DNA of 64,000 nucleotides. Origin: Paracoccaceae bacterium. Its GTDB lineage: Bacteria > Pseudomonadota > Alphaproteobacteria > Rhodobacterales > Rhodobacteraceae. Positions 1 to 64,000 of this stretch are shown here, piece after piece. The stretch covers positions 12,011-76,010 of the forward strand of contig JANNNU010000127.1 of assembly GCA_031398695.1 (NCBI GenBank), written 5' to 3'. The translations under genes and the position numbers were made by a program. Numbering within the stretch: position 1 is the first letter of the stretch; each line of letters starts with the position of its first letter. The notes beneath the pieces are model-generated. The model searched no databases. It saw nothing but the letters and a program-made list of their open reading frames with translations, and was not told the origin of the DNA.

Positions 1-541
1 CCAACCGCCACACGCCCATGGTCTGCCCGACGTCGGCCACCGCCAGCCCGGCTGCCGTAATGCCGACGACTGCAGTCAGCGCAACCACCGATCCGCCCCG
101 GCCGCGTGCCACCCCGGTCCATTGTCCCAGCGCCCACCACAGGCTTGCCGCCACCGCTGCCAGCATCGCCACGCCCGCCACTGCGGCCAGCAGGGCCAGC
201 GGCAAGCCCAACGCGCCCGACGCCAGCTGCCATCCGGACCACAACAACGCGCCATCGGTCACTAGATCGAAGCCCCGGTTGAACGCGACCACGAACCCCA
301 GATCGGCGGCCTTCAGCGCGGCGAGAGCCAGCAGGATCCCCACCAGCCCGCCGCGGACCAGCGCATGGCGGCGCGGTGGCAAGACGGCAAACAGCGCAAG
401 CAGGGCCGGCAGTTCCAGCGCGAACAGGGTCAAGGCCTGCCACGTCGCAGCACCGGGGTGGTTCGGCTGCACCAGCACCAGATGCAGCAGTCCCGCTGCC
501 ACCAGCAGCGACACCAACGGGCGCACGCGCCGTCCCGTCAT
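1..541 (-). CDS. integral membrane protein, N-terminal part only (gene continues beyond window start); possibly the membrane anchor of a sulfatase/alkaline-phosphatase-superfamily transferase
   Basis: Not in the ORF track because it runs off the edge. The minus-strand ATG at 541-539 overlaps the TGA of the upstream gene (ATGA), and the frame stays open to base 1. Hand translation MTGRRVRPLVSLLVAAGLLHLVLVQPNHPGAATWQALTLFALELPALLALFAV... is a run of hydrophobic helices. The family assignment is a guess. Confidence 0.4.
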   Translation of the reverse strand, partial: MTGRRVRPLVSLLVAAGLLHLVLVQPNHPGAATWQALTLFALELPALLALFAVLPPRRHALVRGGLVGILLALAALKAADLGFVVAFNRGFDLVTDGALLWSGWQLASGALGLPLALLAAVAGVAMLAAVAASLWWALGQWTGVARGRGGSVVALTAVVGITAAGLAVADVGQTMGVWRL

Positions 542-1314
542 CGCCTGCGCCACAACCACACGGCATCCACCGCGAACGACACGACCAGCGCGGCCATCGC
601 CCCCGCCGCGAGCCATGTCGCAAACGGCGGCACCATCGGGGGCGCCAGCAACGCCGTCAGGACGGCGATCTGCACCACACAGGCCGTCTTGCGGCCCACC
701 CGATCGGGCAGTTCTTGCGTCAGCCACGGCAAAGCCAGACCGGCAAGAACCCACGCATAGCGCAGGAAGCCCAGCGGCAGCAGCCAAAGGCCGGCCTTGT
801 CCCAATGCAACGCCACCAGGCACAGAACGGCGGCGAGGAAGGCATCGACCTCCATGTCGAACCGCGCTCCGAAGTCCGAGGCAAGCCCGCTGCGACGCGC
901 AAGCCAGCCGTCCACCCCGTCCAGCGCCAGCCCGCATGCCACCAGGGCCACCATGGTCCATGCTAGCAGCGGCACGCTTGCGATTGTGGCGGGCTGGGTC
1001 AGAACGGCCACCACCACCGCAGCGATGCCGGCCCGACACAGCGTCACCAGATTGGCATAGCCCAGCCGCCCGTGCGGATGGCCCCGTCGCAGGCCGGTCA
1101 CCGCAAGACCGCCAACCACCGCCATCACGCCCGCCGCCAGCAACGGCCCGCCCGGCCCTGAGTGCGGCATCAGCCCGGTCACCGCCAGACCCGCCACCGC
1201 AGTCACCACAGCTGTGGCCCACAGCAAGGACCGCTCTGGCCGGAACGCGGCGTGCACGGCCGGCCCGTTCCCGGGCGCGCGTGACTTTCTGGGCAAGGCG
1301 GGACCGGGACGCAT
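538..1314 (-). CDS. CDP-alcohol phosphatidyltransferase family protein
   Basis: 258-aa multi-TM ORF. DGVDGWLARRSGLASDFGARFDMEVD fits the family signature D-G-x2-A-R-x8-G-x3-D-x3-D. The start codon is not resolved. Confidence 0.75.
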   Translation of the reverse strand: MRPGPALPRKSRAPGNGPAVHAAFRPERSLLWATAVVTAVAGLAVTGLMPHSGPGGPLLAAGVMAVVGGLAVTGLRRGHPHGRLGYANLVTLCRAGIAAVVVAVLTQPATIASVPLLAWTMVALVACGLALDGVDGWLARRSGLASDFGARFDMEVDAFLAAVLCLVALHWDKAGLWLLPLGFLRYAWVLAGLALPWLTQELPDRVGRKTACVVQIAVLTALLAPPMVPPFATWLAAGAMAALVVSFAVDAVWLWRRR

Positions 1315-1430
1315 AAGATGATCTTTCGCGCCGTCATCAAACTGTCAAGGCGGGGCGGACACATGCTACATTTGTCGCAGGTGCCGGATTCGTGCCGATC
1401 GTCGCCGCGTAACGAAAAAAGGAGACTGCC

Positions 1431-1973
1431 ATGCCCCCTGTCCCAGTCTATCGGCCCGCCGCGCGGGCGTTGCACTGGCTGTCGGCGCTGCTGGTTCTTT
1501 CGACGATCCCGGCGGGCGTCATCATGCTGCAAGCCGGCCTGTCGCGCCCGCTCCAGGACGCCCTGTTCATGTTCCACAAGAATATCGGCGTCGTCATTTT
1601 GCTGCTGGTGCTGGCGCGGTTGGCGTACCGACTGGCCAACCCGCCCCCGCAGCTGCCTGCGGCGGTGCCGAATCTGCAGGCCCGTGTCGCCGGGGCGGTG
1701 CATCTGCTGCTTTATGCGCTGCTGATCGTCATGGCGGTGTCGGGGTATGTGCGCGTCGTGGCCGGGGGCTTTCCGCTGGAGGTGTGGGATGCCTTGGGCG
1801 TGCCGCGCCTCGTGGCAAAATCGGAACCGCTTGCCGCTCAGGCCAAGGCGATCCACGCCAACGCCCGCTATGCGCTTTTCCTGCTGATCGCGCTGCACGT
1901 CGGCGCGGCCGCCTACCACGGGCTGGTCCTGAAGGACGGCGTGGTGCGGCGGATGTTGCCGCGCCGGCTGTGA
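1431..1973 (+). CDS. cytochrome b561 family protein (CybB-like)
   Basis: 180-aa four-helix ORF with conserved His residues (ALHWLSALLVL, FHKNIG, AVHLLLY, ALHVGAA). GGAG at 1421-1424 lies ahead of the ATG. Confidence 0.8.
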   Translation: MPPVPVYRPAARALHWLSALLVLSTIPAGVIMLQAGLSRPLQDALFMFHKNIGVVILLLVLARLAYRLANPPPQLPAAVPNLQARVAGAVHLLLYALLIVMAVSGYVRVVAGGFPLEVWDALGVPRLVAKSEPLAAQAKAIHANARYALFLLIALHVGAAAYHGLVLKDGVVRRMLPRRL

Positions 1974-1982
1974 CGGCGGCCT

Positions 1983-2858
1983 TCACGACAAGACCAGCCG
2001 TGCCGTCAGAGGCAGATGATCGGATGCCGCGCGCACGGCGGCGGTCCTGATCGCCAGGACGTCCCGGACCCAACCGTCCTGATCGCTGAGGATGCGGTCC
2101 AGCGGCAGGATCGCCGCCCGCGCCGGGAAGGTGGCACGGACCGGGCCCAGCAGCCGACGTCCGGCAACCCGCGCCGACAGCGCCAGCCCGCCCCAGGGCC
2201 GCCATTCGTTCAGATCGCCCACCAGGACCAGCGGCAGCGCGGCGCGGCGGTTCAGCAATTGCGCCAGCGTGCGCATCTGGACCACCCGAAGCGGCTGCGA
2301 CAGTGAAAGATGGGCGGCCAGAAGGTGAAACGGCCGCGCCGCGCCCTGCACTTCTACCAACACGGCCCCGCGCGGATAGACGCCGGGCAGATCCACCAGC
2401 GTCACCTGTTCCGCAACCAGTGGCGGGCGCAGGAACACCAGCGTCCCGAGAAATCCCTGGCTCGCCGGGCCCCACCGCCGGTCCGGGACGGTATGGACGC
2501 TGTGCAGTCCGGTTCGGCTCGACAAGGACGCAAGGGCAGGAAAGCCCGCGAAGGGCCGCCGCTCAGCCTCGGCTTCCTGAAGCACCAGCACGTCGGCCCC
2601 ACCCAGACGGGCGTCGTCGGCAATCACCCGCAACACGCGGTCCGGATCGAACCGTCCGTCGGCCCCGCACGCGCGGTGGATGTTCCAGGTCGCGCAGGTC
2701 AGCACCGCCGCGCCGACGCCCTGCCCCCGCGACCCGGCGGCATCATGGTCCACCGTCGATGGGGGCAACGCGTTGGATTGGTCCGGCACACGGGTTTCCT
2801 TGCGAACGGGTGTGGCAAGGCATGCGCTGCCTTGCAAGGCTGACGTTCCAGACGGCAC
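1983..2858 (-). CDS. endonuclease/exonuclease/phosphatase (EEP) family protein
   Basis: Motifs TWNIHRA, VLVLQEAE, GDLNEW and SDHLPL. The true start may be internal to the 291-aa ORF. Confidence 0.7.
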   Translation of the reverse strand: MPSGTSALQGSACLATPVRKETRVPDQSNALPPSTVDHDAAGSRGQGVGAAVLTCATWNIHRACGADGRFDPDRVLRVIADDARLGGADVLVLQEAEAERRPFAGFPALASLSSRTGLHSVHTVPDRRWGPASQGFLGTLVFLRPPLVAEQVTLVDLPGVYPRGAVLVEVQGAARPFHLLAAHLSLSQPLRVVQMRTLAQLLNRRAALPLVLVGDLNEWRPWGGLALSARVAGRRLLGPVRATFPARAAILPLDRILSDQDGWVRDVLAIRTAAVRAASDHLPLTARLVLS

Positions 2859-2994
2859 CTGCGCGCCGGTGGTGACCCAGTTAGCCTTAGACGGATCAGG
2901 ATTTCAAAGGGTTGCATCCGGCGTAGCGCGGACGGCGTGCCGACTGATCTTGCTTCCGATTTCGCACCTGGCGCATGGCAGGCGTGGCGGCTTG

Positions 2995-5439
2995 CTAGTC
3001 GTCACTGCGGATGCGCGTGTTTTGTGGATCATAGAGCGGCTGCAAATGCAATCGCGCAGGCACGATTTCCGATGCGACTTCAAGGGCATACTCTCCGGAC
3101 TTCAAGTGGTTGTCGCTTACGCCGTCGGGATGGCGGACATAGCCGTAGCCGATCGGCTTGCCGACCGTATGGCCAAAGCCGCCCGCGGACAGCCAGCCGG
3201 CGCGTTGGCCGTTGCGGGTGATCGTCTCACGGCCGAGCAAGATCACGTTGGGGTCGTCGACGGTGAAACACGCCAGCCGTTTTTTCACGCCGACCGTCCG
3301 CTGCGCCAGCAACGCCGTCCGGCCCTGAAAATCGATGTCGGACGTCAGCTTGCACGCCCACCCCAGACCCGCCTCGAGGGGCGTGTGATCCGGCCCGATG
3401 TCGGATCCCCACGCGCGATAACCCTTTTCCAGCCGCAGGGTTTCGACCGCGCGGTAGCCGGCGTTGACCAGCCCGTGGCCCGTCGCCATCAGCGCCTGAT
3501 ACACCGTCACGGCGACGTCGGTCGGCATGTGCAACTCCCACCCCAACTCGCCCACATAGGTGATGCGCAGCGCCAGAACCGGGCAACCCGCGACCGAAAT
3601 CTGCCTGGCCGTAGCAAACGGGAAGGCAGCGTTCGACAGATCCGCATCGGTGAGCGAGGACAGGATCGCCCGCGCCCTTGGTCCCATCAGCGACAGTACC
3701 GCAGAGCCCGAGGTCACATCGACCAACTGGCAGTCGCCGCGCAGGTTGCGCGCGATCCAATCGAAATCATGCGTCGCAAAGCCCGTGCCGGTGACGATGT
3801 AGAATTCGTCCGCCGCCAGCCGCGCCACGGTCACATCCGCCTCGATCCCGCCTTTGGGGTTCAGCATCTGCGTATAGGTCAGGCTGCCCACGGCGCGATC
3901 CACATTTCCGGCCGCGATCCAGTTCAGCGCGGCGGCGGCCCCCGGCCCCTTGAGCGTGAACTTGGCGAACGAGGTCTGGTCGATCAGCACCGCCGCCTCG
4001 CGTGCCGCCTTGTGTTCGCGCGCCACGGCGTCGAACCAGCCGGGGCGCTGGTAGGAATAGCGGTCCAGCGGCGTTTCGCCCGCGGCGAGATCGGCGAACC
4101 AGTTGGGGCGTTCCCAGCCGAGTTTCTCACCGAAACAGGCCCCTGCCGCCGCGAGATAGGCATAAAGGGGCGAGCGGCGGGTGGGGCGGGCCGAGCGCAT
4201 TTCCTCGGACGGCCAAGCGATGGTGTAGTGTTTGCCATAAGCCTCGAGCGTGCGCGCACGCACCCAGTCGGTCGATTGATGCACCCGGCCAAAGCGGCGA
4301 ATGTCGACCGGCCACAGGTCATAGGGCGCAGCCCCGTTGGCCGCCCACTCGGCCAGCGCCATCCCCGCCCCACCGGCGGATGCGATGCCAAAGGCGTTGA
4401 AACCGGCGCCGACGAAGAAATTCTGCAACTCCGGCGCCTCGCCCAGGATGAAATTGCCGTCGGGGGTAAAGGATTCCGGCCCGTTGATCAGTTGCTTGAC
4501 ACCGGCGGTGGCAAGGGCGGGCACGCGGGCGATCGCGTTGTCCATGAACTGGCTGTAGTGATCGTAGTCGGACGTCAGCAGGTCGAAGTGAAATCCGTCC
4601 GGGATGCCATTGACGGCCCAAGGCTTGGGGTTCGGCTCGTAGCCGCCCCAGACCAACCCGCCGACATCCTCTTTCCAGTAGGTCAGCCGGTCGGGGTCGC
4701 GCAGGGTGGGTAGATCGGGCGTCACGCCGTCGATGCGTTCGGTGACCATGTATTGATGCTCGACGGAAACGAGGGGCACGTTGACCCCCACGGTGGCGGC
4801 GAGCGTGCGCGTCCATTGCCCGGCGCAGCAGATCACCTTTTCGCATTCGATCGTGCCGGACGGGGTTTCGACGCCCCGGATCCGGCCATTGTCGACGATG
4901 ATCCGGGTGACCGGGCAATCCTCGAACATCGTCACGCCTGCCATCCGGGCACCCTTGGCCAGACTTTGGGTGATGTCCGAAGGGTTCGCCTGCCCGTCGG
5001 TCGGCAGGAACGCCGCCCCCACCAGATCGTCGATGGTCATCAGGGGCCACAGGTCTTGGGCTTCCTGCGGGGTCAGCAGGTGCATTTCCAGACCGAAGGA
5101 ATGGGCGGTCGTCGCCTGTCGCTTCACTTCCGTCCAGCGTTCGGCATTGCAGGCCAGCCGCAAGCCGCCGTTCATCTTCCAGCCGGTCTGCAATCCGGTT
5201 TCCGCCTCAAGCCGTTTGTAAAGATCGACGGAATAGCCCAGCAATTGCGTGATGTTGGCCGAGGTGCGCAACTGCCCGACCAGCCCGGCGGCATGAAAGG
5301 TGGTGCCCGACGTCAGCTTCTTGCGCTCCAGCAGAACGGTGTCGGACCAGCCGAGCTTGCCCATGTGGTACGCGGTCGAGCAGCCGACGATGCCGCCCCC
5401 GATGATGACGGCGCGGGCGGTGGTGGGCAGATCGTGCAT
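2995..5439 (-). CDS. FAD-dependent oxidoreductase with C-terminal aminomethyltransferase (GcvT) folate-binding domain; dimethylglycine/sarcosine dehydrogenase family
   Basis: N-terminal Rossmann motif VIIGGGIVGCSTAYH (DAO domain) plus a GcvT-like C-terminal half. The length is typical of the family. Start placed at ATG 5439 (GAGG a few nt upstream) rather than at 5469. Confidence 0.85.
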   Translation of the reverse strand: MHDLPTTARAVIIGGGIVGCSTAYHMGKLGWSDTVLLERKKLTSGTTFHAAGLVGQLRTSANITQLLGYSVDLYKRLEAETGLQTGWKMNGGLRLACNAERWTEVKRQATTAHSFGLEMHLLTPQEAQDLWPLMTIDDLVGAAFLPTDGQANPSDITQSLAKGARMAGVTMFEDCPVTRIIVDNGRIRGVETPSGTIECEKVICCAGQWTRTLAATVGVNVPLVSVEHQYMVTERIDGVTPDLPTLRDPDRLTYWKEDVGGLVWGGYEPNPKPWAVNGIPDGFHFDLLTSDYDHYSQFMDNAIARVPALATAGVKQLINGPESFTPDGNFILGEAPELQNFFVGAGFNAFGIASAGGAGMALAEWAANGAAPYDLWPVDIRRFGRVHQSTDWVRARTLEAYGKHYTIAWPSEEMRSARPTRRSPLYAYLAAAGACFGEKLGWERPNWFADLAAGETPLDRYSYQRPGWFDAVAREHKAAREAAVLIDQTSFAKFTLKGPGAAAALNWIAAGNVDRAVGSLTYTQMLNPKGGIEADVTVARLAADEFYIVTGTGFATHDFDWIARNLRGDCQLVDVTSGSAVLSLMGPRARAILSSLTDADLSNAAFPFATARQISVAGCPVLALRITYVGELGWELHMPTDVAVTVYQALMATGHGLVNAGYRAVETLRLEKGYRAWGSDIGPDHTPLEAGLGWACKLTSDIDFQGRTALLAQRTVGVKKRLACFTVDDPNVILLGRETITRNGQRAGWLSAGGFGHTVGKPIGYGYVRHPDGVSDNHLKSGEYALEVASEIVPARLHLQPLYDPQNTRIRSDD

Positions 5440-5446
5440 GGTCGCC

Positions 5447-6343
5447 TCAGGCTTGCCGGAACGCGTCATGGGCCGTCCGGTAGGTGGAAAGATTGGTCAC
5501 GGTATAAGCGGCATAGTCGAATTGAAGCGTCGAATGGCGTTCCGAAACCATGCTCCACAGCGTTTCGCGCAGCGCACTGGCCGCCTTCATCGCGAGGTAG
5601 CGGCGCATCCTGCCCCCGTCAGGGGCCGCGCCAAAATAGCGCGCCAGCATGGCGGCTTCCTGATGCGGTGTCAGACCATTGTTGGCCGCCAGCCCGCCCA
5701 GATCGAACAGCGGCGAGTTGAACCCGGCATAGTCCCAGTCGATCAGCCACATCCGGGTGCCGTCGTGCAGAAAGTTGCCGGGCAGCAGGTCGTTGTGGCC
5801 GAACACCAGGTCGATCGGCCCCACGGCCCGTTCCAGCGCGGCGGCCTGATCCAGCAGCGACGGGATCAGGGCCAGGTGCGGACTGGCGGCCTCTGCCAGC
5901 GTCGCGGCATAGTCGCGGATGACATGGAACACCCAGAAGCTGAGCACCGGGCCGCGCAGGTGGCGGGGGATGTCGCGGTGGGCCCGCACCACCAGATCCA
6001 ACGCCTGATCCAGCAGCGCAGGCTGGCGCAGATCTTCAGAGGTCATCGTCTGCCCGTCGACGTAGTCGATCACCAGCGCGCCCGGTTCGGCATGGATCAC
6101 CGCCGGCGACACCCCCGCCGCATGGGCGGCCCGGCTGGCCGCCAGTTCGTTGAACCGCAGGATCTGATGCACCGGAATGTCGTCGCCGATGCGCACCACC
6201 GCCCGGCGCGTCGCATCCTGCACCACGAAATTCAGATTGGTGATGCCGCCGCCCAACGGCTCGATCCGGACCGAGCCGGTCCAGATCGGCAAGTGGCGTA
6301 TTCGGTCCTCGGGCGTCATCCGCGTCTGCTTTCGTTGCCGCAT
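5447..6343 (-). CDS. choline/ethanolamine kinase-like phosphotransferase (APH/ChoK fold)
   Basis: C-terminal part of the chimeric 636-aa track ORF. Kinase motifs HNDLLPGNFL and LIDWDYAGFNSPLFDLG. Start at 6343 (MRQRKQTRM...) or 6319 (MTPEDR...). Confidence 0.7.
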   Translation of the reverse strand: MRQRKQTRMTPEDRIRHLPIWTGSVRIEPLGGGITNLNFVVQDATRRAVVRIGDDIPVHQILRFNELAASRAAHAAGVSPAVIHAEPGALVIDYVDGQTMTSEDLRQPALLDQALDLVVRAHRDIPRHLRGPVLSFWVFHVIRDYAATLAEAASPHLALIPSLLDQAAALERAVGPIDLVFGHNDLLPGNFLHDGTRMWLIDWDYAGFNSPLFDLGGLAANNGLTPHQEAAMLARYFGAAPDGGRMRRYLAMKAASALRETLWSMVSERHSTLQFDYAAYTVTNLSTYRTAHDAFRQA

Positions 6344-6420
6344 CCGCGATGTATCCCATGTCCGCCCGAGGCTGGCAAACTGTCGTTTCTGCCGGCGTGC
6401 GCCGGTCTGGGACGATGTGG

Positions 6421-7317
6421 TTAGGCCGCGACGCGCCGTGCCAGAACCGCCGCCATCGTGTCGCCCATGGCCGACGGGTTGGGCGCCACGGCGATGCCCG
6501 CGGCGGCCAGAATTTCGACCTTTTCCTGCGCGCTTTCGCCAAAGGCCGAAATGATCGCCCCGGCGTGCCCCATCTTGCGCCCCTTGGGCGCCGACAGACC
6601 GGCGATGTAGGCGACGACCGGTTTGGTCATGTTCTGCTGCACCCAGGCCGCGGCCTCGGCCTCTTGCGGGCCACCGATCTCGCCGATCATCATCACCGCG
6701 TCGGTGTCGGGGTCGTTCTGGAACAACTCGAGGATGTCCTTGAAGCTGGATCCGTTGATCGGATCGCCGCCAATGCCGACGCTGGTCGACACACCGATGC
6801 CCAGTGCCTTCATCTGGCTGGCAGCCTCGTAGCCCAGCGTGCCCGACCGGCCGACGATCCCGACGCGGCCCGCCATGTAGATATTCGGCGGCATGATGCC
6901 CATGAACGCCTTGCCGGGGCTGATGACGCCGGCGCAGTTCGGCCCGATCAGGCGCAGTTTGCGGTCGGCCGGATAGCGGCGCAGAAAACGTTTTAGCCGC
7001 ATCATGTCCTGGCTTGGGATACCGTCGGTCACGCAGACCGCGGTGCGGATGCCGGCATCCGCCGCCTCCATGATCGCGTCGGCGGCAAAGGGCGGCGGCA
7101 CGAAGACAAGGCTCGCCTCGGCTCCGGTCGCCTCGACTGCCTCGCGGACGGTGTTGAACAGCGGGAGGTCGAGGTGGGTGGACCCGCCCTTGCCGGGGGT
7201 GACGCCGCCCACCACGTTGGTGCCGTAGCGGATCATGTCGGCGGCATGGAACGCGCCGATGCGCCCCGACATGCCCTGGACGATCACGCGGGTCTTTTCT
7301 GTCATAAGGATGGCCAT
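6421..7317 (-). CDS. mtkB: malate--CoA ligase (malate thiokinase) alpha subunit, SucD-like
   Basis: 298 aa with a CoA-ligase alpha fold (GRIGAFH, GPNCAGV, MGHAGAI). It lies directly downstream of the MtkA-like gene and in an operon with malyl-CoA lyase. Confidence 0.8.
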   Translation of the reverse strand: MAILMTEKTRVIVQGMSGRIGAFHAADMIRYGTNVVGGVTPGKGGSTHLDLPLFNTVREAVEATGAEASLVFVPPPFAADAIMEAADAGIRTAVCVTDGIPSQDMMRLKRFLRRYPADRKLRLIGPNCAGVISPGKAFMGIMPPNIYMAGRVGIVGRSGTLGYEAASQMKALGIGVSTSVGIGGDPINGSSFKDILELFQNDPDTDAVMMIGEIGGPQEAEAAAWVQQNMTKPVVAYIAGLSAPKGRKMGHAGAIISAFGESAQEKVEILAAAGIAVAPNPSAMGDTMAAVLARRVAA

Positions 7318-7328
7318 GGTCTGTCCTT

Positions 7329-8501
7329 TCAGGCAGCGGAACGGGGACGGGCGGCAACCGATTTTTCAGCCGCCTCGGCCAACGTGTCGGCGGTGATCAA
7401 CGGCAGGCCCGAGGTTTCGATGATGCGGTTGCCCTCCTCGACATTGGTGCCGGCAAGGCGCACCACGACAGGGATGGTCAGGCCAACCTCTTGATAGGCC
7501 TTGACGATTCCCTCGGCGACCCAGTCGCAACGGTTGATCCCGGCAAAGATGTTGACCAGGATCACACTGACGTTGCGGTCCGACAGCACAGTGCGGAACG
7601 CGCGCACCACCCGTTCGGGCGAGGCGCCCCCGCCGATGTCGAGGAAGTTCGCAGGCTCGCCCCCCGCCAGCTTGATCATGTCCATCGTCGCCATCGCAAG
7701 GCCCGCGCCGTTGATGATGCAGCCGATGTCACCGTCCAGACCGACATAGGCCAACCCGTGATCGCCGGCGGCCGACTCGCGCGGATCCTCTTGCGACCGG
7801 TCGCGCAGTTCGGCGATGTCGGGGTTGCGAAACAGCGCGTTGGTGTCGAAGGACATCTTGGCGTCCAGCGCAACAAGATCACCCCCCGCCGTTATCACCA
7901 GCGGGTTGATTTCCACCATCACCGCATCAAGGTCGCGGTAGGCGCGGTAGCAGGCTTTAAGGATCGTCACCATCTGGGCGATCTGTCCCCCGGTCAGACC
8001 CAGTTGAAACGCCAGTTCCCGCGACTGAAACGCAGTCAGGCCCACAGCGGGGTCAATGGTCATCCGGCGCAACGAGTTTGGGTCGGATTCGGCAAGATCC
8101 TCGATCTCCATCCCGCCGTGGGCCGATGCAACGATCATGATGCGCTCGGATTTGCGATCGAGCACGAACCCCAGATACAATTCCTTCGCGATGTCGGACG
8201 CGGCTTCGACCCAGACGCGGTATACGCCCTTGCCGTTGGCATCGGTCTGCTTTGTCACAAGCTGCCGACCGAACAGCGTGGCGGCAAAGGCATGCACTTC
8301 GTCGGCGTTGCGGCAGAACTTGACGCCTCCGGCCGCCCCCCGTCCCCCCGAATGGATCTGCGCCTTGACCACCCAGGCGTTGCCGCCCAACTCGCGCGCC
8401 CGGTAGCCCGCCTGTTCTGGGCTGTAGGCCAGCCCGCCGCGCGGCACCGGCACGCCGAACCGCGACAGGATTTCCTTGGCCTGATATTCGTGAATGTCCA
8501 T
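7329..8501 (-). CDS. mtkA: malate--CoA ligase (malate thiokinase) beta subunit, SucC-like
   Basis: [20 protein letters not shown]...[15 protein letters not shown] closely resembles my memory of Methylobacterium MtkA rather than housekeeping SucC. Start at ATG 8501, preceded by GGAGGA. The track ORF start at 8567 is an upstream extension. Confidence 0.8.
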
Positions 8502-8637
8502 CTGATCCTCCCGTTTGTCCGGCTGGGCGCCCCCCACACCTCCCCACAGTGGGGCGGGGAAGCGCATGTTCGTCCGGTGCTGCGCGTGTCCCGGGTGCCT
8601 CCCTTCCCCCTCGTGGTGGGGGGTGGGCAGGTCGGGG

Positions 8638-9576
8638 CTAGCGCGCTCCGATGGCGTCGGCCACCGCTAGCAGGTTACGCGCCATCTTTTCCGATGCGGC
8701 GTCGATCATCTTGCCGTCGAGGCTGGCCGCGCCCTTGCCCTGCGCCTCGGCGGTTTTCAGTTCCTCCAGGATGCGGCGGGCCTTCACGACTTCGGCTTCG
8801 GTCGGGCTGAACACCTCGTTGGCAAGCGCGATCTGACTGGGGTGGATCGCCCATTTGCCTTCGCAGCCCAGCGCCGCGGCCCGCCGTGCACCATCCTTGT
8901 AACCTTCGGGATCAGAAAAATCGCCGAACGGGCCGTCGATGGCGCGCAAGCCATAGGCGCGGCAGGCGGTGACCATGCGGCTGATCGCGGCATGCCATTG
9001 GTCGCCCGGGTAATGCGGGTTCAGGCCGCCGATGTTGGTGGTGCGCGACCGCATCGAGGCGGCAAAGTCAGCCACCCCGAAATGCAGCGCCTCGAGCCGC
9101 CCGCCGAACTGCGCGATGGCCTCGACATTCGCCATGCCCAGCGCCGTCTCGATCAGCGCTTCGAGCATGACCTTCGACGTCAGGCCGCGCCCCTGCTCGA
9201 TCTGGTTCACCATCGCCTCGACCATGTAAAGGTCGGCGGGCACCCCGACCTTCGGCACCAGCAGCGTGTGCACCCGGCTGCCGGCCTGTTCCATCACGTC
9301 GACCACGTCACGGTACATGTAGTGCGTGTCGAGCCCGTTGATCCGCACCGAAACCGTCTTGCCCTTGGCGGCCCAGTTGATGTCGTTCAGCGCCTGGATG
9401 CAGTTTTTCCGCGCCTGTTCCTTTTCGGGCGGGGCAACCGCGTCTTCCAGATCGAGAAACACATAGTCGGCAGGCCCGTCCGCCGCCTTGTCGATCATCG
9501 TCGGGTTCGACGCTGGCACGGCCAGTTCGGACCGTTGCAGGCGCTGTTTGCGCAAAGGGTGCAAGGTGTGGCTCAT
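8638..9576 (-). CDS. mcl: L-malyl-CoA/beta-methylmalyl-CoA lyase (HpcH/HpaI-CitE family)
   Basis: 312 aa. [37 protein letters not shown] and [17 protein letters not shown] match MclA-type malyl-CoA lyases. Confidence 0.85.
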
Positions 9577-9589
9577 CGAGCGATCCTTT

Positions 9590-10792
9590 TCATTCCGCCG
9601 CGAGCGGGACTGAGGTCTGGGCCACGCGCCCTTTGGTGTAATGCTGCATCGCCGCCGCCACGCCCGCGCCCAGCGGGATGCGCGCGCCCGCCTCGACCAG
9701 CGCCATTTCCGCGATGCCGAGAGCAGAGATCGTCATGCCTTCGTTCAGATCGCCCAGATGCCCGATGCGAAACACCTTGCCCGCCAGTTGCGCCAGACCG
9801 GACCCGAACGAGGCGTTGTAGCGGGCATAGGCGATGCGGATCACCTCGCGCGCGTCAACGCCCGGCGGGGTGCGGATCGCGGAAACCGTGTCGGAATACA
9901 AAGACGGATGTTCGGCGCACAGGGAAAGGCCCATCGCCGCCACGCCCTGCCGCACGCCTTCGGCCAGATGGCGGTGGCGGGTGATGACAGTGTCGAGCCC
10001 CTCCTCCAGCATCCGGTCCAGCGCGCGGCGCAACCCGTGCAGCAGCTGGGTGGGCGGGGTGTAGGGGAAATAGCCGGTCGCGTTCATCTGCAACTGGTCC
10101 TGAAACTCGAAATACGCGCGGCGCATCGTAGCGGTGCGGCTGACCTCGATCGCCTTCTGGCTGATCCCGAGGATCCCCAGACCGGCGGGAAGCATCAGGC
10201 CTTTCTGGCTGCCTGTGACGGCCAGATCGATGCCCCACTCCTCCATCCGGAAGTCGATGCAGCCGACAGAGGACACACCATCGACGAACAGCAACGCCTC
10301 GTGAAAACACTCGTCCATCACCCGGCGCACCGCCGCGATGTCCGACGTGACGCCGGTCGCGGTTTCGTTGTGCGTCACGAACACGCCCTTGATCTTGCCT
10401 TGTGTGTCGGCCCCCAGATGACGCGCGTATTCGCGCACCGGCACCCCCGCCCCCCACGCCACGTCGATGCAGATCACGTTCAGCCCCAGCCGCCACGCCA
10501 TGTCGACCCACAGGGTCGAAAACTGGCCAAACCGCGACATCAGCACCGTGTCGCCGGGGTTCAGGGTGTTGGTCATCGCCGCTTCCCACGCACCGGTGCC
10601 CGATCCGGGGAACAGCAGCACTTCGCCCGTCGTCGTCCGCAGCACCCGCTTCAGATCCCGAAACAGGCCCAGCGTCAGGTCGCCGAAATCCGGCGCGCGC
10701 ATGTCCTGCATCGGCACGTTCATGGCTTGGCGCACCACCTCTGGCACGTTGGTCGGACCTGGAATGAAAAGATGATTGATGCCGGTCTTCAT
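9590..10792 (-). CDS. sga: serine--glyoxylate / alanine--glyoxylate aminotransferase (class V PLP enzyme)
   Basis: MKTGINHLFIPGPTNVPEVVRQAM... is a class V aminotransferase N-terminus, and SQKGLMLPAGLG is the PLP-Lys region. Start at ATG 10792, preceded by GGAGG. It lies upstream of mcl-mtkAB. Confidence 0.8.
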   Translation of the reverse strand: MKTGINHLFIPGPTNVPEVVRQAMNVPMQDMRAPDFGDLTLGLFRDLKRVLRTTTGEVLLFPGSGTGAWEAAMTNTLNPGDTVLMSRFGQFSTLWVDMAWRLGLNVICIDVAWGAGVPVREYARHLGADTQGKIKGVFVTHNETATGVTSDIAAVRRVMDECFHEALLFVDGVSSVGCIDFRMEEWGIDLAVTGSQKGLMLPAGLGILGISQKAIEVSRTATMRRAYFEFQDQLQMNATGYFPYTPPTQLLHGLRRALDRMLEEGLDTVITRHRHLAEGVRQGVAAMGLSLCAEHPSLYSDTVSAIRTPPGVDAREVIRIAYARYNASFGSGLAQLAGKVFRIGHLGDLNEGMTISALGIAEMALVEAGARIPLGAGVAAAMQHYTKGRVAQTSVPLAAE

Positions 10793-10869
10793 GTCGCCTC
10801 CCCGCGCCACAGTGGCTTAGGGTCGTCATGTCATTCCGTTGCGCCGATGCAAAATGAAAGCGGGTTGTG

Positions 10870-10916
10870 CTGTAACTGCGAGAATTTACAGAAGGCCAAT
10901 TATGTAATATTGTAAT
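10870..10916. promoter_or_regulatory. candidate operator: four TGTAA/TTACA half-sites in the AT-rich sga/regulator divergent region
   Basis: Inverted repeat CTGTAA (10870-10875) / TTACAG (10886-10891), plus direct TGTAAT at 10903-10908 and 10911-10916. This is the lowest-GC stretch of the intergenic region. Confidence 0.3.
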
Positions 10917-10946
10917 GATAACAAACCCGAGATTGTGTACGCCTGC

Positions 10947-12347
10947 ATGCAGAAAACCTTCATCGGACCGCACTTGCGCCGCCTGCGGGCGGACAAAGGC
11001 CAGACCCAAGGCCAGATGGCCAAGGCGTTGGGCGTATCGCCCACCTATGTCAACCTGATGGAAAGTAACCAAAGATCGGTGTCGGTGGCGATATTGCTGC
11101 GGCTGTTCGAGGTGTACGGCGTCGACTGGCGCGACATCTCGCAAGACGACGACGTGGTGCATCTGGCCGATCTGAAGACGGTGATGCAGGACCCGCTGTT
11201 CGGGCCGGAAAAGCCCGACCTGCAACAGATGCGCGCCGCGCTGGTGCACAGCCCGGCCCTGGTGCAGGCGATGTTGCAGTTGCACCGCGCGTATCAATCC
11301 GCCGCCGATCTGGCGCTCAGCCTCGCCGAAGGCGGCACGGCCCCGGTCGACAGCACCACCCCGGACGCGGCCGTGCACAATTGCTTTCGCCGAAACCGCA
11401 ACCATTTTCGCGCGCTGGAAACCGCGGCCGAAGGATTTTGGGGCGGGGCGCCGCCCGAACGGGACGAGATTTATATCGCGCTCAAGCAGCACCTGCGCGC
11501 GTCGCTGGGCATCACGGTGCGGCTGGTGGCGGTGCGTGACCTGCCCGGCGCGCTGCGGCAGTACGACGAGGCGCGGCGCGAGATCCTGCTGTCCGAGGCG
11601 CTGGACCACACCAACCGCATCTTCCAGTTGGTCCATATGGCGGGATTGCTGGCGCACAAGCGGGTGCTCGACGATCTGATCGCGCAATCGGGGCTGGACC
11701 AGCAGCGCGCGGTGTCGCGGCTGCGAGTCGAGTTGGCCAACTATTTCGCCGCCGCCGTGCTGATGCCCTATGACGCCTTTCTGGCCGAGGCGCGGGCGAC
11801 GAAATACGACCTCGACCACCTCGCCACCCGGTTCGGCGTCAGTTTCGAGCAGGCCTGCCACCGCGCGACCACCCTGCAACGCGAAGGCGCGCAGGGGGTG
11901 CCGTTCTTTTTCCTGCGCATCGACAAGGGCGGCAACGTGACCAAGCGGTTCAACGCGACCAGCTTTCATCTGGCCGAATATGGCGGGGCCTGTCCGCGGC
12001 TGGACGTGCACACCAGTTTCCGCATGCCGGGCCGGATCATTCCGCAATTCGTCGAAATGCCGGATGCCAGCCGGTATTTCGTGTTTTCGCGCACGGTGGA
12101 CCGCCCCACGTTCGAACGCCATGGGCAGGACAACCGGCTGGCCGTCGCGATGGGGTGCGCGTTTTCCGATGCGGCCCAGATCGGCTACGCCGAAGCCTAT
12201 CAGCTGGCCGAGGCGCAGATGACCAAGATCGGCATCAACTGCCGGATCTGCCCGCGCGGCGATTGTGACCAGCGCGCGCATCAGGCCGCCCTGCGGGTGC
12301 AGCCGGTCGATGAAAAACGGCGCGGGGCCACGCGGTTCGACACGTAG
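10947..12347 (+). CDS. XRE-type HTH regulator with ImmA/IrrE-like peptidase and DUF2083-like domains (ScfR/RamB/PrpR short-chain acyl-CoA regulator family)
   Basis: The N-terminus LRRLRADKGQTQGQMAKALGVSPTYVNLMESNQRSVS is a Cro/C1 HTH, followed by a long C-terminal domain with a Cys cluster (CPRLDVH...CRICPRGDCDQRAH). ATG at 10947; the track start at 10935 is GTG. Confidence 0.75.
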   Translation: MQKTFIGPHLRRLRADKGQTQGQMAKALGVSPTYVNLMESNQRSVSVAILLRLFEVYGVDWRDISQDDDVVHLADLKTVMQDPLFGPEKPDLQQMRAALVHSPALVQAMLQLHRAYQSAADLALSLAEGGTAPVDSTTPDAAVHNCFRRNRNHFRALETAAEGFWGGAPPERDEIYIALKQHLRASLGITVRLVAVRDLPGALRQYDEARREILLSEALDHTNRIFQLVHMAGLLAHKRVLDDLIAQSGLDQQRAVSRLRVELANYFAAAVLMPYDAFLAEARATKYDLDHLATRFGVSFEQACHRATTLQREGAQGVPFFFLRIDKGGNVTKRFNATSFHLAEYGGACPRLDVHTSFRMPGRIIPQFVEMPDASRYFVFSRTVDRPTFERHGQDNRLAVAMGCAFSDAAQIGYAEAYQLAEAQMTKIGINCRICPRGDCDQRAHQAALRVQPVDEKRRGATRFDT

Positions 12348-12373
12348 GCAAACGCAGCGGCACTGCGCGACAG

Positions 12374-14379
12374 CTACCGACCCGCACGCGGGCTGTCGCC
12401 TGCACTCCACCGGCGATAGGGGCGCGATGGCGGGCCGTAATCGGTCTCGACCGCAACCCGACGGCCGACGCCGCCGATCAGATCGGGAATCAGCGTCACC
12501 AGCTCGATCAGGCCTGCGTGGCCCAGCGAGCGCAAGGCGACGGGTCCGGGATACAGGGTTTCGGTCGGGATGCCTTCGGTAAACACGATCTCGTGCCGGT
12601 CGCACAGGACATGCACATAGGTGACGGTCTGCGCCTTTTCGTCGATCCGAAGGGCCGGACGGCTCCAGGCTTGCACCAGATGCTTGGCGCGGACCAGCGC
12701 GCCGTTGACCAGAAAGCCGTGCTGCGGCGACACGCGGGTCGTCCGACCGTTGCCAAGCGCGCCCTTGCGCAGCATCACGGGCCGCAGATCGGGCCGTGCC
12801 GCAAGATCGGCAGCGTCCAGCGTGCGGCATCCGACCCAGCGGACCGGCTGATCGCCATGATCCAGCGTGCGCACCCGGTGACCGGGGCGCAACCGTTCGA
12901 CGGAAACCGGGCCTGCGTCCGTGGCGATCTGCACGCCGGGGGTGAAGCAGGGAATGCCTGCGGCGTTCAGCCTGCCCGGTGCCTGCGCCTGCACCGGACT
13001 GACGCCTTGCAGCGTGATCGTCTCGATACCCGGAAAGTTCAGCACCGCATTGCCGAACCCGTCATCGGTCACGACGATGTCGAACACCCGGACCGCCGAG
13101 CCGTTCGGGTTCTGCAGATCCGAAACGTCGAACTGGTCGTTGTTCAACCCGTCCCCGTCAGCATCCCCCAGATCGAAATCGGTGACGACATCGCGGCCCG
13201 ATCCGGTTTCGAAGCGAAACTTGTCGTTTCCCGCGCCGGCGTTGCCCGACAACTGCACCGCGGTCGTGTTGGCTGCGGCGTTCATCGTGTCGGTATAAGC
13301 GGTGCCGTAGACACCATCGTTCCCGGTAAAGTCACCCGAAGCATCGTTCATGCCGTTGAACCCGTAGGTGCCCGCGTCGTTTCCGGTGAAGGTCACGGTG
13401 ACGCCATCCGTGCCGATGTAGTTGCCGAACTCGATCCGGTCGAAGTCGCCGGTCTCTTCGCCGCCATAAGCCGAGTCGATCTGGTGATCCTCGCTGACCC
13501 ACATCACGTCATTGCCCGTGCCGCCGTAGACCTGATCCTTGCCTGTCCCGCCGGACAGCTGATCATTGCCCGCGTCGCCGTGGACCTGGTCTTTGCCACC
13601 GGCACTGATCAGAGTGTCATCGCCGTCGCCGCCATACACCGTGTCGTCGCCGCCATAGGTGTTCCAGTCGCCAAACCGGTCGTGGCCCGCCCCGACAAAG
13701 AATTGTTCGTTGCCATCGCCCCCCGAGGCGCTGTCGGCGCCGTCACCGGCATAGATCGCATCGTTGCCGCCGCCCGCGGCGACCGTGTCGTTGCCGGACC
13801 CGGCGGTGATACTATAAATGCCGGTCGAAATCTGGTCGCCCTGCGCGTCGGTATACCCAACCGCCATCGAATTCGCCCCGGCGGTTCCATCCACCATGGC
13901 CTTGAAATCGCCCGCAACCCGGTCCGCCTACATGTCGCCGCTGTTGCTCACGACACTGTTCAGCGTCAGCGACTGGATGGGCTTTGCGGTCAGTGCCACC
14001 TGATCGGCGTTGTTCGTCTCTTCCGGAACCAGATACGTGTTACCATTCACGTCCTGCATGACGGTGGCGGGATGACGGCGGTGGTGCCGTCTTCATAGGT
14101 GATGGTGGCGTTGCAGGTCGCCACGGCGTCGAAATTCTGCGGCGTGACGCCGTTGATCCGGAACTAGTCGAAGCCACCGCCATTGTCGGTGTCATAGCTG
14201 GCGTTGTCTTCCTCGCTCATCCGATCGGCCGTCAGGTTGCGGACGTTGCTGCTGAGCGGGGCCGTGCTGGAGCCGTGTGTGCCCAGCAGGACGCCCGCGT
14301 TTTAGGCGACTTCATTGTTCTGGGTCGGGTCGATCTTGGTCAGCGTTCCCAGAAAGATGACTTCGTAACTGGTCGCCAT
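12374..14379 (-). pseudogene. RTX calcium-binding repeat + C-terminal Hint (Hedgehog/intein-like) domain protein, 5' region disrupted
   Basis: The minus strand ATG at 14379 opens MATSYEVIFLGTLTKIDPTQNNEVA*NAGVLLG... Four lesions follow: an in-frame TAA (14304-14302), a TAG (14166-14164), a frame change near 14066-14073, and a TAG (13930-13928). After them comes the intact 507-codon ORF 13897-12374, with GGxGxD nonapeptides and the Hint motif CFTPGVQIATDAGPVSVERLRPGHRVRTLDHG. Confidence 0.8.
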
Positions 14380-14597
14380 GCGGGTGGGGTGCCTTTTGTC
14401 GTCTGATCCTTCAATGGCGACGGCCGTCACGGCCCGCGCAGCCTGACAGCCGGACAGGATGTGTTAACATCCGCAAAACGGGAACGGCACTTTTGCCACG
14501 CGGTCATGGCGGTGGCGCAGGGCGGCGCGTCAGCGGTCGCAGGGTTTCAGGGCCGGGGGAAATGGCCCATTGGCAGGTCCGAAACCCGGATCCGCGT

Positions 14598-15680
14598 CTA
14601 TCGCACCTTCAGCGTGGCCAGTCCGATCATCGCGAGGATCAGGCTGATGATCCAGAATCGGATCACGATCTGCGGTTCTGCCCAGCCCTTCTTTTCGAAA
14701 TGGTGATGGATCGGTGCCATCAGAAACACCCGCTTGCCGGTGCGCTTGAAATACAGCACCTGGATGATGACCGACAGCGCCTCGACGACGAACAGGCCAC
14801 CGACGATGGCAAGGACGATCTCGTGCTTGGTGCAGACGGCGATCGCCCCGAGGGCACCCCCAAGGGCAAGGCTGCCGGTGTCGCCCATGAACACCGCTGC
14901 TGGGGGTGCGTTGTACCACAAAAAACCCAGCCCGCCGCCGAACAGGGCCGCCGCGAACACCAGCAACTCGCCGGTGCCCGGCACGAAGTGCACGCCAAGG
15001 TAGTCGGCAAAGTTCGCGTTGCCGACCACATAGGAAATCACGCCCAGCGTGCCGCCCGCGATCATCACCGGCATGATGGCAAGCCCGTCGAGCCCATCGG
15101 TCAGGTTCACGGCATTGGCCGACCCGACGATCACCACCATCCCGAACGGAACGAAGAAGATCCCGAGGTTGACGAGAAGGTTTTTGAACAGCGGCAAGGC
15201 CAGCTGGTGCGTCAGCTCGACCGGATGAAAGCTGGCGGCAGCATAGGCGGCAAGCCCCGCGATCCCCAGACCGGCGATGAACCGGACGCGCGACGAGACG
15301 CCCTTGGTGGTCTGCTTGGTCACCTTGGCATAGTCGTCGGCAAAGCCGATCAACCCGAACGCCAGCGTCACCAGCAGCACGATCCACACGTAAGGCGTGT
15401 CGAGCCGGGCCCAGACCAAAGTCGAAAACACCAGCGCCGACAGGATCAGCAGCCCGCCCATTGTCGGGGTTCCAGCCTTGACGAAATGGCTGGCGGGACC
15501 GTCGTCGCGGATCGGCTGGCCCTTGCCCTGCTTGCGGCGCAACAGGTCAATCAGGGGGCGGCCAAAGATGAATCCGAACACCAGCGCGGTCAGAAAGGCG
15601 GCCCCGGCGCGAAAGGTGATGTAGCGAAACAGGTTGAAAAAATCGCCCCCCGCAGAGAACTCGGTCAGCCAGTACAACAT
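14598..15680 (-). CDS. mraY: phospho-N-acetylmuramoyl-pentapeptide transferase
   Basis: 360-aa polytopic protein with a canonical MraY sequence (MLYWLTEF...[10 protein letters not shown]...HHHFE), in dcw context. Confidence 0.95.
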
Positions 15681-17123
15681 TCACGCCTCTCCTTGGGCAT
15701 TGGTCGGGCCGCCGTGCCCCAATTTTCGCAGGGCGTCAACGACAAGACTGACTTTGATCCCTTTGGACCCCTTGACCAGAACGATGTCGCCCGCGTCGAT
15801 CAGGCTTCGCGCGCGGGCGGCCAGATCGGCGGCGGTGTCGGTGTGTTCGCCGCGCTGGCGCAGCGGCAGGGTCTGCCAAAGCGCGCGCATCCGCGGTCCG
15901 ACGCAGTGGATGCGGTCGATCGCGGCAAGGCCGGGGTGGCGGGCAATGGCGCGGTGCAGGTCGATCTCGGTCGGTCCAAGTTCCAGCATGTCGCCCAGGA
16001 TGGCGATGCGACGACCCGCGCCGATGCTGCCCTGGTTGTCGTCCGGTTCGGCGGCGATCAGCACATCGAGGCTGGCGGCCATCGAGGTAGGGTTTGCGTT
16101 GAACGCATCGTCGATCAGGTCGAACGAGGTTTCGTCCACTACATCCAGAACCACACGCTCGCGCGTGCCGCGCCCGGTGGGGGGCGTCCAGTTGCCGATG
16201 TCGTTGGCCGCGATGGCGGCATCGAGGCCCAGCGCATCGGCGCAGGCGAGCGCTGCCAGCGCGTTGGCGGCAAAGTGCCGGCCCGGAGAGCGCACCTTGA
16301 ACAGAAGGGGCGTGCCGTGGCGCGTCGCCTGCACGATGGTGGTGTCGTCGGTCAGGGTGATGGTGACGATGCGGTAATCGGCCGAGGCAGCCGCGCCGAA
16401 CGTCTGCGCGCGGGCACCAGTGGCCGCAGCCCTGTCGGTCAGGATCGCGGCCTCTGCGATGTCGGCGGGCAGAATGGCGGTGCCGCCCGGCTCCAGCCCG
16501 TCAACGATCGCGGCCTTTTCGCGCGCGATGTCCGTCACGCTGGCGAACGCCTCCAGATGCGCCGCGCCGACGGTGGTGATCAGCGCGACATGGGGGCGGG
16601 CCAGGCGCGCCAGCGGGGCAATCTCGCCGGGGTGGTTCATGCCGATCTCGATCACCGCAAATTGGGTGTCGGGGGGCATCCGCGCCAGCGTCAGCGGCAC
16701 GCCCCAGTGGTTGTTGTAGCTCGCCTCGGCGGCATGGGTGTGGCCTTGGCCCTGCAGGATGGCGCGCAGCATTTCCTTGGTCGAGGTCTTCCCGACCGAT
16801 CCGGTGACGCCCACGACCTTCGCCTGCGACCGGGCCCGCGCGAACCGCCCGAGATCGGCCAGCGCCGCCAGCACATCGGGCACGATCAGCAGCGCAGCGT
16901 CCTTGGCGACACCATCCGGAACGCGGCTGACCAGCGCGGCGGCGGCGCCCTTGGCCAGCGCGGCCGCCACGAAATCGTGGCCGTCGCGCACGTCCGTCAG
17001 TGCGACGAACAGATCGCCGGGCTGCAACGTGCGGGTGTCGATCGAAACGCCGCTTGCGGTCCAGGCCCGCGTGCTGCGACCCGCTGTCGCCGTTGCAGCG
17101 TCTGCCGAGGTCCACAACATCAC
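15681..17123 (-). CDS. murF: UDP-N-acetylmuramoyl-tripeptide--D-alanyl-D-alanine ligase
   Basis: Mur ligase with P-loop VGVTGSVGKTSTKE, positioned between murE and mraY. Confidence 0.9.
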   Translation of the reverse strand: MMLWTSADAATATAGRSTRAWTASGVSIDTRTLQPGDLFVALTDVRDGHDFVAAALAKGAAAALVSRVPDGVAKDAALLIVPDVLAALADLGRFARARSQAKVVGVTGSVGKTSTKEMLRAILQGQGHTHAAEASYNNHWGVPLTLARMPPDTQFAVIEIGMNHPGEIAPLARLARPHVALITTVGAAHLEAFASVTDIAREKAAIVDGLEPGGTAILPADIAEAAILTDRAAATGARAQTFGAAASADYRIVTITLTDDTTIVQATRHGTPLLFKVRSPGRHFAANALAALACADALGLDAAIAANDIGNWTPPTGRGTRERVVLDVVDETSFDLIDDAFNANPTSMAASLDVLIAAEPDDNQGSIGAGRRIAILGDMLELGPTEIDLHRAIARHPGLAAIDRIHCVGPRMRALWQTLPLRQRGEHTDTAADLAARARSLIDAGDIVLVKGSKGIKVSLVVDALRKLGHGGPTNAQGEA

Positions 17124-18601
17124 AGCATCCCGTCCAGCGCCGCGACCGCGATGCTGGCCTGTTCCACATCGTCGAACGGATAGGTCTGGCCGGCGATGGT
17201 CTGGCCGGATTCGTGTCCCTTGCCCGCAATCAGCAGCGCGTCGCCGGGTCCCAGTGCATCGACCCCCATCAGGATCGCCTCAGCGCGGTCGCCCACCTCG
17301 TTCGCGTCGGGGCAGGCGGCCAGGATCGCGGCGCGGATGGTGGCCGGATCCTCGGACCGGGGGTTGTCGTCGCTGACGAACAGAACGTCGGCATGCGCCG
17401 CCGCCGCCTGCCCCATCAACGGCCGCTTGCCCCGGTCGCGGTCGCCGCCCGCACCGAAAACGATGACGATCCGACCCATGACATGCGGGCGCAGCGCCTT
17501 CAGCGCCGTGGCGATGGCGTCGGGGGTGTGGGCATAGTCGACATAGACCGCGGCCCCGTTGGCCCGCTTGGCGGCCAGTTGCATCCGGCCGCGCACCCCG
17601 GTCAGTTGCGGCAGCACGCGCATCACGTCGGCCGGAACCTCGCCCGCCGCGATCACCAGACCGGCGGCCAGCGCCACGTTCTCGGCCTGAAAGCCGCCGA
17701 CGAGGTTGAGGTGCACCTGATGCGCCGTGCCCTTCCACAGAAACCGCACGTCCTGCCCGGTGGCATCGAAGCGTTGGCCCGCGATCTGCAGATCGGTCCC
17801 CTGACCCGGCCCCACGCTCAGCAGCGTCTGGCCCCGCGCGACGGCGACCATCGCCATGTCGTGCCCGCGCGGGTCGGCCATGTTGATCACCGCCGTGCCA
17901 TCCTCGGGCAGAACGCGGTCGAACAGGGCGGCCTTGGCGGTGAAGTAGGCCTCGAACGTGCCGTGATAGTCGAGGTGGTCCTGAGTGAAGTTGGTGAAAC
18001 CGGCCGCCTTGAGGCGCACGCCATCGAGACGACGCTGGTCGAGGCCGTGGCTCGAAGCCTCCATCGCTGCATGGGTTACGCCGGCGGCGGCGGCCTCGGC
18101 CAGCATCGCGTGCAGGGTGATCGGGTCGGGGGTGGTATGGGCGCTCGGGGCCTCCCACGCGCCCTCGATGCCGGTCGTGCCGATGTTGATCGCGGCATGG
18201 CCAAGGGCAGTCCAGATCTGGCGGGCAAAGGTGGCGACCGAGGTCTTGCCGTTGGTGCCGGTGACGGCCACCATCGTGCCGGGTTGGCGGACGGACCACA
18301 ACGAGGCGGCGCGGGCCAAGGCCTCGCGCGGGTCTTCGGCGATGACCACGGCCACGTCCGAAGTGCGCAGCACGTCCGCCGCGAGTACAGACCCCCGCGC
18401 ATCGGTCAGGATCGCCGCCGCGCCTTTCGCGATGGCCACATCGACAAAGGCCGCCCCATGCACCGTGCTGCCCGGAAGAGCCGCAAAAAGAAACCCCGGA
18501 CGCACCTGACGGCTGTCGACCGCCAGCCCGGTGACGGCGGCCAGCCGCCCCGACCGGGCGGTCAGGCCCAGATCGGCGAGTGATTTCTGCGCTGCGGCCA
18601 T
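17120..18601 (-). CDS. murE: UDP-N-acetylmuramoyl-L-alanyl-D-glutamate--2,6-diaminopimelate ligase
   Basis: Mur ligase (VAVTGTNGKTS) with a DNPR motif (SDDNPRSEDP). Its end overlaps the murF start by 4 nt. Confidence 0.9.
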   Translation of the reverse strand: MAAAQKSLADLGLTARSGRLAAVTGLAVDSRQVRPGFLFAALPGSTVHGAAFVDVAIAKGAAAILTDARGSVLAADVLRTSDVAVVIAEDPREALARAASLWSVRQPGTMVAVTGTNGKTSVATFARQIWTALGHAAINIGTTGIEGAWEAPSAHTTPDPITLHAMLAEAAAAGVTHAAMEASSHGLDQRRLDGVRLKAAGFTNFTQDHLDYHGTFEAYFTAKAALFDRVLPEDGTAVINMADPRGHDMAMVAVARGQTLLSVGPGQGTDLQIAGQRFDATGQDVRFLWKGTAHQVHLNLVGGFQAENVALAAGLVIAAGEVPADVMRVLPQLTGVRGRMQLAAKRANGAAVYVDYAHTPDAIATALKALRPHVMGRIVIVFGAGGDRDRGKRPLMGQAAAAHADVLFVSDDNPRSEDPATIRAAILAACPDANEVGDRAEAILMGVDALGPGDALLIAGKGHESGQTIAGQTYPFDDVEQASIAVAALDGML

Positions 18602-18610
18602 GCCATCCCC

Positions 18611-20404
18611 CTACTGCTTGACGGCTGTTAAGGCATCCAGCGGGGCAAGTTCAACCTGTGGCCGCAGACCCAGAAGCGGGGCGGTGCGGCGGATGATCTC
18701 GGCGGCGACCGGCACGGCCGTCCAGCCAGCGGTGCGGCGCGGTTTAGGTCCAGTGGTTTCCACCGGTTCGTCCAGCGACACGATCAGAACATAGGCCGGG
18801 TCGTTGGCCGGAAAGACCGACGCGAAGGTGTTGATCACCTTGTCGTCGTAATAGCCGCCGCCACGACGCGGCTTGTCGGCGGTGCCGGTCTTGCCCGCGA
18901 CGGCATAGCCCGGCACCTCGCCAAAGCTGGCAGTGCCGTCGGTGACCACACGGCGCAGCATGGCGGTGGCCGCAGCGGACGCCTGTGCGCCAAGGACACG
19001 CTGTTGCGGCGGGCGCGTGGTGCCCTGCAGCAGGGTCGGCGTCACCTTGAATCCGCCATTGGCGATGGTGGCGTATGCGGCGGCGAGGTTCAGCGGGCTG
19101 GACGACATGCCGTGGCCGTAGCTGGCGGTGATCGTCACGATGTCGGGCCATTTCGGCGGCAGCAACGGCTTGACCTTGGGGGCCTCGGCCAATTCGACCG
19201 GCGAAGGGTCCATCAGGCCAAGCGCGCGCAGGAACGCCTGCTGTCGTTCGCCGCCGATCATCAGCGCGATATGCGCGGTGCCGACGTTCGAGGATTTTGC
19301 GATGATATCGGACACCGACAGCAGCGGGCCGTAGTTCTTGCCTTCGAATTCCTTGATCTTGTGCTTGCCCCAATACATCGGCGCATTGGCATCGACCATG
19401 GTTTCTGGCCCGACAAGGCCAAGGTCCATGCCTTGGGCGGCCGCGAATATCTTGAACGTGGACCCCAGTTCGTAAAGCCCCTGCACCGCGCGGTTGAATA
19501 GCGGGCTGTCGCCGGGTTCGGCATCCTTGGGCAGGATCGGGTTGGGGCGGTCGTTGGGATCAAAGGTGGGATAGGACGCCAGCGCCACGATTTCACCCGT
19601 ATGCACGTCCATCAGGATGCCTGCGGCCCCCTTGGCGTTCATCATCACCATGCCGGTCGACAGGATCTCTTCCATCGCAGCCTGCACGGTCAGGTCGATC
19701 GACAGTGTCAGCGGCGTGGTGGCCTGGGCGGGGTCGCGCAGGCGGGTGTCCATCGCAAGCTCGATCCCGGCCGTCCCGATCACCTCGGCCGAGCGCACGG
19801 ATTCGTCACCGAACGCCGCCCCGCCCAGCACGTGCGCGGCCAGGGTGCCGTTGGGGTAAAGCCGCATTTCGCGCGGGCCGAACAGCAGGCCGGGATCACC
19901 TATGTCATGCACCGCCTGCATCTGTTCGGGCGACAGCACCCGGCGCAACCACATGAAACTGCGCCCGTCCTTGAAGCGGCGTTCCAGATCGGGTGCCTTC
20001 ATCTCGGGGAAGATCGCCGCCAGTTGGGCCGCAGTGCCCGCCGGGTCGATCATGTCCTTGGGATGGGCATAAAGCGCGTGGGTCAGCATGTTGGTGGCCA
20101 GCACCCGGCCATTGCGGTCGAGGATGTCGGCGCGGGTCGCGCTGACCTCGGCCCCGGCCCCGGCGCGGCGCGGTTCGGTCGGGACCGAGGCCGCCAGCGT
20201 GCCCATCTGCAATCCGATGGTGGAGAAAGCCGCGATGAACCCCGCCGACAGCATCAAAAGCCGCAACTGCGCGCGGGTGCGGGCGCGGTCGCGGGTGACC
20301 TCGTTGCGCAGACGCAAGTTCTCGCGTTCGATGCCGTCGGGGTTTTCGCCCTTGGCGCGGGCTTGCAGGATACGGGCCAGCGGGCGCAGAGGGGTGCGGG
20401 TCAT
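18611..20404 (-). CDS. ftsI: peptidoglycan D,D-transpeptidase (PBP3)
   Basis: 597 aa with an N-terminal TM segment, a PBP dimerisation domain and a transpeptidase domain with STFK, SSN and KTGT motifs. Confidence 0.9.
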   Translation of the reverse strand: MTRTPLRPLARILQARAKGENPDGIERENLRLRNEVTRDRARTRAQLRLLMLSAGFIAAFSTIGLQMGTLAASVPTEPRRAGAGAEVSATRADILDRNGRVLATNMLTHALYAHPKDMIDPAGTAAQLAAIFPEMKAPDLERRFKDGRSFMWLRRVLSPEQMQAVHDIGDPGLLFGPREMRLYPNGTLAAHVLGGAAFGDESVRSAEVIGTAGIELAMDTRLRDPAQATTPLTLSIDLTVQAAMEEILSTGMVMMNAKGAAGILMDVHTGEIVALASYPTFDPNDRPNPILPKDAEPGDSPLFNRAVQGLYELGSTFKIFAAAQGMDLGLVGPETMVDANAPMYWGKHKIKEFEGKNYGPLLSVSDIIAKSSNVGTAHIALMIGGERQQAFLRALGLMDPSPVELAEAPKVKPLLPPKWPDIVTITASYGHGMSSSPLNLAAAYATIANGGFKVTPTLLQGTTRPPQQRVLGAQASAAATAMLRRVVTDGTASFGEVPGYAVAGKTGTADKPRRGGGYYDDKVINTFASVFPANDPAYVLIVSLDEPVETTGPKPRRTAGWTAVPVAAEIIRRTAPLLGLRPQVELAPLDALTAVKQ

Positions 20405-20763
20405 GGAACGCCTTCCTGTGTCCCGATAACATCGACCGGGTTCGCGATCTCGGGGATGCTTTCATAAAGCGCGGGCGGCAGCGGGTAGGCGACCTGCGCC
20501 GCGGTGCCCAGCTGGTGCGGCTCCAGCGGCAGCAGACCCAGCGCGTCGAAGTTCAGCGTGACCAGTTCGCGCAGGCGCTGGGGGCGGTTCAGGTAGGCCC
20601 ACTCCGCCCGCTGGATTGCCAGCGCGTCCTGCAAGGCGTCAATGCGATGCTCAAGCGCGTTGCGGTCGCGGATGGCCTGTTGCGTCGCGTAGTTCTCGCG
20701 GTAGGCCCAGAAGGCGAGCGCCATCACGGCAAGGGTGCTGGCGATGTAAAGCAGCGCACGCAT
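20401..20763 (-). CDS. ftsL: cell division protein FtsL-like
   Basis: 120-aa bitopic coiled-coil protein between rsmH and ftsI. ATGA overlap with ftsI. Confidence 0.7.
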   Translation of the reverse strand: MRALLYIASTLAVMALAFWAYRENYATQQAIRDRNALEHRIDALQDALAIQRAEWAYLNRPQRLRELVTLNFDALGLLPLEPHQLGTAAQVAYPLPPALYESIPEIANPVDVIGTQEGVP

Positions 20764-20765
20764 GG

Positions 20766-21776
20766 TCAGCGTCGTCCTTTCCGTAGTTTCTCGGGCAGCA
20801 CCGGCACCCCCAGCGCCGCGTCGTCGGCGCGACCGGCGGGGGCTGCGGTGCGAAAGCCCACGCGCAACTTGGCCGAACGCGACCGGGGGTTTTCGGCAAG
20901 TTCGGCCTCGTCCGCGGTCACGGCACGCTTGGTCTTCAAGGTAAAGCGCGGCGCATCCTCGGCGCGTTCGGGGGCATAACGGTTCGTATTCGCCTCGCCC
21001 CCCGAACGCAGCTGGAAAAACCGTTTGACGATGCGGTCTTCCAGACTGTGGAACGTGACGACTGCCAGCGCGCCGCCCGGTTTCAAGGCGCGCTCTGCCG
21101 CGGCAAGGCCTGCGGCCAGTTCGGCAAATTCGGTGTTCACCGCGATGCGGATGGCCTGGAAGGCACGGGTGGCCGGGTGACTTTGACCCGGTTTGGGCCG
21201 GGGCAGCACGGACGAGATCACGTCGGACAGGCGCAGGGTGGTGATGATCGGGTCGATGGCGCGCGCCCGGACGATGGCGGCGCTGATCCGGCGCGAGGCG
21301 TGATCCTCGCCGTAAGCATAGATGATGTTGGCAAGGGTTTCCTCATCCGCGCCGTTCACCAGATCGGCCGCCGATGAACCGTCCTGCGACATCCGCATGT
21401 CGAGCGGCCCGTCCTTCTGAAACGAGAATCCCCGCTCCGGTTGATCGAGCTGCATCGACGACACCCCAAGGTCCAGCACGACGCCGTCGAGCGGCGCATA
21501 TGCCGCCAGGTCCGAAAAGGTGCCGTGGACAAGGTTCAGGCGATCACCGAACCCGCCTGCCCAGGACGCGGCCATGTCAAGCGCCTGCGGGTCGCGGTCG
21601 ATGCCGATCACCCTGTCCGCCCCCGCGTCCAGCAAGCCGCGCGCATAGCCGCCCGCGCCGAACGTGCCGTCCAGCCAGATGCCCGTAACAGGCGCTACAG
21701 CGGCTAGCAGCGGGCGCAACAGCACCGGAACGTGGGGGATGCGACCGGGCTCGGGATCGCCAACGGTCACGGTCAC
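20766..21776 (-). CDS. rsmH: 16S rRNA (cytosine1402-N4)-methyltransferase
   Basis: HVPVLL...[10 protein letters not shown]...[11 protein letters not shown] are MraW/RsmH signatures. Overlaps the mraZ stop. Confidence 0.92.
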
Positions 21777-22294
21777 CGTCCCGTTTTGTACTTGCTGACG
21801 CGCACAAGAGGATCTTCGTCGTCTTCCTCTTCCTCGTCGTCCATCGCGGCGAGTTCGGCGGCAAGAACCTCTTGGCGATACAGCTTGAACCGGTTCGACA
21901 CCCCGGCAAAGCTGGCCATCCCGCCCTTTTCCAGATCGTCGCCGACAAAGCCCATCTTTTCGCGCACAGGCGGCGGCAGCACGATGCGGCCGTCGTCGTC
22001 GATCTCGACCGTCGCCGACAGCATGATCAGGTCACGTTCCGCGCGCAGACGGTCTTTCGACCCCATCGGCATCGCATCGACCTCGGCGGCCAGCACCTCG
22101 GCCCCGGCAACGGTATAACATTCTACGAAATTGCGGGTCTTGCCGCCATAGACCATGACAATGCGGGTTTTCGGTGCATCGGCGGTCACGGGATCTTCGA
22201 GGTCAAGCTTGCGGCGGAGGGCGGCGGGGATCGAGACCCGTGCCTTGCTGTCCACTTTCTGGTGGAAGGTCCCTCTGAACGCCTCGGTTGACAT
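21773..22294 (-). CDS. mraZ: transcriptional regulator MraZ
   Basis: [25 protein letters not shown] and a second SpoVT/AbrB-like repeat ([16 protein letters not shown]). First gene of the dcw cluster. AAGGAG lies upstream of the ATG. Confidence 0.9.
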
Positions 22295-22333
22295 GGGCCT
22301 TTCGGCTCCTTAAGTTTTAGTCGTAAAACCCTG

Positions 22334-22382
22334 CAATAAAAGGGAATAGGCGGATCGGGCTGCTGCCACTGCCCGATCCGCC
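22334..22382 (-). terminator. intrinsic terminator inside the mraZ leader
   Basis: Perfect 12-bp stem GGCGGATCGGGC / GCCCGATCCGCC (22349-22360 / 22371-22382) with a 10-nt loop. On the minus strand it is followed by TATTCCCTTTTATT (22348-22334), about 40 nt before the mraZ ATG. Confidence 0.6.
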
Positions 22383-22556
22383 ACTGTCCCGTCTCCGGGC
22401 GTCCATGCACACGCGCCACCTGGGGGAGATGCTGCTCGCCCGCGTGCCGGATCTCTTAAACTTCGATGGGACGGCTGCCTGTATGAGCCTGTCTTTTTGT
22501 TCGCCTGTTCGGGGTCTTCGGCCGCCCCTGCCTTATTTTCCGTCCCATCGTTCGTG
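22334..22556 (-). ncRNA. UpsM-like leader-derived sRNA (5' leader of the dcw operon); 5' end is only estimated
   Basis: The 3' end is the leader terminator above. An 11-nt perfect inverted repeat (22464-22474 / 22540-22550) can close an internal domain. No ORF is present. Size and position match what I recall for R. sphaeroides UpsM upstream of mraZ. Confidence 0.5.
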
Positions 22557-22561
22557 AGAAA

Positions 22562-22606
22562 AGGGATGCCATGGGATCACATGGTAATCAATGGAAAAAT
22601 TTGGAC
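22562..22606. promoter_or_regulatory. five direct repeats with exact 10-bp phasing (candidate MraZ operator / dcw promoter region)
   Basis: The plus strand reads AAGGGATGCC ATGGGATCAC ATGGTAATCA ATGGAAAAAT TTGGAC. GG recurs at 22563, 22573, 22583, 22593 and 22603. A possible -35 TTGATT lies on the minus strand at 22591-22586. Confidence 0.4.
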
Positions 22607-22965
22607 AGAGGGTGCGAAATCTTGTGTGACACATCTCTGTTACGCAGCATCTGGTGTCCGCGATGCCCAGATATAGGCAAATTTCAGCCTTCACGCGGGC
22701 GTGACCGCTAGATGTTGTTTGGGGGAATTCTCGAGCCTACGACGGCTCCGGCCGAAAGAACTTCCAGAACGTGTTTCGTCCTGCGCCCACTGACGCGCCC
22801 ATGCGCCGAGAATCGGCAGAAACCCAGACTTTCGCCTCGGTTTTCCCAGTTCATCCCATGAAAAGTGATTCGCCGCAGACGCCGTCCCATCCAATCCCAG
22901 ACCACTGACCTGTCAGGCCCGCCGGGATCGGTCGCGCCGGGTTGCCCCGCGCGTGTCGGCCGCGA

Positions 22966-24033
22966 TCAGGCCATCCCGCCCGCAACCAGTCGCGCGGCGA
23001 GACGGGCATAGGCGTCGGCGATCGGCCCTTGCCCCGCGGCGATCGGAACCCCCGCATCGCCGGCCAGCCGCACGTCCAGCGACAGCGGAATTTCCCCAAG
23101 AAACGGCAGGTCCAGCTTGGCCGCCTCGGCCGCCACGCCGCCGTGGCCAAAGATGTGGGCCTCGTGACCGCAGTTGGGGCAGATGTAGGTCGACATGTTT
23201 TCCACCAGCCCCAGCACCGGCGTCTTGAGCTTGACGAACATGTCGAGCGCCTTGCGCGCGTCCAGCAGCGCCACGTCCTGCGGGGTGGAAATCACGATCG
23301 CTCCGGTCAGTTGCGTGCGCTGGCACAGGGTCAACTGAATGTCGCCGGTGCCGGGCGGCAGATCGACGATCAGGATGTCGAGCCGCCCCCAGTCCACCTG
23401 CGTGATCAGTTGTTGCAGCGCGCCCATGATCATGGGGCCGCGCCAGATCACCGCTTCGTCTTCTTTCAGCATCAGGCCGATCGACATCAGCGTGACGCCA
23501 TGCGCGTGCAGCGGCTCGATCGTCTTGCCGTCGGGGGACGCCGGACGCTTGCTGACGCCCATCATGCGCGGCTGGCTCGGGCCATAGATGTCGGCATCCA
23601 GCAGCCCCACGCGGCGGCCCTGCCGCGCAAGCGCCACGGCGAGGTTCGAGGCCAGCGTCGACTTGCCGACACCGCCTTTGCCGGAGGCGATGGCAATGAT
23701 GCGGTCCACGCCGGTGACGCGCTGCGGGCCGCCCTGCTGCGGGGTCGGATGCTGACCGATCTTCAGGCTGGGGGCTTTTTGCGCCGGGCCATGCGCGGTC
23801 ATCACCACCTGAACGCCCGAAACGCCCGGCAGCGCCCGCAAGGCGGCCTCGGCAGCCGCCTGTGCCGGAGCGAGCGCACGGGCGGCCTCTGCATCGGGCG
23901 CCTCGATCACAAAGCGCACCTGACCATCCTCGACCGACACGGCACGAATCAGGTCCGCCGCGATCAGCGACCGCCCGTCCGGCGTAGAGATCCGGGACAG
24001 AACCCCGGTCACGTCGTCGCGCGTCACGGACAT
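22966..24033 (-). CDS. apbC: Fe-S cluster carrier ATPase (Mrp/ApbC/NBP35 family)
   Basis: N-terminal DUF59-like domain, deviant Walker [13 protein letters not shown] and a CPNCGH motif. Start at ATG 24033, preceded by GGAG. The track start at 24105 is an extension. Confidence 0.9.
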
Positions 24034-24199
24034 CGGTTTCTCCTTCGCATCGGTTTTGTGCAAGGTTGTGCGGATTGACACAAAGGGCAAGGGCTGCTTT
24101 ACCAAACGCTCAAAAATTCAGCGAAGCGCCTGTTTTTCTTGAAATATTTGTAAACAAGAGCCATGCGGTCGCTGCATGGCAGCAATGCGGTGCAGATCA

Positions 24200-24228
24200 T
24201 TGTGCAATCGCAGCAATTGGCCCATGTT
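24200..24228 (+). promoter_or_regulatory. candidate heat-shock-sigma (RpoH-type) promoter for the DUF1127/CcsR transcript
   Basis: TTGTGC (24200-24205), a 15-nt spacer, then CCCATGTT (24221-24228). This resembles the sigma-32 -10 element CCCCATNT and lies about 75 nt upstream of the ATG at 24302. An alternative is CTTGAAA at 24138-24144 with CCATGC at 24161-24166. Confidence 0.3.
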
Positions 24229-24301
24229 TGCCCTAACAGAACAGCAGGACTGTCCGGAACGATCCGGCGCGCTGATCTGAGAAAAGAATGTGAGGCTGAG
24301 A

Positions 24302-24517
24302 ATGGCATATGTGAACAGCACCCGTGTGGGCACCAATGGTCTGGCAGATCGCTTTGCCGCGATCGTCAAGGCAATTCGGCTGGCGGCACAGCGTCGGGCG
24401 ATCTACGATCGGACCGTGCGCGAACTGAACGGGCTGACCAACCGCGAATTGGCGGACCTGGGCATCGCCCGGTTGAACATCGAAGACGTGGCACGCGCCG
24501 CGGCTTACGGAAAATAA
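24302..24517 (+). CDS. ccaF1: small DUF1127-domain protein (CcaF1-like RNA-binding protein)
   Basis: 71 codons, MAYVNSTRVG...RELNGLTNRELADLGIARLNIEDVARAAAYGK, with the typical DUF1127 C-terminal pattern. Immediately followed by the CcsR-type sRNA array. Confidence 0.8.
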   Translation: MAYVNSTRVGTNGLADRFAAIVKAIRLAAQRRAIYDRTVRELNGLTNRELADLGIARLNIEDVARAAAYGK

Positions 24518-24526
24518 GGTTTTTGT

Positions 24527-24603
24527 CCGGCCTCCACCTCCTCCCGGGGGCCCATGACAAGCGCGGCGGTGCTTTTCCTCCTCCCTGGCGCCGCCGCTTT
24601 TTC
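24527..24603 (+). ncRNA. ccsR1: CcsR-type (cuckoo family) sRNA unit 1
   Basis: Two hairpins with CCTCCTCCC in the loops (24537-24545 and 24577-24585). Stems are 24529-24535/24546-24552 and 24563-24572/24588-24597. A T5 run lies at 24598-24602. Confidence 0.75.
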
Positions 24604-24632
24604 TACCGGACTGCTGGGTCCGGTTTCAGTTT

Positions 24633-24703
24633 GGTCGCCCCTTCCTCCTCCCTGGGGTGATCAGATCAGCGGCGGCCCTATCCTCCTCCCGGGGTCGCCG
24701 CGC
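24633..24703 (+). ncRNA. ccsR2: CcsR-type sRNA unit 2
   Basis: Loops CCTCCTCCC at 24644-24652 and 24682-24690. Stems are TCGCCCC/GGGGTGA and GCGGCGGCCC/GGGGTCGCCGC. Confidence 0.75.
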
Positions 24704-24740
24704 AAAAATCGGGGTTTGCGAGCCCTGAACGACGTTTGAG

Positions 24741-24817
24741 CGGCCCCTCCTCCTCCCTGGGCCGGTCAGATCAGCGGCGGCCCCCTCCTCCTCCCTGGGG
24801 TCGCCGCGCAGGTTTTA
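24741..24817 (+). ncRNA. ccsR3: CcsR-type sRNA unit 3
   Basis: Loops CCTCCTCCC at 24749-24757 and 24787-24795. Stems are CGGCCC/GGGCCG and GCGGCGGCCCC/GGGGTCGCCGC. A TTTT run lies at 24813-24816. Confidence 0.75.
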
Positions 24818-24847
24818 GGGGACAGTGTGCCCCACATGGTGTTTGAG

Positions 24848-24916
24848 CGGTCTCCTCCTCCTCCCTGAGGCCGATCAAATCAGCGGCGACCCCCTCCTCC
24901 TCCCTGGGGTCGCCGC
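24848..24916 (+). ncRNA. ccsR4: CcsR-type sRNA unit 4
   Basis: Loops CCTCCTCCC at 24857-24865 and 24896-24904. The second stem is a perfect 11-bp pairing, GCGGCGACCCC/GGGGTCGCCGC (24883-24893/24906-24916). Confidence 0.75.
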
Positions 24917-24979
24917 GCCCCTCTCCCCTTGCAGGCCGCAGATCGCCCGATAGGGTAGAGTGAGCACCGGGGGCGGCAG

Positions 24980-26125
24980 ATGCGCATTTCCATGATTTCG
25001 GCAGCCCTCGTGGCGGCGCTCGTTGGCTACGGCAGTACGATTGCGCTCTTGCTGTCGGCGGCGGCGGCGGTCGGGGCCACACCGGCGCAGACCGCGAGCT
25101 GGGTGCTGGCGATCAGCCTGGCCAAGGCGGCAGGCTCGGCCGGCCTTAGCCTCGCGACCCGGGTGCCGGTGGTGCTGGCGTGGTCGACCGCTGGTGCGGC
25201 GCTGATCGCGGCGACCGAGGGCGTCACGATGGCCGAGGCGGTCGGGGCGTTCGTGCTGGCGGGCGGGCTGGTCGCGCTGACGGCGGTGGTGCGCCCGTTG
25301 GGGCGCGCGGTCGCGGCAATCCCAGACGGGGTCGCAGCCGCGATGCTGGCAGGGGTCCTGCTGCCCTTTTGCCTCAAGGGCGCGGTCGCGACGCAAACGC
25401 TGCCGCTGGTTGTGTTGCCGATGGTCGCGGTGTTTGCGGTGGTGCGGTTGCGCAATCCGGCCGTGGCGGTGCTGGCGTCGCTGGCGTTGGGCCTGATCGC
25501 GGCATTCTCCTTTGGGCTGGCGCAATGGCCCGCGCTGTCGTGGCCCGTGCCGGTTCTGACGCTGATCGTGCCGGCGTTTCGGATCGAGGTTCTGGCCGGC
25601 CTTGGACTGCCGCTCTATCTCGTCACCATGGCGTCGCAAAACCTGCCCGGCTTCGCGATTCTGCGCGCAGCCGGATACGAGCCGCCGGTGCGGCCGGCGC
25701 TGCTGACGACCGGGGCCTTGTCGGCGCTGTCTGGGCTGTTCGGTGCCCACACCACCAGCATGGCAGCGATCACCGCGGCGATCTGCCTGGGCGACGACGT
25801 GCATCCCGACCGCGATCAACGCTGGAAGGTGGGACTGGCCTACGGCGGGTTTTGGGTGGCACTGGGGCTTTTGAGCCCGGTGATCCTGCCGCTGCTGGCT
25901 GCCTTGCCCGCCGCGTTGATGACCGGACTGGTGGCGCTGGCGTTGCTCGGCCCGCTGATGGGGGCGCTGACCGGGGCGTTCATGCCGCCAGCCACCCGTT
26001 TTGCCGCCGTCATGACGCTGGCCGTCACCGGATCCGGCGTTTCGGCCTTCGGCGTCGGCGCGGCGTTCTGGGGTCTTTTGGCCGGCTTGGCGGTGCAAGG
26101 GCTGACGCGCGCTGCGGCCCGCTAA
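24980..26125 (+). CDS. benE: benzoate/H+ symporter family membrane protein (BenE)
   Basis: 381-aa polytopic ORF, MRISMISAALVAALVGYGSTIALLL...; BenE-family features as I recall them. Confidence 0.75.
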   Translation: MRISMISAALVAALVGYGSTIALLLSAAAAVGATPAQTASWVLAISLAKAAGSAGLSLATRVPVVLAWSTAGAALIAATEGVTMAEAVGAFVLAGGLVALTAVVRPLGRAVAAIPDGVAAAMLAGVLLPFCLKGAVATQTLPLVVLPMVAVFAVVRLRNPAVAVLASLALGLIAAFSFGLAQWPALSWPVPVLTLIVPAFRIEVLAGLGLPLYLVTMASQNLPGFAILRAAGYEPPVRPALLTTGALSALSGLFGAHTTSMAAITAAICLGDDVHPDRDQRWKVGLAYGGFWVALGLLSPVILPLLAALPAALMTGLVALALLGPLMGALTGAFMPPATRFAAVMTLAVTGSGVSAFGVGAAFWGLLAGLAVQGLTRAAAR

Positions 26126-26868
26126 AGCACCGATTTCAGCAGACCCATCGCCGCAAGCCCCGCAAGCAGGAAGATGGCAAACCGCCGGAAATCCCGCGGA
26201 TCGGTGCGCAGAAAGTGCCGCCCGCCAAGCCAGATGCCCAGAACGACGATCGGGATCGACAGGGCCGCCGCATAAAGCGTGTCCCAGGTCACCAGCCCAT
26301 GCCACCACATAACCGGCGCCGAATACACATCCAGAACCGCGAAATACGCAATCAGCGTGGCGCGAAACGTGGCCGCGTTCATCCCTTGCGCCGTGAAATA
26401 GGTGGCGACCGGCAGACCACCCATGCCCGGCGCATTGGCAAGCCCCGAGGCAAGGCCTACCGCCAGATGCCCCGCGTCGCCTTGCGGGCGGGTGATCCGC
26501 CAGCCCATCAGCATCACACCGCACATGAAAAGCACATAAACCGCCACGACGGCGCGCGCGGCGTCGATCCCCACACCCGTCAGCGCCCAAAGCCCCAGCG
26601 GCAGCCCCACCGCCGCGCCGATCATCAGCATGACCACCCGCCGCCATGCAACATCGCGCCACACGCCAGCCCATTGCTGAACCGTCATGCCGAATTCGCA
26701 AAACAGCACGACCGCGACGAAATTCAGCGGATTGGTGACCAGCGCCGACGAGGCAACGATCAGCGCCGAAAAGCCAAAGCCGGAATAGCCGCGCACGAAG
26801 GACGCGACGAGAAACGCGACCGCCATGAACAGCGCGGTGGCGGGGGTGAGGTCGAAGGGGAGGGTCAT
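26122..26868 (-). CDS. TauE/SafE family sulfite/anion exporter
   Basis: 248-aa polytopic ORF (FVRGYSGFGFSALIV, GLANAPGMGGLPVATYF), directly downstream of xsc. Confidence 0.8.
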   Translation of the reverse strand: MTLPFDLTPATALFMAVAFLVASFVRGYSGFGFSALIVASSALVTNPLNFVAVVLFCEFGMTVQQWAGVWRDVAWRRVVMLMIGAAVGLPLGLWALTGVGIDAARAVVAVYVLFMCGVMLMGWRITRPQGDAGHLAVGLASGLANAPGMGGLPVATYFTAQGMNAATFRATLIAYFAVLDVYSAPVMWWHGLVTWDTLYAAALSIPIVVLGIWLGGRHFLRTDPRDFRRFAIFLLAGLAAMGLLKSVL

Positions 26869-26896
26869 GTTCGACCTTTTCGCGAGCTGAGAAGTC

Positions 26897-26947
26897 GGGG
26901 GGTTTCACACCCCCCTACCCCCGTGGGATATTTGCGAACAGATGATG
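26897..26947. repeat. intergenic repeat element, copy A (G6/C6 hairpin + CCCCGTGGGATATTTGCGAACAGATGA)
   Basis: Shares the core CCCCC-N-(T/C)ACCCCCG(T)GGGATATTTG(C/T)G with copies at 31772-31821 and 42441-42492. Begins 5 nt after the xsc stop codon. Confidence 0.7.
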
Positions 26948-26951
26948 CGGA

Positions 26952-28724
26952 TCAGGCCTGTTCGCGCATGTCAGCGGGGTTGATGCCGGCCACCGCCACC
27001 GGTTTCTTCATCGCGTCGCGGCGGAACGGCTCGCCGAGTTCCTGATTGATCAGCGCCTCAATCAGGGTGGTCTTGCCGTGATCCATCTGATCTGTGATCG
27101 CCTGGAGCAACGCGGCGGTGAGTTCGTCCTTCGTGCGGGCGACTACGCCTTGCAATCCGCAGGCGCGGGCGATGGCCGCGTACGACACGCCTTCATCCAG
27201 TTCGGTGCCGACGAAATTGTCGTCGTACCAAAGGGTCGAGTTGCGTTTTTCGGCACCCCACTGGTAGTTCCGAAACACCACTTGGGTGATCGCGGGCCAC
27301 TCGGGGCGGCCGATCGCGGTCAGTTCGGTCACCGCGATGCCGAAGGCCCCATCGCCGGAAAAGCCCACCACCGGCGTATCGGGGCAGCCGATTTTCGCAC
27401 CGACCACCGACGGCAAGCCGTAGCCGCAAGGCCCGAACAGGCCGGGGGCAAGGTATTTGCGGCCCTGCTCGAACGTCGGATAGGCGTTGCCGATGGCGCA
27501 GTTGTTGCCGATGTCGCTTGAGATGATCGCCTCGCGCGGCAAGGCGGCCTGAATCGCGCGCCACGCCATCCGGGGGCTCATCCAGTCAGGTTTCGCGGCG
27601 CGCGCGCGGCTGTTCCAGGTGGTGCCGGGGTCGTCGTTTTCGTGGTCCATCGAGGACAGCGCCTGCGCCCAGGCGGATTTCGTCTGCGCGATCAGGTGCT
27701 TGCGCGCCGTGCGGTCGAAGTCGCCGGCAGTGGGGGCGAGACGGGCCAGGATCGCCTCGGCCACCTTTTTCGCGTCACCGACGATGCCGATGGTGACCGT
27801 CTTGGTCAGCCCGATACGATCGGGGTTGATGTCGACCTGGATGATCCTTGCCGCCTTCGGCCAATAGTCGAGCCCGTAGCCCGGCAGGGTCGAAAACGGG
27901 TTCAGCCGGGTGCCGAGGGCGAGAACGACATCGGCCTTTGCGATCAGTTCCATCGCCGCCTTCGATCCGTTGTAGCCTAGCGGCCCGGCAAACAGCGGAT
28001 GCGAGCCCGGGAAGGCGTCGTTGTGCTGGTAACCGACGCAAACCGGGGCATCGAGACGCTCGGCGAGCGCCCGGCTGGCCGGGATGCCCCCGGCGAGAAC
28101 CACGCCCGCGCCGTTCAGGATGACCGGAAATTTCGCGCCGGACAGCAAGCTTGCCGCCTCGGCGATCGCGGCCTCTCCCCCCGCGGGGCGTTCGAAAGCG
28201 ACGATGGCGGGCAGGTCGATGTCGATCACCTGGGTCCAGTAATCGCGCGGCATGTTGATCTGCGCCGGGGCCGAGGCGCGCTTGGCCGCGAGGATGACGC
28301 GGTTCAGCACTTCGGCCACGCGCGACGGATCGCGGACCTCTTCCTGATATGCGACCATGTCGGCGAACAGCGCCATCTGCTCGACCTCCTGAAAGCCGCC
28401 CATCCCGATGGTCTTGTTGGCGGCCTGAGGGGTGACCAGCAGCAGCGGCGTGTGGTTCCAGTAGGCGGTCTTCACGGCGGTGACGAAGTTGGTGATGCCG
28501 GGGCCATTCTGCGCGATCATCATCGACATGCGCCCCGACGCGCGGGTGTAGCCGTCGGCCATCATCCCACCGGACCCTTCGTGCGCGCAGTCCCAGAAGG
28601 TGATGCCCGCGCGTGGAAACAGGTCCGAGATCGGCATGAAGGCAGAGCCGATGATCCCGAACGCATGGGCAATGCCATGCATCTGCAGGGTTTTCACGAA
28701 CGCTTCTTCGGTGGTCATCTTCAT
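26952..28724 (-). CDS. xsc: sulfoacetaldehyde acetyltransferase (ThDP-dependent)
   Basis: MKMTTEEAFVKTLQMHGIAHAFGIIGSAFMPISDLF... is a ThDP enzyme of about 590 aa with a GDGAF ThDP motif. The sequence matches my memory of Xsc, and it sits in taurine-gene context. Start at ATG 28724, with AAGGA 8 nt upstream. Confidence 0.85.
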   Translation of the reverse strand: MKMTTEEAFVKTLQMHGIAHAFGIIGSAFMPISDLFPRAGITFWDCAHEGSGGMMADGYTRASGRMSMMIAQNGPGITNFVTAVKTAYWNHTPLLLVTPQAANKTIGMGGFQEVEQMALFADMVAYQEEVRDPSRVAEVLNRVILAAKRASAPAQINMPRDYWTQVIDIDLPAIVAFERPAGGEAAIAEAASLLSGAKFPVILNGAGVVLAGGIPASRALAERLDAPVCVGYQHNDAFPGSHPLFAGPLGYNGSKAAMELIAKADVVLALGTRLNPFSTLPGYGLDYWPKAARIIQVDINPDRIGLTKTVTIGIVGDAKKVAEAILARLAPTAGDFDRTARKHLIAQTKSAWAQALSSMDHENDDPGTTWNSRARAAKPDWMSPRMAWRAIQAALPREAIISSDIGNNCAIGNAYPTFEQGRKYLAPGLFGPCGYGLPSVVGAKIGCPDTPVVGFSGDGAFGIAVTELTAIGRPEWPAITQVVFRNYQWGAEKRNSTLWYDDNFVGTELDEGVSYAAIARACGLQGVVARTKDELTAALLQAITDQMDHGKTTLIEALINQELGEPFRRDAMKKPVAVAGINPADMREQA

Positions 28725-28775
28725 GTCGGGCATCCTTGGGTTCGGCGGCAGTCTAGGGCTGCCTTGGGTCGGTCG

Positions 28776-28808
28776 ATAGGGCCAGAGGGTTCAGGCGGTT
28801 AAGTCCAG
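28776..28808 (-). promoter_or_regulatory. candidate TauR operator upstream of xsc: direct repeats CTGGACTTAA-N13-CTGGCCCTAT
   Basis: Minus-strand repeats at 28808-28799 and 28785-28776. The proximal repeat ends 52 nt before the xsc ATG. Architecture and distance are identical to those upstream of tpa. Confidence 0.5.
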
Positions 28809-30248
28809 CGCCCGGCCGATCCGCGCGATGCCTTCGGGTATCTTGGCGGGCGGGATCGACGAATAGGCGAGGCGATAAAAATTGTTTGGTCCCGTCGCAC
28901 CATAGAAGGGGCGTCCTGGCTCTATCAACACCCCCTGGCTGCGCAAGGTGGCGGCCAACGCGACGGTCCCTGTGCCCTTTGGCGCCTCCATCCAGAAACT
29001 GGACCCCCCGAAGGCGCCGCGTCCGGCGACCGTCAGGCGCGCGTCGGCGATCGCCTCTTCCATCACCAGCCGACGGCGTCGGTAGGCGGCCTGCATACGG
29101 GTGATCAGCGTGTCGTAATGGCCCAGCGACAGGAAGTAGGCGGTGGTGCGCTGAATGTGGCCGGGGGGGTGGCGCAGCACGGCGGTGCGCAAGGCGCGGG
29201 CCAGACGAATGAAACTGGCAGGGCCCACGAGATAGCCGAGCCGCAGGCCGGGAAACAGCGATTTGGAAAACGACCCGGCGTGGATCACCCGGCCTTCGGT
29301 ATCGAGCGACTTGAGCGAGGGGGAGACCGATTTCAGAAACGACATCTCGAACTCGTAATCGTCTTCCACGATCACGAAATCACCGTCCGACGCGGCCTTG
29401 AGAAACGCCATGCGCCGGTCGAGCGGCATCGTCGCGTTCGTCGGGCAGTGGTGGCTGGCGGTGGTGAAGACGACATCGGTGGGCGGCAGCGCATCCGGCG
29501 GCAGGCCGTGGGCATCGACATCGACGGGGATCACGTGCGCCTCCGTCAGGCCAAGGACTTGCCTAAGCCCAGGATAACACGGGTTTTCCACCACCGCGCG
29601 GCGGCCCGGCGGCAGCAGGACCTGTGCCGCCAGCCAAAGGCCATTCTGCGCCCCCAGCGTCAGCAGAACCTGATCGGGCTGTGCCTCGATCCCGCGGCGG
29701 GGCAACAGGGTGCGGATCAGGGTTTCGATCAACAACGGGTCGTCGGCGTCGATGTAATCCGACGTCATCGCCGGAAAGTCGCGCTTGCCGAGTGCGCGCA
29801 GCGCGCAGGCCCGCCAGTTCTGGTGATCGAACAGCGACGCATCCGGCTGGCCGTAGATGAACAGATAGGGATAGTCGCGCCAATCTGCCGGCTTGGCGAC
29901 CGGCCCCAGCGTGTCGAATCGACCAGACGCCAAGGCCGCATAGTCGACCGCTTCGCGCGGGGGCGGGCTGCGGGCGAAGTGCGGTGGGCGCGGCGCGGTT
30001 TGCGAGACGAAGAACCCGGACCGGCCCCGCGGCGTCAGATAATCCGAACTGACGAGATCGGCATAGGCCAGTGTGACCGTGATGCGGCTGACCCCAAGAT
30101 GCGCGGCCAGCCCGCGAGACGACGGCATCTTGTCGCCGGGACGAAACCGGCCCGTCAGGATACCGTCAGCGACCATCTGGCGAATGCGCTGCTGCAGGGT
30201 GCCTGCTGTCGCAGGAGCCAAAAAGAACGTCTCGACCGGGATCAACAT
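28791..30248 (-). CDS. tauR: MocR-type GntR regulator with PLP aminotransferase-like domain (TauR-like)
   Basis: N-terminal GntR winged HTH (LPSSRGLAAHLGVSRITVTLAYADL) plus a fold-type I aminotransferase domain. Located between tpa and xsc. Confidence 0.8.
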   Translation of the reverse strand: MLIPVETFFLAPATAGTLQQRIRQMVADGILTGRFRPGDKMPSSRGLAAHLGVSRITVTLAYADLVSSDYLTPRGRSGFFVSQTAPRPPHFARSPPPREAVDYAALASGRFDTLGPVAKPADWRDYPYLFIYGQPDASLFDHQNWRACALRALGKRDFPAMTSDYIDADDPLLIETLIRTLLPRRGIEAQPDQVLLTLGAQNGLWLAAQVLLPPGRRAVVENPCYPGLRQVLGLTEAHVIPVDVDAHGLPPDALPPTDVVFTTASHHCPTNATMPLDRRMAFLKAASDGDFVIVEDDYEFEMSFLKSVSPSLKSLDTEGRVIHAGSFSKSLFPGLRLGYLVGPASFIRLARALRTAVLRHPPGHIQRTTAYFLSLGHYDTLITRMQAAYRRRRLVMEEAIADARLTVAGRGAFGGSSFWMEAPKGTGTVALAATLRSQGVLIEPGRPFYGATGPNNFYRLAYSSIPPAKIPEGIARIGRALDLTA

Positions 30249-30306
30249 GTGGACCTATTGCGCGACGAACTGGCCCTATTGGGCCAGCTGGCACGCAACA
30301 AGTCAA

Positions 30307-31686
30307 TCAGCCGAAAACGCGGGTCAGCGCCCCGTCGATGGCGTGGGTGATCGCATCGATGTCGTCCGGCGTGGCGATAAGGGCGGGCGACAGGCACAGC
30401 GTGTTGTTGAAGCCGGGGATCGAGCGGTTCGTGGCGCCGATGATCACCGCCTGCGCCATGCAGTCCGCGACGACGGCCTGCACCTTCTTTTCGTCCGCCG
30501 GTTCCTTGGTGATGCGGTCGGCGACCAGTTCGGCACCGCAGAACAGGCCCTTGCCGCGCACGTCGCCGATGACTTTGTGCTTGTCGGCCAGTGCCAGCAG
30601 GTTGTCGATCAACCGTGCCCCCATGGCGGTGGTGTTGTCGAGCAGACCTTCGTCCTCGATGATCCGCATGTTTTCGATCGCCGCGGCCGGACCCGCGGTG
30701 CAGCCGCCGAAGGTCGAGATGTCGCGAAAATATCCCAGGGGATCGGCGGCATCGTCCTTGAACATATCGAAGATCGCCTCGGTCGTGACGGTGCAGGCGA
30801 TGGCGGCATAGCCCGAGGCGACGCCCTTGGCCATGGTCACGAAATCGGGCTGGATGCCGTAGTGCTGATACCCGAACCAGGTGCCGGTGCGTCCGACGCC
30901 GCAAACGACCTCGTCGATATGCAGCAAAACATTGTATTTGCGACATATTTCCTGCACGCGGGGCCAGTAGCCTTCGGGCGGCACGATGACGCCGCCGCCT
31001 GCAGTCACCGGTTCCAGCACGATCGCGCCCACGGTGTCCGGGCCCTCGCGCAGGATCACCTCTTCGATCGCATCCGCCGCACGGCGGCCGTAGTCGGCCA
31101 CATCCCACTGCGCGCGGTATTCCAGACAGTGCGGCACCTCGACGAAGCCGGGGGTGAATGGGCCGTATTGCAGCGCGCGTTGCGGCTGGCCTGCCGAGGA
31201 CAGGGCTGTGATCGTCGTGCCGTGGTAGTCGCGTTCGCGGTAAAGGATCTTGTGCTTGCGCCCGCCATGATGCCGCGCCGCGATCTGGCGAACCATCTTG
31301 TAGACCTTTTCGTTCGCCTCGGACCCCGAGTTGGAATAGTAGACCCGCGACAGGCCTGGCATCTTTTCGATCAGCCGCTCGGCAAAGATCGCGGCCGGTA
31401 TCGAACCGGCGGACCCCGCGAAATAGTTCATCCGGACCAGCTGGTCGTAGACGGCCTTGGCGATGGACTCGCGCCCATAGCCCACGTTGACCGTCCACAC
31501 CCCGCCCGACACCGCGTCGATATGCTCGCGCCCCTTGGCATCCCAGACGCGCAGGCCCTTGCCCTCGACGATGATGCGGGGGTCGATGGTTTCGTACTGC
31601 TTGTGCTGGCTGAGATGGTGCCAGATGTGGGCACGGTCGGCGGCGATGATGTGCGAAATGTCGTTCGGGGGGGTCTGGTCGTTCAT
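30307..31686 (-). CDS. tpa: class III (omega) aminotransferase, probable taurine--pyruvate aminotransferase
   Basis: MNDQTPPNDISHIIAADRAHIWHH...SGSEANE...DEVVCGVGRTG are class III aminotransferase motifs. Gene order is tpa-tauR-xsc. Start at ATG 31686, with GGAG upstream. Confidence 0.75.
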   Translation of the reverse strand: MNDQTPPNDISHIIAADRAHIWHHLSQHKQYETIDPRIIVEGKGLRVWDAKGREHIDAVSGGVWTVNVGYGRESIAKAVYDQLVRMNYFAGSAGSIPAAIFAERLIEKMPGLSRVYYSNSGSEANEKVYKMVRQIAARHHGGRKHKILYRERDYHGTTITALSSAGQPQRALQYGPFTPGFVEVPHCLEYRAQWDVADYGRRAADAIEEVILREGPDTVGAIVLEPVTAGGGVIVPPEGYWPRVQEICRKYNVLLHIDEVVCGVGRTGTWFGYQHYGIQPDFVTMAKGVASGYAAIACTVTTEAIFDMFKDDAADPLGYFRDISTFGGCTAGPAAAIENMRIIEDEGLLDNTTAMGARLIDNLLALADKHKVIGDVRGKGLFCGAELVADRITKEPADEKKVQAVVADCMAQAVIIGATNRSIPGFNNTLCLSPALIATPDDIDAITHAIDGALTRVFG

Positions 31687-31737
31687 CGGGCGCTCCGGGA
31701 GATTTTGACGCAGTGTCGGGCAGGAGCGTGGGGGCGC

Positions 31738-31770
31738 GTAGGGCCAGACGGTTTTCAGCGGTAGTGCCAG
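31738..31770 (-). promoter_or_regulatory. candidate TauR operator upstream of tpa: direct repeats CTGGCACTAC-N13-CTGGCCCTAC
   Basis: Minus-strand repeats at 31770-31761 and 31747-31738. The proximal repeat ends 52 nt before the tpa ATG. Confidence 0.5.
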
Positions 31771-31771
31771 A

Positions 31772-31821
31772 GCGGGGGCCAGCCCCCGCACCCCCGGGAT
31801 ATTTGTGAACAGATGAAGGGG
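31772..31821. repeat. intergenic repeat element, copy B
   Basis: GCGGGGGCCAGCCCCCGCACCCCCGGGATATTTGTGAACAGATGAAGGGG. Abuts the stop codon (31822-31824) of the minus-strand ABC ATPase gene. Confidence 0.7.
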
Positions 31822-32883
31822 CTAGCAAATGCGCAGGCCCGTATCGCCGGCGAAGGCGAGGACGTGGGCGGGGTCGAAGGTGACGCCGACCATTGTGCCG
31901 TGGTCGATCACCACGTCGTCATGCGCCTCGACCACCAGCTTTTCGCCGGTGGGGGCGGAGAGGTGGATGAAAGAGGTGCCACCGAGGGCTTCGGTCATTT
32001 CGACCTTGTGGGTGCTGGCGACGCGGTCGATGCTCAGGTGCTGGGGGCGCAGGCCGAGGGTGACGGACGCCCCCGCGCCGGGCAGGGCGACGTCGAGCGC
32101 GACCATCGTGGCGAGGCCGGGGCATCTGGTTTGGCCGGGGGCGGTGACGGTGGCCGCGACGAAGTTCATCGCAGGGCTGCCGATGAAGCCCGCCACAAAG
32201 CGGTTGTCGGGGTCGCGGTAAAGGTCGAGCGGGCGGCCAACCTGTTCGACCCGGCCCGCGCGCAGAACCACGATCTTGTCGGCCAGCGTCATCGCCTCGA
32301 CCTGGTCGTGAGTGACGTAGATCATCGTCGCCCCGATTTCACGGTGCAGGCGCGAGATTTCGACGCGCATCTCGACCCGCAACTCGGCATCGAGGTTCGA
32401 CAGCGGCTCGTCGAACAGAAAGACTTCGGGGCCGCGCACGATGGCGCGCCCGATCGCCACGCGCTGGCGCTGTCCGCCGGACAGCGCCTTGGGCTTGCGC
32501 GAAAGGTAGTCGTCGAGCTTCAGGATACGGCTGGCTTCCTTGACCTTGGACGCGATTTCCTTGGCCGGATGGCCGGTCATCTTGAGCCCGAAGCCCATGT
32601 TTTCGGCCACGGTCATGTGGGGGTACAGCGCGTAGGTCTGGAAGACCATCGCCACGCCACGTTCGGACGGGTCGGCTTTTGTCACGTCACGCGCGCCAAT
32701 GCGGATGGCGCCGCCGGTCGTTTCCTCGAGCCCGGCCACCATCCGCAACAGAGTGGATTTACCGCAGCCGGACGGGCCGACGAACACGCAGAATTCGCCG
32801 TCCTCGATGGTCAGGTCGACGCCGTGGATCACCTGCGCATCGCCGTATTTCTTTATGACCTTGTTCAGGGTTACTCCGGACAT
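31822..32883 (-). CDS. sugar ABC transporter ATP-binding protein (MalK/UgpC family)
   Basis: Walker [10 protein letters not shown], signature LSGGQRQR, Walker [10 protein letters not shown] and a C-terminal TOBE-like domain. Confidence 0.9.
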   Translation of the reverse strand: MSGVTLNKVIKKYGDAQVIHGVDLTIEDGEFCVFVGPSGCGKSTLLRMVAGLEETTGGAIRIGARDVTKADPSERGVAMVFQTYALYPHMTVAENMGFGLKMTGHPAKEIASKVKEASRILKLDDYLSRKPKALSGGQRQRVAIGRAIVRGPEVFLFDEPLSNLDAELRVEMRVEISRLHREIGATMIYVTHDQVEAMTLADKIVVLRAGRVEQVGRPLDLYRDPDNRFVAGFIGSPAMNFVAATVTAPGQTRCPGLATMVALDVALPGAGASVTLGLRPQHLSIDRVASTHKVEMTEALGGTSFIHLSAPTGEKLVVEAHDDVVIDHGTMVGVTFDPAHVLAFAGDTGLRIC

Positions 32884-32893
32884 GTTTCCCTCC

Positions 32894-33682
32894 CTATCCG
32901 TTCTGTTCGGGAAAGCGCCAGCTTTCCGCTTCGGCGGCGATTTTGCCTGCCGTGTGTTTGATCTGGTCTGCGTGCGATTCCAGTGCGGTCAACGTCGTGC
33001 GCTGCGTGGTCGACGTCAGCGAGATCGCGCCCATCACCCGGCCGGCCCGCGTCAGGATCGGTACGGCGACGCAGATGATGCCGGGTTCGTGTTCTTCCCG
33101 GTCAAAGGCATGGCCGCGTGCCCGGATCGCCTGCAATTCGGTCATCAGGGCGGCGGGGGTGGCATAGGTGTGGGGCGTGAAGCGGTGGAACGACTGGCGG
33201 GCCAGCACCGTGTTCAGCGCGTCATCCGGCAGATGGGCCAGCATCGCCTTTCCGACGCCGGTGCAATAGGCCGGGCCGACTTTGCCCGCGCTGGAAAACA
33301 TCTCGACCGGCTTGGCGGCGTTGCGTTTGTCGACATACAGCACCTGCCCCATGTCCATCTGCGCAAGGTGGATGGTTTCTCCGGTTTCCCGTGCCAATTC
33401 ATCCAGATAGGGCCGCGCGAGCGGTGCAAGCGATGACTGTTGCCAGGCGGCATGGGCCAGCCGAACCAGCCGCACCCCCAGCGCATAGGTACCCCTGTCT
33501 GGGTCCAGCGTCAGCATGCCCTGATTGGTCAGCGTCTGCAAAAACCGGTAAAGCGTTGCCTTGGGATAGGCACTGTGGACCAACAAATCGCTGAACCGCA
33601 CCGGTTTGCCCGCGCCTGCGACCATGTCCAGCACATCCAGCGCCTTGCCGACGGTGCCGTCCTGATTGCCCTCTGCGCCCAT
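32894..33682 (-). CDS. IclR family transcriptional regulator
   Basis: N-terminal wHTH (ALDVLDMVAGAGKPVRFSDLLVHSAYPKATLYRFLQTL) plus an IclR effector domain. Confidence 0.85.
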   Translation of the reverse strand: MGAEGNQDGTVGKALDVLDMVAGAGKPVRFSDLLVHSAYPKATLYRFLQTLTNQGMLTLDPDRGTYALGVRLVRLAHAAWQQSSLAPLARPYLDELARETGETIHLAQMDMGQVLYVDKRNAAKPVEMFSSAGKVGPAYCTGVGKAMLAHLPDDALNTVLARQSFHRFTPHTYATPAALMTELQAIRARGHAFDREEHEPGIICVAVPILTRAGRVMGAISLTSTTQRTTLTALESHADQIKHTAGKIAAEAESWRFPEQNG

Positions 33683-33737
33683 CTGCGGCCCCCAATGCGA
33701 CTCGGTTGACAGGTGAAAGGATACGCCGCATAGTTTT

Positions 33738-33766
33738 CATTATTCAAGACTAAGTTTCAAATAATG
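33738..33766. promoter_or_regulatory. candidate IclR operator: CATTATT-N15-AATAATG
   Basis: 7-bp inverted arms at 33738-33744 and 33760-33766, in the AT-rich divergent region between iclR and the binding-protein gene. Confidence 0.3.
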
Positions 33767-33786
33767 GAACCATCAGGGAGGAAACC

Positions 33787-35022
33787 ATGGTCCATCTGAC
33801 GAAGGGCGCGCTGGCGTTCACCGCTGCGCTGCTGATGAGCACGTCTGCCTTCGCGCAGGCCCGCGAGTTGAAATACTATGCCGACTACGACCCGATTCCG
33901 CTCGCGGCGATGGAGGCGTTGATCGCGGATTTCGAGGCGGCGAACCCGGATGTCGACGTGGTGCTGCAGAATTTCGACCATGAAGGCTACAAGACCGCGA
34001 TCCGCAACTTTCTGACCGCGGACAGCCCGGATCTGGCCAACTGGTACGCCGGCAACCGGACGGCCCCCTTCGTGGAGGCGGGCCAGTTCATGGACGTGTC
34101 CGACGTGTGGGAAGCCAACGGGCTGAGCGATGCGCTCGCCTCGGCCAAGGCGTCGATGACGATCGACGGCAAGCAGTGGGGCGTGCCCTACACCTATTAC
34201 CAGTGGGGCATCTACTATAACCGCGACGTCTACGCCGCGGCGGGTGTGGAAGTGCCGACGACATGGGCAGAGTTCGTCGCCAATTGCGAAAAGTTCAAGG
34301 CGGCGGGCATCGACTGCGTGACCACCGGCACCTCGGCGCTGTGGCCGGCTGCGGGGATTTTCGACTACATCAACCTGCGCACCAACGGCTACGAGTTCCA
34401 CATGGACCTGACCGCCGGCAAGGTCGCTTGGACCGATGACCGCGTGAAGGCGACCTTTGCCGAATGGGCCAAGATCGTGCCCTACACCACCGCCAACCAT
34501 GCTGCGATCGACTGGCAGGATGCAGCGGCCTTGCTGGTGCAAGGCAAGGCAGCCAACTATGTGATGGGCAACTTTGCGGTTGGCACCTTCAAGGAAGGCG
34601 GGATGACCAACGACAACCTCGGCTTCATGGTGTTCCCGGAAATCACCCCCGGCATCCCGCGCGCCGAAGAAGCTCCGACCGATACCATCCACATCACGGC
34701 GGGCGCCACGAACGTCGAGGATGCCAAGAAGTTCCTCGCCTACGTCGCGAGTGCCGAAGCGCAGACCAAGTGGAACGCGGCGCAGGGCCAGTTGCCGGTG
34801 AACAAGAACGCGACGGTGGCGGCGGATGATCCGTTCCTGGTGGCCGGGTTCGAAGCGCTGTCGACGGCCGAAGGCGGGATCGCGCAGTTCTTTGACCGCG
34901 ACGCCCCGGCCGAAATGGCCAAGGCCGGGATGGAAGGGTTCCAGGAGTTCATGGTGAAGCCGGACCGTCTGGATGCCATTCTCGAGCGGCTCGAGAAGGT
35001 GCGCGGACAGGCTTACGATTGA
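33787..35022 (+). CDS. sugar ABC transporter periplasmic substrate-binding protein (SBP family 1)
   Basis: 411 aa with a signal peptide (MVHLTKGALAFTAALLMSTSAFA). GGGAGG lies upstream. Followed by two permease genes. Confidence 0.85.
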   Translation: MVHLTKGALAFTAALLMSTSAFAQARELKYYADYDPIPLAAMEALIADFEAANPDVDVVLQNFDHEGYKTAIRNFLTADSPDLANWYAGNRTAPFVEAGQFMDVSDVWEANGLSDALASAKASMTIDGKQWGVPYTYYQWGIYYNRDVYAAAGVEVPTTWAEFVANCEKFKAAGIDCVTTGTSALWPAAGIFDYINLRTNGYEFHMDLTAGKVAWTDDRVKATFAEWAKIVPYTTANHAAIDWQDAAALLVQGKAANYVMGNFAVGTFKEGGMTNDNLGFMVFPEITPGIPRAEEAPTDTIHITAGATNVEDAKKFLAYVASAEAQTKWNAAQGQLPVNKNATVAADDPFLVAGFEALSTAEGGIAQFFDRDAPAEMAKAGMEGFQEFMVKPDRLDAILERLEKVRGQAYD

Positions 35023-35031
35023 CGAACGGCT

Positions 35032-35094
35032 CCGGCGGACCTCCCCCGCCGGTCCTTCGGCCCCGGTTGCTGCGGCGACCGGGGCCATCTTTGC
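35032..35094 (+). terminator. two tandem hairpins after the binding-protein gene (intra-operon attenuator candidate)
   Basis: CCGGCGG/CCGCCGG (35032-35038/35046-35052) and GGCCCCGGT/ACCGGGGCC (35059-35067/35078-35086), followed by ATCTTTGC. Confidence 0.35.
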
Positions 35095-35108
35095 AAACGA
35101 GGTGCACG

Positions 35109-35996
35109 ATGGCCGCCTATTGGAAAGCGAACCAGCGCAGACTGGCCCCGTGGCTGTTTCTGGCCCCGGGCCTGATCATGTTCGCGGTCTATGTGGTCAT
35201 CCCGATCTTTCAGTCGATGGCGATTTCGTTCTACGATTGGGACGGGCTGGGCGAGGCAGAGTGGATCGGCACCGCGAACTACGTCGAGTTGATCGACGAC
35301 GACGCGTTCTACACCTCGCTGTGGAACAACGTGCTGTGGCTGGTCCTGTACATGCTGGCCGTCCCGGCCGGTCTGATGATCGCCATCTTCCTGAACCAGA
35401 CGGTCTGGGGGATGCGCGCCTACAAGTCGTTGTTTTTCTTTCCCTTCGTCATCAGCCAGGTGGTCGTCGGCCTGATGTTCGCCTGGTTTTATGCGCCGAA
35501 TTTCGGCCTGCTGTATCAACTGATCGAATGGGCAACGGGTGCGCAGGTGGCGATTCTGGCGGACGAGCGGTATGTCACCTATGGCATCATCGTGGCCGGG
35601 CTCTGGCCGCAGATCGCCTATGTGATGATCCTGTACCTGACCGGCCTGAACAACGTGGCCCCCGACCAGATCGAGGCGGCGCGGCTCGATGGAGCCAAGG
35701 GCTGGCGGATGCTGTGGTATGTGATTATCCCGCAGTTGCGCCCAGCGACTTTCATCGCGGTGGTGGTGACGGTGATCGGGGCGCTGCGCAGTTTCGATCT
35801 GGTGTCGATCATGACCAATGGCGGGCCCTACGGGTCGAGCCGGGTGCTGTCGTTCTACATGTATGAACAGGCGCTGTCGGAGTATGGTTATCGGATGGGC
35901 TACGGCGCGTCGATTGCGGTAGTGTTGTTCGCCATCATGATGGTGTTCATCTCGGGCTTCATCTGGAAGATGTGGCGCGACGAGACGGAGCGCTAG
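35109..35996 (+). CDS. sugar ABC transporter permease (MalF/UgpA-like)
   Basis: MAAYWKANQRRLAPWLFLAPGLIMFAVYVV... with an EAA-loop region (IEAARLDGAKGWRMLWYVIIPQLRP). ATG at 35109 with GAGG upstream. Confidence 0.85.
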   Translation: MAAYWKANQRRLAPWLFLAPGLIMFAVYVVIPIFQSMAISFYDWDGLGEAEWIGTANYVELIDDDAFYTSLWNNVLWLVLYMLAVPAGLMIAIFLNQTVWGMRAYKSLFFFPFVISQVVVGLMFAWFYAPNFGLLYQLIEWATGAQVAILADERYVTYGIIVAGLWPQIAYVMILYLTGLNNVAPDQIEAARLDGAKGWRMLWYVIIPQLRPATFIAVVVTVIGALRSFDLVSIMTNGGPYGSSRVLSFYMYEQALSEYGYRMGYGASIAVVLFAIMMVFISGFIWKMWRDETER

Positions 35997-35999
35997 GCG

Positions 36000-36845
36000 A
36001 TGTTCCCCAGACCCATCGAGCAGACCTCGCCCGCGGCGCAGCTCGCCTACAAGATCGCGCTGCCGGTGGCGCTGGTGCTGTGGCTCTTGCCGCTGTTGGG
36101 GGTGGCGATGACGTCGGTGCGGCCCGCGTCGGACCTTGCACAGGGAAATTACTTCGGCTGGCCCTCGGCGCTGGCGTTCGACAACTACGTATCGGTGTTT
36201 CGCGACAGCAACATCGCGCAATACATGCTCAACTCGTTCAAGGTCACGATCCCGACGGTGATCGGCTGCCTGATCCTGTCGACGATGACCGGGTTCGCGC
36301 TCGCCATCTACAAATTCCGGTCCAACCTGCTGATCTTCTTCCTGTTCGTCGCCGGAAACTTCGTGCCGTTCCAGATCCTGATGGTACCGGTGCGCGACCT
36401 GACGTTGTCGCTGGGCCTCTACAACTCGTCGGCGGGGCTGGCGTTGTTCCACATCGCCTTCCAGACCGGATTCTGCACGCTCTTCATGCGCAACTTCATC
36501 AAGGCGCTGCCGTTCGAGTTGATCGAGGCGGCGCGGGTCGAAGGCGTGACAGAGGTCAGGATTTTCTGGTACATCGTGCTGCCCCTGATGCGCCCGGCCA
36601 TCGCGGCGCTGTCGGTGCTGGTGTTCACCTTCATCTGGAACGATTTCTTCTGGGCCACCGTGCTGACCACCAGCGCCGAAACCCAACCCGTCACCGCCGG
36701 ACTGTCGTCGTTGAACGGCCAGTGGATCGCCGCCTGGCATCTGGTGTCCGCCGGGTCGATCATTGCCGCCATGCCGCCCGTGCTGATGTTCTTTGCCATG
36801 CAGAAGCATTTCATCGCGGGCCTCACTCTTGGAGCTGTCAAATGA
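36000..36845 (+). CDS. sugar ABC transporter permease (MalG/UgpE-like)
   Basis: 281 aa with EAA loop LIEAARVEGVTEVRIFWYIVLPLMRP. Confidence 0.85.
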   Translation: MFPRPIEQTSPAAQLAYKIALPVALVLWLLPLLGVAMTSVRPASDLAQGNYFGWPSALAFDNYVSVFRDSNIAQYMLNSFKVTIPTVIGCLILSTMTGFALAIYKFRSNLLIFFLFVAGNFVPFQILMVPVRDLTLSLGLYNSSAGLALFHIAFQTGFCTLFMRNFIKALPFELIEAARVEGVTEVRIFWYIVLPLMRPAIAALSVLVFTFIWNDFFWATVLTTSAETQPVTAGLSSLNGQWIAAWHLVSAGSIIAAMPPVLMFFAMQKHFIAGLTLGAVK

Positions 36846-38197
36846 CCAAGATCGCCTTCATCGGGGCCGGATCGACCGTTTTCATGAAGAACCTGATCGG
36901 CGATGCGCTGAGCATGCCCGCGCTGTCTGGGTCCACCATCGCGCTGATGGACATCGACGCGAAACGGCTGGCCGAATCCGAAATGGTCTGCGCCAAGATG
37001 ATCGCCACGCTGGGGGTGCCCGCACAATTGGAGACACATTCGGATCAGAAGCGGGCCATTGCTGGCGCGAATTTCGTGATCGTGGCGTTCCAGATCGGCG
37101 GCTACAAGCCCTGCACGGTGACCGATTTCGAAATCCCGAAAACCTATGGGCTGCGCCAGACCATCGCCGACACGTTGGGCATCGGCGGCATCATGCGCGG
37201 CCTGCGCACCGTGCCGCATCTTTGGTCGCTGGCGGAGGATATGGCGCAGGTCTGCCCGGACGCCATCATGTTGCAATATGTCAACCCGATGGCGATAAAC
37301 ACCTGGGCTTTGGGTGCGAAATATCCAGATTTGAAACAGGTGGGCCTGTGCCATTCGGTGCAGGGAACCGCGGCAGAGCTGGCGCGCGACCTCGACATCC
37401 CGGTCGATCAGCTGCGCTATCGCGCGGCGGGGATCAACCACATGGCGTTCTATCTGAACTTCGAAGCGCGCAACGCGAACGGGACATACCGCGACCTCTA
37501 CCCCGCCTTGCGCGACGGTTATGCGGCAGGGCGCATCCCCAAGCCGTCACACTGGAACGACCGCTGCCCCAACAAGGTGCGCTACGAGGTGATGACCCAC
37601 CTGGGCTATTTCGTCACCGAGTCGTCCGAGCATTTCGCCGAATACGTGCCGTGGTTCATCAAGGACAACCGCCCCGACCTGATCGAAACGTTCGGCATTC
37701 CACTGGACGAATACCCGATGCGCTGCGAAGAACAGATTGCGAAGTGGGAAAAGCAGGCGGCAGACATGCGCTCGGCCACGATGATCGAGGTGACCCCGAC
37801 GCATGAATACGCGGCCACCATCATGAGTTCCGTCGTCACCGGCGCGCCTTCGGTGATCTACGGCAACATCCCGAACCGCGGTTACATCCCGCAGTTGCCC
37901 GAGGGTGCCGCGGTCGAGGTGCCGGTGCTGGTCGATGCCAACGGGTTGCAACCCACGCTGGTCAAGGGGATTCCGCCGCAACTGGTCGCGCTGATGCGGA
38001 CCAACGTGAACGTTCAGGAACTGACGGTCGCCGCCCTGATGGAGGAAAGCCGCGAGCATATCTATCACGCGGCCTACCTTGATCCCCACACCGCGGCAGA
38101 GCTTGACCTGCGCCAGATCCGCCGGCTGGTCGATGACCTGATCGCGGCGCACGGGCCCTGGATGCCCGCCTGGCTGCAAACCCGCCGGGCTGCTTGA
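36842..38197 (+). CDS. glycoside hydrolase family 4 (NAD/Mn-dependent alpha-galactosidase/alpha-glucosidase, MelA/AglA-like)
   Basis: MTKIAFIGAGSTVFMKNLIGD is the Rossmann N-terminus typical of GH4, with CHS in GLCHSVQGT. The ATG at 36842 overlaps the upstream stop (ATGA). Confidence 0.8.
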   Translation: MTKIAFIGAGSTVFMKNLIGDALSMPALSGSTIALMDIDAKRLAESEMVCAKMIATLGVPAQLETHSDQKRAIAGANFVIVAFQIGGYKPCTVTDFEIPKTYGLRQTIADTLGIGGIMRGLRTVPHLWSLAEDMAQVCPDAIMLQYVNPMAINTWALGAKYPDLKQVGLCHSVQGTAAELARDLDIPVDQLRYRAAGINHMAFYLNFEARNANGTYRDLYPALRDGYAAGRIPKPSHWNDRCPNKVRYEVMTHLGYFVTESSEHFAEYVPWFIKDNRPDLIETFGIPLDEYPMRCEEQIAKWEKQAADMRSATMIEVTPTHEYAATIMSSVVTGAPSVIYGNIPNRGYIPQLPEGAAVEVPVLVDANGLQPTLVKGIPPQLVALMRTNVNVQELTVAALMEESREHIYHAAYLDPHTAAELDLRQIRRLVDDLIAAHGPWMPAWLQTRRAA

Positions 38198-39084
38198 TGA
38201 CGCCAGACTGGATCGCCGTCGATTGGGGAACCTCGAACCTGCGGGTCTGGGCCATGGGGCCAGACGGGCCATTGGCGCAGGCGCAATCGGACCATGGCAT
38301 GGGCCGCCTGACGCGCGATCAGTTCGAATCTGCGCTGCTGGCGCTGATCGCACCGTGGCTCGGGCCGGGTGTGTTGCCGGTGATGGCGTGCGGGATGGTC
38401 GGCAGTCGCCAGGGCTGGTTCGAGGCACCGTACCGTACCGTCCCCTGCGTGCCGCTGGATGCGGCCGTGCCGGTTCCGACACACGATCCGCGGATCAGGT
38501 TGCGCATCGCGCCGGGCCTGAAACAGGTCGGCCCGGCCGATGTGATGCGCGGCGAGGAAACCCAGATCGCGGGGGCGCTGGCACTCGGCGCGGCAGATGG
38601 GGTGATCTGCCTGCCCGGCACGCATTCGAAATGGGCTCAGGTCAGCGCGGGCGAGGTGGTGTCGTTCCAGACCTGCATGACGGGCGAACTGTTCGCGCTG
38701 TTGTCCGAACAGTCGGTCCTGCGGCACGGAATGGTGGGCGACGGATTTGACGACCCCGCCTTCGACGCCGCCGTGTCCGACGCGCTGTCACGGCCCGAAA
38801 AGATTGCCGCACGGCTGTTTGCCTTGCGGGCCGAGGCGTTGATCGGCGGTCTGGCGCCCGCGTCGGCACGCGCCCGGCTGTCAGGCCTGCTGATCGGTCT
38901 GGAACTGGCCGCGATGAAGCCATATTGGCTGGGTCAGGCGGTGACGTTGGTCGGGGCGCCTGCGATATCAAGGCTTTACGCCCGCGCCTTGGCCGCGCAG
39001 GGTCTGGTGGCGCAGGTGCTGCCCGCCACCGACTGCACGCTGGCCGGCCTGACCCAGGCCATGACACTGGAGACGCAAAAGTGA
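38194..39084 (+). CDS. dgoK: 2-dehydro-3-deoxygalactonokinase
   Basis: [21 protein letters not shown]...[11 protein letters not shown]...LPGTHSKW are DgoK signatures. Confidence 0.8.
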
Positions 39085-39689
39085 ACCATCGCCCGTTGAT
39101 CGCCATCCTGCGCGGCATCACCCCGCCCGAGGCGGTGCCGGTGGCCGAGGCCTTGATCGCCGCCGGGATCACCCGAATCGAGGTGCCCTTGAACTCGCCC
39201 GATCCGCTCGTGTCGATCGCGGCGATGGTGCAGGCCTGTGCCAGCCGTGCCGAAATCGGGGCGGGAACCGTGCTGACCGCAGCACAGGTCGAGGCGGTCG
39301 CCGGTCATGGGGGGCGACTGATCGTGTCGCCGAACTGCAACCCCGACGTGATCCGCACGACCAAGGCCCTCGGGCTGGCCAGCTGGCCGGGGGTGATGAC
39401 CCCGACCTAATGTTTCGCGGCGCTGGACGCCGGAGCGGACGGGTTGAAGATCTTTCCGGCCAGTCTGATCGGACCCGACGGTTTGAAGGCGGTCCGCGCG
39501 GTCTTGCCGGCGGACTGCGCGGTCTATGCGGTGGGCGGGGCCGGGCCTGCAAACTTCGGGGCGTGGATGGCCGCCGGGGCGAACGGCTTTGGCCTTGGCA
39601 CGGCGCTTTACACGCCGGGCCTGACCATGCCCGAGGTTGGCGCACGGGCGGCGCAGATCGTTGCGGCTTTTGACGGAGTGGTGCGATGA
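39081..39689 (+). pseudogene. dgoA: 2-dehydro-3-deoxy-6-phosphogalactonate aldolase interrupted by one in-frame TAA
   Basis: The GTG at 39081 overlaps the dgoK stop. The sequence [14 protein letters not shown]...GVMTPT-TAA(39408-39410)-CFAALDAGADGLKIFPAS...AVGGAG stays in a single frame. The stop occupies the position of the conserved Glu in the E. coli DgoA stretch TATEAFTALEAGAQALKIFPSS. Confidence 0.75.
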
Positions 39690-40543
39690 TATTCGACGAT
39701 CGGCTGTGCGAGCTTGGCGAGGGGCCGCTGTGGCATCCAGAGCGCAAGCAACTGTTCTGGTTCGATATCCTGCGCAACCGCATGCTGTCGCAGACACCCG
39801 AGGGGCCGCAGGAATGGCAGTTCGGCGAACGGGTTTCGGCGGCAGGCTGGATCAGCCTGGACGAGTTGCTGATCGCGTCGGAAACCGCCTTGTTCCGGTT
39901 TCATTTGCACACCGGCGCGCGTGAAACGGTGGCCGATCTCGAGCCCGAACTGGCTGGCAACCGGTCGAACGACGGGCGCGCCGATCCGATGGGTGGCTTC
40001 TGGATCGGAACGATGGGCAAGCGGGGCGATGACGACCGCAAGGCGGGCGCGATCTACCGCTATCATCGGGGCGTGCTGCGCAAGGTCTATGGCGGGGTCA
40101 CGATCCCCAACGCGATCTGTTTTTCCGCCGACGGGCGTACGGCCCATTTCGCGGATACGCCGACGCAAAAGGTGATGCGGGTGTCGCTCGATGCGCAGGG
40201 CTGGCCGTCGGGCGAGCCCGAGATCTATCTGGATCTGTCATCCAGGGATCTGTTTCCGGACGGCGCGGTGACGGACGCGGCGGGCAATCTGTGGCTGGCC
40301 CAATGGGGCGCCGCGCGGATCACCTGCTATGCGCCGAACGGCGCGCTTTTGCGCAGCGTCGATGTCGCGGCGCCCAACACCTCGTGTCCGGCCTTCGGCG
40401 GCGCCGACATGGCCACCCTGTTCTGCACCACGGCCTTGCAAGACATGCCTGCGGCGGCACGGGCCGCCTATCCCGATGCCGGAAAGACGTTTTCCGTCGC
40501 GGACGTAGCGCGCGGGCGGGCCGAGCCGCGGGTGATCCTGTGA
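39686..40543 (+). CDS. SMP-30/gluconolactonase/LRE family lactonase (probable galactonolactonase)
   Basis: 285 aa. CELGEGPLWHP, NDGRADPMGGFWIGTM, PNAICFSADG and LFPDGAVTDAAGNLWLAQWG are typical propeller motifs. Confidence 0.75.
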   Translation: MIFDDRLCELGEGPLWHPERKQLFWFDILRNRMLSQTPEGPQEWQFGERVSAAGWISLDELLIASETALFRFHLHTGARETVADLEPELAGNRSNDGRADPMGGFWIGTMGKRGDDDRKAGAIYRYHRGVLRKVYGGVTIPNAICFSADGRTAHFADTPTQKVMRVSLDAQGWPSGEPEIYLDLSSRDLFPDGAVTDAAGNLWLAQWGAARITCYAPNGALLRSVDVAAPNTSCPAFGGADMATLFCTTALQDMPAAARAAYPDAGKTFSVADVARGRAEPRVIL

Positions 40544-42435
40544 AGCGCACGCTGGGGGTCTGCTATTATCCCGAACACTGGGACGAGGCGGTGTGGGAAC
40601 GCGATGCCGCGCGGATGGCAAGCCTCGGGTTGACCTGGGTGCGGATCGGCGAGTTCGCCTGGGGCCGGACGGAGCCGGTGGAGGGCCAATATGACTGGGG
40701 CTGGTTGGACCGCGCAATTGCGGTGCTGGGGGCGGCGGGGCTGAAGGTGGTCTTGGGCACGCCCACCGCGACGCCGCCGCGCTGGATGCTGACCAAACAT
40801 CCCGACATGTTGGCTTTGGACAAGGAAGGCCGCCCCAGGGGCTTTGGATCGCGCCGACATTATTGCTTTTCGTCAAGGCCGTATCGCGCCGAATGCGCGC
40901 GGATCGTCGGCGCAATGGCCGAGCGGTACGGCCGCAAGCCGCATGTGGCGGCCTGGCAGACCGACAACGAATACGCCTGCCATGACACCACGCTGTCCTA
41001 TTCGGCGGCGGCGTTGGGCGCGTTTCGCGACTGGCTGGCGCAACGGTATCAAAGCCCGCAAGCGTTGAACCGGGCCTGGGGCAATGTGTTCTGGTCGATG
41101 GACTATGCCAGTTTCGACGAGATCGGGCTGCCAAACCTGACGGTGACCGAGGCAAACCCCGCGCATGTCATGGCCTTCCGCCGCTTTGCCAGCGACGAGG
41201 TGGTGGGCTTCAACCGCCTGCAGGTCGACATCATCCGCCGCCATTCGAACGCGCCGATCGCGCACAACTACATGGGCCAGATCACCGATTTCGACCATTT
41301 CGCGGTGGGGGCCGATCTCGACATCGCGTCGTGGGACGCCTATCCGCTGGGGTTCCTGTCGGACCGCCTGCCGGCGACGCCCGAGCATCGGCGGCGGTTC
41401 GTCCGGCAGGGCGATCCGGACTTTCAGGCGTTTCACCACGATCTCTATCGTGCCGTGGGGCGCGGGCGCTGGTGGATCATGGAACAGCAGCCCGGCCCGG
41501 TGAACTGGGCCCCCTGGAACCCAGACCCGCTGCCCGGCATGGCGCGGCTTTGGGCGTGGGAGGCGTTCGCGCACGGGGCGGAGGCGGTGTGCTATTTCCG
41601 CTGGCGGCAGGCGCCGTTCGCGCAGGAACAGATGCATGCCGGACTGTTGCGCCCGGATTCCGTAGGGGCCCCGGCCTTTGGCGAGGCCGGGCAGGTGGCC
41701 ACCGAGTTGGCGCAGATGCCCGACGTGGCCGTCGAACAGGCCCCGGTCGCGCTGGTGTTCGACTATGCCTCGGCCTGGGCGTGGGAGACGCAGCCCCAGG
41801 GGCGCGATTTCAGCTATTTCCGGCTGGTGTTCGAGGCGTATCGCGCTCTGCGGCGGCTGGGCCAGAACGTTGACATCCTGCCGCCCGACGTGGCCGACCT
41901 GTCGGGCTACGCGCTGGTGCTGGTGCCTGGGGTGGCAACGCTGTCCCCTGCCCTGCTGGGCGCCCTGGCGGCGTTTGACGGCACTTCGCTGATCGGTCCC
42001 CGCACCAACGCGAAAACGCCCGAGTTTGCAACGCCGGTGCCGCTGGCCCCCAACCTGCCGGGGCTGGACGCACGGGTGAGCCGCGTCGAAAGCCTGCCGC
42101 CGGATGTACCGGTGCCGTTGGCGGCGGGCGGGCAGTTCCTGCACTGGCGGGAAAAGCTGGAAGGAACGGCGGAGGTGGTCGAGGCTTGCGCGGATGGGTT
42201 TCCAGCACTGGTACGCACCGGCCGCCTGCACTATCTGACCGGCTGGCCGGATGCCGCGACCTGGGGGCGGATGCTGCGGGCGATGTGTGCCGAGGCCGGC
42301 ATCGCCGTGATCGACATGCCGGATGGTCTGCGCCAGCGGCACGCCGGCGGGGTGCGGTTTCTGTTCAACTATGACGCAGAGCCGGTCGCGTTTGACGGAG
42401 TGGTCGTGCCTGCCGCCGGGGTGCATTGGGGGTAA
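40540..42435 (+). CDS. glycoside hydrolase family 42 beta-galactosidase
   Basis: VKRTLGVCYYPEHWDEAVWERDAARMASLGLTWVRIGEFAWGRTEP...WQTDNEY is the GH42 N-terminal catalytic domain. The GTG at 40540 overlaps the upstream stop. Confidence 0.85.
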   Translation: MKRTLGVCYYPEHWDEAVWERDAARMASLGLTWVRIGEFAWGRTEPVEGQYDWGWLDRAIAVLGAAGLKVVLGTPTATPPRWMLTKHPDMLALDKEGRPRGFGSRRHYCFSSRPYRAECARIVGAMAERYGRKPHVAAWQTDNEYACHDTTLSYSAAALGAFRDWLAQRYQSPQALNRAWGNVFWSMDYASFDEIGLPNLTVTEANPAHVMAFRRFASDEVVGFNRLQVDIIRRHSNAPIAHNYMGQITDFDHFAVGADLDIASWDAYPLGFLSDRLPATPEHRRRFVRQGDPDFQAFHHDLYRAVGRGRWWIMEQQPGPVNWAPWNPDPLPGMARLWAWEAFAHGAEAVCYFRWRQAPFAQEQMHAGLLRPDSVGAPAFGEAGQVATELAQMPDVAVEQAPVALVFDYASAWAWETQPQGRDFSYFRLVFEAYRALRRLGQNVDILPPDVADLSGYALVLVPGVATLSPALLGALAAFDGTSLIGPRTNAKTPEFATPVPLAPNLPGLDARVSRVESLPPDVPVPLAAGGQFLHWREKLEGTAEVVEACADGFPALVRTGRLHYLTGWPDAATWGRMLRAMCAEAGIAVIDMPDGLRQRHAGGVRFLFNYDAEPVAFDGVVVPAAGVHWG

Positions 42436-42440
42436 GGGTC

Positions 42441-42492
42441 GCGTGGGGGCCAGCCCCCACACCCCCGGGATATTTGTGCCAAGGAGGAAGGG
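42441..42492. repeat. intergenic repeat element, copy C
   Basis: GCGTGGGGGCCAGCCCCCACACCCCCGGGATATTTGTGCCAAGGAGGAAGGG. Abuts the phnX stop (42493-42495), between convergent genes. Confidence 0.7.
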
Positions 42493-43284
42493 CTAGGCGG
42501 AAAGCTGTCGGACCAGGGCAGGCAGGTCGGCGATGGTGTCGATGACGTGGTCGGCCCCGGCGGCTTTGAGGCGCTCGGTGGCTGTGGCGCGCAGGCGGGC
42601 GACTTCGGCCGCAGGGGTGGCGGCGAGTGCCTCGGGCGTGAGGCCCACGATGTTGCCGGACAACGCGACGCCCACGGTCAGGCAGCCGGCGGCGACGCCT
42701 TCGAGGATGCCGGGTTCGGTGTCGTCGACCTTGATGACGGCGCTTGGCGGGTAGACGCGCAGGTCGATGAAGGTCTGATACATCTGCAAGGGACCCGGGC
42801 GGCCTTCGGCAAGGTCGTCGGCGCAGACCAGATTGTCGGGCTCGTAGCCTTGGGCTGCGGCCACGGGCAGGACGCGTTCCATGATCGAGCGGGTGTAGCC
42901 GGTGGTCGAGCCGATCTTGAGGCCCATGGCGCGCAGGGCGTCGATGGCGTCGCGGCCACCCGGGACGAGGGTTGCGTATTTCGCGACGACCTCTTCGTTC
43001 ATCGGGACGAAAATCTTGTAGATTTGATCGGTGGCGGCGTCATCGGCGGGGCTGCCTTGGGCGGTTTCCCATTGCGCGGCGAGGGGCGGGTCGGTCAGCA
43101 TGGTGCGGATGTGGTTCCATTTCGGCATGCCCATCGGCGCGCGCGCCTGCGCGACGGTGGCGGTGATGCCGAAGCGGGCGAACGCCTCGACGAACACGCC
43201 CATCGGGGCGAAGCTGCCGAAGTCGATGGTGGTGCCGGCCCAGTCGAAGACGACCGCCTTGAAGCTCGGGGCTTTGACGTTCAT
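42493..43284 (-). CDS. phnX: phosphonoacetaldehyde hydrolase (phosphonatase)
   Basis: MNVKAPSFKAVVFDWAGTTIDFGSFAPMGVFVEAF is the HAD motif I with the PhnX-type N-terminus. The ATG at 43284 overlaps the phnW stop (ATGA). Confidence 0.85.
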   Translation of the reverse strand: MNVKAPSFKAVVFDWAGTTIDFGSFAPMGVFVEAFARFGITATVAQARAPMGMPKWNHIRTMLTDPPLAAQWETAQGSPADDAATDQIYKIFVPMNEEVVAKYATLVPGGRDAIDALRAMGLKIGSTTGYTRSIMERVLPVAAAQGYEPDNLVCADDLAEGRPGPLQMYQTFIDLRVYPPSAVIKVDDTEPGILEGVAAGCLTVGVALSGNIVGLTPEALAATPAAEVARLRATATERLKAAGADHVIDTIADLPALVRQLSA

Positions 43285-44471
43285 GCGGCGACCTCTTTGA
43301 GGAAATGGGCGCGTTCTTGCAGCGATTTGGCCGGCGGGGCGGCTGATCCGACGCCCATGTCGCGCAAGGCATGGCGGGCGGCTTCGATGACCTGATCGAT
43401 CACCCCCGTGTCGAAGCGGCCGATGGTGCCGACACGGAAGCTGTCGACGGCGGTCAGTTTGCCGGGATAAAGGATGAACCCGCGCGCCTTCATCCGGTCG
43501 TAGAAATCGGGAAACGCGAAGGCCGGGTCGGCGGGGCAGAAGAACGTCGTGATGATCGGCGACAGCCATGCGTCGGCGAGCAGGGTTTCGAACCCCAGTT
43601 GCCGCATCCCGCCCACCAGACGGTTGCGGTTGGCGGCATAGCGGGCGCCGCGGGCCGCGACGCCGCCCTCGGCCTCGTGTTCGCGCAGCGCGGTCAGAAA
43701 GGCTGCGACGGCATGGGTGGGCGGGGTATAGCGCCACTGGCCGGACCGCTCCATCTCGGCCCACTGGGCACGCAGGTCGAGGCTGAGCGAATGGGCATTG
43801 CCCGCAGCGGCGGCCAGAACGTCGGTCCGGGCCAGCACGAAACCGAATCCGGGCACCCCCTCGATGCATTTGTTGGCGCTGCTGACCACCGCGTCGAAGG
43901 CGATTTCAGCGGGGAGCACGGGGACGGCGCCGAAGGCCGACATGCTGTCGATCAGCAGGCGGCGGCCGGCGGCTTCGGTCGCCTTGGCGATTTCGGTCAG
44001 GGGGTTGAGGATACCGGACGAGGTTTCGCAGTGGATCGCGACAACATGGGTGATGGTGGGATCGGCCTGCAACAGCGCCGTGATCTCGGCCCCGCGCGGC
44101 GGCAGATAATCGCCCTTGTCCAAGAGCGTGCAGGCGCGCCCCATCTGCGCCAACTGCCTGGCCGCCCGCTGGCCGTAGGCACCGTTGGCGAGCACCAGCG
44201 CATGACCATCGCGTCGCAGGAACGTCCCCAGCATCGCCTCGACGCAGTAGCTGCCCGACCCCTGCATCGGCACGCAGGTGTAGGCGTCCGCGCCATCGCC
44301 CAGAAGCGCGACCAGACGGCGGCGCATCTCGGCGGTCATGCTGCGAAAATCGGCGTCCCAGCTGCCCCAGTCAGTCAGCATCGCGGCCTTGACCGCATAC
44401 GAGGTGGACAGCGGCCCCGGCGTGAGGAGCCAGGGTTCACCCATCCGGGGGGGCTCGATCGTGACGGGCAT
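43281..44471 (-). CDS. phnW: 2-aminoethylphosphonate--pyruvate transaminase
   Basis: PWLLTPGPLSTSYAVKAAMLTDWGSWD...SSANKCIEGVPGFGF are class V aminotransferase / PhnW features. Start at 44471; alternatives are 44507 and 44573. Confidence 0.85.
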   Translation of the reverse strand: MPVTIEPPRMGEPWLLTPGPLSTSYAVKAAMLTDWGSWDADFRSMTAEMRRRLVALLGDGADAYTCVPMQGSGSYCVEAMLGTFLRRDGHALVLANGAYGQRAARQLAQMGRACTLLDKGDYLPPRGAEITALLQADPTITHVVAIHCETSSGILNPLTEIAKATEAAGRRLLIDSMSAFGAVPVLPAEIAFDAVVSSANKCIEGVPGFGFVLARTDVLAAAAGNAHSLSLDLRAQWAEMERSGQWRYTPPTHAVAAFLTALREHEAEGGVAARGARYAANRNRLVGGMRQLGFETLLADAWLSPIITTFFCPADPAFAFPDFYDRMKARGFILYPGKLTAVDSFRVGTIGRFDTGVIDQVIEAARHALRDMGVGSAAPPAKSLQERAHFLKEVAA

Positions 44472-44566
44472 GGCGGCTTCCGTGCTGCTGTTGTGCGGGT
44501 CAATCATGATCCTGTGACGTGCCAATGACAAGGCGCGCCCCAAGGTTTGACGCGCGGCTGGTGCGG

Positions 44567-44584
44567 GTGTCATGGCAGGGTCAC
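44567..44584 (+). promoter_or_regulatory. candidate Pho box in the phnW / TIM-barrel-gene divergent region
   Basis: GTGTCAT-GGCA-GGGTCAC: two heptamers with 11-bp phasing (6/7 and 4/7 matches to CTGTCAT), about 45 nt upstream of the ATG at 44628. Confidence 0.3.
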
Positions 44585-44627
44585 GAAAGACCCCTAGCGA
44601 GAGCGCAAATCAAATAGGAGAATTCCG

Positions 44628-45467
44628 ATGTCCCATGACTTGCCTGCATCCCATGACTTGCCTGTAATCGGCGCTGCGCTGAGCGTGGCTGAACTCGGTC
44701 CCTACCGCGACTGGGTGCTGGAAAAGGACCGCGACCTGGAACTGCAGTCGTTTCACACCGCCGAGGTGCTGAACGGCGACTGGGCTCCGCTGGCTGCCGA
44801 GGCGAAGCGGCTGCTCGACGGGTATCGCGGACGGCTGGGGATTCACGGGCCGTTCTGGGGTTTCGCCATCGACAGCATGGACCCCGACGTGCGCGCCGTG
44901 GTGCAAAAGCGGATGACGCAAGGACTGGACGTGTGCGAGGCGGTGGGGGCCACGCAGATGGTCGTCCACTCGCCCTTCACCACCTGGGACTACAACAACC
45001 TCGACATGATGGATGGCCAAAGGGACAAGCTGTTCACCAACGTGCACCTGACGCTGGATGACATCGTGGCGCGGGCGGAGTCGCAGGGCGTCACGCTGGT
45101 GATGGAAAACATCGAGGATATCGACCCGCTGGACCGCAAGCGTCTGGTCGAAAGCTTCGGCTCGACCGCACTGAAGCTGTCGATCGACACCGGTCACGCA
45201 CAGATCGCCCACGGCAGCACGGGTGCGCCGCCGGTCGACTATTTCGTGCGGCTGGCGGGCGAGATGCTGGACCACGTCCACCTGCAGGACGCCGACGGCC
45301 ATGCCGACCGCCATTGGGGGATCGGCGAGGGCAACATCCTGTGGACGTCGGTGTTTCGGGCGCTTGGCGAATTGCCGGTCAAGCCGCGTCTGCTTCTGGA
45401 ACTGCGCGACAAGGCCTTCATCCCGTCGTCGATGGCCTATCTGGCCGCACGTGGGCTGGGCCAATGA
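44628..45467 (+). CDS. sugar phosphate isomerase/epimerase (xylose-isomerase-like TIM barrel) family protein
   Basis: 279 aa. Metal-binding pattern (VHSPF...ENIED...IDTGHA...LELRD). AGGAG lies upstream. Confidence 0.7.
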   Translation: MSHDLPASHDLPVIGAALSVAELGPYRDWVLEKDRDLELQSFHTAEVLNGDWAPLAAEAKRLLDGYRGRLGIHGPFWGFAIDSMDPDVRAVVQKRMTQGLDVCEAVGATQMVVHSPFTTWDYNNLDMMDGQRDKLFTNVHLTLDDIVARAESQGVTLVMENIEDIDPLDRKRLVESFGSTALKLSIDTGHAQIAHGSTGAPPVDYFVRLAGEMLDHVHLQDADGHADRHWGIGEGNILWTSVFRALGELPVKPRLLLELRDKAFIPSSMAYLAARGLGQ

Positions 45468-46270
45468 GCGACTCCGCGACACTTAAGTTTCTGGTGATCA
45501 GCGACCTGCATCTGGTGGCGGATGGGCTGTCGATGGGCCTCGATACCGCCGAGCGGCTGCAGACATGCGTGGCGCAGATCAATGCGCGCTATGCCGACGC
45601 TGATTTCGTCGTGGTCGCCGGCGACCTGGCGGATCTGGGCGAGGAGGCGGCCTATCTGCGGTTGCAGGCGATCCTCGGTGGTCTGACCATTCCGGCTTAC
45701 GTGACCTTGGGCAATCATGATGACCGACCCGTTTACCTGCGGGTGTTCGGGGCCGACAAGGCGGATGACACCGGCAACGTCAACCATGTGATCGACGCCA
45801 AGGGCTACCGGGTGATCGTGCTCGACAGCTCGGAGCCCGGCCGGGTGGACGGCGTGCTCGTGGTGTCGCAGATCGACTGGCTGACCGCCCGGTTGGCCGA
45901 GGCGCAGGATCGCCCGGTGATCGTGGTGCTGCACCACAACGCCAACGCGCTGCACATCGCCGCCGACAAGATCAAGCTGCTGGACGATGCGCCGTTCCTG
46001 GCCGCGCTGAAGACGCACCCCGATGTGCGGCAGGTGATCGCGGGTCATGTCCATCTGACCTCGACCGCCGTCTATCACGGCATTCCGTTCACCACGCTGG
46101 CGGGCGGGCATTATTCGGTGTCGTTCAACGTCGATCAACCCGACCAGTCGTTCAAGGCGCTGACCGGGCCGGGGCAGATGGCAGTGGTGGTCGGTCTGCC
46201 GCAGGTGACCACCGTCCTCTTCGAGGATTTCATCGACGGCAACGCAGTCATCGGCGAATTCACCGACTGA
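45464..46270 (+). CDS. metallophosphoesterase (GpdQ/CpdA-like phosphodiesterase)
   Basis: VISDLHL, GDLADLG, GNHD, VLHH and GHVH form the calcineurin-like motif set. The ATG at 45464 overlaps the upstream stop (ATGA). Confidence 0.75.
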   Translation: MSDSATLKFLVISDLHLVADGLSMGLDTAERLQTCVAQINARYADADFVVVAGDLADLGEEAAYLRLQAILGGLTIPAYVTLGNHDDRPVYLRVFGADKADDTGNVNHVIDAKGYRVIVLDSSEPGRVDGVLVVSQIDWLTARLAEAQDRPVIVVLHHNANALHIAADKIKLLDDAPFLAALKTHPDVRQVIAGHVHLTSTAVYHGIPFTTLAGGHYSVSFNVDQPDQSFKALTGPGQMAVVVGLPQVTTVLFEDFIDGNAVIGEFTD

Positions 46271-46373
46271 ATTTGCGGCAAACCCGGCAACAATGGCGAC
46301 GCCCCACCCTGCGGCGGGCGCGTTGTTATGGGCGGCCTCATTTTCCAAAGGCTTTTGAAGGCCTTGCGAAACT

Positions 46374-46435
46374 CCGTCACAGTTCGTTCATACTGCAGAA
46401 TCCGAAACGTCATCCAACTGTTGAATGACTGTCAA
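46374..46435 (+). promoter_or_regulatory. candidate Pho boxes upstream of ugpB: heptamers phased every 11 bp
   Basis: CCGTCAC (46374), CGTTCAT (46385), ACGTCAT (46407), CTGTTGA (46418) and CTGTCAA (46429) are all in one 11-bp register. A possible -10 ACTATC lies at 46444-46449. Confidence 0.4.
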
Positions 46436-46497
46436 CCAAGCCGACTATCCGGGCCATGGGCTCGCACCACCTGCGAGGGCACCAACGGGAGATTGAC

Positions 46498-47844
46498 ATG
46501 AACCGGACGATGACAAGCGTCGCAGCCTTGGGCGTCGCAGCCTTGGGCGCAGCCCTGCTGGGCAGCGCAGCCGCCGCGCAGGCAACGAAGTTCGAATACT
46601 GGTATGGCCTGTCGGGCGATCTGGGCGAAGTGGTGCAGGCGACCTGCACCCGCTTCAACGAAAGCCAGGATCAGTACGAAGCCGTTTGCGTCGGCCAGGA
46701 CAGCTATGACGCCGCCGTGCAGAACACCATCGCCGCCTTCCGCGCCGGTCAGCACCCGACGCTGGTGCAGTCGTTCGACGCCGGCACCGCAGATCTGATG
46801 CTGTCGGGCGAATTCTACCCGGTCCAGCAGATGATGAAGGATTTCGATATCGAGATCGACTGGTCGAACTACTTCCCCGGCATCGCCAACTACTACGCCG
46901 CCTCGACCGGCGAGCTGTTCTCGATGCCGTTCAACTCATCGACCCCGATGTACTACTACAACGTCGACCAGCTGACCGCCGCCGGGATCACCACCGCGCC
47001 CGACACGTGGGAGCAGATGGAAGAGGCGTTCAACGCGCTGAAGGCCAACGGCTCGGCCTGCCCGATGGCCTATGCGCCGGGGGTCTGGATCGACATGGAA
47101 CAGTTTTCGATGGTCCACAACGTTCCGGTCGCGAGCAACGACAATGGCTATGCCGGGCTGGACACCGAGGTGCTGTTCAACAGCCCGCTGCACGTCAAGC
47201 ATATGGAAAACATCAAGCGCTGGCTGGACGAGGGACTGCTGCAGCTGCGCACCACCCAGTCGGGCGTGCCGGCGCGTGATGCCTTCCTGTCGGGCGAATG
47301 CGCGATCTTCTTCTCGTCGATCGCCGACCACGCCACCGTGGGCAAGCTGGCCACTGAAGGCTTAAACTGGGAAGTCGCGATGATCCCGCATTATGCCGAC
47401 TATCCGCGCCACAACACGGTTGTGGGTGGGGCGTCGAACTGGGTTCTGTCGGGCAAGACCGAAGAGGAATACCGCGCGGCGGCCGCCTACCTCGCCTTCC
47501 TCGCCACGCCCGAAGAAGAAGAATTCTTCGTGTCGAACACCGGCTACATCCCGGTGACCAAGGGCGGCTATGATGCTCTGCTGGCCAAGGGGTTCTACGA
47601 CGCCGCTCCCTACAAGAACCGCGATCTCGCGCTGAAGTCGCTGAACTTCACGCCGCCGACCAACCTGACCCGTGGCATCCGTCTGGGTGGCATGATCCAG
47701 ATCCGGTCGGAGTGGGTCAACGAGGTCGACGCGGCCCTTGCCGGCCAGAAGACCATGAAGGAAGCGCTCGACACCGCAGCCGAACGGTCGAACGCGATCC
47801 TCGCACGCTTTGCCAAGACCTACGAAGGCAAGACGTTCCCGTAA
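46498..47844 (+). CDS. ugpB: sn-glycerol-3-phosphate ABC transporter substrate-binding protein
   Basis: Signal peptide MNRTMTSVAALGVAALGAALLGSAAAAQA. Blocks PFNSSTPMYYYN, GYIPVTKGGYD and GIRLGGMIQIR align with E. coli UgpB as I recall it. ATG at 46498 with GGGAG upstream. Confidence 0.85.
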   Translation: MNRTMTSVAALGVAALGAALLGSAAAAQATKFEYWYGLSGDLGEVVQATCTRFNESQDQYEAVCVGQDSYDAAVQNTIAAFRAGQHPTLVQSFDAGTADLMLSGEFYPVQQMMKDFDIEIDWSNYFPGIANYYAASTGELFSMPFNSSTPMYYYNVDQLTAAGITTAPDTWEQMEEAFNALKANGSACPMAYAPGVWIDMEQFSMVHNVPVASNDNGYAGLDTEVLFNSPLHVKHMENIKRWLDEGLLQLRTTQSGVPARDAFLSGECAIFFSSIADHATVGKLATEGLNWEVAMIPHYADYPRHNTVVGGASNWVLSGKTEEEYRAAAAYLAFLATPEEEEFFVSNTGYIPVTKGGYDALLAKGFYDAAPYKNRDLALKSLNFTPPTNLTRGIRLGGMIQIRSEWVNEVDAALAGQKTMKEALDTAAERSNAILARFAKTYEGKTFP

Positions 47845-47859
47845 GGTTTGATCCAAGAA

Positions 47860-47897
47860 CCGGGCGGCGGCTATTGGTCGCCGCCCGGTGATTTTCT
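47860..47897 (+). terminator. hairpin + T-rich tail between ugpB and ugpA (intra-operon attenuator)
   Basis: Perfect 10-bp stem CCGGGCGGCG/CGCCGCCCGG (47860-47869/47879-47888) with a 9-nt loop, followed by TGATTTTCT. Confidence 0.5.
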
Positions 47898-47915
47898 GCG
47901 ACCGGGGGTCACGAC

Positions 47916-48797
47916 ATGCGCCGCGCCTATTTCAACAACAACTGGGTCGCAGCGCTGATGGTCGCCCCGCAGCTGATCATCATCTTCGTCTTCTTCTACT
48001 GGCCGACCAGCCAAGCGGTCTATTGGGCGTTCACGCTGGAACAGCCCTGGGGCGGCGGCAACACCTGGGTCGGGTTCGACAATTTCCGCGCCGTTTTGGG
48101 CGATCCGGTCTATTGGCAGTCCGTTCGGGTGTCGATCATCTTTGCGCTGTCCTCGACGGCGATCGCGATGGCGATGGCGCTGGTGCTGGCCGTGTTCGCC
48201 GACCGGCAACTGACCGGCTTCAAGGCCTATCGGATCGGCATGATCTGGCCCTATGCGGTGGCGGCCCCGGCGGTGGGTCTGGCGTTCCGGTTCGTGTTCA
48301 ACCCCAATGCGGGTCTTTTTTCCTACATCAATTCGGTCGTGCCCGATCTGTGGAATCCGACGCTGAACGGCAATCAGGCGCTGCTGATGGTCATCATCGC
48401 GGGCGCATGGAAGCTGGTGTCCTATAACTTCATCTTCTTCCTCGCGGCGCTGCAATCCATTCCCCGGTCCCTGCTGGAGGCCAGCGCGATGGACGGCGCG
48501 CGCGTGCTGCGGCGGATGCGCGATGTGCAACTGCCACTGATGGCGCCGACGTTCTTTTTCATTCTGGTGATCAACATCACCGACAGCTTCACCGACAGCT
48601 TCGGCATCGTCGACACGCTGACCAATGGCGGGCCGGCGCGGGCGACCGACCTGATGGTCTACAAGATCTATTCCGACGGCTTTCGCGGCTTCGATTACTC
48701 TGGCGCGGCCACCCAGTCGATCATCCTGATGCTGTTGGTGATCGCGCTGACGTTTGTCCAGTTCCGCTATGTCGAGCGGCGCGTGCATTACACCTGA
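47916..48797 (+). CDS. ugpA: sn-glycerol-3-phosphate ABC transporter permease
   Basis: 293 aa, six TM segments, EAA loop LLEASAMDGARVLRRMRDVQLPLMAP. Confidence 0.85.
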   Translation: MRRAYFNNNWVAALMVAPQLIIIFVFFYWPTSQAVYWAFTLEQPWGGGNTWVGFDNFRAVLGDPVYWQSVRVSIIFALSSTAIAMAMALVLAVFADRQLTGFKAYRIGMIWPYAVAAPAVGLAFRFVFNPNAGLFSYINSVVPDLWNPTLNGNQALLMVIIAGAWKLVSYNFIFFLAALQSIPRSLLEASAMDGARVLRRMRDVQLPLMAPTFFFILVINITDSFTDSFGIVDTLTNGGPARATDLMVYKIYSDGFRGFDYSGAATQSIILMLLVIALTFVQFRYVERRVHYT

Positions 48798-48807
48798 GGG
48801 CAAAGAG

Positions 48808-49737
48808 ATGATCGAACGCACCCCCGCCCTGAACATCGCGACCCATGCGATCCTGCTGTTCGGTCTTTTGCTGCTGCTGATCCCGATGTGGATCATCTTC
48901 GTCGCGGCCACCCACGACCTGCAAACCGTCAACACCGCGCCGATCGAGTTTTTGCCGGGCGACCAGTTGCTGGTGAATATCGCCGAGGCATGGGCGCGGT
49001 CGGACTTCGCGACAAAGTTCCTCAACACATTCATCGTGGCTTTCGGCGTCGTGCTGGGCAAGATCACGCTGGCGGCGATGACCGCCTTTGGCATCGTGTT
49101 CTTCAACCACCGCCTGCGGATGCCGATCTTCTGGCTGGTGTTCATCACCCTGATGCTGCCGCTCGAGGTGCGAATCGTGCCGACCTACGCGGTGGCGGCC
49201 AACGCGCTGACGCCGTTTCAGACAATTCTCGATGTGACGGGCATCAGCTGGCTGATCCAGCAAGTGTCAGGGGTCGAGGTCGCGCTGGAATGGAACCTTC
49301 TGAATTCCTACACCGGCCTGATCCTGCCGCTGGTCGCCACGGCCACCGGCACCTTCCTCTATCGCCAGTTCTTCCTGACGATCCCGGATGAACTGGTCGA
49401 GGCCGCCAAGATGGACGGCGCCGGTCCCTTGCGGTTTTTGTGGCAGATCCTGATCCCGCTGTCGCGCACCAACATCGCGGCACTTGCGACGATCATGTTC
49501 GTCTATTCGTGGAACCAGTATCTGTGGCCGCTGCTGGTGATCACGGACCGTGCGAACTACGGAATGGTCGTGGTCGAACTGTCGAACCTGATCCCCGATG
49601 CAATCACCACGGGCGGCGGCGTGCCGACCTGGCATCTGGCGATGGCCGCGAACCTTCTGGTGATGATCCCGCCGATCCTCGTCGTCATCTTCATGCAGCG
49701 CTGGTTCGTGCGCGGTCTGATCAACACCGATAAATAG
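48808..49737 (+). CDS. ugpE: sn-glycerol-3-phosphate ABC transporter permease
   Basis: MIERTPALNIATHAILLFGLLLLLIPMW... with EAA loop LVEAAKMDGAGPLRFLWQILIPLSR. ATG at 48808; the track ORF starts at an upstream TTG. Confidence 0.85.
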   Translation: MIERTPALNIATHAILLFGLLLLLIPMWIIFVAATHDLQTVNTAPIEFLPGDQLLVNIAEAWARSDFATKFLNTFIVAFGVVLGKITLAAMTAFGIVFFNHRLRMPIFWLVFITLMLPLEVRIVPTYAVAANALTPFQTILDVTGISWLIQQVSGVEVALEWNLLNSYTGLILPLVATATGTFLYRQFFLTIPDELVEAAKMDGAGPLRFLWQILIPLSRTNIAALATIMFVYSWNQYLWPLLVITDRANYGMVVVELSNLIPDAITTGGGVPTWHLAMAANLLVMIPPILVVIFMQRWFVRGLINTDK

Positions 49738-49746
49738 GAGCCTGCC

Positions 49747-50856
49747 ATGGCCAAGATTTCCATCCGCGACGTGCGCAAGTCCTATGGCAAGGATCAGGTG
49801 GTGCACGGCGTCAACCTCGAGATTGCCAACGGCGAATTCATCGTGATCCTCGGCCCGTCGGGATGCGGCAAGTCCACCCTGCTGCGGATGATCGCCGGGC
49901 TGGAATCGATCACCGCAGGCCAGATCGCGATTGCCGATACGGTCGTGAACGATCTGGAACCGCGCGAGCGGGGCTGTGCCATGGTGTTCCAGAACTACGC
50001 ACTTTATCCGCACATGACCGTGGCCGAAAACATCGGCTATGCGCTGAAGGTCGCGGGCGTGGCAAAGAAGGAACGGCTGGCCCGCGTGGCCAACGTCGCG
50101 TCCTCGGTAGGGTTGGGCGATTATCTCGACCGCCGCCCGGGCCAGTTGTCGGGCGGCCAGCGCCAGCGCGTCGCCATGGCGCGCGCCATCATCCGCGAAC
50201 CGCGCGTGTTCCTGTTCGATGAACCGCTGTCGAACCTTGATGCCAAGCTTCGGGTCCAGATGCGCCACGAAATCCGCCGGATTCACAACCGGATCGCGGC
50301 CACGTCGGTGTTCGTCACGCACGACCAGCAGGAAGGCATGACGCTGGCAGACCGGCTGGTGGTGATGAACAAGGGCGTGATCGAACAGGTCGGCACCCCG
50401 TCCGAGATCTACGACCACCCGGCGTCCACCTATGTCGGCGGCTTCATCGGCTCGCCTGCGATGAACTTCCTGTCGGGGCAGGTCGACCGGGGCACATCTT
50501 CGGTCAAACTCGCCAGCGGCGACCGGATCGCGATCGCCCCTGCGGTGGCGGGCCGCCACCACGGTCGGTTGGTGCAGATCGGCGTGCGACCCGAAGCGAT
50601 GATGATGGTGCCGGCTGGCGAAGGGACGCTGGACGCCCGCTTCGAATTCGTCGAGGAGCTGGGCGCAGGCCGCCTCTATCACCTGATGTTCGAAGACCTG
50701 ACGCTCGCCGTGCTGGCCGGCGACCGCCAAACCCTGACGCCCGGCACCCCGGTGGGCTTGCATATCCCGGCCGCCGCCGTTCATCTGTTCGATGCCGATA
50801 CCGGCAAACGAGTCGAGGCGGTCTCCTTGGCCATCGTGGAACAGGTTCCGGCCTGA
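49747..50856 (+). CDS. ugpC: sn-glycerol-3-phosphate ABC transporter ATP-binding protein
   Basis: Walker [18 protein letters not shown] and LFDEPLS, plus a C-terminal regulatory domain. AGGAG lies upstream. Confidence 0.85.
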
Positions 50857-50857
50857 C

Positions 50858-51745
50858 TTGCCCTTGACACCAAACCTGCGGGCCACCGGTCTGATGATCG
50901 GGGCCTTCGTGATCTTTTCCGCGATGGCGATCCTCGCCCGGTCGATCAGCGACGCAATCCCCGTCATCCAGATGGTGCTGGTCCGTCAGGCGCTGTCGAT
51001 GGTACTGCTGGCCCCGCTGTTCTGGCGGCAACGCCAAGACATCGCCAGACCCCGCCGTCTGGGACTGCACGCCCTGCGCGGCGCGACGATGGTCGGCGGC
51101 ATGGTCTGCGGGCTGTCGTCGGTGATCCTGATCCCGTTGGCCGATGCGACGGCGATCCAGATGGCCGAGGTGATCCTGGCCACCGCGCTGGCTGCCCTGA
51201 TCCTTCGCGAACCGGTCGGCTGGCGGCGCTGGACGGCGACCTTCGTCGGCTTCGTCGGGGTAGCGATCATGGTGCGCCCGTTCGGCGCGGGCGTCGATCC
51301 CTATGCCTGGGTGGCATTGTTGGGGGCCGTCTTTGGCGCGGTCAACATGGTGATTCTGCGCTTGGGGGCGGACAGCGACCGGATCGAGACTGTGCTGTTC
51401 TGGCAGAACATGGTGGTGCTGGCGCTGGTCACCCCGGTCGCGCTGTGGGTCTGGGTCACGCCGACCCTGTTTCAGGCAGCCATTCTGGCGGTGATGGCCG
51501 TGACCTTCACGCTGGGCATGTGGCTGATGACCTCGGCCCTGCGTCTGGGCGAAACCTCGGCGCTGGCCCCGTTGCACTATCTGCGGCTTTTGATGATGGC
51601 CGTGGCGGGCTGGTTCATCTATGCCGAGGTGCCCAGCCTTGCCACGGTGCTTGGCGCGGTTCTGGTGCTGGGCGCTGCGACCTACACGATCAGCCGCAAC
51701 GCCGCGCGCAAGGTGCCGCAATCCCCCGCGACTACCCTGCCCTGA
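50858..51745 (+). CDS. EamA/DMT family transporter
   Basis: Ten-helix hydrophobic ORF with two EamA-like halves. The start is uncertain: TTG at 50858 or 50864, or ATG at 50894. The track start at 50792 overlaps ugpC. Confidence 0.65.
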   Translation: MPLTPNLRATGLMIGAFVIFSAMAILARSISDAIPVIQMVLVRQALSMVLLAPLFWRQRQDIARPRRLGLHALRGATMVGGMVCGLSSVILIPLADATAIQMAEVILATALAALILREPVGWRRWTATFVGFVGVAIMVRPFGAGVDPYAWVALLGAVFGAVNMVILRLGADSDRIETVLFWQNMVVLALVTPVALWVWVTPTLFQAAILAVMAVTFTLGMWLMTSALRLGETSALAPLHYLRLLMMAVAGWFIYAEVPSLATVLGAVLVLGAATYTISRNAARKVPQSPATTLP

Positions 51746-51760
51746 CCGCCAATCCTAACG

Positions 51761-52591
51761 TCAGACCGCGCGCAACCCCAGCAAGGCCCGCGCCTGCGCC
51801 GGGGTCGCCACCGGGCGACCATATCTCTCGCAGACCTGCGCCGTCCGCGCGACCAGCGCCGCATTCGACGGGGCAAGCGTGTCGCGGTCCAGCCGCACGT
51901 TGTCCTCCAGCCCCGTGCGCGCATGGCCGCCCGAGGAGATTGCCCAGTCGTTCAGCACCGCTTGGCTCGGCCCGATGCCCGCCGCACACCACGGTGCGCC
52001 GGGAAACAGCCGGTTGACCGTCTTGATGTAGAAGTCGAACACCTCGCGGTCGGCGGGCATCGCGTTCTTGACCCCCATCACGAACTGCACATAGGGCAAG
52101 TCCTGGATCTGCCCCGCCTTGTGCATCGCCGCCGCCTTGAAGATGTGCGACAGATCAAACGCCTCCACCTCGGGTTTCACGTCATGCGCCAGCATTTCGG
52201 CCGCCAGCCAGTCCACCAGATCCGGCGGGTTTTCATAGACGCGCGTCGGAAAGTTGTTCGACCCCACCGACAGGCTCGCCATATCGGGCCTGAGCGGCAG
52301 CATCCCCCCTCGCGCCTGCCCGGCCCCCGACCGACCGCCCGTCGAGAACTGGATGATCATCCCGGGGCAGTGCTGCCGCACCCCTTCTTGCAGCCGCGCA
52401 AACTTTTCGGGGTCCGACGAGGGCGTCTGGTCGGCGTTGCGCACATGGGCGTGCACGATCGTAGCGCCCGCTTCAAATGCGGCATGGGTGCTCTCCACCT
52501 GCTCGGCGACCGAGATCGGCACGGCGGGATTGATTTCCTTGGTGGGCAGCGACCCCGTGATGGCCACGCAGATGATGCAGGGGTCGCTCAT
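51761..52591 (-). CDS. beta-keto acid cleavage enzyme (BKACE, 3-keto-5-aminohexanoate cleavage enzyme family, DUF849)
   Basis: MSDPCIICVAITGSLPTKEINPAVPISVAEQVESTHAAFEAGATIVHAHVR...GHARTGLEDN is the characteristic BKACE TIM-barrel sequence. Confidence 0.8.
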   Translation of the reverse strand: MSDPCIICVAITGSLPTKEINPAVPISVAEQVESTHAAFEAGATIVHAHVRNADQTPSSDPEKFARLQEGVRQHCPGMIIQFSTGGRSGAGQARGGMLPLRPDMASLSVGSNNFPTRVYENPPDLVDWLAAEMLAHDVKPEVEAFDLSHIFKAAAMHKAGQIQDLPYVQFVMGVKNAMPADREVFDFYIKTVNRLFPGAPWCAAGIGPSQAVLNDWAISSGGHARTGLEDNVRLDRDTLAPSNAALVARTAQVCERYGRPVATPAQARALLGLRAV

Positions 52592-53439
52592 TTCGCCGGC
52601 GCCAGCACGAAGTCATGGTCCACGTGATAGGTCGTGCCCGCATCCGTCACGGTGGGCTGGAACTTTGCCATCAGGCTGGCCTTGACGCCAAAGACCGCGT
52701 CCGAGGCGATGTAGGGATCATCGGGATCGAAGATGTGGGTCACCAACGTCTCGAAACCGGGGGCCGAGATGATGTAATGCAGGTGCGCGGGTCGGTACGG
52801 GTGCCGGCCCAACGCGTGCAGCAGTTGTCCGACAGGGCCGTCATCCGGGATCGGATAGAACTTGGGCTTCACCCCCTTGAACCAGTATTCCCCGGCGTCG
52901 TTGGTGCGAAACACCCCGCGCAGGTTGAAGTCCGGCTGCAGACCCTTTTGCTGCACGTCATAGAAACCCTCGTCATTGGCCTGCCACACGTCGATCTTCG
53001 CCCCCGCAATCGGCGCGCCGTCGGTGCCGAGGATCCGGCCGCGCACCGTCATTGGCTCGCCCTTCTGGTCAAGACAGATGTCGGCGCCCAGTGGCAATTC
53101 CGGCGCGTCTGCCACGTGGAACGGCCCCAGCACCGTGCTTTCCGACGCCCCCGACGGTTTGCGGTTGTTGATCGCGTCGACCAGCATCGACACGCCCAGC
53201 ACGTCCGACAACAGGATGAACTCCTGCCGCCAGTCGGTGCAGGTATGCCCGGTGCGCGTCAGGAACTGGATCGCGGCCATCCATTCGTCGGTCGTCGGCT
53301 CGATCTCCTTGACGGCCGCGTGCAGATGGCGGGTGATGACGGCCATCACCGCGGCCAATCGCGCGTCCTGTGCTGCGGCGTTGCGGCTGACGACGACCTC
53401 GGCCGAGGTGCTTTCGGTAAAGTAGCCTTGTTCGGTCAT
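52588..53439 (-). CDS. intradiol ring-cleavage dioxygenase (hydroxyquinol/catechol 1,2-dioxygenase family)
   Basis: LGPFHV...IDVWQANDEGFYD...NLRGVFRT...RPAHLHYII are intradiol dioxygenase Fe(III) ligand motifs. ATG at 53439. Confidence 0.8.
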   Translation of the reverse strand: MTEQGYFTESTSAEVVVSRNAAAQDARLAAVMAVITRHLHAAVKEIEPTTDEWMAAIQFLTRTGHTCTDWRQEFILLSDVLGVSMLVDAINNRKPSGASESTVLGPFHVADAPELPLGADICLDQKGEPMTVRGRILGTDGAPIAGAKIDVWQANDEGFYDVQQKGLQPDFNLRGVFRTNDAGEYWFKGVKPKFYPIPDDGPVGQLLHALGRHPYRPAHLHYIISAPGFETLVTHIFDPDDPYIASDAVFGVKASLMAKFQPTVTDAGTTYHVDHDFVLAPAK

Positions 53440-53444
53440 GGGGG

Positions 53445-64000: not shown

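Follow-up and report, generated by a model that had tools for sequence, protein, structure and literature searches.

A UpsM-type structured leader with a predicted intrinsic terminator upstream of mraZ in a Paracoccaceae genome

Introduction

In Rhodobacter (Cereibacter) sphaeroides, transcription of mraZ starts 268 nt upstream of the gene, and a strong Rho-independent terminator lies within this 5' UTR, about 60 nt before mraZ (Weber et al. 2016, PMC5089854). The prematurely terminated leader is the 206-nt sRNA UpsM, which initially entered the literature as an orphan intergenic sRNA and which is Hfq-associated and abundant in exponential phase (PMC5089854). A second sRNA, StsR, pairs with nucleotides 1-22 of UpsM and leads to RNase E cleavage at about nucleotide 78; the stem formed by nucleotides 5-15 and 72-82 hides the RNase E site, and StsR opens this stem for cleavage (Gruetzner et al. 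2021, PMC8266604). SreA and SreB of Listeria monocytogenes, which are derived from SAM riboswitches, are likewise prematurely terminated 5' leaders that serve as trans-acting sRNAs (comparison from PMC5089854). UpsM is the best-studied instance of a cell-division operon controlled via its own leader RNA. The first dcw promoter of Escherichia coli, mraZ1p/Pmra, carries TGGGN repeats to which MraZ binds.

We analyzed a stretch of 64,000 nucleotides from a Paracoccaceae genome, hereafter the window, in which a preliminary description made from the letters alone had proposed a UpsM-like leader upstream of mraZ. Its account of the R. sphaeroides system, comprising the long dcw leader, UpsM, RNase E and StsR, agrees with PMC5089854 and PMC8266604.

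Results

Genomic context of the leader

The ATG of mraZ had been placed behind about 670 bp without a convincing open reading frame, and the intergenic DNA between mraZ and the upstream ATPase gene measures 671 bp (Table 1). The UpsM-type element occupies 22554-22336 on the minus strand, directly upstream of mraZ and codirectional with it, and no gene separates the two; R. sphaeroides UpsM has the same position and strand. An upstream Mrp/ApbC-type ATPase neighbour is also shared with R. sphaeroides UpsM and is visible in most relatives' loci. Downstream, the gene order is mraZ-rsmH-ftsL-ftsI-murE-murF-mraY, and the dcw cluster stops short after mraY in the present genome, a difference from R. 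sphaeroides. At the position of the small hairpin in the ribosome-binding region, relatives show GCC-GCAA-GGC, GCC-GCAG-GGC or GGCC-GGAA-GGCC.

The nearest MraZ loci are found in two MAGs, one of a Paracoccaceae bacterium (88%) and one of a Rhodobacter sp. (74%). In the protein collection, the best MraZ cluster shows 98% identity, and an exact match is absent among the matches listed. The source is a further, apparently uncultured Paracoccaceae lineage in which the UpsM device is intact. A CcsR1 sRNA and a DUF1127 gene were also observed near the locus, a pairing typical of Rhodobacter relatives.

Table 1. Coordinates of the genes and leader features in the window.
Feature	Position	Strand	Basis or content
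Mrp/ApbC-type ATPase gene, next upstream of mraZ	22966-24105	-	gene call
UpsM/dcw promoter, candidate -35 element TTGATT	22586-22591	-	homology; -37 to -32 from the putative start
Three phased boxes, ACCAT-N5-CCCAT-N5-CCCTT	22561-22585	-	10-nt period; between -35 and start
Putative transcription start, C of CAC, +/- 1-2 nt	22554	-	homology; 5' UTR about 260 nt
Domain R1	22464-22550	-	11-bp closing stem 22550-22540/22474-22464; inner GGGG/CCCC hairpin 22527-22511
Candidate antiterminator strand, R2 5' strand GAUCCGGCAC	22444-22453	-	repeats the GAUCCG core of the terminator 3' arm
Domain R2, long hairpin, C-rich apical loop CAUCUCCCCCAGG	22402-22451	-	MFE fold
Domain R3, 4-bp hairpin CCCG-GAGA-CGGG	22388-22399	-	window and Cereibacter folds
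Domain R4, predicted intrinsic terminator	22336-22382	-	12-bp stem 22382-22371/22360-22349; interrupted U-tract UAUUCCCUUUUAUU
mraZ ribosome-binding region	22295-22310	-	AGGAG 22310-22306, then hairpin GCC-GAAA-GGC, then ATG 22294; seen in fold
mraZ	21773-22294	-	Pfam MraZ match and ORF table

Comparison with authenticated UpsM

The reference locus, L049, contains all nine published R. sphaeroides UpsM/mraZ primers, exact and in order, and its MraZ is 99% identical to the protein named Cereibacter johrii MraZ at NCBI. When the mraZ upstream region of the window was aligned to it, 174 of 203 positions were identical (86%), and the MraZ proteins of the two loci share just 47% amino-acid identity. 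The R1-R4 layout is common to the MFE folds of the window and Cereibacter sequences. The search for reference loci also returned chance matches: eight of the ten metagenome matches to the 19-nt primer pattern were unrelated, and only L049 and L054 were UpsM loci.

A covariance model was built from 42 other species, with the window and its two closest relatives excluded. In a search of the 64 kb, it gave a single full-length match at 22334-22550 on the minus strand, covering model positions 1-216 of 216, with a score of 175.6 bits and an E-value of about 4e-44. The proposal of a UpsM-like leader was thus tested against an authenticated UpsM sequence, and homology, covariance model and R1-R4 fold all agree with it.

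No Rfam family reached its gathering score at the mraZ leader, in either gathering or permissive mode. The curated covariance models likewise revealed no riboswitch or other Rfam cis-regulatory family at this locus, and the hits with the best E-values, such as mir-4018 (23.6 bits, where the gathering score is 66), are spurious matches to the hairpin. In this respect the locus differs from SreA and SreB, to which it is unrelated in sequence and structure: it has no known or detectable ligand-binding aptamer and no Rfam match.

Conservation and covariation across relatives

Across 44 genomes of Paracoccaceae/Rhodobacterales, the block at about 22611-22338 retains 70-87% nucleotide identity, including cases in which MraZ identity falls to about 38%. 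Each of the 56 sources searched, which include at least 10 named genera, has the same element approximately 40-60 nt ahead of mraZ. One locus (L010) was omitted from the RNA alignments because its element has an internal deletion, probably a MAG assembly fault. The consensus structure of the 56 sequences comprises 35 pairs, with 98.8% of cells paired and compensatory (double) changes in 16 of the 35. None of 500 shuffles matched the observed values, and slid controls were 34-46% paired.

These data bear on the possibility that the hairpins arose by chance as inverted repeats of a GC-rich intergenic region or that R4 terminates the upstream apbC-like gene. Short inverted repeats are indeed frequent in GC-rich DNA, and several other 9-10-nt pairs occur in the region. 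The conservation, the covariation and the covariance-model match nevertheless exclude a chance origin, and the hairpin lies 584 nt past the apbC-like stop and, in all genomes examined, immediately precedes mraZ. The probability left to either version is negligible.

Domain R1

The 11-nt perfect inverted repeat that had been pointed out on inspection was recovered by repeat search, with 65 nt between its arms and the GGGG(22527-22524)...CCCC(22514-22511) hairpin inside it. This repeat is the R1 closing stem and corresponds to the 5-15/72-82 stem of R. sphaeroides. The pairing of the R1 arms was also assessed without an alignment: cognate arms gave -17.45 kcal/mol versus -12.3 kcal/mol for species-swapped arms, and none of 5000 permutations was as good. 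In the inner hairpin, relatives have exchanged a G-C for a C-G pair in compensation, and a nearly invariant UCAUACAGGCA is found at 22486-22476. R1 was judged "hardly conserved" in the 2016 study (PMC5089854); the set of 56 leaders firmly supports the structure of R1-R4, the R1 closing stem included.

The closing stem is a perfect 11 bp in the window versus an interrupted 11-12 bp in Cereibacter, and the enclosed domain is about 9 nt longer in the window. Given that the duplex is perfect and has an energy of -23.2 kcal/mol, compared with -15.7 kcal/mol in Cereibacter, the window stem may be harder to open. It is followed by the AU-rich stretch GAAGUUUAAGAG.

The sequence of the UpsM 5' arm varies between clades, and pairing with StsR would therefore require a co-varying StsR. 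When the 64 kb were scanned on both strands for an StsR-like partner of the UpsM 5' end, no StsR candidate emerged. The matches were the antisense of the element itself and the element's 3' arm, besides one 13-nt sense-strand identity at 24507-24519, which was rejected as unconserved even in the nearest relatives.

Domains R2, R3 and R4

Compensatory changes occur in 6 of the 12 pairs of the R2 consensus helices (56 sequences). The closing pair of R3 covaries: 43 sequences have A-U, 10 have G-C and one has C-G. In R4, the repeat search returned the perfect 12-bp stem with a 10-nt loop, followed on the mraZ strand by the tract given in Table 1, exactly as the preliminary description had it. The hairpin has a folding energy of -28.8 kcal/mol (z = -5.1), and none of 200 shuffles was as stable. 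Eight of its 15 pairs show compensatory changes, with 99.6% of cells paired. The first six bases of the loop, AGUGGC, and the preceding stem-closing C are invariant, and the remaining loop is at least 90% conserved. Compared with R. sphaeroides, the terminator hairpin is the same and its loop differs by one base; the outermost pair in the window is U.U, which is a further difference. R4 is homologous to the UpsM terminator, and termination is predicted to occur here in the window organism.

A simple terminator scan of the locus did not call the R4 hairpin, because the U-tract is interrupted and the loop exceeds 8 nt. The R. sphaeroides terminator, which has been studied experimentally, also has a long loop and an interrupted tail (GCUUUCGUUUCC).

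The conserved R4 loop was also considered as a seed for dcw mRNAs. Its complement, CTGCTGCCACTG, has six sense-strand sites (up to two mismatches) from mraZ to mraY in the window and, at the same threshold, 20 sites in the whole window versus 7.8 expected. Across 44 other loci, its density was 0.23 per kb downstream versus 0.20 per kb in the upstream gene, and the recurrent match in ftsL is a conserved L-(L/M)-P-L codon run. The idea was rejected because the downstream density equals that of the upstream gene over these loci.

Promoter region and transcription start

The R. sphaeroides start, 268 nt upstream of mraZ, maps to L049:2559 in the motif CTCAC/GAG, and the window has CTCAC/GAA at the aligned position, which is why its start is placed near 22554. 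The leader would then be about 260 nt long by homology, versus 268 nt in R. sphaeroides. From the -35 element to the start, the layout is as in Cereibacter and the sequence closely similar. The TTG of the -35 element is invariant in 45 aligned loci, with TTGCGT at the equivalent Cereibacter position. Since a generic sigma-70 consensus scan of 21700-23100 called no promoter, the -35 candidate included, the promoter assignment is one of homology only. Generic promoter and terminator scans are uninformative for such non-canonical alphaproteobacterial signals.

With regard to the three phased boxes between the -35 element and the start, the opposite strand reads AGGGA/TGGGA/TGGTA. Box 2 (TCCCAT) shows almost no variation or none, conservation of box 1 (CCA) reaches at least 90%, and Cereibacter has the same layout. 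The promoter boxes are also an 18-nt, 78% inverted copy of upstream boxes at 22843-22860. As in the E. coli mraZ1p/Pmra region, phased 10-nt boxes of the TGGG type accompany the first dcw promoter, which is consistent with MraZ autoregulation. The E. coli leader is reported to be 38 nt long, with no internal terminator or sRNA, whereas the window leader is highly structured and about 260 nt long. MraZ-binding repeats of Bacillus subtilis have the same 10-nt phasing (bioRxiv 10.1101/2022.02.09.479790). We infer that MraZ may bind the phased boxes, which are thus candidate operator sites. Such MraZ-box-like repeats over the UpsM promoter go beyond the UpsM descriptions consulted here.

The element could instead be a free-standing, fully terminating sRNA gene, with a separate mraZ promoter downstream of the hairpin or elsewhere. 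The original description of UpsM as an orphan intergenic sRNA (PMC5089854) and the high stability of the terminator hairpin would fit such an arrangement. The stretch of about 40-55 nt between the U-tract and the ATG, however, shows no promoter-like conservation in 45 loci. Moreover, the 188-nt and 67-nt upstream fragments of R. sphaeroides gave no promoter activity, and 5' RACE from mraZ reached the UpsM start (PMC5089854). A separate mraZ promoter is therefore very improbable.

Open reading frames in the leader

A small open reading frame running through the terminator could couple translation to read-through, as in leader-peptide attenuation. In R. sphaeroides, a 55-codon sORF starts just 5' of R2 and showed weak reporter activity (PMC5089854), and the window contains a 29-codon ATG ORF (22406-22317) that runs through the hairpin in the same frame. 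However, the R. sphaeroides start codon is absent from the window element, and the sORF was reported for R. sphaeroides only (PMC5089854), where an ATG-to-CTG change of its start codon shifted downstream expression by less than 1.5-fold (PMC8266604). An in-frame ATG upstream of the hairpin was present in just 14 of 46 loci, at differing positions and in several cases upstream of the transcription start; no sORF start codon is conserved across the 46 loci. In addition, the leader is conserved at the level of nucleotides and base pairs, without codon periodicity. Because no start codon is conserved, leader-peptide attenuation is largely refuted and must be considered highly improbable. In showing a lack of conservation of the leader ORF, this survey of 46 loci extends the UpsM descriptions consulted here.

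A possible antiterminator

Family-wide, the 5' strand of R2 copies the core of the terminator 3' arm, and it is therefore able to capture the terminator 5' arm. GAUCCGGCAC can pair with GUGGCGGAUC (22384-22375) through 6 bp, a fixed G.G mismatch and then 2-3 bp (3 bp in the window). This suggests a regulated attenuator, in which the R2 5' strand (22453-22444) and the terminator 5' arm form an antiterminator, and a protein, sRNA or ligand that binds the R2 3' strand or the C-rich loop sets the rate of read-through. Such a mechanism is compatible with the UpsM explanation, to which it would add a layer.

The pairing core is intact in 54-55 of the 56 sequences, and two compensatory G-C to A-U events are observed in separate clades; in the window clade, the outer pair of the terminator turns U.U together with the antiterminator compensation. 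None of 500 shuffles matched the helix in the number of double-change cells or in the covariation score, and slid controls were 1.5-40% paired. Before the terminator 3' arm is transcribed, the helix is part of the nascent-RNA MFE structure in 36 of 44 distinct sequences, those of the window and Cereibacter included. An R2-R4 interaction was described in R. sphaeroides by Weber et al. at a cost of 15.9 kcal/mol (PMC5089854), and the window value is 16.2.

Against this, each strand is already constrained by its own hairpin, so that the complementarity could be a by-product. The compensatory events number just two, 90 of 500 shuffles reach an equal number of covarying pairs, and the helix is disrupted in one genome (L056), where 6 of 10 pairs remain. 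The nascent alternatives in the window are only 0.6 kcal/mol apart, whereas in the full-length RNA the terminator fold is favoured by 16 kcal/mol. Weber et al. found the R2-R4 interaction unconserved in their consensus fold (PMC5089854), and no ligand or factor is known. The antiterminator pairing, which goes beyond the UpsM descriptions consulted here, is conserved but weakly supported, and we regard a regulated attenuator as a tentative possibility.

Discussion

This analysis revealed that the mraZ leader of the window is of the UpsM type in homology, structure, covariation, gene position and promoter architecture. The region from 22554 to about 22340 on the minus strand is very probably an orthologue of UpsM, the sRNA derived from dcw (mraZ) leaders of the Rhodobacteraceae (now Paracoccaceae), and would be subject to termination, read-through and StsR/RNase E processing. 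The window and R. sphaeroides systems share the R1-R4 fold and the promoter layout; the dcw cut, the U.U pair, the missing sORF start codon and the R1 features given above are differences.

If published work on R. sphaeroides is transferred to the window, a single promoter (-35 at 22591-22586) would start transcription near 22554, and the nascent RNA would fold into R1-R2-R3. Most polymerases would halt at R4 (22382-22349 and the U-tract), which would yield a presumably Hfq-bound sRNA with a predicted length of approximately 210-215 nt, compared with 206 nt for R. sphaeroides UpsM. A minority would read on through about 45 nt into mraZ-rsmH-ftsL-ftsI-murE-murF-mraY. Because of the R1 closing stem, its 3' arm and the AU-rich stretch next to it (22474-22455) would be paired or otherwise protected. 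A trans-acting sRNA (StsR in R. sphaeroides) would pair with the 5' arm in stationary phase or under stress, leaving the region open to RNase E. Cleavage would destabilise the read-through dcw mRNA and free a 3' product of about 125-130 nt, comprising R2-R4.

The UpsM-type identity of this leader is well supported but not new, and the gain is incremental, since the basic UpsM claim has already been published for the family. UpsM has no Rfam family, and the comparative set provides 56 leaders and a working covariance model; it yields support for R1-R4, candidate MraZ operator sites and a testable antiterminator model. With regard to annotation, the intergenic region deserves a label as an ncRNA or as a 5' UTR with an attenuator rather than being left blank.

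A broader reading is that the UpsM leader is a conserved multi-input switch, combining an antiterminator with looped MraZ autorepression, as opposed to a fixed leaky terminator. Since the promoter boxes repeat, in inverted orientation, box pairs located 255-320 bp upstream, a MraZ oligomer could repress its own promoter by looping. We consider this combination rather unlikely. If it were true, the antiterminator would form upon occupation of the R2 3' strand or of its C-rich loop and, together with StsR/RNase E, one 260-nt leader would carry three separate control points across the Paracoccaceae.

Identification of the mraZ leader as an UpsM-type element

The region preceding mraZ was identified as a dcw leader of the UpsM type, with a predicted terminator inside it. 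In Rhodobacter (Cereibacter) sphaeroides, mraZ has a 268-nt 5' UTR transcribed from one promoter, and a Rho-independent terminator within it yields the 206-nt sRNA UpsM; about one transcription event in 100 reads through (Weber et al. 2016, PMC5089854). The same authors divided UpsM into four regions, R1 to R4, with an R1 closing stem of approximately 11 nt, and described such leaders as a feature of Rhodobacteraceae (PMC5089854). The trans-acting sRNA StsR pairs with nt 1-22 of UpsM and opens the 5-15/72-82 stem, so that RNase E can cleave near nt 78, in UpsM itself as well as in the dcw leader made by read-through; the 3' product of 130 nt acts on the mraY and ftsW mRNAs (Gruetzner et al. 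2021, PMC8266604).

An authentic UpsM sequence was sought by scanning metagenome contigs for one published primer. The reference locus, L049, contains exact matches to all nine relevant published primers in the right order, and its MraZ shares 99% identity with an NCBI protein named Cereibacter johrii MraZ. With the mraZ GTG of L049 at 2827, the published start falls at 2559, and UpsM spans 2559-2764. When aligned with this Cereibacter UpsM (the preliminary description had advised a comparison with the R. sphaeroides mraZ upstream region), the window element was identical at 174 of 203 positions (86%), whereas the MraZ proteins of the two loci are 47% identical. According to this alignment, transcription in the window would start at a C, in the context CTCAC followed by GAA (CTCAC followed by GAG in Cereibacter), which predicts a length of about 260 nt for the leader and of about 210-215 nt for the sRNA.

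A covariance model was trained on 42 leaders, from which the window and its two nearest relatives were excluded. Over the 64-kb window it gave one full-length match (175.6 bits, E = 4e-44), covering model positions 1-216 of 216; the only other match with E < 0.01 was a 24-bit hit to the hairpin on the opposite strand. The model was also applied to 56 sources, among them 11 additional loci bringing in further Cereibacter species and genera including Gemmobacter, Fertoebacter, Pseudogemmobacter and Falsirhodobacter, and every one of them (56/56) has one full-length element approximately 40-60 nt upstream of mraZ (155-221 bits). Together with the 86% identity and the R1-R4 fold common to both RNAs, this match bears out the earlier interpretation as an UpsM-like dcw leader with an internal terminator, which was correct. 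The start site, termination, read-through, StsR/RNase E processing and MraZ binding are predicted for this organism by homology. No Rfam family covers the element, and no StsR-like partner is encoded within the 64-kb window.

Positions of the leader elements and neighbouring genes in the window
Feature	Position	Strand	Remark
Hint-domain/RTX-repeat protein gene	12374-13897 (region 12374-14598)	-	
mraY	14598-15680	-	
murE, murF	between ftsI and mraY, in listed order	-	
ftsI	18611-20404	-	
ftsL	20401-20763	-	
rsmH	20766-21776	-	
mraZ	21773-22294	-	
mraZ-ATPase intergenic region	22295-22965		671 bp
GCC-GAAA-GGC hairpin	22295-22310	-	
Covariance-model match	22334-22550	-	
Conserved block	~22611-22338		
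R4 terminator stem	22349-22360/22371-22382		perfect 12 bp, 10-nt loop
Putative partner of R2 5' strand	22384-22375		GUGGCGGAUC
R2 5' strand	22453-22444		GAUCCGGC(A/G)C
R1 closing stem	22464-22474/22540-22550		perfect 11 bp, 65 nt between arms
13-nt string ACGGAAAAUAAGG, UpsM copy	22531-22543	-	
Putative transcription start	22554		C
Three promoter boxes	22585-22561		ACCAT-N5-CCCAT-N5-CCCTT
Candidate -35 element	22591-22586	-	TTGATT
Inverted copy, promoter and upstream boxes	22570-22587/22843-22860		18 nt, 78%
Cross-genus upstream motifs	~22650-22870	-	
TGGGA-N5-TGGGA pairs	22899-22885; 22858-22844		
Mrp/ApbC-type Fe-S ATPase gene	22966-24105	-	next gene upstream of mraZ
DUF1127 ORF	24290-24517	+	75 aa
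13-nt string ACGGAAAAUAAGG, second copy	24507-24519	+	
CcsR1 sRNA	24519-24602	+	

Conservation and secondary structure

With regard to conservation, a blastn search with the 671-bp intergenic region against 44 related loci delimited a block with 70-87% nucleotide identity, which is kept even where MraZ is only 36-42% identical to that of the window. Conservation is much weaker in the DNA upstream of this block and in the 40-55 nt that separate the hairpin from the mraZ start. This non-coding block is more strongly conserved than the protein encoded downstream of it, which indicates a functional element, either RNA or DNA. In one Cypionkella MAG (L010:2150-2486), approximately 25 nt of the element are missing between the conserved CAUACAGGCA stretch and R2, probably owing to an assembly or binning artefact.

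The inverted-repeat search recovered, at exactly the same positions, the two perfect repeats of the preliminary description, of which the 11-bp repeat is the R1 closing stem and the 12-bp stem, followed by UAUUCCCUUUUAUU on the mraZ strand, is R4. The terminator hairpin folds at -28.8 kcal/mol (z = -5.1; 0/200 shuffles fold as well) and the R1 domain at -30.0 kcal/mol (z = -3.1). A generic terminator scan of the mraZ upstream region did not call R4, whose loop exceeds 8 nt and whose U-tract is interrupted, and a generic promoter scan of the same region called none, the -10 region being non-canonical. The tail of the characterised R. sphaeroides element is interrupted in a similar way, and its sequence from -35 to the start resembles that of the window. 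At minimum free energy, the window RNA and Cereibacter UpsM fold into a common layout, in which R1 is a multiloop with a long closing stem, R2 a long hairpin, R3 a hairpin of 4 bp and R4 the terminator.

RNAalifold on 45 sequences gave 35 pairs, 14 with compensatory changes. In a model-guided alignment of 56 sequences, 98.8% of cells are paired and 16 of the 35 pairs show double changes; none of 500 shuffles reached any of five measures, and slid controls gave 34-46% pairing. A MAFFT alignment gave the same picture. As MAFFT misaligns the variable R1 arms, the R1 closing stem was tested without alignment, by pairing the first 26 nt of each RNA with its own 3' arm or with arms swapped between species. 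Cognate pairing averaged -17.45 kcal/mol, compared with -12.3 for swapped arms (0/5000 permutations reached the observed value). The arm sequences differ widely between clades: for example, the window has CGAUGGGACGG/CCGUCCCAUCG, Pseudorhodobacter CGGAAGCGAGAGACGG/CCGCUUUUUUGCUUCCG and Roseinatronobacter CAAGAUAGACGGG/CCCGCUUAUCUUG. The R1 closing stem is thus both conserved and covarying; R1 had been judged "hardly conserved" from a smaller sequence set (Weber et al., PMC5089854). Complementarity to dcw mRNAs was rejected as an account of the high conservation of the terminator loop, since the apparent enrichment of the loop complement in the dcw genes of the window was absent in 44 other loci.

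A candidate antiterminator

The core of the R2 5' strand is identical to that of the terminator 3' arm, which allows the strand to pair with the terminator 5' arm and the preceding 2-3 nt. This alternative helix comprises 6 bp, a fixed G.G mismatch and then 2-3 bp. The 6-bp core is unbroken in 54-55 of 56 sequences, and the two pairs that follow it are kept in 51-54. Compensatory changes from G-C to A-U occurred twice, once in the Pseudorhodobacter clade and once in the window clade, where the terminator's own outermost pair turns U.U alongside. None of 500 shuffles reached the double-change cell count or the covariation score, but 90 of 500 reached the number of covarying pairs; slid controls were far lower. 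When each RNA was cut at the terminator loop, before the 3' arm exists, the optimal fold contained the alternative helix in 36 of 44 distinct sequences. Among these are the window, at -66.3 versus -65.7 when the R2 base is canonical, and Cereibacter, at -64.6 versus -59.4. In the full-length window RNA, the terminator fold is favoured by 16.2 kcal/mol, close to the 15.9 kcal/mol of R. sphaeroides, whose R2-R4 interaction was concluded not to be conserved (Weber et al., PMC5089854). Given that both strands are constrained by their own helices, that only two events support the pairing and that the L056 genome breaks the helix, we regard the antiterminator as a hypothesis worth testing rather than a finding.

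Putative promoter and upstream motifs

The TTG of the candidate -35 element is invariant among the aligned loci. Downstream of it, before the start, three boxes recur with a period of 10 nt; they read AGGGA, TGGGA and TGGTA on the other strand, and box 2 is essentially invariant. MraZ-binding repeats are TGGGN in E. coli. Those of B. subtilis are GTGG[A/T]G with 4-nt spacers (bioRxiv 10.1101/2022.02.09.479790), and the phasing and core of the window boxes match both. MraZ may plausibly repress its own synthesis at this promoter. These boxes are not mentioned in the UpsM papers (PMC5089854, PMC8266604). They form an inverted copy of upstream boxes, and two TGGGA-N5-TGGGA pairs lie 290-345 nt upstream of the putative start in the opposite orientation. 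Pairs of this type also occur in related genomes, including Cereibacter, at varying distances, and may represent extra MraZ operator sites or DNA-looping sites.

Short motifs conserved across genera were also observed between apbC and the promoter (loci L001-L044, -60 to -330 from the start): CGAATCAC, which contains GANTC and in some clades forms the 5' side of a hairpin with a T-run, the palindromic CACTATATMTAGYG (about -160), CCTATATCTGG (about -120), CCAAATGCTG (about -95) and ACAAGAT (about -65). These could be regulator sites or a second promoter. In the Roseinatronobacter clade (L030, L031, L041), GTTC-N7-GTTC, the alphaproteobacterial LexA-box pattern, lies ahead of the dcw leader promoter, at approximately -150 from the UpsM start; one-mismatch versions occur in L036 and L037, and none was found in the window.

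Leader ORF, ribosome-binding site and gene neighbourhood

The R. sphaeroides leader contains a 55-codon sORF with its ATG just 5' of R2. Alignment to L049 showed no counterpart of this start codon in the window, which has a 29-codon ATG ORF in the same frame. An in-frame ATG upstream of the hairpin is present in only 14 of 46 loci, at inconsistent positions, in agreement with an sORF specific to R. sphaeroides (PMC5089854) and of little effect (PMC8266604). The mraZ Shine-Dalgarno sequence, AGGAG, is separated from the ATG by a small hairpin with a GNRA-type loop, which pairs partially with the Shine-Dalgarno. Relatives carry GCC-GCAA-GGC, GCC-GCAG-GGC, GGCC-GGAA-GGCC or GGGC-GAAA-GCUC at the same spot, which suggests a conserved structure at the mraZ ribosome-binding site.

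[quoted passage not shown] In a one-genome-per-species collection, the nearest MraZ loci come from two MAGs, one of Paracoccaceae (88%) and one of Rhodobacter sp. (74%), which places the organism within the Rhodobacteraceae/Paracoccaceae. The cluster ends with mraY in the window, and murD, ftsW and later dcw genes are absent from the 64 kb; the Hint-domain/RTX-repeat gene comes next, followed by an aminotransferase, an HpcH/malyl-CoA-lyase-like gene and succinyl-CoA synthetase-type CoA-ligase subunits. On the other side, the DUF1127 ORF is directly followed by CcsR1 (Rfam RF02791, 71.9 bits, gathering score 65.3), as in R. sphaeroides, where the CcsR cluster lies downstream of a DUF1127 gene. 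The UpsM 5' region shares an identical 13-nt string with the sequence at the DUF1127 stop codon, where CcsR1 begins. It has the same sense in both RNAs, without complementarity, and is probably shared by chance, as it is not kept in UpsM of the nearest relatives.

The Rhodobacteraceae-wide presence of UpsM-type leaders and the mechanism in R. sphaeroides are already published, and the comparative analysis of the leader in the window makes a modest addition to this family.

Follow-up and report, generated by a model that had tools for sequence, protein, structure and literature searches.

What kind of element is the array of eight identical short motifs that follows a small DUF1127 gene in the stretch of DNA analyzed here (64 kb, hereafter the window)? 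An initial annotation proposed an orthologue of the ccaF1/CcsR1-4 locus, and each feature of the published locus that can be tested at the level of sequence is present. The reading as a CcsR locus is supported by a match to Rfam, the placement of the motifs in loops, covariation of the stems, the CIN1 gene order and an RpoH-type promoter. The locus is very likely a ccaF1-CcsR operon of the CIN1 type, carried by a Rhodobacter/Tabrizicola-like bacterium within the Rhodobacteraceae (Paracoccaceae). The ccaF1–CcsR "cuckoo" sRNA locus is an already described kind, and the window holds an ordinary copy of this Rhodobacter-type stress-response locus, one further instance of a family that is already curated in Rfam.

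The overall layout is a DUF1127 gene, four tandem two-hairpin units and benE, all on the + strand. The ccaF1-like gene (24302–24517) had been proposed as a 71-codon DUF1127-type ORF, and its 71-aa product indeed matches Pfam PF06568 over residues 26–60 (E 1.4e-9, 37.9 bits, cut-off 23.3). A GAGG Shine-Dalgarno sequence lies at 24292–24295, conserved in relatives as TGAGGCT (24291–24297). Homologues of 71 aa occur in Rhodobacter, Tabrizicola, Gemmobacter, Cypionkella and others, the closest genome by this protein being a Rhodobacter sp. MAG at 85% identity, and within the synteny-defined 71-aa family L42, L45, R48, L50, D52 and G54 are conserved. The length of the protein and the position of its domain match R. 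sphaeroides CcaF1 (PMC8034643); RSP_6037 is not among the matches listed by our protein searches with the single sequence and with a 26-sequence profile. We found no solved structure for the DUF1127 family.

The neighbors of the array also follow a conserved order of mrp (divergent), ccaF1, the CcsR array and benE. The upstream neighbor is an mrp/apbC-like Fe-S P-loop NTPase gene on the − strand (22966–24033; Pfam ParA/NUBPL, E 3e-97), which occupies this divergent, adjacent position in about 45 of 80 related loci. Downstream on the + strand lies benE, of the benzoate membrane transport family (24980–26125; Pfam BenE, E 2e-94), which corresponds to OG18 of PMC4615179. It is co-directional in 16 related loci, where it begins 53–158 nt past the array.

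The motif CCTCCTCCC occurs as eight exact copies in the 64-kb window, all on the + strand and none outside the array. Their first bases are 24537, 24577, 24644, 24682, 24749, 24787, 24857 and 24896, exactly as first reported, while 0.6 copies are expected by chance in dinucleotide shuffles and none of 100 shuffles reached eight. Spacing from motif to motif alternates (40/67/38/67/38/70/39 nt), which bears out the proposed division into four units, with periods of 107, 105 and 108 nt. Each unit has GUUU at its 5′ end and U-rich linkers lie between the units, a pattern consistent with maturation into individual sRNAs. A coding role for the array was considered and rejected: in agreement with the initial annotation, no ORF across 24518–24979 has coding-like composition or coding-like GC3, and none of the unit periods is divisible by 3.

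All eight motifs lie in hairpin loops rather than stems, both when the array is folded as a whole (446 nt, z −6.7) and when each of the four units is folded alone (z −3.5 to −5.3). Minimum free energy and centroid structures agree on this placement, for the array and for the single units alike; the motif loops measure 10–13 nt and the stems 7–13 bp. The stem arms quoted in the initial annotation are complementary (24529–24535/24546–24552, 24563–24572/24588–24597 and 24883–24893/24906–24916), with one G-U pair in each of the first two. A covariance model of our own collected 130 units from the window and 80 related loci in Rhodobacteraceae. All 130 share the orientation of the DUF1127 gene, and nearly all of them lie just 3′ of it. 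Across these units the stems covary while the loop motif is fixed. Stem cells are paired in 92.7% of cases, a fraction somewhat inflated by the fitting of the alignment to our own model, and double changes occur in 22 of 22 pairs. The covariation score of 0.63 compares with 0.23 for shuffled and at most 0.12 for slid alignments, and was reached in 0 of 500 shuffles.

A search with the curated model RF02791 (CcsR1), which had been suggested as a check, matches unit 1 above the gathering score and units 2–4 below it (43–48 bits vs 65.3, E 1.7e-10 to 4.7e-9). In relatives, likewise, only the first unit passes. Unit 1 (24519–24602, +) begins 1 nt past the stop codon of the DUF1127 ORF and scores 71.9 bits (fold z −4.9). 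Its motif loops lie at 24537–24545 and 24577–24585, and its second hairpin is followed by a terminator-like T5, confirmed at 24598–24602. Its sequence is 88–89% identical to the first units of the related loci L001 and L003. Unit 2 (24629–24706, +; motifs 24644 and 24682) scores 43.2 bits with RF02791 (E 4.7e-9, fold z −5.2) and 91.6 bits with our own covariance model R1. Unit 3 (24734–24812, +; motifs 24749 and 24787; 45.1 bits, E 1.3e-9, fold z −3.5) probably represents an additional copy of the terminal type of unit: its identity to unit 4 is 88%, and just three units are present in L001, the closest relative. Unit 4 (24841–24921, +; motifs 24857 and 24896; 48.1 bits, E 1.7e-10, fold z −5.3) shares 88–94% identity with the final units of L001 and L003, and its tail is C/U-rich (GCGCCCCUCUCCCCUU), without a U-tract. 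Each unit of the window pairs off with the unit at the same position in its nearest relatives. Among related loci generally, copy number varies between species from 2 to 7 or more units, and a T-run of at least four is found in 48% of first units vs 10% of middle units, and in 38% of last units.

Among the closest known systems is CcsR1-4 (RSs0680a-d)/ccaF1 (RSP_6037) of Rhodobacter (Cereibacter) sphaeroides 2.4.1, as judged from published descriptions and Rfam RF02791. Both loci have a 71-aa DUF1127 gene with four tandem two-hairpin RNAs downstream on its strand, and every loop of these RNAs bears CCUCCUCCC. They also share an RpoH-type promoter motif, and their precursors are of similar length (a predicted ~686 nt vs the described ~680 nt; PMC8034643). 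In unit 1, the 5′ loop contains CCGG, as in the CcsR1 consensus. The R. sphaeroides locus is described as having its own 3′ terminator (PMC8034643). Unlike this type locus, the window has a terminator-like U-tract after unit 1 and none after the fourth unit, where a terminator scan of 24917–24979 found no hairpin with a U-tract. A Rho-independent terminator at the 3′ end is a trait of the R. sphaeroides locus and is not defining for the cuckoo family.

In gene order, the locus matches CIN1 (Reinkensmeier and Giegerich, 2015; PMC4615179), a neighborhood in which a cuckoo cluster stands between OG1, the DUF1127 gene, and a benzoate transporter gene, the latter being the flank described for Rhodobacteraceae. 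The cluster is of the HP2-type "2222" kind seen in Rhodobacter, including R. capsulatus SB1003 and R. sphaeroides ATCC 17025 (PMC4615179), and from CIN1 as described there the window shows no difference of substance. The ar14/NfeR/SmelC397-type RNAs of Rhizobiales (RF02344) share the loop motif, modular hairpins and a DUF1127 neighbor; unlike the units of the window, however, an ar14 RNA bears the motif in three hairpins and is often found upstream of the DUF1127 gene. We rejected membership of ar14, as the window units score 41.5–46.6 bits against a gathering score of 58.8, with the third motif-bearing hairpin of the model absent and deleted in the alignments. The 6C RNA of Actinobacteria (RF01066) also has two hairpins with C-rich loops. 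This likeness is one of analogy only, since 6C RNA belongs to an unrelated lineage without a DUF1127 context and its match to the window is sub-threshold (20–31 bits vs 47).

Upstream of ccaF1, a candidate RpoH (sigma32)-type promoter lies at 24200–24227 (+), with a −35 element TTGTGCA (TTG at 24200–24202) and a −10 element CCCATGT (24221–24227). The geometry of TTG-N18-CCCATGT (TTG −36 to −34, A−12, T−9) is the same as in the RpoHI/II logos published for R. sphaeroides (PMC3441632). Of the 31 closest sequences, which comprise the window and L001–L030, 27 retain the pattern TTGTGCAG-N-TGCAGCA..CCCCATGT 82–106 nt ahead of the ATG, and the promoter motif recurs with a CCTATNT or CTTATGT −10 element in more distant Rhodobacteraceae. 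Transcription is predicted to start at ~24236, leaving a predicted 5′ UTR (24236–24301, +) that contains the Shine-Dalgarno sequence and has no significant structure (z −0.7 vs shuffles).

Adjoining this promoter is a conserved block (24160–24199, +), part of an almost invariant palindrome-rich region (24160–24219) that precedes and overlaps the promoter. It contains the palindromes CCATGC/GCATGG and TGCTGC-ATG-GCAGCA, along with GCAGCAAT, which is repeated at 24210, and it is nearly invariant in the 31-locus alignment, though the protein is 50–85% identical. Several other readings of this upstream region were rejected. The block folds as RNA no better than shuffles (z −0.8). A small upstream ORF (ATG 24176) has its frame broken by indels in a variable spacer among relatives. 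A sigma54 promoter in TGGCAGCATTG would have a GG-to-GC spacing 3 nt too short, and a Pho box formed by the direct repeats at 24138–24157 fails in that GTCA[CT] is not kept in the window's own sequence. A second upstream RpoH promoter (CTTGAAA 24138–24144/GCCATGC 24160–24166) has the right geometry, but is doubtful because the critical −35 TTG is ATG in many relatives.

Taken together with the R. sphaeroides work, these features suggest how the locus may function. An RpoH-family heat/oxidative-stress sigma factor would initiate transcription near 24236, as suggested by the conserved promoter motif, to produce a ~686-nt transcript that, as sequence and structure show, encodes the 71-aa DUF1127 RNA-binding protein CcaF1 and carries the four CcsR sRNAs in its 3′ UTR. 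By homology with R. sphaeroides, RNase E, aided by CcaF1, would then cut the U-rich single-stranded linkers to release sRNAs of ~80–105 nt, whose CCUCCUCCC loops would pair with GGAGG-type Shine-Dalgarno sequences of target mRNAs, an interaction that would lower translation or stability of the target. Stress induction and anti-Shine-Dalgarno regulation of targets are known for R. sphaeroides (PMC8034643; PMC8625941), and the expression, processing and targets of CcsR1-4 in the window organism are predicted by homology. The functions named in the initial annotation, namely anti-Shine-Dalgarno loops, binding and processing by CcaF1, and RpoHI/HII control, match the account in PMC8034643 and would apply here by homology.

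Could the hairpins instead act in cis? The array might consist of structural elements with no role in trans, such as stacked terminators or attenuators, REP-like palindromes, or an insulator separating ccaF1 from benE. The GC-rich hairpins do fill the intergenic region, unit 1 ends in T5, the first spacer hairpin is terminator-like, and copy number ranges from 2 to 7 or more across species, as in REP arrays. However, an invariant loop on covarying stems runs counter to the requirements of a terminator or REP, U-runs end just 10% of middle units, and the motif is found nowhere else in 64 kb, whereas REPs are dispersed. The homologous RNAs of R. sphaeroides were shown by experiment to be trans-acting sRNAs (PMC8034643), and we regard a purely cis-acting array as extremely improbable. 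It is also highly unlikely that the array serves mainly as the 5′ leader or regulatory region of benE, whether through read-through from the ccaF1 promoter or through control of benE by the hairpins. The short, co-directional arrangement with benE and the missing U-tract past unit 4 would fit such a leader, but benE appears to have a promoter of its own. A sigma70-like candidate lies at 24929–24956 (+; TTGCAG, 16-nt spacer, TAGGGT), and at least 15 related loci conserve CTTGCA-N16/17-(G)ATAGT in the interval from the last unit to the ATG of benE. In many relatives benE does not accompany the ccaF1-CcsR array, and the R. sphaeroides array ends in its own terminator (PMC8034643). Read-through into benE could occur as a side effect.

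A further alternative concerns how the RNAs work, in that they may chiefly be a sponge or platform that titrates CcaF1, or other factors that bind C-rich loops or Shine-Dalgarno sequences, rather than base-pairing regulators. Eight identical loops on one transcript would provide high avidity, and both CcsR1 and the CcsR1-4 precursor are bound by CcaF1 in vitro (PMC8034643). CUGG(C), similar to a Smaug recognition element, is frequent in the loops (PMC8034643), and in the window six of the eight motif copies are followed by CUGG. Against a sponge as the chief role, direct targeting of mRNAs in R. sphaeroides has been ascribed to the anti-Shine-Dalgarno loops (cited in PMC8034643 and PMC8625941), and we consider it unlikely. 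The two modes are not separated by sequence and are not mutually exclusive.

Returning to the ccaF1-CcsR operon itself, every spacer between units contains a small hairpin without the motif. Spacer hairpin 1 (24605–24624, +; ACCGGACU-GCUG-GGUCCGGU), which is followed by UUUCAGUUU, is a terminator-like match in the scan (dG −13.4, z −4.5); spacer hairpin 2 lies at 24709–24728 (+; dG −10.5, z −2.1), and spacer hairpin 3 at 24818–24833 (+) is weak (dG −7.2, z −0.3). In the Rhodobacter/Tabrizicola clade these hairpins are structurally conserved, often with a UUCG or GCAA tetraloop. Neither they nor the conserved upstream block are mentioned in the available parts of the literature on the cuckoo family. 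In our view, a possible role of the spacer hairpins is to protect 3′ ends or to position the cleavages, and CcsR1 may reach higher levels than CcsR2-4 because of the terminator-like tail of its unit.

We tentatively raise the idea, though it is less probable than not, that in the Rhodobacter/Tabrizicola clade the repeated module is more than the textbook two-hairpin sRNA. It draws on the linkers and spacer hairpins, the tail confined to unit 1, the lack of a terminal terminator and the palindrome-rich block (24160–24219). If true, it would imply a programmed stoichiometry (CcsR1 > CcsR2-4), defined signals for processing or 3′ protection, and a second, so far undescribed regulator of either the ccaF1 promoter or the divergent mrp gene. 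The spacer hairpins, the position-specific tail and the upstream block would refine a known system, not open a new one, and could guide work on precursor processing and regulation.

For annotation, the locus had been described as escaping ORF-based methods, and the four sRNAs are indeed missed in this way; even an Rfam scan at the gathering score, alongside ORF-based annotation, recovers at most one of the four. Proper annotation of the contig should gain ccaF1 and CcsR1-4. The serine-cycle-type module placed nearby by the initial annotation is present at 6421–10810, as identified at the level of Pfam, though 13.5–18 kb from the array and not 12 kb.

Judged from its sequence, the locus belongs to the CcsR/cuckoo family and has the canonical setting of CIN1, the published cuckoo RNA neighbourhood, in agreement with the initial annotation, which had read it as an orthologous locus. 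It contains a ccaF1-like open reading frame of 71 aa on the plus strand (24302-24517), which matches Pfam DUF1127 (PF06568) with an E-value of 1.4e-9 and whose start is backed by a TGAGGCT Shine-Dalgarno sequence and an MAYVN N-terminus, both conserved among relatives. Unit 1 of the RNA array begins one base after the stop codon of this frame. Eight exact plus-strand copies of the loop motif CCTCCTCCC lie between 24519 and 24921 (at 24537, 24577, 24644, 24682, 24749, 24787, 24857 and 24896), and no further copy is found on either strand of the 64-kb window; dinucleotide shuffles give an expectation of 0.6, and none of 100 reached a count of eight. The motifs are spaced by ∼39 nt and ∼68 nt in alternation, which makes four units whose periods are 107, 105 and 108 nt. 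The eight copies, alternating spacing and four units first described are borne out in full, as are the DUF1127-type 71-codon frame ahead of the array, the complementary arms of the quoted inverted-repeat stems, the T5 run ending unit 1 (24598-24602) and the absence of a credible ORF over the array, where no overlapping frame has coding-like composition.

When the 446-nt stretch was folded whole, 8/8 motifs lay in hairpin loops (z = -6.7, 100 shuffles). Folded singly, each unit forms two hairpins with 7-13 bp stems and 10-13 nt loops that contain the motif (z = -3.5 to -5.3), and both kinds of folding agree in placing the motifs in loops, not stems. The covariance-model search suggested in the initial annotation scored unit 1 at 71.9 bits with the Rfam CcsR1 model (RF02791), whose gathering score of 65.3 is thereby exceeded, and this unit retains the 5′ loop of the CcsR1 consensus with CCGG. 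At relaxed thresholds, units 4, 3 and 2 align with RF02791 over its full length, scoring 48.1, 45.1 and 43.2 bits (E-values from 1.7e-10 to 4.7e-9), while the ar14 (three-hairpin) and 6C (actinobacterial) models give only sub-threshold matches. The kind, architecture, synteny and taxonomic family are already described in the literature, and Rfam curates the RNA family; the sole practical gain is in annotation, where Rfam at its gathering score recovers the first of the four units alone, here as in the related loci L001-L003.

A DUF1127 protein scan, limited to one genome per species, yielded 80 related loci. The closest (L001) is from a Rhodobacter sp. MAG, with 85% identity in the DUF1127 protein, followed by Tabrizicola, Cypionkella, Pseudorhodobacter, Stagnihabitans and then more distant Rhodobacteraceae. 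Most loci carry 2 to 14 copies of CCTCCTCCC on the same strand within ∼20 nt 3′ of the DUF1127 gene. A covariance model that we built from the four window units recovered 130 units; every one has the orientation of the DUF1127 gene, and almost all sit directly 3′ of it. In their alignment, standard pairs fill 92.7% of cells, a fraction biased high because the alignment was fitted to the model, and both-side changes occur at 22/22 pairs. The covariation score is 0.63, compared with 0.23 for shuffled columns and ≤0.12 when the partner is slid, so that the gap to the slid controls is still large. Across units the stems drift and the loop motif is invariant, the pattern to be expected if a scaffold presents a functional single-stranded recognition sequence.

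Between genomes, the CcsR units match by position: unit 1 shares 88-89% identity with the first units of L001 and L003, unit 2 shares 86% with the second unit of L001, and unit 4 shares 88-94% with the last units of L001 and L003. Unit 3 is probably a recent extra copy, because its nearest matches are unit 4 (88%) and the last L003 unit (88%) and L001 has three units. Copy number and packing differ widely among close relatives (L006, L011, L012, L015, L019 and L020); some of these arrays pass the ar14 gathering score instead of that of CcsR1, and Cypionkella-type loci hold up to 12-14 motifs with ∼80-nt periods and lack the spacer hairpin.

The flanking genes are a divergent mrp/apbC-type Fe-S NTPase gene upstream (22966-24033, minus strand) and a co-directional benE downstream (24980-26125, plus strand), followed by a TauE-family gene. 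The order mrp (divergent)-ccaF1-CcsR array-benE is kept in 16 relatives, and mrp adjacency in ∼45 loci. This is the architecture of published Rhodobacteraceae cuckoo clusters, which lie between OG1, the DUF1127 gene of CIN1, and a benzoate transporter gene, comprise up to 9 two-hairpin RNAs and show a “2222” pattern in R. capsulatus SB1003 and R. sphaeroides ATCC 17025 (PMC4615179).

Going by homology to the R. sphaeroides system, stress-induced transcription would produce a ccaF1-CcsR1-4 precursor, RNase E would cut beside U residues at each unit's 5′ end, CcaF1 would bind CcsR1 and the precursor and modulate maturation, and the freed sRNAs would act on target mRNAs via their anti-Shine-Dalgarno loops (PMC8034643, PMC8625941). 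The sequence features of this proposed mechanism are present in the window, where every unit has GUUU at its 5′ end and the linkers are U-rich; its functional steps are predicted by homology.

We aligned the 220 nt upstream of the ATG from 31 loci and found ATTGTGCAG-N-TGCAGCA-N4-CCCCATGTT almost invariant; 27 of the 31 closest sequences (the window and L001-L030) have it 82-106 nt before the start codon. More distant genera have the motif again, with a CCTATNT- or CTTATGT-type -10. The candidate RpoH-type promoter in the window (TTG 24200-24202, CCCATGT 24221-24227, plus strand) has the geometry of the R. sphaeroides RpoHI/RpoHII promoters derived and tested by Dufour et al. (PMC3441632): with A24224 set as -12, TTG occupies -36 to -34 and T24227 is -9. 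The predicted transcription start is ∼24236, and a transcript that includes all of unit 4 would measure ∼686 nt, compared with “about 680 nt” for the R. sphaeroides precursor (PMC8034643). Conserved motif, geometry and precursor length give the RpoH promoter of the initial annotation good support at the level of sequence, dependence on the sigma factor being a prediction.

Upstream of the -35, 24160-24199 is near-invariant across genera in the 31 loci, though CcaF1 itself is only 50-60% identical. This block contains two palindromes, CCATGC/GCATGG and TGCTGC-ATG-GCAGCA, along with a repeated GCAGCAAT, folds no better as RNA than shuffles and matches no known regulator motif; it may serve as an operator through which ccaF1 or the divergent mrp is regulated. 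The palindrome-rich conservation extends into the promoter spacer (24203-24219), and AGCCATGC-N5-GCTGCATGGCAGCATTG is part of this conserved region as a whole. A second sigma32-like geometry lies upstream (CTTGAAA 24138/GCCATGC 24160), and its TTG is not conserved.

All sequence-testable defining features were found save the terminal terminator. CcsR4 of R. sphaeroides is depicted with a Rho-independent terminator behind it; unit 4 of the window has no U-tract there, and GCGCCCCUCUCCCCUU comes next. Across loci, a T-run of at least 4 follows hairpin 2 in 38% of last, 48% of first and 10% of middle units. A terminal terminator is a trait of one species' locus, not of the family. The 11-bp GC stem and U5 of window unit 1 resemble a leaky terminator.

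Each of the 55 short spacers between units (10-45 nt; window and relatives L001-L067) folds into a small hairpin that lacks the motif. UUCG or GCAA tetraloops are frequent in these hairpins, which have a U-rich linker ahead of them (mean ΔG -9.8 kcal/mol, mean z -2.0). Their structure is conserved and their stem sequences differ among loci; in the window they fold at 24605-24624, 24709-24728 and, weakly, 24818-24833 (plus strand). They may serve to shield 3′ ends or to set the sites of cleavage, and the CcsR/cuckoo literature consulted makes no mention of them. We think it less likely than not that the locus has an additional layer of processing signals together with a second regulator; if true, this would be of modest interest.

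Between the last unit and benE, relatives conserve a sigma70-like CTTGCA-N16/17-(G)ATAGT, represented in the window by TTGCAG (24929-24934), N16 and TAGGGT (24951-24956) on the plus strand. Because this element precedes it, benE probably has a promoter of its own; read-through could also occur.

Beyond mrp, the locus adjoins a dcw cell-division/cell-wall cluster (14598-22294, minus strand) with mraZ, rsmH/mraW, an ftsI-type PBP gene, two Mur ligase genes (murE/murF type), mraY and a small ftsL-like ORF that has no Pfam match. Upstream of mraZ (21773-22294), within 22295-22965 on the minus strand, a strong hairpin (GGCGGATCGGGC...GCCCGATCCGCC) followed by UAUUCCCUUUUAUU (∼22340-22384) sits about 55-90 nt ahead of the ATG and resembles the UpsM sRNA/long dcw 5′ leader of Rhodobacteraceae (PMC5089854); this region has no Rfam match. 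A suggested link of the array to the mtkAB/malyl-CoA lyase/aminotransferase module (6421-10810), which the initial annotation had called serine-cycle-type, found no support. At Pfam level, 6421-12347 encodes succinyl/malate-CoA ligase alpha and beta subunits, an HpcH/malyl-CoA-lyase-type aldolase, a class-V aminotransferase and a divergent ScfR-type regulator (HTH and M78 peptidase). Next to it, a 507-aa protein (12374-13897, minus strand) has RTX calcium-binding repeats and, at its C terminus, a Hint_2 domain.
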